Source: Amoebidium appalachense | Lineage: Eukaryota > Protista > Ichthyosporea | DNA: 64,000 nt | Direction of reading: 5' to 3' | Assembly: GCA_963693365.1 (NCBI GenBank) | Contig: CAVNZM010000003.1 | Location: 13,421,252 to 13,485,251, forward strand | Shown: positions 1-64,000 of the stretch, piece by piece | How the letters are laid out: the number at the start of each line of letters is the position of its first letter | Numbering within the stretch: position 1 is the stretch's first letter | Notes under the pieces: model-generated | What the model saw: the letters and a program-made list of their open reading frames with translations, nothing else | What the model was told of the DNA's origin: nothing | The model's database searches: none | Program-made: the position numbers and the translations under genes

Positions 1-98
1 CACGAAATGAAGCCTACATGGTTATGTTGGTACCGAACACCCATCCTACGTGTTTACCCAGAAAAATATTTATGTCAATAATTTCCACAAATAAAACC
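1..98 (-). mobile_element. 5' terminal (A) repeat end of a YR (Ngaro/PAT-type) retrotransposon extending left of the window
   Basis: Near-identical to 38769-38866; ends in the same ...CAAATAAAACC terminus. Confidence 0.85.
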
Positions 99-262
99 AC
101 TCCGGGAGAAATTATTAAAAACATCCACAGTTTTTGTTTTTCTTTCCTCCTTCTTCTCTTTCTTTCTCTCCCTTTTCTTTCACATAAACCATTAACCGTT
201 ATTTTTATGGCGGGCCCCCGGGCCCATGCCCCCGCGGCCCCGCCCCCAAAATATGGGATATG

Positions 263-970
263 TGTCATATTCACTTGATTCTCAGCAAGACTTAGAAGTT
301 GAGTTTTGTATTTATTTATTAGTTGTTGTAGTTTGTTTCCTTTTCCTTTCTTCATTTCTTTCTTTCTTTTCTGTTTCCGTGTACACGACATCTTAGATCT
401 GTGTACGTATCGACATACTTAGCTCGCGCACACGTATTGTCGTTTGTGTCAAAATCTATATATGTCATCCAATCATATCTCGTTTGTATTTTCCCAAATA
501 TAGTAACTTACATTCCTTTCTCATTCCTTTCTCACGACGTAGCATTGTGCTATGTTCTCCAACTATTAGGAATAATTATATTTAGACGTGTTATGATAAG
601 AACATGTATAAATGTATGTTATGAATTAATAGTTACATAAGTGGTTTCATTTTGTTAAATGTTTCCGTGCTTTTATTAGAAGTTTCTTTCATTAGAGGAT
701 TGAGTTTTATATTCTATGTGTCGACAGACATTTTAATCGATATATTTTACACTCATAGTTTTCGTTCTTTTGATTGGTTTATCGTTTCACATTCCCAAGT
801 ATAAAAGGGACTTCATCTTGAAATAAATCATAAGCAGTCGTATTCATTTCCTATGGTTCCAGAAATCGTTCCACCTCTCCGGTTGTGTTTTTCCCGTGTG
901 TCTCTGTGTTGTGTATATCATAACACCCATCTGTGCTCTCTGCTTCTCCGTTTACCCACACAAAATAACA
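263..970 (+). repeat. Copia 5' LTR
   Basis: TGTCA...TAACA; direct repeat of 5151-5858. Confidence 0.97.
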
Positions 971-982
971 GGTTTAAGGCCC
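971..982 (+). promoter_or_regulatory. Copia primer-binding site
   Basis: GGTTTAAGGCCC directly after the LTR; resembles the GGTTATGGGCCC-type PBS of copia elements. Confidence 0.7.
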
Positions 983-1046
983 CTTTGCACGCTAACACAC
1001 AATCTCGCTACAACCGCGAAAATCTCTCAGTCTTACTGCTTCAATC

Positions 1047-4000
1047 ATGACTGACAAACCGTCGTATATCAACCTTCCAATATGGAATCCGTCCGAGAAA
1101 CGAGACGAGAAACGTCTTAATTATTTCGAGTGGGAGCCACTCATTCACCGGTTCATTAGAACAACCATTGCCGAGAAATTCGTTGACGCTATCAAGAGGC
1201 CACCGTGACAGTGGGTTGACGGCACCGACGCCAACCAGTGGCTAGGCTACGTCACCAAGGACTCCTACAAGAAGGCTTCCGACGTCCTCGACCAGATCCT
1301 CAACCAGTCCGTCCACCCGACCGAGCTCTACGACTCCGGCCGGATGCAAGACGGTGTCCACGGTGGTGAAGTCTTCCACAACCTACGTATGGCGTATGTA
1401 GCAGAGAAGGAGGCCCGAGTCACCCAGATTCAAGTCACCTTCGAGGAGCTTGAACTACGAGACTACCCCAACGTCACAGCATACCTCACCCGTCTCCAAC
1501 GTCTGGCTACGACACTTGCCTGCCTCGACGAGCCCGTCCAGCACAAGGATGTCGTACGTAAGTTCTTCCTTCACCTCAGGAAGAACACGGCCTTGGTCTG
1601 CTCCGACATTGAACGTCTCTGCTCCGACTACTGGATGAACAACAAGGCCTACCCGTCCTTCAACCAGCTCATCAGTGACATCCGAGGAGCTGAAATTCGT
1701 GCCGGCCTCATCGACGCAGGCACTGGTGCAACCGTCAACAACCGTCCCCTCCGTGCACTCCAGAGCAGAGTGCTTCCCCCCGGTGACCTCCGTAACCGTA
1801 TTCCTCGACGTGAGCATACACCTCACCGTTCCCCGTCCCGTTCCCGTGATCCTCGTCCTTCCTCCAAGTCACCCGGCCCCCGTTCAACTTCCCCTTACCA
1901 CCGTGGTAACAGGGACAACCGTAACCGACAGCACAACACCAAGAAGGTGGAGTGTTCCTACTGCCATGAGCCCCACCACATCACAGCATGCCCGGAGCCT
2001 GGCTGTACCGTTGCTCGTCGTGCCAAGCAGGAGAAAGGCGACAAGAGTGTGAAATTTGCACTCATCTCCTCCACCGGCACACCCGACAGTGACGACCCCG
2101 TCTGGGACAGTGCTTGTAATGCACACATCTGCCCCATCAAGGAGTATTTCTCCTCCCTTACCCCGTGTCCTCCCACCCCCATTCACGGCCTCGGCACCGT
2201 CAATGCCAAACAACGTGGCATCATCAACATGACACTGCACTACAACGGCCAACCAACACAGTGCAGCATCAATGCTTACTACGTACCCGAGTCACCGTCT
2301 TTCCTCGTGTCTACCTCCATGGCCTCAGCTGCCGGCCTCCTGGGTCATTGTGACGATACAGACAACCACCCGTCGTTCCTCTACAGCCGTTATGGTGACA
2401 TCATTTCAGATCTCACCCCCCTCGATGGTCTCTACTACATCACTGACTATGTGATTGAGACTCCTAAACACCCGAGGGTCCAAGCCTACACAGCAAGGAC
2501 TCAACCAACCGCCGACCTACCCTCCAAGGCACACAAGATCCTTGACCGTGCCAGCAACCAAGTCAAGATCTGCCGTGATGTGATCTTTGACGAGTCAAAA
2601 TTCACGAGCAGCACCAATCAGGTCCCCGTTCCCCCCAAACCCGATCTGCCGACATTGGACCCCCCCTCCGACGACGACGATGAAACTCCGTCTGTGGTCA
2701 TCTCCCAACCGTCCTGGCACAACCAACCAGCCCCGGTTGAACCCGTGCCTCCCCCGAGCCCCCCCCCCACTGGCCAACAACCCTTGCTGCCGGCCCCCCC
2801 CCGTTGCTGTGCATCAACCCGGCTACATGACTCCGGTTCGTCCTGGGTCCCCCACCTTCCACTCAGCCTCGAGCAGCCCTGTGGACACCGATGCCCCCCT
2901 CACCACCGGTCCTATTCCTGGCTTCCATGCCCCTGTCCCGGCCTCCACCACCTACCCGGCCACCACCCCCCTCAAGGACCCCCCCAAGCCCAACCTTCGT
3001 CGGTCTACACGTCTCACCAAGACTCCAACGGCACTGGTCAGCATCGTAGCACCGACCATCAACATTGACCAGCTCCCCAAGGGCATTCAAAAGCTCTGCA
3101 ACGGTCCCAACGGTGATGCCGTCATAGCTGCCCTCACCTCCGAGTACCAAGCCTTCATCACCAAGGATGTCTTCACCATTGTTGATCCCCCCCTGGTGCC
3201 AACATCATCAAGTTCAAGTGGATTGTGACTGAGAAAGTCCTCAACTCAGCCGGTCACGGTGACACCAAGATCAAAGCTCGTGGAGTTGCAAAGGGCTTCA
3301 CTCAAGTCTACGGTGTTGACTACGGTGACACCTCTTCCCCCGTGGTGATGTCCTCCTCCGTCCGTGCCCTCCTTGCAATCGGTGTGGACGGCAACCATGA
3401 GATTCATCAACTCGACGTCTCAACTGCCTTCCTCAACAGTCCTCTTCAAGAAGACATCTACATTGAGCCACCACCTGACTTCATCACCCCCGGCAACGAA
3501 CACAAGGTCTGGAAACTTAAGAAGGCACTCTACGGCCTCAAGCAAGCATCACTGGCCTGGTATGAGTACTTCGACAAGGTCCTCCTTGCTCATGGTCTTG
3601 AACGTCTCCGTTCAGATCCATGTGTCTACATCAAAACCTTCCCCAACGGTGACATCATCCTCACTGGCAACTATGTGGACGACGTCATCATCATCTGCAC
3701 GGCCAACTCTTCCCACACCAAGGATCTAGTAGACCACATCATGAAGTCAGCTCTCTGCAAGGTTGACCTTCCCGACATCTTCCTTGGCACCCAGCTCATC
3801 CACACCCCCGGTCACCTCAAGCTGCTTCAACAATCCTACATCAACGACATCGTCAGAGACTTCAACCTCAACGATGCTCACCCCAAGGCTACTCCCATTC
3901 CCGTCGGTACCGTCATCACCATCAACGAGAACGACTCACCACCCATCAAGGTTCCCTACCGTGAACTACTCGGCCGTCTTTTGTGGGTTGCTCGTTGTTC

Positions 4001-4628
4001 CCGGCCCGACATCTCCTTTGCCATCGGCTACCTCGGTAGATTCAGTGCCAACCCCACCAAACTTGCATGGGAATGTCTACTCCGTGTAGTTCGGTACCTC
4101 ATCGGCACTTCCAACCTCGGCCTTCACTACGACAAGTCTGCATCCGACGACAACACCCCCTTGCTGGAGTGTTATTCTGATGCTGACTTTGCCAACTGCC
4201 CCAACACCCGTCGTTCAACCACCGGATACGTCATCTTCTTCAAGGGCATACCTATCACATGGTATTCGAAGCTGCAGTCCATCACGGCAACATCCACCAC
4301 CGAGGCTGAGCTTCTGGCCATCAATGCTGCTGTTCAAAACGTCATCTGGCACCGTGATCTCCTCCGTGAACTCGGCTACCCGATGACCGACCCCACCCCC
4401 GTCTACTGTGACAACCAGTCCACCATTGCCCTCCTGCACACCAACAGCATCAAGCACCGGACCAAACACATTGCAGTCCGGTACCACAACACGAAGGACT
4501 ACATCAAGAGTGGGGATGTGGTCGTCACCTACGTGTCCAGCAAAGACAACGTGGCTGACATCTTCACCAAGCCCCTGCCCGGGCCCTCCCACGAGCATCA
4601 CCGTGATTCACTCAGTCTTCGTGACTGA
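1047..4628 (+). pseudogene. Copia gag-pol: Gag zinc knuckle, aspartic protease, RT, RNase H; integrase missing
   Basis: ATG 1047 with in-frame TGA at 1206; CSYCHEPHHITAC knuckle; VWDSACNAH protease; KARGVAKGFTQ, QLDVSTAFLN, LYGLKQA, YVDD (RT); YSDADFA, STTEAE, DNQS, ADIFTKPL (RNase H); frameshifts at poly-C near 2800 and 3190. Confidence 0.95.
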
Positions 4629-4629
4629 G

Positions 4630-4664
<35 letters not shown>

Positions 4665-5141
4665 TCATCTACAGTGGTCACGGTCTTCAAGTAGGTTGGG
4701 GCACTGGCCAGTGGTCTACACATCACCGTGTAGAGACACCTCCCAACGAAAGTCTACTGCTGTCTTCATCGATCTTCAGTGTGTGCTTCTTCAGTGGGGA
4801 TTTCTTCTCCACCATCCGTCGTTTATTTATATACCATCATATATATAATGTATAAATCATTAGCCACCAACACGTCACACATACACTAGTTGTTTCTTCT
4901 ATATATATTTATATATCGTCATTGGCTACCGTCATCTTCCGAGTCTTCAGAGGCAACCGTCGTTGTGTGCTTCTTCCGTTTTGGTTTTCTTCCCCGGCGT
5001 GCACCTTCAAGTCTTCTCCAATTGTCTTCTCGAGTGGGGAAACTTGACTGTGACTTCACGGCACCTGCTTCTACATGTGTGAGAGTCTTAACATCAACAG
5101 TCACATCAACAAACTTCACGAGAACCCAACTTCCAACCCTT

Positions 5142-5150
5142 GAGTGGGGA
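5142..5150 (+). promoter_or_regulatory. Copia polypurine tract
   Basis: GAGTGGGGA abutting the 3' LTR. Confidence 0.75.
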
Positions 5151-5858
5151 TGTCATCTTCACTTGATTCTCAGCAAGACTTAGAAGTTGAGTTTTGTATT
5201 TATTTATTAGTTGTTGTAGTTTGTTTCCTTTTCCTTTCTTCATTTCTTTCTTTCTTTTCTGTTTCGGTGTACACGACATCTTAGATCTGTGTACGTATCG
5301 ACATACTTAGCTCGCGCACACGTATTGTCGTTTGTGTCAAAATCTATATATGTCATCCAATCATATCTCGTTTGTATTTTCCCAAATATAGTAACTTACA
5401 TTCCTTTCTCATTCCTTTCTCACGACGTAGCATTGTGCTATGTTCTCCAACTATTAGGAATAATTATATTTAGACGTGTTATGATAAGAACATGTATAAA
5501 TGTATGTTATGAATTAATAGTTACATAAGTGGTTTCATTTTGTTAAATGTTTCCGTGCTTTTATTAGAAGTTTCTTTCATTAGAGGATTGAGTTTTATAT
5601 TCTATGTGTCGACAGACATTTTAATCGATATATTTTACACTCATAGTTTTCGTTCTTTTGATTGGTTTATCGTTTCACATTCCCAAGTATAAAAGGGACT
5701 TCATCTTGAAATAAATCATAAGCAGTCGTATTCATTTCCTATGGTTCCAGAAATCGTTCCACCTCTCCGGTTGTGTTTTTCCCGTGTGTCTCTGTGTTGT
5801 GTATATCATAACACCCATCTGTGCTCTCTGCTTCTCCGTTTACCCACACAAAATAACA
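5151..5858 (+). repeat. Copia 3' LTR
   Basis: Direct repeat of 263-970, followed by TSD ATATG. Confidence 0.97.
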
Positions 5859-6546
5859 ATATGTGGATATGAGATATGTGATATCTGTGTACACATATCG
5901 CGATATGGGATATGTGATATGGGTGGATATATGTACATGAGCACGTGCACACAGTGTGTGTGTAAAACACGTGCAGAGCACGTGGTTTTAATTAAATGAT
6001 TAAACAATTAAAGAGAGAGAGAGGGCGTGTCACGTGTACGCGTACGTGTACGCGTACATGTGGTACGTACACAAGTGCTGATCAAAGGAATGCGAAGGTT
6101 TGCGCAAGGCGTCCAATGGGAATTCGAATTCTGAATTCCATGTACAAGCGTCCAATAGTATTACGGATGCGCAGGGCGGCCAATGATAATTCGGCTCAAA
6201 AAAGCCAATTGCCGCACAAGGCGTCCAATGAGCATTAAGGACAGCACATTCCATCCCCAAGGCGTCCAATGAGCGCCCGGATCTTACAATCTGGGTCTCT
6301 TATTGGACGCCTTAGGTACACAGGCGGTTACCGCGGCCACACACACACACAAACACGTACCGACGTTGTTTTTTGCAAGATGTTTGCTTTGGAGATTTAT
6401 TGCACAGGCACAGGCTTGTTACTTTGCATACTGTTCTTTATTGAGGCGTTGCTCTGGCACAGCCAGGCTTAGCCTAGTAATTAATAATTAGATTGATACT
6501 TGAGATTTATAAGATTACAGCCTGAGATCTAAGGTTACCATTCAAG

Positions 6547-9500
6547 ATGTTCAGAGAGAGCCAGGAAGAGTTTGAAGATGACCTGTTGCGGGCACTGGAT
6601 GCCGACCCGCAGCAGGTCCTGCAAGCCCACCCGTTTCTGCAGGCCATGTTGGCCCCACCACCCCCACCCCCACCCCCTCCCCCGGCCTTCCCCCCGCCCC
6701 CGCCCCCATCAACCACCCCGATGACCCCCAGATCGTTGCCATGGCCGCCTGGCGCCTGGCAACCGCCTGGCAACTGGCGGCTGCGTTCCCGTGTCGATGA
6801 CATGCAGGCACGGGGACTGGGTGTACGCGGCCACACCCTCGAGTACCAACCCCTGCGCACCCTTGACGTGACTGAGTTCCCCCAGTTCTTTGCTGCCATG
6901 CTGTTTGATGCCATTGCCCGTGCAGATGTGCAGGCGGGGGACATGCTGATTGTGCGTATCATCAGCCTGCACGTGCAGGCCAACGGCGTGGACAACCAGG
7001 TGGGGGATGATGGCAACCCCAACGCCGACGTGACCAACCGGAGGGTGTTTACGGCCGGTCCCATGGACGTGTTCAATGGTGATGTCAACGCCGTGGTGCT
7101 CAAGCTGATGGAGAACATACGTCAACGTACCCAGAGTGCAGCCGAGACCTTCATGGACGGCCGGTCCAGCGTGCACCTGACAGTGGCCCGGCCCAAGGAC
7201 ATGGTGAGGAGGGGGGCCTGCGGCACCCTCTCCACCACCACGGGGGTGAATGCACGGTGGCTGCAGGATCTGGTGGAGGCCAAGGCCGTGGTGGATGTGA
7301 CCGCCCTGGTGCAGGCGGCCTGCACCACCGATGACCCGCAGGTGACCGGGGAGACCCGCCTGGACCACCAGCAGCTTCACGGCTTTGCCTACGGCCCCAA
7401 CTGTGCCCAGCTGTGCCTGCTGTACAGCATGGCGATGTGGGTGAAGAAGGCGGCCAATGGCAATGGCAACGAGCAGGCCAACCTGCCCACCGAGCACACA
7501 CGCAAGGTGCTGGGCAAGGGGGGCAACCTCATGGATCGCAAGGACCACCACGTGCTGTGCCACCTGCTGACCCCGGAGGAGGTGGTGGGGGTCGGCAACA
7601 CGACCCCGGGGAGGTCCAGATCTGCCGGCTGTGGGGTGTGCAACCTGCTGTTCCCACCCACAGACTACCGTAGCCACTTCAAGGACCGCTACCTGCGGAG
7701 ATTGGTGAGGGCCACCCACGTGCTGTGGACCAAGTACGACCTACCCGTGCCTGCAGAGGACGGCCTGACGGTGGATGAGCTGGGTGCTGCCGTGGATGCC
7801 CTCAACACGGCCATTGCCGAGCAGCCTGAGTCAGTCACCCGCCTGCGGTTGGTGGTGGTGGACATGGACAGCAAGGGCAGGGTGCTACGCCGGTACGGGG
7901 ACCTGAGCACGGCCCTACCCCCCTCCAAGCTGTGCACCATGTACTTGGCCCACTCCCAGAAGCTGGGCCACTTCACGGCCATCACTTCCAGTGTCAGCAC
8001 CACCGTCGAGCGCCTACCACACGACAACCACACGGGGGAGGCACGACGGAACCTCAGCACCTGCTACTACTGCAACCAGACCGTGCAAGCCAAGAACATG
8101 GGGAAACACCGCTGTGTGAACCAGTGCGACAACTGTGGGTCAAAGGGGGACCTCAACGACCAGGCCAACGCCTGTGTGTGGACCCCCGAGCGCCGTCTGC
8201 AGCTTGCACGGGCAGGGGAGGAGGCATGGCCTTACCGTTGTGACGACTGCTGTGGTCTCTTCCCTTCGGCCAAGTGCATGGCCAACCACAGCACCAAGCT
8301 CAAGGGCTCAGGGGCAGGGGTTGGCAGAGACCGTCAATCCTTCTGCGACAACGTGTTCTGGTGCCGGCTGGACACATGCACCCACGGCCTGCAGGGGAAC
8401 AGGGTGATGGATGCTGGGGATGGTGCCCGCCGGGTGTGTGTGTCAGGCAACCCTGCCGGCCGGTTCTTCTACAAGTTCAAGTACGCCAGCGTGCGCCGTC
8501 TACGTCGGCTGCACACCGCCCAGGAGCAAGGGGGGTACGATGCAGGTGCAGCTGCCGGTGCCAACGACGAGGGGGAGGACTGGGGCTGGGGCACGGACAC
8601 GGAGGAGGACTCGGATGCCGAGGATGCCGACTCAGACCCCCCACCCAACCTTGCCGACTCGTCGGACGACGAAGGTGATGATGATGAGGATGATGGCATC
8701 GACCTCATGCAGATGTCTGAGGGGGAGGGGGAGGGGGGAGGGGGGAGGGGGGTCAGCACGGGGTCAAGAAGGACGACACGTGGACACAGCACCTGTGCAC
8801 CGACTACGACTGCAAGGGCTGTGGGGGGTACATGCCCGGCAACCACACGTGCCTCATACGTAGCAAACGAGATCAACGGCGTGTGTACATGTGCACACAC
8901 ACGGATGCAGACGGCACGGTGTGTGACAGGGTGGCATGCTACTCCAACGAGCAAGGGGAGGGGGAGAAGGGGGAGGGGGAGGGGGGAGAGTCACCTGCAC
9001 GGCAGATGGCCAGGGTGGATGATGCCGGCTGCAGGGTGGGTGCACTGGCACACATGTGCAAACGGCACGTGCCCAACGACGATGGCAGCAGGGGGCCGTG
9101 GAAGCAGACCCGGCAACCCATCAGGGACATCGTGCTGGACTTCGAGACCATGCCCGTGCCTGCCCCCGACCACACGGCCGAAAACCCCCACTTCATCCAC
9201 ATCGTGTACCATGCAGTGGCCATGTACGTCGAGCCGTCGGGCGGCCAGCCGTCTGCCCCCATCGTCTTCTGGCCGGAGGCCTCGGCCGACGGCAAGAACG
9301 GGTGGGATGTGCTGATGGAGGACCACCACCACGTGATTGACAAGGTGGTGGCATGGCTGTTTGACACCCCTGCCCATGCCGGTGGCCGGGTGTACTGCCA
9401 CAACGGCAGCGGCTTTGACTTCCACTTTGTGACCAAGAGGGTGGTGGGCAGCCAGGACTACGTGTACGTGCCCATCATGGCCAACAGCAAGATCAAGTCC

Positions 9501-12210
9501 TGCCGTATCCGCCACTACATCAAGAATGCCGGTGCACCAGCAGCCCCCGTGCCCATGCAGGTGGATGGTGATGGTGATGGTGATGGTGCCGATGGCGATG
9601 GCCATGGCCACGATGGCAATGGCCATGGTGATGGCCATGGTCATGGCCATGGTGATGTGCAGCAGCAGGCAGCAGCAGCAGCAGCAGGCACCTGCCACAA
9701 GAGGAGGCACGGGGGGCAGAGGGGGGACGGCAGCCGCACGACGGTGGTGGAGCTGACGTTTGTGGACACCCTCAACTTCCTCACCATGTCGCTGTCGGAC
9801 GCTGGCAAGGCCATGGGGTGCCAGGAGACGAAGGGCCACTTCCCCCACTGTGCAGCCACCTTTGCCAACTTCAAGGCCGGCCACATCCCCTTCCCCGGGC
9901 CCGAGGACTTTGGGGCCCAGGACATGAAGCCCAAGCAGCATGCTGCCTTCATGCAGTGGTGGCGGGAGGAGCAGGCACGGCTGCAGGGGCAGGCACCGGC
10001 GGGCACGTGCTACGACATTGCCCAGCAGTGCGAGGACTACTGTGTCAAGGATGTGGTGCTGCTGCAGCAGGTGGTCAAGGCCTTCATGTCGAAACTCATC
10101 GAGCTGACGGGCATCAACCCCTTCACGTGCGTCACCCTTGCTTCCCTCGCCATGCACTTCTGGATCACGCAGGCCATGCCCAAGGACGTGGCCGTGATGC
10201 GTGACCAGACCATGGGCAACGTGAACAGCAGCAAGAAGGAGCAGGAGTACATCGACTACGTCACCCACGGCCTGGGGGTGGGGCCAGACGACGTGGCAAA
10301 GCACGTGGCCACCGGGTACGACCCCCACGGCAGGGCCACCGCTGATGCCAAGGCCACCCACGACGACGGCACGTGCACCCACTACTTCTTCCACGGGTGC
10401 GTGTTCCATGGGTGCCCCGACTGCAACAGGCACGAGGACATGACGATGAGGGTGGTGAAGAGGCCGGCCAGGGAGGCCTACGACAGCACCATGGCCCACG
10501 AGAGGTACATCCGTGCCCAGGGCCACAAGGTGCAGAGCATGTGGGAGTGCAGGTGGGACAGGCTGAGGCAGAGCCCCGAGGTCAAGGCAGCACTTGCAGC
10601 ACAGGCGGCACGGAGGGAGGGCACCGGCAGGGTGGCCCCCGTGCCCACGGGCCCGGTGCAGTTCCGTGATGCCTTCTTTGGTGGCCGTACGGAGGTCATC
10701 ACCCGTCACATTGAGGTCAAGGAGGAGGACTGGCCGGAGGCCGGGCTCAAGTACGTCGACGTCACATCCCTCTACCCGTACGTGATGATTGACAAGTACG
10801 TGCCGGTGGGCAAGTCACAGTGGTTCACGTCACTGCCCATCAAGACGGAGGACCACCCCACGGCCATCGTCACGGATGCCCAGGTGCTGAAGGAGAGGCT
10901 CGACAAGACGTGCCGTATGACCCCCGGCTCCCCCCAGGCCAGGACCAAGGGGTACTTTGGTGTTGCACGTGTGAAGGTGCTCCCCCCCAACTGAAGGACC
11001 TGTTCATCCCCGTGCTGCCTGTGCGTATGACGGGTGCCCAGGGGTACGACAAGCTGGGCTTTGTGCTGTGCAGGGCCTGCAGCAGCAAGGAGGAGGCCCG
11101 GGCCACCTGCATGGACGAGGACGGTAGCCCCCGGGTGCGTGAGCACACACTGTGCACACACACGGACGAGGAGAGGGCACTGGTGGGCACGTGGACGACG
11201 GAGGAGCTGAAGGTGGCCGTGCGTGATGGGTACACCATCCTCGACGTGTACGACGTGGTGCACTTCAAGAAACGCACCAAGAACCTCTTCCGGAAGTACG
11301 TGCAGACGTTCCTGAAGGTGAAGCTCACCAGCACCACCGTAGATCCGGCCGACATCCCCGCCCTCGTGCACCTGTTCAAAGAACACTACGGCATCACGGT
11401 GGCCGCCCACGAGTTCGAGCCCAACCCGGCCCTGCGTACCATCAGCAAGCTGTTTCTGAACAGCCTCTGGGGCAAGCTGGTGCAGAGGGCAGGGCTGGAC
11501 ACCATCGAGTTTGTCGACGACGTCGACAGGCTGAGGCTGCTGGTGACCAACCCCAACCTGCTGGTGCTCGACGTCGAGCCCATCGGCGAGCAGAGGGTGG
11601 CCATCAAGTACCGGCCCAAGAAGGAGACGGCTCCACCCCCCTCCTACGCCAACATTGCCATCGGCACGTTCGTGACGGCCCATGCACGGCTGCACCTCTA
11701 CGGGGCCCTCCGGTCCCTCTCCCCCCAGCAGGTGGTGTACATGGACACCGACTCCATCGTGTACCACTACGACAGTAGGGTGCCCCACCTCAGCCACAAC
11801 ATCAACTCCACCAACGGGGACTTGCTGGGCAACTGGAAGAACGAGACGTCGACACCCATCGTCGAGTTTGTGGGGGTGGCCCCCAAGACGTATGCCTACC
11901 GCACCCAGGACGGCAAGACCGACGTGAAGGTCAAGGGCATCAGCCTGTCCCGCCGGGCGGCCGACATGGTGAACCTCCCCAGCCTGCGCATGCTGGTGCA
12001 CGGCGAGCTGCCGAGTGTGAGCGTCACCAACCACCGGCTGTGCGGGAGCCCGTGCCCGGGGTCCCCCACAACTACCACCTGGCCAGCAAGGACCAGCGCA
12101 AGACACAGTCGGGGGTGTTCGACAAGAGGGGGGTGTTTGAGGCAGCAGACGGCAGTGTACGCAGCTACCCCATCGGGTGGGCGGCACCGGAGGGGACCCT
12201 GCAGTTTTGA
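6547..12210 (+). pseudogene. Protein-primed family B DNA polymerase (Polinton/adintovirus type), ~1.9k aa across 3 frameshifts
   Basis: ExoI LDFET, ExoII HNGSGFDFHFV, FVDTLNF, KGHFPH, ExoIII YCVKDV, FFGGRTE, motif A DVTSLYP, motif B KLFLNSLWGK, motif C YMDTDS, PKTY, VKVKGI, C-terminal FDKR...YPIG. Frameshifts near 8740 (G run), 10990 (C run) and 12040; reconstructed stop TGA 12208-12210. Confidence 0.95.
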
Positions 12211-12671
12211 GTGGGGGGAGGGGGTAGGGGGAGGGAGGGGGGGGGTTAGTTAGGAGGTAGTCTAGCAGTGGAAAATTATGTGGTGTGTTTGTTAACTTAG
12301 CATTAGAAGAAAGAAAAATGGGGTGCAGAGTGCACGGGCAGGGGGGTCACCGGCAGAAGAGGAAAAAGATGGTGTTTTTAGGCATACACCACGTGCACCG
12401 TATGCACGAGGGGAGGCAGCCAATAAATTCAGAGCTTAATGCAAAACCAAGCATGTCCAATGTGTCCTTCGGCAAAAGCAACACCAACACCGGAACCATA
12501 CATGTCTACAAGGGCGGGAGGCTTGCCAAAAAGAGCAGGCACCAGCACATATAAAAGGCACACACGTGTGCACAGACACGTCACTTTTTTCCAACACAAA
12601 AACAGTCAACATCACGAATTAGGTGAACTTCGGCCGAAACACACACACACACACTGACACGGAAAAAAAAA

Positions 12672-12956
12672 ATGGACGAAGACACGTTGATAAGTATGGT
12701 GGCCAACACCACGGACCCTGAGAAGCTGCTAGACCTGTGCCCCTTCCTCTACGACATGTACTGCAACACCACCACACAGCCACGGCCACGGCCACAGACA
12801 CAAGGGTGCTGGTGGGCATACTGCAAGGAGAGGGAGACGTGCACGGGGGAACAGTCACGACGAATACGAGCACGACGGAGGGGACCAGGAGTACGTGTAC
12901 GAGGAGGGGGGAGGGAGGGGGGAGGGGGAGGGGGAGGAGGAGGAGGAGGACTGCAT
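12672..12956 (+). pseudogene. N-terminal part of the viral VLTF3-like gene, cut by a transposon end
   Basis: A-rich-preceded ATG, Cys-containing then acidic sequence ending GAG GAC TGC AT; joins in frame to G TGG GTG TAC at the 60358 junction. Confidence 0.65.
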
Positions 12957-14600
12957 CAGCAATCTTGCGCGAACATCCAAAACATATCAAACCCATCTAG
13001 GATATGCAACTGTATATTAATGGATACCTTTTGGATATACAAACGATATGTAGGATGGTTTCGGTCGAACATATCAATACCATCCACTGGATATATACAA
13101 CATGTCTATTTCATCCTGACCTCCAACCGATGTCCAATATATATGTAGTTGCATGCTTAGATAGTGATCAAGATATTGCACCCCCATTAGATATCACATA
13201 TGGATATCCATGCTGTACCTCCATTGAGCATCGTTGTGATATCACATATCTGGATATGCAATCAATGCTTATATGGATACATAATTGCACCTATAATGGC
13301 CATTAAATACACATTAGATGCATATGAATGCAGACATCAAACGCCATCTGGTTGGTTCCATCAGCAAACTTCCCCGTGGTATTGCCAATATTGTGAGGCT
13401 ATTATCTATTGCCAATATCGTAAAAACACCAGATTAATACTGAAGTAATATCAATTATCCATTGCCAATGTATTGCGAGTAGAGATTTTCTGTGGTAGAG
13501 ACGCTATAGAAGTGTAATAGAACTGTAATATTGACGTAATATCGGCATAATATTTTTATATTATTGTCATACCATGTCAGGTCTACCACCAATAACTATA
13601 TACCGTATGAGTAATGTACTGGCAATATCCCAAAATGCGTGTACGTGTGCCTATTAACAATACAATTTCGATATTGTCAATGTACTTATTCGGTATTATA
13701 CTATTGCTTGCGGAGTATTGTCAATACGTTATGAATATATAAAATGTAGGACAATTTTGTGTCAAATTAGGGTATTGTCCAACGTGGCAAGACTATTGCC
13801 AATATATTATGAATGTATTTTTCCTGACCATTTTGGGATATTGGCAATATACCCAACCCATATGTCCCATATGGCCGATACAAACATAATGTCGCTATTG
13901 GTTATAGGGTTATGATATGATTATAATAGGATCTCAATTCGGTCGAAATGTATTGCCAATGTATCCGTCACAATATCAAGACTATTATGCACCTATTATC
14001 AATAGGTAAAAGCAACCGAAAATATGGGGCGTGTATTTTATTGCCAATATATTGGTAAAATATTGGGGATGAAAGATCAGGTCACTTTACCTACCAACAC
14101 ATGTTCAACAAACATGTTCGGAGTGTAGTCCTTGTATGCGCAGTACATTGCTAATACCGTGGTATTAGGGTGGACATATACTGACATTATGTAGATCATA
14201 TCCTACCCATATCACATCCATATTAGTAGAACATAAACATGATATAGCAAGAAAACTTTTATCCTATTGCGAATATCTAAGGCACAAGTGGTATTGGCAA
14301 TGTCACGAATACATCTATAATACTGTCACCAATACGGACACAGCTAAGGACACCATATATTGGTTATAGTCTCAGTATATACTGCCAGTATGTTCGAATG
14401 CGAACAAATCATTACGTAGGAGGTACTATCAATATACTACCAGTACCTGTACGATATACACACGTCATATACAATACGTTTGCAGTATATTATGGGTGCA
14501 TTTCCGTACCAAGATTGAGAAGGGCAACGGCCATAACAAGTGGTCCTCACGTTTTTAGCACCTCAAAATATAAAAGTTCTTTGTTTTGAATACTGTTCCT
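12957..14600 (+). mobile_element. Left TIR and AT-rich subterminal-repeat arm of a large DNA transposon (CMC/Plavaka-like)
   Basis: Starts CAGCAATCTTGCgcgAACATCC (matches 60359); dense GATATCC and ATTGCCAATA motifs; right boundary approximate. Confidence 0.6.
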
Positions 14601-15044
14601 GGGGAAGTTGTTCCCGTGGTCCGTGGTACAAACGTCACCGAACGTCCTACCATTAAACCTTTCACCAGCCTACATCCTGTGTAAGCTGTAGGGTATAAAA
14701 CTTGAAGTAGCATAAAGGATAATACAGGAAAGTAATGACAACCCCCCCCCCCCCCCCCCCCAACCCTAAAAAAAATATAAAAAAAACCTGGAGGAATAGA
14801 GTAAAAATTCTGAAACGCAAATCTAAGAGAACTCGCAGTCCCTACACACGTCCCCGAGACGCATCAAAGTTTACAGCATCCCCCCCCTCCTCCCCCTCCA
14901 TTTTGTTTTAGTCCTATGTCTTTATGCCCCCTTGTTACTTGCAATACTTTTCTTTCTTCGAAACATCCCTCACTCCCCTCACCCCCTTCCCCCCCAAACC
15001 CATCACCACGGACGCTGCCAGTGTAACCACTCCACACACACACA

Positions 15045-15179
<135 letters not shown>

Positions 15180-15332
15180 CCACCCACCCATGCATACACG
15201 CACACACACAAACTTCCCCTTCTTCCTCTCAACTCTCTACCCTCTTTTACGTTTCACTGTGTGTTTCCTCTCTCGTTCTAGCACCAGTTTTGCTAACCGT
15301 TACAAACTTCACCTACTCTTGTTCAAGCCTCT

Positions 15333-15896
15333 GGGGGCGGGTTGGTGCATGGTAAGATCTCTGCGTGTCAAGCTCAAAGTCGCAGGATCGATCCTGGTTA
15401 CTTCCGATTTTTCTGCCTCGACGGTCCACCGGTCTGGCCGCCCCCTAGAAGCCATCACCCCAGACCACGTCAAGCAGCACCACCAATTTGTTATCATCCG
15501 GCCGCAAGACATGACGTCATGAACAGCACCGGCCCTCTGACGTCGACGGCGCGCCGCTTGGGCATCCCAGCCCAACGTTCAAGTGGGAGACCAATCCGAG
15601 TCACCGGCCACGGTTCGGGTCAGCGTCCTGGGCATGGGGTCTTCCCCTTTCAAGTCTTTATGTTTGTGTGTGTCCCGGGTCGCTCCCGGCTGGTGTTGTT
15701 AAAGTGAGCTGTGCTCACTCCCCCCACTAGCGTTGCTGCGGCTAGAACCGTGGGATAAGGCGTAACTAAAAATAGTGCCAGTTGGGGTCAAATAGGATCC
15801 TGACTTATCAGTGTGCTATACAGTACGATCTGTGTCTAGGCGGAAGACGGTAAGCTCTTCTGAGGCAGTGCCTCGCCGGGAGTGAAACGGGATATA

Positions 15897-15931
<35 letters not shown>

Positions 15932-15951
15932 AAAAAAAAATAAAAAAAAAA
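15333..15951 (+). mobile_element. tRNA-derived SINE with poly-A tail
   Basis: tRNA-like head with A box (TGGTGCATGG) and B box (GGATCGATCC); poly-A 15900-15951; 14-bp TSD CTTGTTCAAGCCTC at 15318-15331 and 15952-15965; second copy at 28664-29222. Confidence 0.88.
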
Positions 15952-16362
15952 CTTGTTCAAGCCTCGACTGGTTGCTGAAATCACCTCCTTTCCTTGTCCT
16001 TTTATGACCCCCCCCCACCCCTCCTCCCCTCCCCCGTCCCCCCCCCCCCCCCCCCCTCCCCCCCCCCCCCTCCCTTCCCGGCTGAAGCCTTAGTCTGTAC
16101 TGAATAATCTCTGTCCTTGTGACCCACCCTCTCGTCCTTCACCCCCTCCCCCCCCCCCCCCCCCCCCCCTTCTTCCTGCCCGGTTCCCCCCATACCTGTT
16201 CGCCTCGATTACTTGCAGTATTTCTTCTTATCCCTCCCCGATAACTATTAATTTTTTTCCCTCTTCTCCCATTGATCCTGTTTTGGTCCTGTGTCCCTCT
16301 ATTCCAATGTCCTTTGCGATGCTTTGCTTCTTTGGCTGCCACCCTCGAATGCACACATCATC

Positions 16363-16409
<47 letters not shown>

Positions 16410-16589
16410 CCCCCCCCCCCCCCCCCCCCCCCTTCCCTCTCGTTCCAGCGCCGGTTTTACCCATTATGGACTTAACCTGCTTTTGCTCAAGCCTCCACAT
16501 GTCTGAAATTCTACCCCTTTCTCTCGTACTCTTTACCACCCCCCCCCCCCCCCCCCCCCTCTTGTCCTCCTACTACCCCTCTCCCCCCA

Positions 16590-16777
16590 AAAAAACACAC
16601 ACGCACACAGATACACACAAACACACACACACACATAACACACACAGCATTCGACACCGTCCAATCTTGTTCTCACCAAGGCATCCACATGCTCGCACAC
16701 AATGCAAAAACATGCACTCCAAAAACATGCACTCACACACACGCACGCACATGCACACCGGGACACACACACACACC

Positions 16778-16835
<58 letters not shown>

Positions 16836-17066
16836 ACACACACACGACGTACACAGACATGCTCACACACACAAACACACAACACACACACACACACATA
16901 CAGAGAGACACACACACATATGCACACACACGGTGCATTTCCTCCCCTCCCCTTCCCTCTCCACAGAGCACACACACACACACACGTGCACACATGCACA
17001 CACACGGTGCATCCCCCCCCCCCCCCCCTTCCCGCTCAAACTGAGCACATACACACACACATACAT

Positions 17067-17125
<59 letters not shown>

Positions 17126-17269
17126 CACACATGCACACATGCACGGACACGAATCCCCCCCCTTGCCCTTCCCTCTCCACCGAGCACATGCACACATGCA
17201 CAGACATGCACATACACACACACACCACACACGACGCACACAGACATGCACACACAGACAAACACACAA

Positions 17270-17323
<54 letters not shown>

Positions 17324-17766
17324 CACACACACGGTGCATTTCCCCCCTCCCCTTCCCTCTCCACAGAGCACACACACACACACGTGCACACATGCACACA
17401 CACGGTGCATCCCCCCTCTCCCCCCCTTCCCTTTCAACTGAGCACATACACACACACAGACATACACACACACACAACATACACAGACATCCACACATCA
17501 GACACAGACACGCATACACACACACACACACACATGCACATATGCACACACAGACACACACACATGCACATGTACACTCACACATGCACACACACACACA
17601 CACGCAAACACGGACACACACACACACACATACAGATATGCACACACACACACTGTCTCTCTCTCTTTCTCTCCCTCCCTCCCTCCCTCCCTCCCCCCTC
17701 CCTCCCTCCCTCCCAACCATCCCTCCCTCCCTCCCTCCGTCCCTCCCTCCCTCCCTCCCTCCCTCC

Positions 17767-17813
<47 letters not shown>

Positions 17814-17893
17814 ACACACATGCACATGCACATGCACATGCACATGCACATGCACATGCACATGCACACTCACATATGCACTCACACACACAC

Positions 17894-17928
<35 letters not shown>

Positions 17929-18110
17929 GACATGCACACTCTCTCTCTTTCTCTCTTTCTCTCCCTCCCTCCCTCCCTCCCTCCCCCCTCCCTCCCTCCC
18001 TCCCTCCCAACCCTCCCTCTCCCTCCCTCCCTCCCAACCCTCCCTCCCTCCCTCCCTCACACATACACACATACACACACACGTACACACGTACACACGT
18101 ACACATATGA
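16590..18110. repeat. Compound CA/CACATG/CCCT micro- and minisatellite
   Basis: (CA)n blocks interleaved with a recurring CACGGTGCAT..CCCTTCCCTCTCCACAGAGCAC unit and (CCCT)n. Confidence 0.9.
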
Positions 18111-18482
18111 CCCTCTCTTCTCTTATGTAGTATCGTAGGAACGCTTGACAAAGGTACTACACGGGTGTTGGTTGGATGATGACAGTACATGTACCAGTGG
18201 GATAGATGCTGTTTACTCCAGGCAATGTACCAGTGTGTCGATTGATTTAGCTAATATTAGATCTATGTTTAGCTGTGTGTTGTTTTTTCTCTTTTTTGTA
18301 TTTAAGGCCTGGCCGGCCTCATAAAATGCTATCTAATCTTACTCGAGATTGAGCTTTTTTGGCCTTGAAGGCCGATCTTAATAAAGTACTGTGAATGTGT
18401 CCCCTGATGAGGGACTCTAGTCGATATATCTGCAAAACGACCCCCCTCCCCCCCCCCTCCCCCCCCCCCCCCCCCCCCCCCT

Positions 18483-18555
<73 letters not shown>

Positions 18556-18800
18556 AAAACAAACAAAAAAGAAAGAAAAAAAGAGCGAGAGAATCCTTGT
18601 TTCTCGTATGTTACCAGCACGTAAGCAAGTATTTTATTCATTCACATACCTTGTTAGGTATGTGTAGTATATTATGGTGTTATTATTTTTTGGTTTACAA
18701 TATGGTGTCCACGTTCCCAATATATCGTTATTGTCGACCAACTACTATGGTAGTATAATGCTATGATGACAATTTGTGCATGTGTTACTTATAAGCATCG

Positions 18801-20620
18801 GGTTTTTTCACTAACTACCCACAGAGTAGCTTCTAGCACGATAAATTCACCACAAATTATAAGGGGAGATGATGAATGTGCCCTTGGAGTACGAGGGCCA
18901 CACGAAAAAAACACAACGTTGTAGCTCGTATAGAACCCCCCTTGTAGCACAGTATATGTCCATGTGTTCAACCTAGGCATTTTTGGTTTTTTCAATAACT
19001 ACCCACAGAACAGCCTCTCGCCCGAGACATTTACCACAAAGTTTATGGGGGGGATGGTGAATGTGCCCCTGGAGTACGAGGGCCACACGAAAAAAACACA
19101 AGGTTGTAGCTCGAATAGAACCCCCCTTGTAGCATAGTATATGTACATGTGTTACCTAGACAATATTGGTTTTTTCAATACCTACCCACAGAACAGCTTC
19201 TAGCACGAGACATTTACCACAAAGTTTATGGGGGGGATAGTGAATGTGCCCCTGGCGTACGAGGGTCACACGAAAAAAACACAACGTTGTAGCTCGAATA
19301 GAACCCCCCTTGTAGTATAATATGTGTACATGTGTTACTTACACATTATTGGTTTTTTCAATAACTACCAACAGAACAGCTTCTAGCACGAGAAATTTAC
19401 CACAAAGTTTATGGGGGGGATGGTGAATGTGCCCCTGGAGTACGAGGGTCACACGAAAAAAACACAACGTTGTAGCTCGAATAGAACCCCCCTTGTAGCA
19501 TAGTATATGTACATGTGTTACTTACACATTATTGGTTTTTTCAATAACTACCCACAGAACAGCCTCTCGCACGAGAGATTTACCACAAAGTTTATGGGGG
19601 GGATAGTGAATGTGCCCCTGGAGTACGAGGGTCACACGAAAAAAACACAACGTTGTAGCTCGAATAGAACCCCCCTTGTAGCATAATATATGTACATGTG
19701 TTACCTAGACATTATTGGTTTTTTCAATAACTACCCACAGAACAGCTTCTAGCACGAGACATTTACCACACAGTTTATGGGGGGGATGTTGAATGTGCCC
19801 CTGGAGTACGAGGGTCACACAAAAAAAACACAACGTTGTAGCTCGAATAGAACCCCCCTTGTAGCATAATATATGTACATGTGTTACTTACACATTATTG
19901 GTTTTTTCGATAACTACCCACAGAACAGCTTCTAGGACAAGAAATTTACCACACAGTTTATGGGGAGGATGGTGAATGTGCCCTTGGAGTACGAGGGTCA
20001 CACGAAAAGAACACAACGTTGTAGCTCGTATAGAACCCCCCTTGTAGCATAGTATATGTCCATGTGTTACTTACACATTATTGGTTTTTTCAATAACTAC
20101 CAACAGAAGAGCTTCTAGCACGAGACATTTACCACACAGTTTATGGGGGGATGGTGAATGTGCCCCTGGAGTACGAGGGTCACACGAAAAAAACACAACG
20201 TTGTAGCTCGTATAGAACCCCCCTTGTAGCATAGTATATGTACATTAGTAGGTAACACGGTGTTACCTAGACATTATTGGTTTTTTCGATAACTACCCAC
20301 AGAACAGCTTCTAGCACGAGAAATTTACCACACAGTTTATGGGGGGAGATGGTGAATGTGCCCCTGGAGTACGAGGGGCACATGAAAAAACCACAACGTT
20401 GTAGCTCGTATAGAACCCCCCTTGTAGCATAGTACATGTACATGTGTTACCTAGACATTATTGGTTTTTTCAATAACTACCCACAGAACAGCTTCTAGCA
20501 CGAGAAATTTACCACAAAGTTTATGGGGGGATGGTGAATGTGCCTCTGGAGTACGAGGGTCACACGAAAAAAACACATCATTATAGCCCGGATTGAAACC
20601 CCCCTTGTACCATGTATATC
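18801..20620. repeat. 183-bp tandem satellite, about 10 units
   Basis: GGTTTTTTC anchor at 19168, 19351, 19534, 19717, 19900, 20083 (period 183); edge units diverged. Confidence 0.95.
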
Positions 20621-22323
20621 ATATATCATGCGGCATGTGTTAGTTTCGCGTTATTGGTTTCCTAGCACGAGATATTCAGCACACAGTTGGGGTTGTGGGG
20701 GCAGTGTACACCTACAATATCAGGGGTACCGCGCGGCAAAAACACCCCCCCCCCCCCCCCCCCCGGGGGGAGGGGGTCACGCGTGCGATGGTGCACTTAT
20801 TATTACGTTAACTAGGCAGGGTATAGCATCAACGTTATTATATGTGCTGCTGAGTTTCTTTGGTTGTACACCCGTCACCAGTCAATTTATTGGTGTTGGC
20901 GCCCACCTGTGACACCACCTCGGAAGACTGGGGTCACATGTGTGGTGCACACGGTGGGTAAATATCATCAAACTGTAGCTGCAAAAGAATGTGCAATTAT
21001 GCATCACTGTCTGGTATTTGCCTATCCCCCCCCCCCCCCCCCCCCCCCCGCCCCCCCCCCCCCCCCCACACCGGGCCCTCCCCCCCCTCCCCCCCCCACC
21101 CCCCCCCCCACCCCAGGCCGCCTCTCCACACCACACACACACGCACCACACACACACACACTGCTGCAGAGCTACATGGATGCCTTCACCATCACGCGTG
21201 ACGATATTTAATTAGTATTGGTGATATTGTACCAATACGTAACGTATATTGGTAATAGATAGTACATAGAATATATATATCACACGAATATAAATAATAC
21301 GAGAGCCATATGGGGACCCCTTCCTGAATCGCACGCACGCGTGTATACGTCGCGTTGAAGATTGTTTACTTGTGTGCTTGATGCCACTATCAAACCGAAG
21401 TTAATAAAGTGACCATACGGAACACGTATGGATGTCGACATGTGCAATACATTGGCAATTCATTGACAATGATTATGGGGCTGTGCTTACCGTACCGTGT
21501 GCATATTGCCAATATATTGAGCATGTGATTGAGGTATTAATAAAGTTTTTATTAATACATTGGCAATGTTCGTCATACGTATTATTCTTAGATATAAGAC
21601 GTTACTCCGATATGCCTTTCATATTATAAGCGCACTTCTATGAAAAACTACTTCGGGACGTGTGTTGCCTCTAGGGGGACATCCCCTTGGACGAAAGTGA
21701 ACCTGCAATGGTTGTAAACCATGGCAAGCCCCCAGTCATCAATTTATTGATCCGTGAGGTCCATGTGCCCAAAAAACGGGGGAAGTCTTCGCCCCGTGAA
21801 AAAACAGCACGTATGTGTGGATCAATGGGGGTTGTGTGTGGGTGTAGGTGGGTGGGTGAAAAGGAATATATAGCTGTAAGGCTGTGGATGCTAAACACAG
21901 AAGATGTGTTTGTAGCTTGCTGATCTGCTAAAAACTGTCGTGCTTATATACCTAAGCCTACCGATCTGAGCCAATCAAAAATCGATCTAGTGATATGTGA
22001 AATCTGATCCGAGCCAATCATAACTCGGTCTAGTGATCTGTGGTATCTGATGTTTTGACTGGCTAATAAGTGCCCGTGTGCGGGCAGCCAACCGCTAACT
22101 GCTAAAACACGAAATGAAGCCTACATGGTTATGTTGGTATCGAACACCCATCCTACGTGTTTACCCAGAAAAATATTTATGTCAATAATTTCCACAAATA
22201 AAACCTCTATGAAAAACTACTTCGGGACGTGTGTTGCCTCTAGGGGGACATCCCCTTGGACGAAAGTGAACCTGCAATGGTTGTAAACCACGGCACGAGA
22301 GCAGTATGCTTGCTCCAAAGGTT

Positions 22324-23384
22324 TCACTTAAGAATAGAGGCGAATACACGTGTGGTGGTGGCAGCAATGGAGGCCGGACGAAGTCGGGTATAGATCAGGA
22401 AGCAGTCGGAGGACCACCGGCCGAGTTGTTTGATCCGGGAGTCGTCGACCCCGGCCTCAGCCAGTGCTGTGGCCCCCCCGATGCGGAGGCTGTGTCCGGC
22501 AAACCGGGAGGGTGAGAGGCCTGCCCGGGAGAGGAGGGCACGGAAATCGGCAGAGAAAGCACTCTTGGTGTAGGGGATGCCACCGAGACTGAAGAGGGGG
22601 TCGTCGGGTTGACCGGACGTTGTATCCAGGAACTGCCGGAGGAGATGGGCTGGGGAGAAGTGGGTGAGGGGCAGGGCAGCTAGGGTGACGTTGACACCTC
22701 GGGCCTGTACATCCGTCTTAGAGGTTGGCAGGTGGAGGGTGGCATGGGACAAAGTACCGGTGGGGGTGTAGCTGAAGGTCACGTCCTTCCGTTTAACGTG
22801 ACGGGACGGGTCGAAAGAAGTCAGGGTCTTGGAGGTAAATTCCCCTGAACGGAGGAGACCACAGAAACCGACGATGAGGGCCGTCCATAGCCGGAGATTG
22901 GCCGAGGAGGCCTTGGTGGGGCACTGGCCATGGAGTAGGCGGAGGTGGGAGGGGAGGAGGGGTTCCCTGGTGGATGAGCAGGGTCGGATGTTGTGAGAAA
23001 GCTGCCATCGGCCTACCCCCCGTAGGAACCAGGCCAGAGACTTGTCGTGGGGGTAGGGAGCAGGGAGGCCCATGTCGAGGTGGAGCCTGGTGATGGCCGA
23101 ATTGTAGCCGGTTAAGGAAGAGGCCTGTACCCCTCGTTGGGCACACCAGGCGAGAAAAAGTTGCACGGTGTGTGGGGAGGCCGGGAGGGAGGACCCGGAG
23201 GGGGATTGCAGCCGAGATGCCACACAGAAATCGATGAACACTTTTTGCACCCGGGAGTAAAAGGCCCGAGAGTCGAGGTTGAGACTCAGGGCCTGGCATT
23301 CCTGCAGGGTAGTGGTGGCTCGAAGCAGCTCGGCCGGAGCAAAGTGGGGGGCCAATCTGCCAGTGTTGCTCCGGAACGGGAGAT
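22324..23384 (-). CDS. Tyrosine recombinase of YR retrotransposon (uninterrupted frame)
   Basis: GLLRSGE (R), SKTD (K), GHSLRIGGAT (HxxR), GRWSSDCFLIY (W,Y); start placed at the predicted splice acceptor. Confidence 0.93.
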
Positions 23385-23693
23385 CTGGGGGGGGGGGGGG
23401 GGGGGGGTTAGCCCAAGGGAAGGGATAGGAACTCGTGGACCCAGGAGGGGAAGGGGCAGGGCTCCGGTTGCAGGGAAGGTCGGAGTCGTCGGGCCCGGGG
23501 AAATTTCGCAGGCCAACTACGGCGCCCGCGCGCATCAAGAATAAATGTCCCTATACAAAGACGTTTATTTTGGCCACTGCACATAATTTTACTCCCCCCC
23601 CCCCCCCATCCCACGAGCCTCCCCCCTTACACTCACCTAGCACTCCCTCCCCCCCCCCCCTTCTTCTACCGCTGTGTCCGCCCACACCCCCGC

Positions 23694-23788
23694 GTGCTCG
23701 GGCACGTTCCCCTGCACAGGGCCCCGCTGCCCTCCCTGCCAACCCTCACTTGGGCCCAGCTGCCCTACTCTAACCCCCCGGGGCCCTG

Positions 23789-23852
<64 letters not shown>

Positions 23853-25532
23853 CTGCCGGGATCTCCCCAAGGGTACACCACCCTTGCTAACCACCCCTTC
23901 CCCCGAGGCTCAGACCCGGAGGCCCGCCCGCTGCCCCAGCACCACATTGACACCTCCCGCCTCCGGGAACTGCTGGCCTCCTACCCGGACCAACCATTCG
24001 CCGCACAACTCCTCCACGATGTCGAATTCGGCGTCGACATCGGCTAGCGCGGCCCCTCCACCTCTCGGGTGGGCCCCAACCTACCCACCACCCCGGAGGC
24101 AGCTGCCGCTATCACGGTGGATATTGCCAAAGAAGTCGCCCTCGGCCACCTGCGCGGCCCCCTCTCCCCGGCCCAATTCTTTGACGAATTTCCCGTCCAC
24201 CGTTCCTCCCCCATCGGCGCCGTTACCAAGAAAGGGAACCCCCCCAAGTACCGTCGAATCCACCACCTCTCCTGGCCCCGGGGTAGCAGTGTCAATGACA
24301 GCATCACCTACCCCGACGAACTTCAGTACATTCGCGCCCGGGATGTCACCCAACTCATTCTCGACGCAGGCCCCGGCTGCTACATGGCCGTGGCAGATGT
24401 GCAGGCTGCCTTCCGGCACATGCCCATCCGACCGGAAGACCACCACTTAATGGCATTCAAATGGCAAGGGCATTTTTACGTTGAAACCAGACTGCCCTTC
24501 GGCCTGAAATCTAGCCCAGCCATCTGGGAACGGATCGCGGCCACCCTACAGTGGCTGGCACACCAGCACGGTATTACCCTATCCGCCACTACGTAGACGA
24601 CTGGATTATAGTCGTCCCCACACAACAGCAGTGCCAACGTCACCTATCCACCTTCCTGCAACTCTGCCGAGAGCTGCACATTGCCATCTCCGAAGACAAG
24701 ATGCAGGGCCCGGCTACCCATGTCGTCTTCATCGGTATCGAATTCGACTCCATCGCCATGGAGGCACGAATCCCGGCTTCCAAGCTCTCGGACCTACTCG
24801 ACCTCACTTCCCACCCAAAGCCCACCATCACCATTCGGGACCTCCAGTCCCTCCTCGGCAAACTCACCTGGTGTGCCCAGCTGGTTCCCCCCGGGAGGGC
24901 CTTCTCCCAGCGCCTATGGGCCCTTCTCCGGACCCACCCACACCTTGCCGGCCACCACCACATACGACTGACTGCTGCCGCCCGGGCCGACATAGCCGAA
25001 TGGCACCAGTTCCTCACATCATGGAATGGGGTGCACCTCATCACACCCCCCACATACACCACCCTGGCCACTGATGCTGCCGGATCGGTGGGTCTAGGTG
25101 GCCACTGGCTCGACCAATGGTTCTTCATGCCCTGGTCCCCCTCCACCCAAGCCCTCTATGCTCATGAGGGTAAACTCGGTTCTTCCGTCATCGAACTCCT
25201 GGCCATCGCAGCCGCCGTGGCCCTCTGGGCCCCCTCCTGGTCCACCCACCATGTCCGTATTTTATGCGACAACACGGGTGCTGTGGCTGACCTGCACTCC
25301 CGGTCTTCCCCCCCACCCCGTGATGGCCAAACTTATTCGGTTCATCACCCGCATGGAAATGCAATACCAATTTACGTTACAGGCATCCTACCTACCAGGA
25401 CCCCTCAACCATCTGGCCGATGCCATTTCTCGTAACCAACTTCCCCGGGCCCGACGACTCCGACCATCCCTGCAACCGGAGCCCTGCCCCTTCCCCTCCT
25501 GGGTCCATGAGTTCCTATCCCTTCCCTTGGGC

Positions 25533-25535
<3 letters not shown>
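23694..25535 (+). pseudogene. DIRS/Ngaro-type RT-RNase H
   Basis: RRIHHLSWP, DVQAAFR, LPFGLKSSP, YVDD, TDAA, ELLA, CDN, ADAISR; stop at 24045 and frameshifts near 24581 and 25316. Confidence 0.92.
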
Positions 25536-25563
<28 letters not shown>

Positions 25564-25565
25564 AG

Positions 25566-26626
25566 ATCTCCCGTTCCGGAGCAACGCTGCCAGATTGGCC
25601 CCCCACTTTGCTCCGGCCGAGCTGCTTCGAGCCACCACTACCCTGCAGGAATGCCAGGCCCTGAGTCTCAACCTCGACTCTCGGGCCTTTTACTCCCGGG
25701 TGCAAAAAGTGTTCATCGATTTCTGTGTGGCATCTCGGCTGCAATCCCCCTCCGGGTCCTCCCTCCCGGCCTCCCCTCACACCGTGTAACTTTTTCTCGC
25801 CTGGTGTGCCCAACGAGGGGTACAGGCCTCTTCCTTAACCGGCTACAATTCGGCCATCACCAGGCTCCACCTCGACATGGGCCTCCCTGCTCCCTACCCC
25901 CACGACAAGTCTCTGGCCTGGTTCCTACGGGGGGTGGGCAGATGGCAGCTTTCTCACAACATCGGACCCCGCTCATCCACCAGGGAACCCCTCCTGCCCT
26001 CCCACCTCAGCCTACTTCACGGCCAGTGCCCCACCAAGGCCTCCTCGGCCAATCTCCGGCTATGGACGGCCCTCATCGTCGGTTTCTGTGGTCTCCTCCG
26101 GTCAGGGGAATTTACCTCCAAGACCCTGACTTCTTTCGACCCGTCCCGTCACGTTAAACGGAAAGACGTGACCTTCACCTACACCCCCACCGGTACTTTG
26201 TCCCATGCCACCCTCCACCTGCCAACCTCTAAGACGGATGTACAGGCCCGAGGTGTCAACGTCACTCTAGCTGCCCTGCCCCTCACCCACTTCTCCCCAG
26301 CCCATCTCCTCCGGCAGTTCCTGGATACAACGTCCGGTCAACCCGACGACCCCCTCTTCAGTCTCGGTGGCATCCCCTACACCAAGAGTGCTTTCTCTGC
26401 CGACTTCCGTGCCCTCCTCTCCCGGGCAGGCCTCTCACCCTCCCGGTTTGCCGGACACAGCCTCCGCATCGGGGGGGCCACAGCACTGGCTGAGGCCGGG
26501 GTCGACGACTCCCGGATCAAACAACTCGGCAGGTGGTCCTCCGACTGTTTCCTGATCTATACCCGACTTCGTCCGGCCTCCATTGCTGCCACTACCACAC
26601 GTGTATTCGCCTCTATTCTTAAGTGA
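25566..26626 (+). pseudogene. Tyrosine recombinase, premature stop at 25787
   Basis: Inverted near-identical copy of 22324-23384. Confidence 0.9.
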
Positions 26627-27305
26627 AACCTTTGGAGCAAGCATACTGCTCTCGTGCCGTGGTTTACAACCATTGCAGGTTCACTTTCGTCCAAGGGGAT
26701 GTCCCCCTAGAGGCAACACACGTCCCGGAGTAGTTTTCATAGAGGTTTTATTTGTGGAAATTATTGACATAAATATTTTTCTGGGTAAATACGTAGGATG
26801 GGTGTCCGATATCTACAGGCTTCGTTTCATGTTTTAGCAGTTCGCGTTCGGCTGCCCGCATACGGGCACCTATTAGCCGATCAAAACATCAGATTCCACA
26901 GATCACTAGACCGAGTTTGATTGGCTCAGGATAAGATTTCACATAACACTAGATCGGTTTTGATTGGCTCAGTTCGGTAGCCGTAGGTATATAAGCACGA
27001 CAGTTTTTAGCAGATCAGCAAGCAACAACACATCTTCTGTGTTTAGGACCTACAGCTTTACAGCTATATTTTCTTTTTCACCCACCCACCTACACCCTAC
27101 ACTCAACCCCCATTGATCCCCACATACGTGCTGTTTTTTTTTTTCACGGGGCGAAGACTTCCCCCGTTTTTTGGGCACAAGGACCTCACGGATCAATAAA
27201 TTGATGACTGGGGGCCTGCCGTGGTTTACAACCATTGCAGGTTCACTTTCGTCCAAGGGGATGTCCCCCTAGAGGCAACACACGTCCCGGAGTAGTTTTC
27301 ATAGA

Positions 27306-27411
27306 CTAGACATTATTCGTTTTTTCAATAACTACCCACAGAACAGCTTCTAGCACGAGAACTTTACCACAAAGTTTACGGGGGGGATGGTGAATGTGCC
27401 CCTGGAGTACG
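27306..27411. repeat. Isolated partial unit of the 183-bp satellite
   Basis: CTAGACATTA...CCCCTGGAGTACG matches the 18801-20620 monomer. Confidence 0.9.
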
Positions 27412-28663
27412 ACAGCCCTATTGGCCCGTTCTCCCGAGCTCCGTTTCCCTGTACTCGTGTGTCCTAGCTCCTAACCCCTATGTTCTAGCTGTGTGTGTGG
27501 GTGTGCGCGTAGACTAGGCATTGTGCTTGCAGTCTTTGCGGGGGTGTGTGCCAGAGCAGAGCTAGATTTCAGGCCGAAGGGCAGTCTGGTTTCAACGTAA
27601 AAATGCCCCAGCCATTTGAATGCCATTAGGTGATGGTCTTCTGCCAGTGGTCGGATGGGCATGTGCCGGAAGGCAGCCTGCACATCTGCCACGGCCATGT
27701 AGCAGCCGGGGCCTGCGTCGAGAATGATCTGGGTGACGTCCCGGGCGCGAATGTACTGAAGTTCGTCGGGGTAGGTGATGCTGTCATTGACACTGCTACC
27801 CCGGGGCCAGGAGAGGTGGTGGATTCGACGGTACTTGGGGGGGTTCCCTTTCTTGGTAACAGCGCCGATGGGGGAGGAACGGTGGACCGGAAATTCGTCA
27901 AAGAATTGGGCCGGGGAGAGGGGGCCGCGCAGATGGCCGAGGGCGACCTCTTTGGCAATATCCGCCGTGATAGCGGAAGCTGCCTCCGGGGGTGGTGGGT
28001 AGGTTGGGGCCCACCCGAGAGGTGGAGGGGCCGCGATAGCCGATGTCGACACCGAATTCGACATCGTGGAGGAGTTGTGCGGCGAATGATTGGTCTGGGT
28101 AGGAGGCCAGCAGTTCCCGGAGGCGGGAGGTGTCAATGTGGTGCTGGGGCAGCGGGCGGGCCTCCGGGTCTGAGCCTCGGGGGAAGGGGGTGGTTAGCAA
28201 GGGTGGGGCACCCTCGGGGAGATCCCGGCAGCGGGGGGGGGGGGGGGGGGGGGGGGGGCAGCAGGGCCCCGGGGGGGTTAGAGTAGGGCAGCTGGGCCCG
28301 AGTGAGGGTTGGCAGGGAGGGCAGCGGGGCCCTGTGCAGGGGAATGTGCCCGAGCACGCGGGGGTGTGGGCGGACACAGAGGTAGAAGAAGGGGGGGAGG
28401 GAGTGCTAGGTGAGTGTAAGGGGGGGGGGGAGGCTCGTGGGATGGGGGGGAGTAAAGTTATGTGCAGTGGCCAGAATAAACGTCTTTGTGTAGGGACATT
28501 TATTCTTGACGCGCGCGGGCGCCGTAGTTGGCCTGCGAAAATTTTGTACTCAGCCCTATTGGCCCGTTCTCCCGAGCTCCGTTTCCCTGTACTCGTGTGT
28601 CCTAGCTCCTAACCCCTATGTTCTAGCTGTGTGACACTGTGTGGGTGTGCGCGTAGACTAGGC

Positions 28664-29222
28664 CTTGTTTTTTTATTTTATCCCGTTTCACTCCCGGCGA
28701 GGTCTTCCGCCTAGACACAGATCGTACTGTATAGCACACTCATAAGTCAGGATTCTAATTGACCCCAACTGGCACTATTTTTAGTTACGCCTTATCCCAC
28801 GGTTCTAGCCGCAGCAACGCTAGTGGGGAAATGAGCACAGCTCACTTTAACAACACCAGCCGGGAGCGACCCGGGACACATACACAAACATAAAGACTTG
28901 AAAGGGAAGACCCCATGCCCAGGACGCTGACCCGAACCGTGGCCGGTGACTCGGATTGGTCTCCCACTTGAACGTTGGGCCGGGATGCCCAAGCGGCGCG
29001 CCGTCGACGTCAGAGGGCCGGTGCTGTTCATGACGTCATGTCTTACGGCCGGGTGATAACAAATTGGTGGTGCTGCTTTGACGTGGTCTGGGGTGATGGC
29101 TTCTAGGGGGCGGCCAGACCGGTGGACCGTCGAGGCAGAAAAAAATCGGAAGTAACCAGGATCGATCCTGCGACTTTGAGCTTGACACGCAGAGATCTTA
29201 CCATTGCACCAACCCGCCCCCC
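28664..29222 (-). mobile_element. tRNA-derived SINE, second copy, inserted at the gag stop codon
   Basis: Reverse complement of 15333-15900 with short A tail; 11-bp TSD GTAGACTAGGC at 28653-28663 and 29224-29234. Confidence 0.9.
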
Positions 29223-29228
29223 TGTAGA

Positions 29229-30410
29229 CTAGGCATTGAGCTTGCAGTCTTTGCGGGGGTGTGTGCCAGAGCAGAGCGGGCACACGTGGGAGAAGGGGCA
29301 GGGCTGCTTAGCGCAGGACCGACCGTTAATGTGGAAATTCCTGCAGTGCGTCGCGGGTAGATCCACGGGTCGGGCCGGTTTGGCCGGGCCGGGTTGCGGG
29401 CCAGGGCGGTTAGGGGTTTGACCCCCGCCGGGCTTGTGGGGCGGTTTAAAGCCGTCAAGACCACAGCCGGGCTTGGGGTACATGGGGCAGGCCGCGCTGG
29501 GGTGGTCGGGGAAGCCACAGCGCTGACATGCGTCCGGGATGAGCAGAGTGGGTGGCAGGAGGAGATCCTGGTGGAGTTGGGCGAGCAGGTTGGGACACTC
29601 GATCGGGGCCCGACCCTGCTGGTGGGCAACGGTTCGGGCGTATACGTCATAGTTGTGGATCTGGGCCCACGGGTATCGGGTGCTGAGGCGAGTGATGTGC
29701 TGAGTCCAAAGTACGTCTTTGTCCGTGGGGAGGCCGAGGTGGTGCTTGGCGGCCATGTAATGGGTCCAAGCTTGGATCCAAATGACGAGTGAACGCAGGG
29801 GAACGGGTTTGTCTTGGCGAAAAGTCTCGATGCTGCCGTCGTCGGCCATGCGCAGATGCTGACCTTTCTTGGATGGGGCCAGGAGGGCGGCGGGGGTGAA
29901 CTTATACAGGTCGACGAAACGATTGGCGCGCAAATCTGCCAGCACATCCGCGGGGGGAAGTGGGGAGTGTGCCCGGCTGAATGTCGCCAGTGTTCTCACC
30001 TGTGATGGGGGGCGCGGGCAGGGCAGGTAGGTCTAGGTCAGGGCCGAGATGCAGCCCCGGGGAAACCTCCCCGGGTGCGGAGGGCGCGGCGGGGGGCGCG
30101 GGAGGGTCGCGGTTGGTGAGAGCAGCCAGGACGTGACGCCAGCCATCTGGGTGCTGATGGCGGTGAGGGCGGCAAGGACGGCGTCTTGAGAAGTCATCTG
30201 CGGGGACGGCGGGGCCTGAGGGGGGATTTCAGGAGGGGAGGGGAGACTAGCCGGCGGGTCCGGGTCCGTGGTGGTATGGGCCGCTGGAGGCGCGTCAGTG
30301 TCCGCGGGAGCGTTGGTCAGCCTGTGCCAGTGGCGGAGGTCGCTGCGGGTCAGGCGCTTGGGTGCCGCGGCAGGGGCGGTGGCTGAGGCCTGGCGCTTTT
30401 TCGGCGGCAT
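29229..30410 (-). pseudogene. YR retrotransposon gag (frameshifted)
   Basis: MPPKKRQ start; C-terminal CQRCGFPDH and CRNFH...CPFSHVCPLC...H zinc fingers. Confidence 0.88.
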
Positions 30411-30781
30411 GCTGACCGGCGGACGGAAAGATAGGGAGAGTGAATGAAAAAGAAAATATAGCTGTAAAGCTGTAGGTGCTAAACACAGAAGATGTGTTGT
30501 TGCTTGCTGATCTGCTAAAAACTGTCGTGCTTATATACCTACGGCTACCGAACTGAGCCAATCAAAACCGATCTAGTGTTATGTGAAATCTTATCCTGAG
30601 CCAATCAAACTCGGTCTAGTGATCTGTGGAATCTGATGTTTTGATCGGCTAATAGGTGCCCGTATGCGGGCAGCCGAACGCGAACTGCTAAAACATGAAA
30701 CGAAGCCTGTAGATATCGGACACCCATCCTACGTATTTACCCAGAAAAATATTTATGTCAATAATTTCCACAAATAAAACC

Positions 30782-32840
30782 TATACTGTACTTTGCATGC
30801 ATTCGTTCCCATTATCAATTTATTGGCAATGTATTTGGATAATATAGTGTGATATTTATAATATATATGTAATGCATTATCAACACTTATATCTTTATGG
30901 TGGTGGTATCATTCGTATGTTGGCAATATATCTTGATATGGAACATACTTACATACTTCTTATTTGTAATGTGTTGGGAGTGTATTAATCATACCTCTGT
31001 TTATGTCATCAATATACTCACGATATATAAGCAACCTATCGGCGATACCGCATTTATATATTGATTATAGTTGGATATATGTTGGCAATACATTGTTTAT
31101 ATGTTTCTTGATATTTAAATCTTAGTATTTCTATGAATTACATATTGGCAATACATTAATAATGCGTTCATAGTGCAACTACAATGCGAAAATACAGTAT
31201 TATCCATATCATTATCTGTATTTTTGATATTATTTGGTTGTTATTGTAATATCGCCCGGGTATAATTGATATTGGCAATACGTCTATAATGCTAGCGCAA
31301 TAGTAATGCATTGGCAATGTAATGGCACTCTAATGTATTGGCGATATTGATGTAACATATACTAGATAATATATTCATATCATCGGGATATCGACAATAG
31401 AGGGTATTGGTACTGTATTACCATTGACAATACCAAAGCAATATTATTGCAATATGGCGTTCCTATTGGCGGCAAGGGGTTCTATTGCCAATATCGCCAA
31501 TAGCGCCAATAGCAAAAAATACGTTGGCAATACTTCCGGGAAGTTTGCTGATGTCGGCATGTATTGGATATTAGACAGATGCCCACAATGGATATCGACG
31601 CTGGATATCCAATGATGGAATTTCAACTGCATTCCTCCGTTGGATAGCTATATGGATATGTAACATTCTGGATATCCATTTGGATGCTTAGCTGTATATT
31701 AGACTGGATCAGTAACAACATATCCAATACATGACTGACATGGATATCCGATCAATATCCCCATACAGATATCAAGATATCCCTGTAGCAAGACATGCAA
31801 TACACCTAACAAGTATATCCAATGGCGGTCTATAGTGGATGTCCATATTGGATATCCATTGATATATCCAGATGGATCGCTAATACATGTGCACTTGACC
31901 CCAACGCTAATGAACAATGCATGCCCATATTGGATACGTTCAATGGATATCCATTCCGATATCCAGATACATACGCATTTGCTTGTCCACTAGACCCTCC
32001 TATAATAACCAAAGCATGACGATTCCACATATCCAATTAGATCACCAAATATGGCTCTGACGGTTATCCATATACACCCGCACGCTGATGTCCAATAGAC
32101 AATCATACTAAGACACAATGGATAGCTATACTGGTTATCTAGGCTCAACATCCATACAGATATCTTGATACACCTGCATTTGCCCATCCACTAGACCCTA
32201 ATACTAATATCCAATGCATGACGAAAATACATATCACAATAGACCCCCATACCGATCTCCAACGGCTATCCATATGCACCCCTGCTTACCCATCCAATAT
32301 ATGTCGATATTCATATACAATGCATCACCATTCACAATATCTAAGCTTAATATCCAACATGATATGCGGATACATATACACGTACATATGCACTCGGCAC
32401 CTATGTTGATACCTAATGCATGAAAAACAAACATATCAAAGTAGATGCCCAACCTAATGCCTAACACTTAACAAACATACATGTTTTGGGATATCCATTT
32501 ACACCCGTATCTAATACTCAAAATATCACTATAACAGCTATTGGTTGATACCCATACAGATAGCCAGATACATCTGTAGCTACATGTCTAGGGTATATCC
32601 ACTGGATTAATTGCATAATTTTGGTACTGTATATCTGCAGCATATCTATTAGGTGTATTTGATATGTAATAAGGCATTTCAGGATAAACATTACACATCT
32701 TTACCGATCCATCGCATGACCATATGATGGCTAATGACCACCATTGATAAATAAATTATGTCTGTCTTATATCTATCACATAAGTAATACTTATCCACGG
32801 CACAAAGTTACACAACCACGTTATACTCGGTTCCACAAAT
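30782..32840. repeat. AT-rich segment with dispersed ATTGCCAATA / GGATATCC motifs (transposon subterminal-like)
   Basis: Same motif families as 12957-14600, 21200-21636, 55110-55228 and 60359-60916. Confidence 0.55.
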
Positions 32841-32925
32841 CAAGGGGAAGAAATAGATAAAAAGAGGAAGAAAAAAAAAGAAAAAATATAGTTAAACTTT
32901 AGTGACAAACACACACACACATGAG

Positions 32926-32986
<61 letters not shown>

Positions 32987-33000
32987 AGGCACATACACAC

Positions 33001-33122
<122 letters not shown>

Positions 33123-33156
33123 GGGGGGGGGGGGGTAACATTAAAAAAAAAGTAAC

Positions 33157-33389
33157 CTTGCATGATAACGTCGTCCTCGGTGTCCCTGAGGTTGTCTTCT
33201 TCTCCATCATCCGTCTGAGGGAATGGGATCCCTACATCCCTCCCCCTCCACCGCCTCCAACAGCTCCTCCAAAGAAACATCGGGGGCCTCGTCTTCCACA
33301 ATTAAATTGGCCCCCCTCTCCTCCTCCAGACCCATGACGATGGTCCTACGCAAATCCAGGGCATCCCAACGCCGTACCTTGGTTGCTAC
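33157..33389 (-). pseudogene. Plavaka-type transposase, downstream exon
   Basis: TTTCTCAG acceptor; reads VATKVRRWDALDL..., phase-0 continuation of ...RTFMLQ from exon 40414-40618; GT donor at 33156. Confidence 0.6.
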
Positions 33390-34098
33390 CTGAGAAAGCA
33401 GAAAGCAACAGTCTATGAAAAACTACTTCGGGACGTGTGTTGCCTCTAGGGGGACATCCCCTTGGACGAAAGTGAACCTGCAATGGTTGTAAACCACGGC
33501 AAGCCCCCAGTCATCAATTTATTGATCCGTGAGGTCCATGTGCCCAAAAAACGGGGGAAGTCTTCGCCCCGTGAAAAAACAGCACGTATGTGTGGATCAA
33601 TGGGGGTTGTGTGTGGGTGTAGGTGGGTGGGTGAAAAGGAATATATAGCTGTAAGGCTGTGGATGCTAAACACAGAAGATGTGTTTGTAGCTTGCTGATC
33701 TGCTAAAAACTGTCGTGCTTATATACCTAAGCCTACCGATCTGAGCCAATCAAAAATCGATCTAGTGATATGTGAAATCTGATCCGAGCCAATCATAACT
33801 CGGTCTAGTGATCTGTGGTATCTGATGTTTTGACTGGCTAATAAGTGCCCGTGTGCGGGCAGCCAACCGCTAACTGCTAAAACACGAAATGAAGCCTACA
33901 TGGTTATGTTGGTATCGAACACCCATCCTACGTGTTTACCCAGAAAAATATTTATGTCAATAATTTCCACAAATAAAACCTCTATGAAAAACTACTTCGG
34001 GACGTGTGTTGCCTCTAGGGGGACATCCCCTTGGACGAAAGTGAACCTGCAATGGTTGTAAACCACGGCACGAGAGCAGTATGCTTGCTCCAAAGGTT

Positions 34099-35158
34099 TC
34101 ACTTAAGAATAGAGGCGAATACACGTGTGGTGGTGGCAGCAATGGAGGCCGGACGAAGTCGGGTATAGATCAGGAAGCAGTCGGAGGACCACCGGCCGAG
34201 TTGTTTGATCCGGGAGTCGTCGACCCCGGCCTCAGCCAGTGCTGTGGCCCCCCCGATGCGGAGGCTGTGTCCGGCAAACCGGGAGGGTGAGAGGCCTGCC
34301 CGGGAGAGGAGGGCACGGAAATCGGCAGAGAAAGCACTCTGGTGTAGGGGATGCCACCGAGACTGAAGAGGGGGTCGTCGGGTTGACCGGACGTTGTATC
34401 CAGGAACTGCCGGAGGAGATGGGCTGGGGAGAAGTGGGTGAGGGGCAGGGCAGCTAGGGTGACGTTGACACCTCGGGCCTGTACATCCGTCTTAGAGGTT
34501 GGCAGGTGGAGGGTGGCATGGGACAAAGTACCGGTGGGGGTGTAGCTGAAGGTCACGTCCTTCCGTTTAACGTGACGGGACGGGTCGAAAGAAGTCAGGG
34601 TCTTGGAGGTAAATTCCCCTGAACGGAGGAGACCACAGAAACCGACGATGAGGGCCGTCCATAGCCGGAGATTGGCCGAGGAGGCCTTGGTGGGGCACTG
34701 GCCATGGAGTAGGCGGAGGTGGGAGGGGAGGAGGGGTTCCCTGGTGGATGAGCGGGGTCGGATGTTGTGAGAAAGCTGCCATCGGCCTACCCCCCGTAGG
34801 AACCAGGCCAGAGACTTGTCGTGGGGGTAGGGAGCAGGGAGGCCCATGTCGAGGTGGAGCTTGGTGATGGCCGAATTGTAGCCGGTTAAGGAAGAGGCCT
34901 GTACCCCTCGTTGGGCACACCAGGCGAGAAAAAGTTGCACGGTGTGTGGGGAGGCCGGGAGGGAGGACCCGGAGGAGGATTGCAGCCGAGATGCCACACA
35001 GAAATCGATGAACACTTTTTGCACCCGGAAGTAAAAGGCCCGAGAGTCGAGGTTGAGACTCAGGGCCTGGCATTCCTGCAGGGTAGTGGTGGCTCGAAGC
35101 AGCTCGGCCGGAGCAAAGTGGGGGGCCAATCTGCCAGTGTTGCTCCGGAACGGGAGAT
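34099..35158 (-). pseudogene. Tyrosine recombinase (1-bp deletion near 34340)
   Basis: Same protein as 22324-23384; CACTCTGG instead of CACTCTTGG. Confidence 0.88.
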
Positions 35159-35183
35159 CTGGGGGGGGGGGGGGGGGGGGGGG

Positions 35184-36866
35184 TTAGCCCAAGGGAAGGG
35201 ATAGGAACTCGTGGACCCAGGAGGGGAAAGGGCAGGGCTCCGGTTGCAGGGAAGGTCGGAGTCGTCGGGCCCGGGGAAGTTGGTTACGAGAAATGGCATC
35301 GGCCAGATGGTTGAGGGGTCCTGGTAGGTAGGATGCCTGTAACGTAAATTGGTATTGCATTTCCATGCGGGTGATGAACCGAATAAGTTTGGCCATCACG
35401 GGGTGGGGGGAAGACCGGGAGTGCAGGTCAGCCACAGCACCCGTGTTGTCGCATAAAATACGGACATGGTGGGTGGACCAGGAGGGGGCCCAGAGGGCCA
35501 CGGCGGCTGCGATGGCCAGGAGTTCGATGACGGAAGAACCGAGTTTACCCTCATGAGCATAGAGGGCTTGGGTGGAGGGGGACCAGGGCATGAAGAACCA
35601 TTGGTCGAGCCAGTGGCCACCTAGACCCACCGATCCGGCAGCATCAGTGGCCAGGGTGGTGTATGTGGGGGGTGTGATGAGGTGCACCCCATTCCATGAT
35701 GTGAGGAACTGGTGCCATTCGGCTATGTCGGCCCGGGCGGCAGCAGTCAGTCGTATGTGGTGGTGGCCGGCAAGGTGTGGGTGGGTCCGGAGAAGGGCCC
35801 ATAGGCGCTGGGAGAAGGCCCTCCCGGGGGGAACCAGCTGGGCACACCAGGTGAGTTTGCCGAGGAGGGACTGGAGGTCCCGAATGGTGATGATGGGCTT
35901 TGGGTGGGAAGTGAGGTCGAGTAGGTCCGAGAGCTTGGAAGCCGGGATTCGTGCCTCCATGGCGATGGAGTCGAATTCGATACCGATGAAGACGACACGG
36001 GTAGCCGGGCCCTGCATCTTGTCTTCGGAGATGGCAATGTGCAGCTCTCGGCAGAGTTGCAGGAAGGTGGATAGGTGACGTTGGCACTGCTGTTGTGTGG
36101 GGGCGACTATAATCCAGTCGTCTACGTAGTGGCGGATGAGGGTAATACCGTGCTGGTGTGCCAGCCACTGTAGGGTGGCCGCGATCCGTTCCCAGATGGC
36201 TGGGCTAGATTTCAGGCCGAAGGGCAGTCTGGTTTCAACGTAAAAATGCCCTTGCCATTTGAATGCCATTAAGTGGTGGTCTTCCGGTCGGATGGGCATG
36301 TGCCGGAAGGCAGCCTGCACATCTGCCACGGCCATGTAGCAGCCGGGGCCTGCGTCGAGAATGAGTTGGGTGACATCCCGGGCGCGAATGTACTGAAGTT
36401 CGTCGGGGTAGGTGATGCTGTCATTGACACTGCTACCCCGGGGCCAGGAGAGGTGGTGGATTCGACGGTACTTGGGGGGGTTCCCTTTCTTGGTAACGGC
36501 GCCGATGGGGGAGGAACGGTGGACGGGAAATTCGTCAAAGAATTGGGCCGGGGAGAGGGGGCCGCGCAGGTGGCCGAGGGCGACTTCTTTGGCAATATCC
36601 ACCGTGATAGCGGCAGCTGCCTCCGGGGTGGTGGGTAGGTTGGGGCCCACCCGAGAGGTGGAGGGGCCGCGATAGCCGATGTCGATGCCGAATTCGACAT
36701 CGTGGAGGAGTTGTGCGGCGAATGGTTGGTCCGGGTAGGAGGCCAGCAGTTCCCGGAGGCGGGAGGTGTCAATGTGGTGCTGGGGCAGCGGGCGGGCCTC
36801 CGGGTCTGAGCCTCGGGGGAAGGGGTGGTTAGCAAGGGTGGTGTACCCTTGGGGAGATCCCGGCAG

Positions 36867-36867
<1 letters not shown>
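35184..36867 (-). CDS. RT-RNase H of YR retrotransposon
   Basis: Open frame with YVDD and RNase H D-E-D-D motifs; true 5' end uncertain (poly-C, no upstream ATG). Confidence 0.92.
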
Positions 36868-36914
<47 letters not shown>

Positions 36915-37305
36915 CAGGGCCCCGGGGGGTTAGAGTAGGGCAGCTGGGCCCAAGTGAGGGTTGGCAGGGAGGGCAGCGGGGCCCTGTGCAGGGGAATGTG
37001 CCCGAGCACGCGGGGGTGTGGGCGGACACAGCGGTAGAAGAAGGGGGGGGGGAGGGAGTGCTAGGTGAGTGTAAGGGGGGGAGGCTCGTGGGATGGGGGG
37101 GGGGGAGTAAAATTATGTGCAGTGGCCAGAATAAACGTCTTTGTATAGGGACATTTATTCTTGATGCGCGCGGGCGCCGTAGTTGGCCTGCGAAATTTTG
37201 TACTCAGCCCTATTGGCCCGTTCTCCCGAGCTCCGTTTCCCTGTACTCGTGTGTCCTAGCTCCTAACCCCTATGTTCTAGCTGTGTGTGTGGGTGTGCGC
37301 GTAGA

Positions 37306-38475
37306 CTAGGCATTGTGCTTGCAGTCTTTGCGGGGGTGTGTGCCAGAGCAGAGCGGGCACACGTGGGAGAAGGGGCAGGGCTGCTTAGCGCAGGACCGAC
37401 CGTTAATGTGGAAATTCCTGCAGTGCGTCGCGGGTAGATCCACGGGTCGGGCCGGTTTTGCCGGGCCGGGTTGCGGGCCAGGGCGGTTAGGGGTGTGACC
37501 CCCGCCGGGCTTGTGGGGCGGCTTAAAGCCGTCAAGACCACAGCCGGGCTTGGGGTACATGGGGCAGGCCGCGCTGGGGTGGTCGGGGAAGCCACAGCGC
37601 TGACATGCGTCCTGGATGAGCAGAGTGGGTGGCAGGAGGAGATCCTGGTGGAGTTGGGCGAGCAGGTTGGGGCACTCGATCGGAGCCCGACCCTGCTGGT
37701 GGGCCACGGTGCGGGCGTATACGTCATAGTTGTGGATCTGGGCCCACGGGTATCGGGTGCTGAGGCGAGTGATGTGCTGAGTCCAAAGTACGTCTTTGTC
37801 CGTGGGAAGGCCGAGGTGGTGCTTGGCGGCCATGTAATGGGTCCAAGCTTGGATCCAAATGACGAGTGAACGCAGGGGAACGGGTTTGTCTTGGCGAAAA
37901 GTCTCGATGCTGCCGTCGTCGGCCATGCGCAGATGCTGACCTTTCTTGGATGGGGCCAGGAGGGCGGCGGGGGTGAACTTATACAGGTCGACGAAACGAT
38001 TGGCGCGCAAATCTGCCAGCACATCCGCGGGGGGAAGCGGGAGTGTGCCCGGCTGAATGTCGCCAGTGTTCTCACCTGTGATGGGGGGCGCGGGCAGGGC
38101 AGGCAGGTCAAGGTCAGGGCCGAGATGCAGCCCCGGGGAAACCTCCCCGGGTGTGGAGGGCGCGGCGGGGGGCGCGGGAGGGTCGCGGTTGGTGAGAGCA
38201 GCCAGGACGCCAGCCATCTGGGTGCTGATGGCGCTGAGGGCGGCCAGGACGGCGTCTTGAGAAGTCATCTGCGGGGACGGCGGGGCCTGAGGGGGGACTT
38301 CAGGAGTGGAGGGGAGAGTAGCCGGCGGGTCCGGGTCCGTGGTGGTATGGGCCGCTGGAGGCGCGTCAGTGTCCGCGGGAGCGTTGGTCAGCCTGTGGCG
38401 GAAGTCGCTGCGGGTCAGGCGCTTAGGTGCCGCGGCAGGGGCGGCGGCTGAGGCCTGGCGCTTTTTCGGCGGCAT
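37306..38475 (-). CDS. Gag-like ORF1 with C-terminal zinc fingers
   Basis: ATG MPPKKRQ; CCHC/CCCH-like fingers; conserved in 4 copies. Confidence 0.9.
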   Translation of the reverse strand: MPPKKRQASAAAPAAAPKRLTRSDFRHRLTNAPADTDAPPAAHTTTDPDPPATLPSTPEVPPQAPPSPQMTSQDAVLAALSAISTQMAGVLAALTNRDPPAPPAAPSTPGEVSPGLHLGPDLDLPALPAPPITGENTGDIQPGTLPLPPADVLADLRANRFVDLYKFTPAALLAPSKKGQHLRMADDGSIETFRQDKPVPLRSLVIWIQAWTHYMAAKHHLGLPTDKDVLWTQHITRLSTRYPWAQIHNYDVYARTVAHQQGRAPIECPNLLAQLHQDLLLPPTLLIQDACQRCGFPDHPSAACPMYPKPGCGLDGFKPPHKPGGGHTPNRPGPQPGPAKPARPVDLPATHCRNFHINGRSCAKQPCPFSHVCPLCSGTHPRKDCKHNA

Positions 38476-38939
38476 GCTGACCGGCGTAGGGAAAGATAGG
38501 GAGAATGAAAAGGAAATTGAAAAGGAATATATAGCTGTAAGGCTGTGGATGCTAAACACAGAAGATGTGTTTGTAGCTTGCTGATCTGCTAAAAACTGTC
38601 GTGCTTATATACCTAAGCCTACCGATCTGAGCCAATCAAAAATCGATCTAGTGATATGTGAAATCTGATCCGAGCCAATCATAACTCGGTCTAGTGATCT
38701 GTGGTATCTGATGTTTTGACTGGCTAATAAGTGCCCGTGTGCGGGCAGCCAACCGCTAACTGCTAAAACACGAAATGAAGCCTACATGGTTATGTTGGTA
38801 TCGAACACCCATCCTACGTGTTTACCCAGAAAAATATTTATGTCAATAATTTCCACAAATAAAACCAACGTGTGCGAGAATGTGGGACCTATACACACAG
38901 TACATACACACAACGCCTGAGGGGACTAAAAAGGATTCA

Positions 38940-40410
<1,471 letters not shown>

Positions 40411-40413
40411 TAC

Positions 40414-40618
40414 CTGCAACATGAACGTACGGTTCTTGTTTGTCATACGATATGGTAGCTTGCAGTAATGCTTGTGTGCCCGTTCATAGCCCTCAACTGT
40501 CTCTACAGGACCAAAAAGGCGGGTATCGTCGCTGCAATGGTCCCCGGCATGGAATTTGCTTGACTTGAGGTCGTTCTCAGATGAACAATGAAAGCAGTCG
40601 TACGCAGACTTGGCCATA
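40414..40618 (-). pseudogene. Plavaka-type transposase exon
   Basis: poly-C..CAG acceptor and GT donor; KFHAGDH..RLFGP..E..ERAH...KLPYRMTNK resembles the KxH...HY..I..FG...E..H....K..YR.TNK C-terminal region of Plavaka transposases. Confidence 0.75.
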
Positions 40619-40621
40619 CTG

Positions 40622-40656
<35 letters not shown>

Positions 40657-40932
40657 GGGGGGGGGGGGGGGGGTTGGTGTCAACCGTGGCACTGGATATC
40701 GATTTGAGCATACTCTATACGGGTAATTGTTCCCAAAACCATATGCATTGTAGCTCTAATTGTACATTAGGATGATTGATCTCCTTTGTATATCCTGTTG
40801 GTTATGTAGTGTATGTACGTTGGACATGTAAGGATATTTATATAGATATCACACGTGATCACCATTGGCCATCGAATCTATGTCCATTTGATTCTGTGTT
40901 CCTGCAGCTGGCAATGTGTGTGCCTCTCGCGC

Positions 40933-41072
<140 letters not shown>

Positions 41073-41142
41073 GAATGTTTGTGTGTGTGTGTATGTGTGT
41101 GTGTGTGTGTATGTGTGTGTGTGTGTTCTTTGTGTGTGTGCC

Positions 41143-41201
<59 letters not shown>

Positions 41202-41202
41202 C

Positions 41203-41236
<34 letters not shown>

Positions 41237-41394
41237 AGAATGTTTGTGTGTTTGTGTGTGTGTGTTTGTTGGTGGGGGGGGAGGGGGGGGGGAGGGTTGG
41301 GGGGAGGGGGGGGGGGGGGAGGAAAAGGGGAAGGGTGAGGGGGGGGGGGACCACCTTCATAATATCTGTCGTTCGCACCCCCCCCCCCCCCCCC

Positions 41395-41518
<124 letters not shown>

Positions 41519-41855
41519 AGTGGGTGGGTGGGTGGGCTGGTGTGGGTGTGACTGTGGGTGTGGGCCGTGTGTCGTCACACACGTCAGGTGGGTGTCACAG
41601 AGTTGTGCTTGTGTTAGGGTTTGTATTTCCCCATCAAGCCCCCCTGCATTTCCACCCGGCGGGTGCGTTTTTCCTTATATATCCACTCATGTGGCTAGGT
41701 GCATTTTTGTTGCCACCCACGAACCAATGGCCTGGGAGCATCCATCTTTTGGGAATAGCAGCATATAGGTACTAGGGAGGTGTGGGCCAAGTTACAGGGC
41801 TGCAGCCAAAATACCAAAAAAAAAATCGTGTGTGTGTGTTCTTCGTGTGTGTGCC

Positions 41856-41903
<48 letters not shown>

Positions 41904-41907
41904 CTCG

Positions 41908-41945
<38 letters not shown>

Positions 41946-41982
41946 AGAATGTTTGTGTGTTTGTGTGTGTGTGTTTGTTGGT

Positions 41983-42014
<32 letters not shown>

Positions 42015-42077
42015 GGGGGGGGGGGGGGGGGGGAGGAAAAGGGGAAGGGTGAGGGGGGGGGGGGGGGGGGGGACCAC

Positions 42078-42522
42078 CTTCATAATATCTCTGTACTCGT
42101 TCGCACGAAGAAACGTGAGGTCGGAAACGGTGCTGCTGAAGTGACGAAAGCTGCTATAACGTGGCATGTTGTTGAATCGACGGTCAAACTCCCGTATGAC
42201 GTCCTTTGCAGCGGTGTCTGCTGCTAGGCCCACCGTTCATGTCCTCGCATACCTTCTTCACGTACAGTTTATATTCAATTAGGAGCTGGTTAAATACACC
42301 ACTGTCTGCCTGGTGCATACGTTCGATTGGGACACCCCATATCCACAGAAAGCCTGGGAACCCCGGGCACGCATTCTCCCAGAAGTCCTGCATGGAAGCC
42401 ATCTTGAGTAACTGTGTAGCTGCTGCTTTGTCCCCGGGAACACCGCTAGCCCTCAAGCCGAGGACTGCATCCCGCAGCGCCTTCTCCGCTTGCTCGTGGT
42501 GCAGTGCAGCGGGCTCCCAAAC
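42078..42522 (-). pseudogene. Plavaka-type transposase core exon (one frameshift near 42230)
   Basis: CTAAC...AAG acceptor; ERMHQADSGVF and EFDRRFNNMPRYSSFRHFS...LRANEYRDIMK match the D.LHQ..GVF and D.RF..MP....RHF Plavaka motifs. Confidence 0.8.
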
Positions 42523-42673
42523 CTTGGAGAGGTTAGTGCACGACACTCTGCATTTATTGCACGGACACGCAGTTGTAACCGCGCCCCTGCGCGTAGAAGT
42601 TGTATCCGGTGTCTACCTTGTACATGTGCAAACGCACGTGCTCGTTGGGGTCGGACACACACGTACCTGGTCA

Positions 42674-42772
<99 letters not shown>

Positions 42773-42777
42773 ACACG

Positions 42778-42833
<56 letters not shown>

Positions 42834-42849
42834 CCCAACACATGCACAT

Positions 42850-42916
<67 letters not shown>

Positions 42917-43554
42917 GGGGGGGGGGGGGGACCACAAAACCCACCAAGCCCCCCCACTTTCCCACCCGCCGGGTGGGAAAGTGGGGGGGCTTGGTGGGGT
43001 TTTGTGGTGCACGGCTAAAAATTGGTGCACACGTTCCTAGCACCCATATGCTACTTTGTACCAAGTGTCAACTGCTGCTTGCACGTGGAACACGTGTTAT
43101 TCATTATTTGGTGGTGCCCTGAGTAGTTGATGTTGCACATGCAGGAAATAATAACATTCGCGGGTGTAAACGTCGGGGGGGTTTTTCGGTATTTTGGCTG
43201 CAGCCCTGTAACTTGGCCCACACCTCCCTAGTACCTATATGCTGCAATTCCCAAAAGATGGATGCTCCCAGGCCATTGGTTCGTGGGTGGCAACAAAAGT
43301 GCACCTAGCCATATGAAGGCACATATAGGAAAAACGTACCCGCCGGGTGGGAAAGTGGGGGGGCTTGATGGGGTTTTGTGGTGTACGGCTAAAACTCGGT
43401 GCACACGTTTCTATCACCCATTTCCTACTTTGTACCAAGTTTCAACTGCTACTTGCTCGTGGAACACGTTATATTCATTATTTGGTGGTGCCCTGAGTAG
43501 TTGAAGTTGCACATGTGGAAAAAAAAAAACATTTACGGGTGTAAATGTAGGGAT

Positions 43555-45630
<2,076 letters not shown>

Positions 45631-46994
45631 CCCCCCCCCCGTGTGCACAGATATCATGATATATGTATTTAAATTATATGTATATTCATATATATAAATA
45701 TATATAAATATACTATATATATATATTTATATATATTTATATATCTATATTCTATAATATAAATATATTACAACTTTGATATAGTATGTAAAACGCATGG
45801 AGGGATTATCGGCTTGACTCAGCATCGGATTCGAACCACCATGCTTGTCCTGCTGTGTGATTGGTGTTTTGTAACCTGATTAATGATAATCAGATTGAAC
45901 CGATTTTTGTTCGGCTGTGTGATTGGTATTCATTAGTCACATTATGGATAATCCGATTATGCTCCTGTTTCTTGATTGGTCTTCTCCAATCATTAATGAT
46001 TGTCCGTTATGACTGTTTCTTTCCCACCCTTCGGAGGTCAGTTTCTATGAAAACTACTCCGGGACGTGTGTTGCCTCTAGGGGGACATCCCCTTGGACGA
46101 AAGTGAACCTGCAATGGTTGTAAACCACGGCAAGCCCCCAGTCATCAATTTATTGATCCGTGAGGTCCATGTGCCCAAAAAACGGGGGAAGTCTTCGCCC
46201 CGTGAAAAAACAGCACGTATGTGTGGATCAATGGGGGTTGTGTGTGGGTGTAGGTGGGTGGGTGAAAAAGGAATATATAGCTGTAAGGCTGTGGATGCTA
46301 AACACAGAATCTATGAAAACTACTCCGGGACGTGTGTTGCCTCTAGGGGGACATCCCCTTGGACGAAAGTGAACCTGCAATGGTTGTAAACCACGGCAAG
46401 CCCCCAGTCATCAATTTATTGATCCGTGAGGTCCATGTGCCCAAAAAACGGGGGAAGTCTTCGCCCCGTGAAAAAACAGCACGTATGTGTGGATCAATGG
46501 GGGTTGTGTGTGGGTGTAGGTGGGTGGGTGAAAAGGAATATATAGCTGTAAGGCTGTGGATGCTAAACACAGAAGATGTGTTTGTAGCTTGCTGATCTGC
46601 TTAAAACTGTCGTGCTTATATACCTAAGCCTACCGATCTGAGCCAATCAAAAATCGATCTAGTGATATGTGAAATCTGATCCGAGCCAATCATAACTCGG
46701 TCTAGTGATCTGTGGTATCTGATGTTTTGACTGGCTAATAGGTGCCCGTGTGCGGGCAGCCAACCGCTAACTGCTAAAACACGAAATGAAGCCTACATGG
46801 TTATGTTGGTATCGAACACCCATCCTACGTGTTTACCCAGAAAAATATTTATGTCAATAATTTCCACAAATAAAACCTCTATGAAAACTACTCCGGGACG
46901 TGTGTTGCCTCTAGGGGGACATCCCCTTGGACGAAAGTGAACCTGCAATGGTTGTAAACCACGGCACGAGAGCAGTATGCTTGCTCCAAAGGTT

Positions 46995-48057
46995 TCACTT
47001 AAGAATAGAGGCGAATACACGTGTGGTGGTGGCAGCAATGGAGGCCGGACGAAGTCGGGTATAGATCAGGAAGCAGTCGGAGGACCACCGGCCGAGTTGT
47101 TTGATCCGGGAGTCGTCGACCCCGGCCTCAGCCAGTGCTGTGGCCCCCCCGATGCGGAGGCTGTGTCCGGCAAACCGGGAGGGTGGGAGGCCTGCCCGGG
47201 AGAGGAGGGCACGGAAATCGGCAGAGAAAGCACTCTTGGTGTAGGGGATGCCACCGAGACTGAAGAGGGGGTCGTCGGGTTGACCGGACGTTGTATCCAG
47301 GAACTGCCGGAGGAGATGGGCTGGGGAGAAGTGGGTGAGGGGCAGGGAAGCTAGGGTGTGACGTTGACACCTCGGGCCTGTACATCCGTCTTAGAGGTTG
47401 GCAGGTGGAGGGTGGCATGGGACAAAGTACCGGTGGGGGTGTAGCTGAAGGTCACGTCCTTCCGTTTAACGTGACGGGACGGGTCGAAAGAAGTCAGGGT
47501 CTTGGAGGTAAATTCCCCTGAACGGAGGAGACCACAGAAACCGACGATGAGGGCCGTCCATAGCCGGAGATTGGCCGAGGAGGCCTTGGTGGGGCACTGG
47601 CCATGGAGTAGGCGGAGGTGGGAGGGGAGGAGGGGTTCCCTGGTGGATGAGCGGGGTCGGATGTTGTGAGAAAGCTGCCATCGGCCTACCCCCCGTAGGA
47701 ACCAGGCCAGAGACTTGTCGTGGGGGTAGGGAGCAGGGAGGCCCATGTCGAGGTGGAGCCTGGTGATGGCCGAATTGTAGCCGGTTAAGGAAGAGGCCTG
47801 TACCCCTCGTTGGGCACACCAGGCGAGAAAAAGTTGCACGGTGTGTGGGGAGGCCGGGAGGGAGGACCCGGAGGAGGATTGCAGCCGAGATGCCACACAG
47901 AAATCGATGAACACTTTTTGCACCCAGGAGTAAAAGGCCCGAGAGTCGAGGTTGAGACTCAGGGCCTGGCATTCCTGCAGGGTAGTGGTGGCTCGAAGCA
48001 GCTCGGCCGGAGCAAAGTGGGGGGCCAATCTGCCAGTGTTGCTCCGGAACGGGAGAT
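46995..48057 (-). pseudogene. Tyrosine recombinase (2-bp insertion near 47358)
   Basis: Same protein as other copies; frame break after GVNVT. Confidence 0.88.
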
Positions 48058-48085
48058 CTGGGGGGGGGGGGGGGGGGGGGGGGGG

Positions 48086-49768
48086 TTAGCCCAAGGGAAG
48101 GGATAGGAACTCGTGGACCCAGGAGGGGAAGGGGCAGGGCTCCGGTTGCAGGGAAGGTCGGAGTCGTCGGGCCCGGGGAAGTTGGTTACGAGAAATGGCA
48201 TCGGCCAGATGGTTGAGGGGTCCTGGTAGGTAGGATGCCTGTAACGTAAATTGGTATTGCATTTCCATGCGGGTGATGAACCGAATAAGTTTGGCCATCA
48301 CGGGGTGGGGGGAAGACCGGGAGTGCAGGTCAGACACAGCACCCGTGTTGTCGCATAAAATACGGACATGGTGGGTGGACCAGGAGGGGGCCCAGAGGGC
48401 CACGGCGGCTGCGATGGCCAGGAGTTCGATGACGGAAGAACCGAGTTTACCCTCATGAGCATAGAGGGCTTGGGTGGAGGGGGACCAGGGCATGAAGAAC
48501 CATTGGTCGAGCCAGTGGCCACCTAGACCCACCGATCCGGCAGCATCAGTGGCCAGGGTGGTGTATGTGGGGGGTGTGATGAGGTGCACCCCATTCCATG
48601 ATGTGAGGAACTGGTGCCATTCGGCTATGTCGGCCCGGGCGGCAGCAGTCAGTCGTATGTGGTGGTGGCCGGCAAGGTGTGGGTGGGTCCGGAGAAGGGC
48701 CCATAGGCGCTGGGAGAAGGCCCTCCCGGGGGGAACCAGCTGGGCACACCAGGTGAGTTTGCCGAGGAGGGACTGGAGGTCCCGAATGGTGATGGTGGGC
48801 TTTGGGTGGGAAGTGAGGTCGAGTAGGTCCGAGAGCTTGGAAGCCGGGATTCGTGCCTCCATGGCGATGGAGTCGAATTCGATACCGATGAAGACGACAC
48901 GGGTAGCCGGGCCCTGCATCTTGTCTTCGGAGATGGCAATGTGCAGCTCTCGGCAGAGTTGCAGGAAGGTGGATAGGTGACGTTGGCACTGCTCTTGTGT
49001 GGGGGCGACTATAATCCAGTCGTCTACGTAGTGGCGGATGAGGGTAATACCGTGCTGGTGTGCCAGCCACTGTAGGGTGGCCGCGATCCGTTCCCAGATG
49101 GCTGGGCTAGATTTCAGGCCGAAGGGCAGTCTGGTTTCAACGTAAAAATGCCCTTGCCATTTGAATGCCATTAAGTGGTGGTCTTCCGGTCGGATGGGCA
49201 TGTGCCGGAAGGCAGCCTGCACATCTGCAACGGCCATGTAGCAGCCGGGGCCTGCGTCGAGAATGAGTTGGGTGACATCCCGGGCGCGAATGTACTGAAG
49301 TTCGTCGGGGTAGGTGATGCTGTCATTGACACTGCTACCCCGGGGCCAGGAGAGGTGGTGGATTCGACGGTACTTGGGGGGGTTCCCTTTCTTGGTAACG
49401 GCGCCGATGGGGGAGGAACGGTGGACGGGAAATTCGTCAAAGAATTGGGCCGGGGAGAGGGGGCCGCGCAGGTGGCCGAGGGCGACTTCTTTGGCAATAT
49501 CCACCGTGATAGCGGCAGCTGCCTCCGGGGTGGTGGGTAGGTTGGGGCCCACCCGAGAGTTGGAGGGGCCGCGATAGCCGATGTCGACGCCGAATTCGAC
49601 ATCGTGGAGAAGTTGTGCGGCGAATGGTTGGTCCGGGTAGGAGGCCAGCAGTTCCCGGAGGCGGGAGGTGTCAATGTGGTGCTGGGGCAGCGGGCGGGCC
49701 ACCGGGTCTGAGCCTCGGGGGAAGGGGTGGTTAGCAAGGGTGGTGTGCCCTTGGGGAGATCCCGGCAG

Positions 49769-49823
<55 letters not shown>

Positions 49824-49918
49824 CAGGGCCCCGGGGGGTTAGAGTAGGGCAGCTGGGCCCAAGTGAGGGTTGGCAGGGAGGGCAGCGGGGCCCTGTGCAG
49901 GGGAATGTGCCCGAGCAC
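48086..49918 (-). CDS. RT-RNase H of YR retrotransposon
   Basis: 610-aa open frame with YVDD and RNase H motifs; non-ATG start in the ORF track. Confidence 0.93.
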
Positions 49919-50217
49919 GCGGGGGTTTGGGCGGACACAGCGGTAGAAGAAGGGGGGGGGGGGAGGGAGTGCTAGGTGAGTGTAAGGGGGGGGGGAGGCT
50001 CGTGGGATTGGGGGGGGAGTAAAATTATGTGCAGTGGCCAGAATAAACGTCTTTGTGTAGGGACATTTATTCGTGACGCGCGCGGGCGCCGTAGTTGGCC
50101 TGCGAAATTTTGTACTCAGCCCTATTGGCCCGTTCTCCCGAGCTCCGTTTCCCTGTACTCGTGTGTCCTAGCTCCTAACCCCTATGTTCTAGCTGTGTGT
50201 GTGGGTGTGCGCGTAGA

Positions 50218-51390
50218 CTAGGCATTGTGCTTGCAGTCTTTGCGGGGGTGTGTGCCAGAGCAGAGCGGGCACACGTGGGAGAAGGGGCAGGGCTGCTTAG
50301 CGCAGGACCGACCGTTAATGTGGAAATTCCTGCAGTGCGTCGCGGGTAGATCCACGGGTCGGGCCGGTTTTGCCGGGCCGGGTTGCGGGCCAGGGCGGTT
50401 CGGGGTGTGACCCCCGCCGGGCTTGTGGGGCGGCTTAAAGCCGTCAAGACCACAGCCGGGCTTGGGGTACATGGGGCAGGCCGCGCTGGGGTGGTCGGGG
50501 AAGCCACAGTGCTGACATGCGTCCGGGATGAGCAGAGTGGGTGGCAGGAGGAGATCCTGGTGGAGCTGGGCGAGCAGGTTGGGGCACTCGATCGGAGCCC
50601 GACCCTGCTGGTGGGCAACGGTGCGGGCGTATACGTCATAGTTGTGGATCTGGGCCCACGGGTATCGGGTGCTGAGGCGAGTGATGTGCTGAGTCCAAAG
50701 TACGTCTTTGTCCGTGGGAAGGCCGAGGTGGTGCTTGGCGGCCATGTAATGGGTCCAAGCTTGGATCCAAATGACGAGTGAACGCAGGGGAACGGGTTTG
50801 TCTTGGCGAAAAGTCTCGATGCTGCCGTCGTCGGCCATGCGCAGATGCTGACCTTTCTTGGATGGGGCCAGGAGGGCGGCGGGGGTGAACTTATACAGAT
50901 CGACGAAACGATTGGCGCGCAAATCTGCCAGCACATCCGCGGGGGGAAGCGGGAGTGTGCCCGGCTGAATGTCGCCAGTGTTCTCACCTGTGATGATGGG
51001 GGGCGCGGGCAGGGCAGGTAGGTCTAGGTCAGGGCCGAGATGCAGCCCCGGGGAAACCTCCCCGGGTGTGGAGGGCGCGGCGGGGGGCGCGGGAGGGTCA
51101 CGGTTGGTGAGAGCAGCCAGGACGCCAGCCATCTGGGTGCTGATGGCGGTGAGGGCGGCCAGGACGGCGTCTTGAGAAGTCATCTGCGGGGACGGCGGGG
51201 CCTGAGGGGGGACTTCAGGAGCGGAGGGGAGAGTAGCCGGCGGGTCCGGGTCCGTGGTGGTATGGGCCGCTGGAGGCGCGTCAGTGTCCGCGGGAGCGTT
51301 GGTCAGCCTGTGGCGGAGGTCGCTGCGGGTCAGGCGCTTAGGTGCCGCGGCAGGGGCGGCGGCTGAGGCCTGGCGCTTTTTCGGCGGCAT
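50218..51390 (-). CDS. Gag-like ORF1
   Basis: MPPKKRQ...CKHNA, intact. Confidence 0.9.
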   Translation of the reverse strand: MPPKKRQASAAAPAAAPKRLTRSDLRHRLTNAPADTDAPPAAHTTTDPDPPATLPSAPEVPPQAPPSPQMTSQDAVLAALTAISTQMAGVLAALTNRDPPAPPAAPSTPGEVSPGLHLGPDLDLPALPAPPIITGENTGDIQPGTLPLPPADVLADLRANRFVDLYKFTPAALLAPSKKGQHLRMADDGSIETFRQDKPVPLRSLVIWIQAWTHYMAAKHHLGLPTDKDVLWTQHITRLSTRYPWAQIHNYDVYARTVAHQQGRAPIECPNLLAQLHQDLLLPPTLLIPDACQHCGFPDHPSAACPMYPKPGCGLDGFKPPHKPGGGHTPNRPGPQPGPAKPARPVDLPATHCRNFHINGRSCAKQPCPFSHVCPLCSGTHPRKDCKHNA

Positions 51391-51895
51391 GCTGACCGGC
51401 GTAGGGAAAGATAGGGAGAATGAAAAGGAAATTGAAAAGGAATATATAGCTGTAAGGCTGTGGATGCTAAACACAGAAGATGTGTTTGTAGCTTGCTGAT
51501 CTGCTAAAAACTGTCGTGCTTATATACCTAAGCCTACCGATCTGAGCCAATCAAAAATCGATCTAGTGATATGTGAAATCTGATCCGAGCCAATCATAAC
51601 TCGGTCTAGCCGTCCTTGTTCTCCACCTTGGGGAGCTTCTTGATGTTGGCATAGTCGATCCGAACCAGCCAATCAGAGGAGAGTTGGGAGGACACATCCA
51701 ATTGTCGTTGGATAATGCACCGGATTTCACGAACCACGGTTTCATTGTCCCGTTTCCAAAGGATGGCGTTCTTCTTGACAGCATAAACGCCACCAGCGGA
51801 CAGCCGGAATCCAGCTTGCTGAACTTGGGAGGTGTGTCGGCCCGGAACAAAATAAGCTTCGTGAATCCCAAGTCACGTCCATAGGACCCTCACGT

Positions 51896-53074
51896 ATGCA
51901 CATGGCACCCACCCCAAATCCCCACTGGCACCCCTCGCCCGCACCGCCAGCGCCCGCCGTGGTCGAAGCACTGGTGGGGCGGGCCCTGGCCGCCGCCTGC
52001 GACGCCCATGCGGTGCAAATCCGCGAGTGCCACCTCACCCACAGCCGCACGTCCCTGGCCGCCGCCCGCACCGCCCGGCGCGCCATCCGCGACGCCGCCA
52101 GGCCCTGCGTGGCCCCCGTCCCCGACCAGTTTGCCGACCTCATGGCCAGCGGCGCCGTCGCCCACTGCCACGTCCCGGTCGACCTCATGGCCACCGAGCG
52201 CATCGGCGAGGGCTCCTTCAAGGTGGCCTACCTGGCCAGCCTGCCGGGGTCCGGGTGCGACGCCCGATTCGTGGCCAAGGTCAACAAGCGCGAGTGCGAG
52301 GACGCCATCCGCGAGACCATCCTGGCCCTCCGCCTGTGGAACAGCGTCGAGGTGCCCCGGCACGCCGTGCGGCCCATCCACTGCATGCTGTGCACGTGCG
52401 GGGAGAGTCCCCGGTGCGTCGTGTACGAGGAGCACTGCGCGGGTGGCGACCTGGCCGCCTACGCGCGCGCCGGCGGAAGGGTAGGGCCCGCGCTGCTCGC
52501 CCACATCCTGGGCGCCTACCTGATGTGCACCAGGGCGCTGGCCCGCCCCCACAAGGACCTGTTCCCCCGCAACGTGTTCCTGGACGCCGCCCCCGCCCCG
52601 CACGAGCCGGCCCGCACGGAGGTGCCCCTGGTCCCCGACCCCACCGACCCTGCCTCCACCGTCAGCCTGTGGGTGGACATGGAGGGCATCATCGTCCGCA
52701 TCGGCGACTGGGGAGTCGCTGCCCGCCAGGACCAGGGCTCCACGGCCGCCCCCGCCATTGGCCCGCCCCCGCCCAAAGGCATGCAGGCCATAAGGGACGC
52801 CTTTGCCGCCGACAAGAAAGACGCCAAAAAGAACGAGCGCGCCTGCCTCATGAACTCCACCCCGCCGTACGTGCGCGATCCCCTTTACCTGCTCAACGAC
52901 CTGCTCACCAGGGGGTGCTTGGACGCCCCCGCGGCCACGCTCGCCGCCGCCGGCGTGGACTACTGCCTGGCCGCCTGGGCCCGCGGTGAGGGCCTGCACG
53001 TGTCGTTTGTCGACCGGCTGCTCATGCACATGTTCATGGATCCCCGGCCCGGCATGGCCATGGTCGCCGGCTAA
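51896..53074 (+). CDS. Divergent intronless Ser/Thr protein kinase
   Basis: IGEGSFKVAY G-loop, FVAK, alphaC RE, HKDLFPRNV catalytic loop, IGDWG. Confidence 0.85.
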   Translation: MHMAPTPNPHWHPSPAPPAPAVVEALVGRALAAACDAHAVQIRECHLTHSRTSLAAARTARRAIRDAARPCVAPVPDQFADLMASGAVAHCHVPVDLMATERIGEGSFKVAYLASLPGSGCDARFVAKVNKRECEDAIRETILALRLWNSVEVPRHAVRPIHCMLCTCGESPRCVVYEEHCAGGDLAAYARAGGRVGPALLAHILGAYLMCTRALARPHKDLFPRNVFLDAAPAPHEPARTEVPLVPDPTDPASTVSLWVDMEGIIVRIGDWGVAARQDQGSTAAPAIGPPPPKGMQAIRDAFAADKKDAKKNERACLMNSTPPYVRDPLYLLNDLLTRGCLDAPAATLAAAGVDYCLAAWARGEGLHVSFVDRLLMHMFMDPRPGMAMVAG

Positions 53075-53082
53075 CATACGCT

Positions 53083-53676
53083 TCAACGCCACCGCGGTCC
53101 CCTCCGAGTCCTCGAACCGCCACGCATGCGCCGCAGCAGCGCCACCGTGGTGTTGTCCATCCACTGGTGGCCCATGTCCTGCCCGTGCCGCACCGCCTCG
53201 CGCTCCGTGGCGGCCACCGCGTCCACCATGGCCCGGAACCCCCGGTACAGGCTGCGGGACGCCTCGCGCAGCAGCCCCGCCCGGCCCTCGGCCCCAATCA
53301 CGTTCCACACGCCGTCCGAGCCCAGCACCACCGACTCGATGTGCTCGGCCGGCACTACGCGCACCGCGCAACCTCGTGTCATGGGCTCCACGTCGTACAC
53401 GTCCTCGCACTGCCCCCCGCGCTGGCACTGCCGCGCGCAATGGCTCAGGAAGTGCGTCATGTTGACCCGCCGCCGCCAGTACCGCGTCCGTCCCTTGACG
53501 TGGAAGTCGACCCCATCGGCCGAAAGCCGCCCCAGCTGCTCCGGGGTCAGGAGGTCCGCGTTGTGGTTGGTGGTCAGCCCCCCGCGCCTTGAGTATTTAA
53601 GGGGCACTGTGGCCCCACTCCCGTGTCCCGCGACCCCCTCCCATTCGAAGTCACGACGCAGACATGCCTGCATCAC
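53083..53676 (-). CDS. Short, divergent PP2C/PPM-like phosphatase
   Basis: LTTNH, VVLGSDGVWNV, DNTTVALL; N-terminal DGHG appears only as AGHG. Confidence 0.75.
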   Translation of the reverse strand: MMQACLRRDFEWEGVAGHGSGATVPLKYSRRGGLTTNHNADLLTPEQLGRLSADGVDFHVKGRTRYWRRRVNMTHFLSHCARQCQRGGQCEDVYDVEPMTRGCAVRVVPAEHIESVVLGSDGVWNVIGAEGRAGLLREASRSLYRGFRAMVDAVAATEREAVRHGQDMGHQWMDNTTVALLRRMRGGSRTRRGPRWR

Positions 53677-54133
53677 TATTTACCGACGCCGTTCCCAAGA
53701 GGGCCGTGGCAATGGTCGGGGACGTAGAATACCTGGAGGACGAGCTCCCCCCACCACAACGCGACTTCAGCGTAGCACGACCCCGCTCCTCCAACCCGCG
53801 CCTCGCATGGATGCAGGGCGGCGAGCCCCTACCCTCCAACGGCCGCGGGGCCCCCGGCGCCGGGCCCGACGCAGAGATGGACCCTGAGGATTTCAAACTG
53901 CCTCTCACTTTTCCTCCTTCTCACTGGTCACGCTTCACTTTCCCCGTGCAGGTGGGAGATGGTGCACTCGGGTGAGTCTTCTAGCAAGCAGCAGCAGCGC
54001 ACATGGCTGACCGCAAGATTGTTCGGTGCTGGTACATGACTGCCAACCTCGACATTCCGACATAACCAATTCCACGACACTGGTACCCCCCCCCCCCCCC
54101 CCCCCCACCAAAAAAAAAAAAGAAAAGAAAAGA

Positions 54134-54167
<34 letters not shown>

Positions 54168-54340
54168 ACACAGCTTCCCAAAGGCTTGCCTTAAGTTCTA
54201 TCATAAACTAATTTGCTGTTTGCTGATCTCTCTTCCCACTCACTTGGTTACTTTGGTGTGTGTGGGTGGTAGTGTGCATCAGTGTGTGTGTGTATATATA
54301 TGTATAAACATTGTGTATATATGTCGTTGATCACCATCCC

Positions 54341-54371
<31 letters not shown>

Positions 54372-55011
54372 AACGCCTGTTCTCCCACCTCTCCATTCCC
54401 CCCCATCTCTCTGTATGTGCGCACATGTAGGTGTGGGCCCGGGTGTGTATGCACAATAATGTATTTTGGTTCTCAATGTATCCCTTAGTAGTCGTTATAC
54501 TTGTAAAGGGTTACGTCGAGGCTTCCAGCAACCATATCCTATACAAATTGCACGAGGGGAGGGCATGACATGTACTAACCCTCCCCCCCCCCCCCCCCCC
54601 CCCACGCGGGAGCAGCTCGAGGACATGCGTGTTGACGGAGTGCCATGTGATTGACCTACCACCCAGTAACGACCCTGAGGACGTCAGCAGCCACAGCCAC
54701 AGCGAGGAACAAGAATCAGTGCCACAAGAGAGTCTGCGGGGAATAAGGCGACGAGCAAAGATTGGATTACTAGTAGTTGTCATTGTATTATGGTTAGAAA
54801 TCAAGCAAATAAGCAATTATTCTTGTAGAAGTTATAAATGCGCATGTTGATACGATAGAAAATGTAGAAGTTTGGAAGTTGGATAATAGCGTTTGTATCA
54901 CATGCTCCTGGGGAGCATGACTAATTAAAAAAAAACCTTAAGTGTGCAGCCGTCATTGAACATGTGTCACCATCCCAACGGGGGGGGGGGGGGGGGGGGG
55001 GGAAGGGGGGG

Positions 55012-55042
<31 letters not shown>

Positions 55043-55228
55043 GGGGAACCGGGGGGGGGGGGGGGGGGGGGGGGGGTGGGGAACCGGGGGGAGGGGGGGG
55101 GGAGGTGAATAGATAGAGAGATATCCATATGGACATCATTTCTATATTCAGATACCTATATAGGTATATATAGAAGTGGTATACAATCAATATCATTTCT
55201 AATATAGAATACATATTCAGCTAATAAA

Positions 55229-57197
55229 GGTTTTATTTGTGGAAATTATTGACATAAATATTTTTCTGGGTAAACACGTAGGATGGGTGTCCGATATCAA
55301 CAGGCTTTGTTTCATGTTTTAGCAGTTCGCGTTCGGCTGCCCGCATACGGGCACCTATTAGCCGATCAAAACATCAGATTCCACAGATCACTAGACCGAG
55401 TCTGATTGGCTCAGGATAAGATTTCACATAACACTAGATCGGTTTTGATTGGCTCAGTTCGGTAGCCGTAGGTATATAAGCACGACAGTTTTTAGCAGAT
55501 CAGCAGGCAACAACACATCTTCTGTGTTTAGCACCTACAGCTTTACAGCTATATTTTCTTTTCACTCTCCCTATCTTTCCGTACGCCGGTCAGCATGCCG
55601 CCGAAAAAGCGCCAGGCCTCAGCCACTGCCCCTGCCGCGGCACCCAAGCGCCTGACCCGCAGCGACCTCCGCCACAGGCTGACCAACGCTCCCGCGGACA
55701 CTGACGCGCCTCCAGCGGCCCAGACCACCTCGGACCCGGACCCGCCGGCTAGTCTCCCCTCCCCTCCTGAAGCCCCCCCTCAGGCCCCGCCGTCCCCGCA
55801 GATGACTTCTCAAGACGCCGTCCTTGCCGCCCTTACCGCCATCAGCACCCAGATGGCTGGCGTCCTGGCTGCTCTCACCAACCGCGACCCTCCCGCGCCC
55901 TCCACCGCGCCCTCCGCACCCGGGGAGGTTTCCCCGGGGCTGCATCTCGGCCCTGACCTAGACCTACCTGCCCTGCCCGCGCCCCCCATCACAGGTGAGA
56001 ACACTGGCGACATTCAGCCGGGCACACTCCCGCTTCCCCCCGCGGATGTGCTGGCAGATTTGCGCGCCAATCGTTTCGTCGACCTGTATAAGTTCACCCC
56101 CGCCGCCCTCCTGGCCCCATCCAAGAAAGGTCAGCATCTGCGCATGGCCGACGACGGCAGCATCGAGACTTTTCGCCAAGACAAACCCGTTCCCCTGCGT
56201 TCACTCGTCATTTGGATCCAGGCTTGGACCCATTACATGGCCGCCAAGCACCACCTCGGCCTCCCCACGGACAAAGACGTACTTTGGACTCAGCACATCA
56301 CTCGCCTCAGCACCCGATACCCGTGGGCCCAGATCCACAACTATGACGTATACGCCCGAACCGTTGCCCACCAGCAGGGTCGGGCTCCGATCGAGTGTCC
56401 CAACCTGCTCGCCCAACTCCACCAGGATCTCCTCTTGCCACCCACTCTGCTCATCCCGGACGCATGTCAGCGCTGTGGCTTCCCTGACCACCCCAGCGCG
56501 GCCTGCCCCATGTACCCCAAGCCCGGCTGTGGTCTTGACGGCTTTAAGCCGCCCCACAAGCCCGGCGGGGGTCAAACCCCTAACCGCCCTGGCCCGCAAC
56601 CCGGCCCGGCAAAACCGGCCCGACCCGTGGATCTACCCGCGACGCACTGCAGGAATTTCCACATTAACGGTCGGTCCTGCGCTAAGCAGCCCTGCCCCTT
56701 CTCCCACGTGTGCCCGCTCTGCTCTGGCACACACACCCGCAAAGACTGCAAACACAATGCCTAGTCTACGCGCACACCCACACACACAGCTAGAACATAG
56801 GGGTTAGGAGCTAGGACACACGAGTACAGGGAAACGGAGCTCGGGAGAACGGGCCCATAGGGCTGAGTACAAAATTTCGCAGGCCAAACTACGGCGCCCG
56901 CGCGCGTCAAGAACAAATGTCCCTACACAAAGACGTTTATTCTGGCCACTGCACATAATTTTACTCCCCCCCCCCCATCCCACGAGCCTCCCCCCCCCCT
57001 TACACTCACCTAGCACTCCCCTCCCCCCTTCTTCTACCTCTGTGTCCGCCCACACCCCCGCGTGCTCGGGCACATTCCCCTGCACAGGGCCCCGCTGCCC
57101 TCCCTGCCAAGCTTCACTCGGGCCCAGCTGCCCTACCCTAACCCCCCCGGGGCCCTGCTGCCCCCCCCGGTAGCCGTAGGTATATAAGCACGACAGT
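55229..57197 (+). mobile_element. YR retrotransposon 5' part (A1, gag), internally deleted into A2 and broken by inversion
   Basis: Starts GGTTTTATTTG; after the poly-C at 57168 jumps to A-repeat sequence GGTAGCCGTAGGTATATAAGCACGACAG. Confidence 0.9.
55595..56764 (+). CDS. Gag-like ORF1
   Basis: 389 aa, intact. Confidence 0.9.
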   Translation: MPPKKRQASATAPAAAPKRLTRSDLRHRLTNAPADTDAPPAAQTTSDPDPPASLPSPPEAPPQAPPSPQMTSQDAVLAALTAISTQMAGVLAALTNRDPPAPSTAPSAPGEVSPGLHLGPDLDLPALPAPPITGENTGDIQPGTLPLPPADVLADLRANRFVDLYKFTPAALLAPSKKGQHLRMADDGSIETFRQDKPVPLRSLVIWIQAWTHYMAAKHHLGLPTDKDVLWTQHITRLSTRYPWAQIHNYDVYARTVAHQQGRAPIECPNLLAQLHQDLLLPPTLLIPDACQRCGFPDHPSAACPMYPKPGCGLDGFKPPHKPGGGQTPNRPGPQPGPAKPARPVDLPATHCRNFHINGRSCAKQPCPFSHVCPLCSGTHTRKDCKHNA

Positions 57198-59129
57198 CCC
57201 CAAGAAGGAAGAGCCCAAGGCCTCGATGTTAAATTGTATAAGTATTTGGGATGTAAGCAGAGACACAGTGGTGCAGTGTGAAAACACCACAGACACACAC
57301 AACAACAAAACACGGAACGATCGGAGCAGTGTACACAACAGACATCAATGTTTAGACACGACTGAACTGAATTTATTCTGATCTTCGAATAAATACCTGA
57401 AAGTCCTCTAAGTCCAATCCATACATGATTTCCGACCAGTCGGAAATCAGATCTATCTCTAATAGAAACCAATCACTAAGAACCAATTGCTTTCAGAGAG
57501 ATCCGGTACGCGGAGACGCACACGATAGGACACAGACACTAGTTAAGGTCAACTTGTGTCATCATCAAGGAAGTTCTAACCTATGACATACTGCAAAGAC
57601 TCAGACATATCACACTTAACCTTGATGATTGGTTAAAGCCCGGCAACACATGAAAACTAAAGTAAATTAATGAAGTCTAAACACACATGCTATTCTAAGT
57701 GTAGCCTAAGTGTGTTACCGTCCAATGAACACGTATTAAGTAACACAAATCTACCTAACATATATTAATAGAAAAGAAATACGATTATACACATGAAGAC
57801 AAAGAGAGAAAGAAAAGAAAATAAGGGAGGAGAAAGAGGAAGGAAAAGAGAGCACAGATCAACAAACAAGATAGCAATAGCATAACTATAACCAGAGATA
57901 TTTATGTACACACGAACATGTACACGTCTCTCCCTGAGTGGGTGGATCCGTGTACACACATATAAATATTCTAATCGATATTACAATACACGATTAGAGA
58001 CGATACAACATGATTACAAGTATACAAGCATATCGGAGATCGATGCTTCATTTTACATAATAGGAGTGTGGCATATACACTAAGCATATGAACTGAAACA
58101 TAACACAAACTGAGAAGATCTTACCATATGTAGATACTACGTATTACAACACTCGAGGCATGCCCTGTATGAGTACCGTGTGCGAGGGGGGAAGCTTTCA
58201 GACCTGCCCCTTGGTATTGACGGCCCCACCACCACCACCCCCAGCCCCACCCCCACCCCCACCCCCGCAGCCATCGGCTATGACGGTGACGTGACGACGT
58301 ACCCAAGTACCAAGAGGGCGGTCTCGCAAACAGGGGGTGCTGCCGCCGTGTGGAGACCCCCCACGTCCCCCGCCCGACCCGACGAGGAGGGGGTGCTGAG
58401 TCCCTTTTGGCAGGGGTTGCGGGAACACCTTGACATGCTCGGGCGGGAGAGCCTGGAGGAGTTCACAAGGCGGGTGAGGGAGGACCAGACGGGGTGGGAC
58501 CACCCTGCCGTGGCCTCCTACGTGAGGGGGGTGTTCATGGGGGCAGCACGCCAGCTTCTGGGCAACGTGGTAAGGGGCCACCATGGTGACGGTGGCCAGC
58601 CGGCTATTGCTGACGGCGGTGTTGGTGGCGGTGGCCCGAACCTGCAAGAGGCTGTGTTGGGGAACCGTGACTCCCTCGGAGAACTCCAGAAGGTAGCAAA
58701 GGGGGTAGCTCTGCACATGCTGAAGGTTGCTACCAAAGGTAACAACACTGGCGTACCACGGCTACCGTACACGCCAACAGCCACGGCTACTGCTCACCCC
58801 ACCCCCACAGGCACCCCCACGTGGCCACATGGTCCGAGCTTCCCCGTGCCCACCCCCACCGGTGCCCCTTCACCCACAGCCACCCCTGGGCTGGCAGCGG
58901 CCGTGCACCATCATGCCAACTACGGGAGGGGGGCATGCCCAGGCACCCACACCACCCGCACGTGCGTGCACACGTGCACAGGTCAGGGGTTGTGCCGGCC
59001 AGCCATGCCGCCGGGTATGTCGAGGGTGGCCTGGTCCCTATGTCTGCCCGTGGGGTGTACCGTACCAAGACAGCCAGCAAGAAGAAGAAGAAGAAGGCGG
59101 CCAAGAGGAAGAAGGGTGCCGGCAAATAA
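57198..59129 (+). pseudogene. C-terminal half of a viral Pro/Thr-rich protein with a Lys-rich tail (interrupted by the solo LTR)
   Basis: Removing the LTR and one TSD gives in-frame PKKEEPKASRHALYEYRVRGGK...; probable frameshift to ...KTASKKKKKKAAKRKKGAGK*. Confidence 0.65.
57227..58151. mobile_element. Solo LTR (925 bp)
   Basis: TGTT...AACA termini; 5-bp TSD CTCGA at 57222-57226 and 58152-58156; related sequence at 63537-64000. Confidence 0.92.
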
Positions 59130-59160
59130 TCTACGTCATTAGGCAGCAGCGGCGGCAGAC

Positions 59161-59615
59161 ATGGCACACAGCACCGAGCACATGCGCATGCACGCTTTGC
59201 CCCACACGCTGGCACCCCTCCCCGTACCCCCTACCCTACCGCGCCCGACCCGCACCACAGACCCGCCCGTTCTACGGCCCGGGCAACGTCATCGAGGGGC
59301 CAGGGGGGACCATGAGGCCCAGACCCCCCCACCTACACACCGTGGCCCGTGGCCGCCGACCAGAGCTCCTTCCAAAACTTTTAAATATTGTGTGTGCTAG
59401 TGTAAACAGCCTGCAGCACCATCATGGAGCTCAACCCCGGCGGGCCCCCCCACACGCAAGAGGCCGTTTATCTTCCCGGAACAGAACAACAACCTGAATG
59501 TCATGGACGTGTCCACCATACGGGACTTTCGGCAACGTCCCCTGGCCTACGCCGTAAAACTGTCCGGCGTCAACTCCAACAGACCCATTCGTACGGCACC
59601 TGTGGTGTTCAAATA
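59161..59615 (+). pseudogene. One or two small, tightly packed viral ORFs (frameshifted)
   Basis: ATGs at 59161 and 59424 after short spacers; Pro/Arg-rich; no recognised domain. Confidence 0.35.
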
Positions 59616-59748
59616 AACCTGGGCGGGTCGACGGTAGTGTGGGCACGTGCTGGCACACCCCCACTACCCTCACACGCCTGCCACAACCCCATTCTATTGT
59701 GCACAGTGTTGTCTCTAAATGCAGAGCAGGTAGCACCTGGCTACCCGC

Positions 59749-60358
59749 CTACAGGCAGAACATGTTATGTTCCACTAGCATGTGGTAGTTTTTAAGGTCC
59801 CTCTCCAGCCGTGCCCACACCCTATCGCTCTTTACTCTAGTCACTTTGCTTTTGACCGTGGGCACCAGCCTGGCTATTACTCCCGCGTCCATACCACGCA
59901 CTAACCCTACCATTTTCACCAACAGGAAGGGGTACCCCACAAAGTTCTTCCGTGTGTCCTCCTTGTGTCTCCGGTGCCACGACAAGCAAAACTTAAACAT
60001 GCCCGTCAAGACCTCCAACTGCTCGCACGTAAACCTGGGGAGGGGGTGCCCGTACAACCTGTTAAGTATGTAAGGCACGCGTGTGTAGTGTTGGGTGAGT
60101 TTGTTCTGTCTCAGCACCCTCCTTGCCTGGTCGGCGTTCTCTATGCCTTGCACGCCCCTGAATGCTGCCACCACCCCCTCCTGCATGTCACCCATACTCG
60201 CATTCAGGCCCTGCACCGACTGCAGCAGCTGCTTGAAGTGGTTAAATGTGTCTGTATGGCTGTGACCTCTTTCTGTCCCAGAAGGCCGTGCACCCCTCAT
60301 ACGTCTTCCTCCCCTCCCCGTCGCTGCCCTCTCACCCCCTCCCGTCGTACACCCACAT
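59749..60358 (-). pseudogene. VLTF3-like (poxvirus A2-type) late transcription factor, C-terminal domain
   Basis: NHFKQLLQSVQG, VLRQNKLTQHY..VPYIL..L.G.PLP, RKNFVGYPFLLVK; removing one T near 60245 restores the conserved YRHINHF; one in-frame TGA upstream. Confidence 0.88.
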
Positions 60359-60916
60359 CAGCAATCTTGCCGAAACATCCGGAACCCATAAAAGATACAT
60401 TGAAGATATCCATATACTCAAACCCATCCTGAACATAACCCTACATCCAGTTCATGGGTTTAAGATATGTAAATATAAATGGATATTAATCTTGGATATC
60501 TACGGCTAATATGTATATAGATATCTGTTAAAACCCTGATATCCATTGGATAACTACTGATAGGGATCCACTAGATATCCACGGGAAACGTGATATCCAG
60601 TGGATATCGAACACTAGATATGCAAATACACATGCACAACATATATAATGGATATGTGACGAAGGGACCCAGTGACAGGTAACCTGCTCAATATTATATC
60701 CAATGTGATATGCACTATATATATGTAACATGCTTAAAATGTGCACAAATGAGATCGAATGGATATACAGCTCAGGTTTCGAACCACATCTGGATATCAG
60801 CTAGATATGGAAATACATATGTAGATAGACATACAATTAGCATATAATACGTATCTATTATGGGACGATGAGACATCAGTCATGACATTCTATATGCGCA
60901 TAACACATATTCAGAA
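60359..60916 (+). mobile_element. Second TIR and subterminal arm of the large DNA transposon (displaced by inversion)
   Basis: Starts CAGCAATCTTGCcgaAACATCC after AT; GATATCC-rich. Confidence 0.6.
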
Positions 60917-61212
60917 TCTATGAAAACTACTCCGGGACGTGTGTTGCCTCTAGGGGGACATCCCCTTGGACGAAAGTGAACCTGCAATGGTTGTAAACCA
61001 CGGCAGGCCCCCAGTCATCAATTTATTGATCCGTGAGGTCCTTGTGCCCAAACAACGGGGGAAGTCTTCGCCCCGTGAAAAAACAGCACGTATGTGGGGA
61101 TCAATGGGGGTTGAGTGTAGGGTGTAGGTGGGTGGGTGAAAAGAAAATATAGCTGTAAAGCTGTAGGTGCTAAACACAGAAGATGTGTTGTTGCCTGCTG
61201 TCGTGCTTATAT
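60917..61212 (-). mobile_element. 3' end (rest of A2, spacer, B2) of the YR copy that starts at 55229
   Basis: Same subfamily variant; picks up where 57197 stops. Confidence 0.85.
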
Positions 61213-63001
61213 GTCCAACAACTCTTTCTCAAAGTCCCACATGGGCTCCTGGAACTCGTAATTGGCTGGCGCCAGAGCGTTTGCGACGTCCAAGAGCGTG
61301 ACGTTGGACAAGGGTAGTTTCATTTTCCACACATCCAGCTCGTTGGTGGGCGTCGGTGTAGGTGTGACTGTGGGGTGGGCCTGGGACTCGGGCGTTGGGG
61401 GCGCAGGCACGAGGGGGAAGGCTTCGGCCCAAACCTGCAACGGCCACCCGCCAGACTTTGGCGGCCGTGGGGGTATCATGGCCGGCGGGTCGGGTCCACG
61501 GTAGGCAGGAGACTGGGGGTATGGCGTTGGTGCCGGTTGTCGTGGTGGGGGGAAGGGTATGGCCGGGGCAGTCGGCCTCCGCCGTGGCCCGTTACGACCC
61601 ATGGGCAGGCCGGTACCGTTCCCTTTGGCGGTTGACTGTGGCGGGGGTTGAACCGTCGGCGGCGGGAAGGGTATGGGTGGTCCGTCCGGCTTGGCCGGCA
61701 GGTGGGGTGCCACGGGGGTCTTTGGTGGGTGTCCGTAGAGCCCAACGGGGGGCGGGAAGGGTCCGTGTGGCTTGACCGGCAGGTGGGGAGCCATGGGGGT
61801 CTGTGGGTTGAGCTCCGGGGGGAAGGGCACGGGGGTGGCCGGTTCTTTGGGTGCCTTCCAATACAAGGACTCTGGCGGGGTGGGCATGGTGGGGCCGGTC
61901 ATATGGGGCGCCAAGACCCTCACGTGGAGTGGGGAGGGGTGGTTGGGGTCGTTGCCGGCCAGGGTAACCGGCCGTGGACGTGGCCAGGCACTGGTCGTTG
62001 GCTCGTCGTCGTCGTCGTCGTCATCGGGAGGCGTGTGTAGAGGTTGTACCGGGGCTACGGTGGGTCCGTGGGCTACCGCAGGCTCCACAACGTCGACGTG
62101 CTTGCTTGCCACGGCCACCGGCCCGGGCAGTGACCCAGGACGGGTTGTGCTCGTCCGTGTCACGGGCAGACCGGTGCCTTTCCCTTTGCCGGGCAGCCTC
62201 GACCGGTCTGGCTTGGACGTCGGCAGGGACCGGCCCGTCAAGGGGGGAAAGGGTATGGGTGGACCGTTGGGCTTGGCCGGCAGGTGGGGTGCCGTGGGGG
62301 TCTGTGGGTCAAGCTCTGGGGGGAAGGCCACGGGGACACGGGGCGGGGGAGGCACCTCCCATTTCAGGGACTCTGGCGGGGTGGGCATGGTGGGGCCGGC
62401 CACATGGGGTGCCAGGGGCCCGAAGGAGGGTGCGGGCTCGTTATGGGGCCGGCGGCGTGGTGTGTTTGGGGCAGGGGTTTTGGGCGGTGGGGGTGGCTTG
62501 GGAGGTGGGGGGTACGGTATGGCCGGAGCCCGGCCCGGGGGTGTGGCCGGGACAGGTGGGGGGAGGGGGTGGGGTCGGCAGGGGGGCCACGTCGGGCAAG
62601 GGGGGCGGAGGTGCCCTAGGTCTGTTCCACACGTACGTGCTACCGTACTTGTCCTCAAAGTGCTCATAGCCAGGGTGGTAGGCTACGTCTACCTTCACCA
62701 CCTCCGGCAACCGACCACCCCACCGCTCCAGTGGCTGGTTGGGGTCTAGATATGTGCCGGCCTTCTTGAAAAATGCCTCAACCCCACCCCTGACCAACGC
62801 CTTGTAGCTATGTCGGAGTAGTGAACTTTTGGGAGTCCCAAAGTACCCAACGGTGGTCTCCCGCCACTTGCCTGAATGCACGTCTTCCGGGTACTGGTAC
62901 TTGACAGTGTACCTGCCCAGGGGCCAAACCCTACTCGTCTCAGAGTCCAAGTCATCAGCGTGCCCATGAGGCTGCTGCACCTTGGGGGACATGGTGGACA
63001 C
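61213..63001 (-). pseudogene. N-terminal half of the viral proline-rich protein, with an internal ~55-aa duplication
   Basis: ORFs 62441-63001 and 61207-62667 linked by a frameshift; LAPH..GPTMPTPPESL.W...FPPEL.PQTP.APHLP repeated; apparent stop at 61207 is YR-derived. Confidence 0.65.
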
Positions 63002-63025
63002 GGTGTTGTTGTAAACTGGTGTTTA

Positions 63026-63403
63026 TTATTTCGCAGCGTACTGCGCCATGGGTTGCCGGGCAAAGCTGCCCTGGGGGTCACTGCTGTGCCCCACCCTCAC
63101 GGGCGTAAAGTCGACATAGTAGGACTTGCTGTTGAGGGGGAGCCCCCTGCTGCCCAGACCGCTCCTGCCGGGCATGGAGGGCACGTGGTTGTCGGTGGGC
63201 AGGTTGTTGAAGGTCGGCAGCCGGCTGAAGGGCACACCGTACACGCCGGCCTGGAAGGTGGCGTCCGTGTGCCGTGCCCGGTAGGGGGCCGCGTAGGCAG
63301 CCTCGTACTCGGCCTCGGGTGCCAGCTTGTAGCCGTACACGGCCGCCTGCGTGGGTGTGGGCGCCAGTGGAATTCCGTTGACGTTGGCCATGGTCGCGTT
63401 CAT
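63026..63403 (-). CDS. Small viral protein of unknown function
   Basis: Intact ORF packed between the capsid-like C-terminus and the proline-rich gene. Confidence 0.6.
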   Translation of the reverse strand: MNATMANVNGIPLAPTPTQAAVYGYKLAPEAEYEAAYAAPYRARHTDATFQAGVYGVPFSRLPTFNNLPTDNHVPSMPGRSGLGSRGLPLNSKSYYVDFTPVRVGHSSDPQGSFARQPMAQYAAK

Positions 63404-63442
63404 ACTTGCTAGGTGGCCCACACAATTTGCACCTTTGAGTTA

Positions 63443-63536
63443 TTAAGCCTCCACCGTCACCTCACGGGCACCGGACAGCACCAGCACGTTCTCGTGGTGC
63501 ACGAAGGTGTCGAGGGTCAGGTCGTCCTGAACCGTG
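63443..63536 (-). pseudogene. Probable C-terminus of a double jelly-roll major capsid protein
   Basis: LTLDTFVHHENVLVLSGAREVTVEA* resembles the final strands of Polinton/PLV MCPs; only ~30 aa visible. Confidence 0.5.
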
Positions 63537-64000
63537 TGTAAAATTGTATAAGTATTTGGGATGGAAGCAGAGACACAGTGGTGCAGTGTGAAAACACCAC
63601 AGACACACAACAACAAAACACGGAACGATCGGAGCAGTGTACACAACAGACATCAATGTTTAGACACGACTGAACTCAATTTATTTTGATCTCGAATAAA
63701 TACCTGAAATTCCCTTAAGTTAAATCCATACATGATTTCCGACCAGTCGGAAATCAGATCTATGTCTAAAATAACCAATCACAATTAACTGATTATTTCC
63801 CGGATAGATCCGGAGACACAGGAACGCACACCATAGGTCACAGCTATAAGAAAGAAATGAGGTGAAGAGTAACGAGGAAAGAGGTGATGTTTCTAACCTA
63901 TCATCGGCTACAAAGACTCAGACATTTTCTGACTAAGTCCACTGATTGGATATAGTACGGCAACACACAAAACAAAAGTGGTTGACTAAGCTATGAATCA
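63537..64000. mobile_element. LTR of the same family as 57227-58151, running off the window
   Basis: Starts TGTA; first ~250 bp highly similar to the solo LTR, then diverges. Confidence 0.88.

Follow-up and report, generated by a model that had tools for sequence, protein, structure and literature searches.

The Ngaro-type element and its copies

The window, by which we mean the whole stretch of 64,000 nt analysed here (Amoebidium appalachense, GCA_963693365.1, contig CAVNZM010000003.1, positions 13,421,252-13,485,251, forward strand), contains a retrotransposon encoding Gag, a reverse transcriptase with RNase H (RT/RH) and a tyrosine recombinase (YR), together with one more near-full copy and several partial ones (Table 1). 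The three ORFs lie on one strand in the order gag, RT/RH, YR, and direct repeats are split as A1...B1-A2-B2, with the internal repeats 3' of YR. The RT/RH ORF ends 33 aa past the ADAISR motif without any Pfam match to a methyltransferase, and the catalytic residues R, H-x-x-R, W and Y are all found in the YR of the copy at 22327-23385. This structure matches the definition of Ngaro in the available text of PMC3783388 and PMC4157794, and by structure the element is an ordinary Ngaro. It shares with the Ngaro superfamily of the order DIRS, as portrayed in the accessible parts of five papers (PMC3783388, PMC4157794, PMC8547959, PMC9210276, PMC3266345), the gag-RT/RH-YR order, the absence of a methyltransferase and the A1-B1-A2-B2 repeats, but differs in that its ORFs do not overlap and that a 130-bp spacer separates A2 from B2. 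DIRS1-like elements have inverted terminal repeats with an ICR and a methyltransferase domain, whereas only direct split repeats and no methyltransferase were found here; of the PAT-like features, the split direct repeats are present but the methyltransferase domain is absent.

The intact YR copy matches Pfam Phage_integrase (E 4e-8), and R179, H298, R301, W324 and Y332 are invariant in the YR alignment. YR is 27-42% identical to its relatives and 54% identical to P0001, with which the window family grouped (100) on a long branch in a quick YR tree containing no named reference elements. The C-terminal part of gag matches ORF1 of the relatives by tblastn, while the window gag as such has neither a Pfam match nor a SAP/HeH-type domain. 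In the copy studied, the YR frame is broken near 34339, 5' of the catalytic His/Arg/Tyr. This break is absent from the copy at 22324-23385 and from most sequencing-run contigs covering the site; either the studied copy is dead or the assembly is wrong there.

Two of the partial copies stand head to head at 23501-23505, forming an inverted arrangement (21637-27307), and free pieces made of B2, spacer and partial A, resembling solo repeats, occur at 60917-61200 and 46044-46309. In five sequencing runs of one sample, a variant skips about 775 nt of gag (37558-38333) with loss of the donor; its ends are not GT-AG.

Table 1. Features of the studied element, from 5' to 3', and of its other copies in the window
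Feature	Position	Strand	Remarks
Whole element	38866-33412	minus	5.45 kb
Repeat A1, 349 bp	38518..38866	-	100% identical to A2
TATA-like box in A1	38611-38604	-	TATATAAG
gag ORF, 389 aa	37306..38475	-	basic N-terminus (8 K/R in first 30 aa), Cys/His-rich C-terminus
Predicted shared leader exon, coding part	38076..38475	-	133 codons + 1 nt
Predicted splice donor, phase 1	38070..38078	-	CAG/GTGAGA, first intron base 38075
Non-coding gag-RT spacer, 376 nt	36930..37305	-	AATAAA at 37159-37154
RT acceptor zone	36806..36933	-	CTAAC at 36933 and 36832, C44 run
Candidate RT acceptors, phase 1	36848 (AAG/), 36812 (GAG/), 36806 (CAG/, preferred)	-	downstream of C run, each behind a CTAAC
RT/RNase H coding region	35184..36805	-	Pfam RVT_1 E 2e-18; no methyltransferase domain
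Predicted YR acceptor, phase 1	35159..35189	-	branch point CTAAC over RT stop, C23 tract, AG; last intron base 35159
Tyrosine recombinase region	34099..35158	-	frame break near 34339 in studied copy
Repeat B1, 90 bp	33981..34070	-	B copies 100% identical
Repeat A2, 349 bp	33632..33980	-	A copies 100% identical
Spacer A2-B2, 130 bp	33502..33631	-	AATAAA at 33523-33518
Repeat B2, 90 bp	33412..33501	-	
Second near-full copy, 98.9%	46310..51609	-	donor 50987, YR acceptor 48058, YR broken near 47351
3' copy, intact YR	21637..23505	-	acceptor 23385
Inverted partial copy (RT, YR)	23501..27307	+	acceptor 25565
Two degenerate fragments (RT start; A1 + gag)	27551..30785	-	donor 29999
5' copy, A1 + intact gag	55225..57168	+	donor 55995

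Splice signals in the element and its relatives

Neither enzyme frame offers an early start codon. The first in-frame ATG of YR is located at 34847, about 104 codons past the acceptor and after 82 codons of the recombinase core, and that of RT only at 36335, 137 codons past the conserved RT start, so that initiation at these ATGs would lose large parts of both enzymes. A previous sequence-only reading of this DNA had noted both deficits and proposed that a Gag leader is spliced onto YR; its coordinates for the donor, the YR acceptor and the intron were all reproduced here. The donor follows gag codon 133 plus one nucleotide, at 38076/38075 in the studied copy and at 55995 in the plus copy, and its sequence is the same in all four gag copies. 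Its joining to the YR acceptor (38075-35159) removes 2917 nt and keeps the frame with YR. When sites were scored with simple home-made weights, this donor ranked first of the 204 GT sites in the element (score 6.5, compared to 2.9 for the next one), and 35159 ranked first of the 224 AG sites. YR is preceded by GGCTAA-(C)n-AG in all four YR-bearing copies, with the branch-point A inside the RT stop codon. At the acceptors 35159, 48058, 23385 and 25565 the C run measures 23, 26, 21 and 28 nt respectively; these lengths, which may be assembly errors, cover all three residues modulo 3. Of the four CTAAC on the sense strand of the element, three stand directly before RT or YR, the two ATG-less ORFs.

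The same reading had one donor serving Gag, Gag-RT and Gag-YR. This plan is supported, but the acceptor named for RT, at 36984, has to be discarded, since of four testable copies only a degenerate one has it in the RT frame, and the copy studied does not. It is replaced by 36806 (or 36812 or 36848), each of which gives with the 38075 donor an open Gag-RT/RH frame of 673-687 aa; the CAG site at 36806 is kept in 4/4 copies and the AAG site at 36848 is altered in one of the four. In four of five copies, each of the three frames meets a stop codon within the 50 nt that follow gag, and the fifth copy is truncated there; consequently, neither readthrough nor a single frameshift joins gag to RT. The AATAAA at 37154-37159, 150 nt past the gag stop and inside the predicted intron, is one of only two on the sense strand of the element.

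Contigs from seven of nine sequencing runs, none of them recorded as RNA, contain no joint at the donor or the acceptor, which neither supports nor refutes splicing. Those of X1, a run taken for RNA by guess only, span the donor unspliced and leave 35013-35424, including the YR acceptor, without cover. The RT region is covered less deeply than gag and YR in X1, a single run whose contig depth cannot rank the parts of the element, and one X1 contig, from this run only, ends at 37152, just past the AATAAA. Two joints were considered as splices and rejected: the joint 46587-50116 in X5 has GT..AG ends, but 15 other letters between its sides point to a rearrangement, and the joint 34012-38589 has the appearance of a repeat variant that has diverged.

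Conservation of these signals was assessed on the best 79 of the 551 loci that 16 of the 64 parts of a metagenome scan yielded, 39 of the 79 belonging to one assembly. Twelve loci without a YR start or 150 nt upstream of it were left out; the 67 kept formed with the window 40 families at 70% identity, and removal of two families without an adjoining RT end left 38. The best pyrimidine-rich YAG within the 150 nt before YR is in phase 1 in 35 of these 38 families, the window included, compared to 65 of 271 control windows in RT, and the acceptor is thus conserved in related families, as the sequence-only reading had called for. A pyrimidine score of at least 12 was reached by 79% of the families before YR and by 17% of the controls. 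Because YR overlaps RT in the -1 frame in 35/38 families, any Gln CAG codon of the RT frame is in phase 1, which confounds the count of acceptor phases. In the 35 families with a -1 overlap, we therefore kept the RT protein fixed and redrew its codons from the usage of each element itself: phase-1 acceptors were expected in 20.0 ± 2.7 families and observed in 32/35 (0/1000 redraws), and strong acceptors were expected in 9.3 ± 2.3 and observed in 25 (0/1000). A cruder, protein-anchored comparison, of how often the first Gln after DxLSR is encoded by CAG, gave no significant difference (27/36 versus 63%, p 0.10). The families share ancestry, hence these counts are not independent and the p-values overstate independence.

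The donor is conserved as well. In the 12 families with a gag of at least 300 aa and a Cys/His end, the best gag donor is always in phase 1 (12/12; null 7.1 ± 1.6, 1/500); with partial gags included, phase-1 donors were found in 16/24 versus 8/35. Before RT, the best acceptor is in phase 1 in 20/26 families (122/271 in coding controls, p 0.001). The match between donor and acceptor phases is conserved beyond protein constraint, as spliced subgenomic expression calls for. Only the window family, 1 of 38, has its acceptor past the RT stop, outside RT, 127 nt past the RNase H motif, and the old Gln position reads CAA; there, no Gln codon of RT imposes the phase. The window family lost the RT/YR overlap and kept a phase-1 acceptor, which makes it an informative outlier, and the retention of the acceptor although RT and YR no longer overlap is what is new here. 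An exactly spliced copy was found neither in the 79 loci nor in the window, five deletions lying elsewhere than at the predicted sites, and none of ten pattern matches in viral contigs was a relative. Two loci depart from the common organisation. L073 (355-5783) is a distant YR element in which gag and RT form one frame split by a single stop, as for readthrough, and whose only CTAAC precedes a phase-1 CAG, followed by a YR without an ATG; L031 (731-6077), of a different YR lineage, has a 1749-codon ORF and a YR frame with its own ATG, and is likely an exception.

Public protein models were compared with these predictions, bearing in mind that they are themselves predictions built with the same splice signals. 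YR proteins of at least 420 aa numbered 134, of which 111 had the YR start preceded by at least 100 aa. The N-terminus is other than RT in 61 of these 111 (22 match the gag frames of relatives, 39 match neither) and is RT/RH in the other 50, joins which indicate that such models contain errors too. The N-terminal part of many models from molluscs, corals and fish ends at a Gag motif, which coincides with a G/GT donor in L054, L015, L008 and L076. The acceptor predicted on L011 is exactly where the YR part of two Mytilus RefSeq models (P0302, P0354) begins, and three ENA proteins (P0352/P0458/P0460) agree with both sites predicted on L076. In P0372, from a Logan contig of 1615 nt, a basic start like that of the window gag runs into YR. 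A SAP, HeH or thymopoietin-type match was found at the N-terminus of 11 of 43 Gag-YR-type proteins scanned, two of them above the cut-off.

Proposed expression of the two enzymes

That YR receives a Gag leader by splicing is supported by the ranks of the sites in the element, by their conservation beyond protein constraint in 35-38 families and by public models whose parts join at the predicted sites. On this basis, we propose that one promoter in A1 would drive an RNA which, when unspliced, would serve both as genome and as Gag message. Spliced to the 35159 acceptor, the 38075 donor would give a Gag-YR protein, some 490 aa long if the copy is intact; spliced to the 36806 acceptor, it would give a Gag-RT/RH protein of 673 aa. 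Both enzymes are predicted to carry Gag residues 1-133 through splicing, which we consider likely for Gag-YR and somewhat less so for the exact RT acceptor. More speculatively, the leader might provide, besides the start codon, a basic stretch resembling a nuclear import signal, and might let the enzymes co-assemble with Gag, with possible roles in packaging and targeting; in animal relatives, it may often bear a SAP/HeH-type domain. The AATAAA at 37159 may end a Gag-only RNA.

A quite different origin of YR would be an RT/RH-YR fusion produced where RT ends, by -1 ribosomal frameshifting or by readthrough of the stop, with the splice-like motifs as by-products. The prevalence of the -1 overlap, the 50 public proteins joining RT/RH to YR and, in the window, a -1 frame open from 35283 to the C run with a C CCT TTC heptamer at 35232 of the studied copy would fit frameshifting, and two copies have YR in the RT frame behind a stop, as readthrough would need. 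The available text of PMC3783388 describes the YR ORF of Ngaro as in frame or frameshifted. However, the heptamer is found in one of the four window copies, and a -1 slippery heptamer in the RT-YR overlap of 0/35 families, compared to 1.2 expected; the length of the C run fits the -1 route in one copy of four and readthrough in two. Such a fusion would moreover leave RT itself without a start, given the stops in all frames past gag, and it explains neither the donor nor the recoding results. We regard it as improbable. An alternative of similarly low probability accepts the acceptors as real but pairs them with another donor, in a non-coding or shorter 5' exon, or has RT and YR begin at a non-AUG codon or by re-initiation on subgenomic RNAs. 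It finds a precedent in foamy virus, whose Pol is made from a spliced RNA without Gag fusion according to the accessible part of PMC7828637, and an in-frame ATG lies before or within 12 codons of the YR core in 17/38 families, besides the ATG that L031 has of its own. In the window family, however, no ATG occurs for more than 100 codons past either acceptor, the only strong donor of the element is the phase-matched one, and the public models carry the front half of Gag. That the motifs arose by chance in a C-rich, slippage-prone genome and that these copies make no YR, as the 46 C runs of at least 12 in the window and the broken frame of two of the four YR copies examined could suggest, is very improbable, since only four of the 46 runs have CTAAC before and AG right after them, all before YR, since the 100% identity of the A repeats marks the copies as young and implies recent activity, and since the splice signals are conserved in relatives.

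Splicing of a shared Gag leader onto both enzymes would have partial counterparts in other elements. In the Copia elements EVD, BARE1 and Drosophila copia, the spliced RNA yields Gag and the unspliced one Gag-Pol, as reported in the available text of PMC5580714. Splicing would likewise set the amounts of Gag and enzymes from one promoter in the window element, but here the spliced RNAs would make the enzymes, fused to a Gag leader. Foamy virus pol and retroviral env are also downstream ORFs expressed from spliced subgenomic RNA and not by frameshift (PMC7828637, in part); in contrast to foamy Pol, which is separate and has no Gag part, RT and YR of the window element would share a coding Gag exon. 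No account of a spliced Gag-YR or Gag-RT was found in the portions covered of the YR-retrotransposon literature (PMC7192593, PMC4157794, PMC8547959, PMC6681497, PMC9210276, PMC3266345, PMC9341512, PMC4495291, PMC5718144, PMC3783388), nor does the string 'splic' occur in the available text of PMC3783388, PMC8547959, PMC9210276 and PMC3266345. How Ngaro elements make RT and YR from start-less ORFs finds no answer in these same portions. If the splice plan is true, it would give the true N-terminus of the integrating enzyme, which is needed for rebuilding an active Ngaro or assaying its recombinase, and would account for many Gag-YR gene models labelled 'uncharacterized' in the genomes of molluscs, corals and fish. 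Spliceosomal introns were reportedly described in some YR retrotransposons by Goodwin and Poulter (2004) in their Ngaro paper, where an earlier mention is possible.

For Ngaro elements as a group, we lean towards an expression resembling that of complex retroviruses, in which one Gag-leader exon would be spliced to separate RT/RH and YR exons, intronic polyadenylation would give a Gag-only RNA, and the leader would bring nuclear import, packaging and target choice to YR. The -1 overlap would then be a matter of compaction and not a frameshift site, as the non-overlapping window family shows. ORF1 influences the target choice of Ngaro elements in Cafeteria, according to the available text of PMC8547959; a Gag front end that is part of the recombinase could be the mechanism of this effect.

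Other sequences of the window

The sequence-only reading had also pointed to Plavaka exons using poly-C-CAG acceptors. Acceptor-like sites of this kind are indeed present, but the Plavaka label could not be confirmed, the pieces concerned (68 aa and 103 aa) having no Pfam match. The 68-codon exon-like piece occurs in two inverted copies, at 45114-45318 and 40413-40618, and is bounded by a poly-C-GGCAG acceptor and a CAG/GTATGT donor followed by (TG)n; a TACTAAC-poly-C-CAG site lies at 54615. Several other features were also observed. A Copia-type LTR element with 708-bp repeats (99.7% identical) and matches to Pol_BBD and RVT_2 is located at 263-5858, and a DNA polymerase B of the protein-primed type is encoded in two frames at 6526-12253 (DNA_pol_B_2, E 2e-25 and 2e-12), preceded by a 929-codon ORF, which gives this region a Polinton- or virus-like appearance. 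A match to the poxvirus-type late transcription factor VLTF3 (E 5e-10) was found at 59752-60357, among unexplained ORFs at 58114-63436. ORFs at 51865-53679 resemble a kinase and a phosphatase by eye, with no Pfam match, and tandem repeats, each of about 183 bp, extend from 18772 to 20660.
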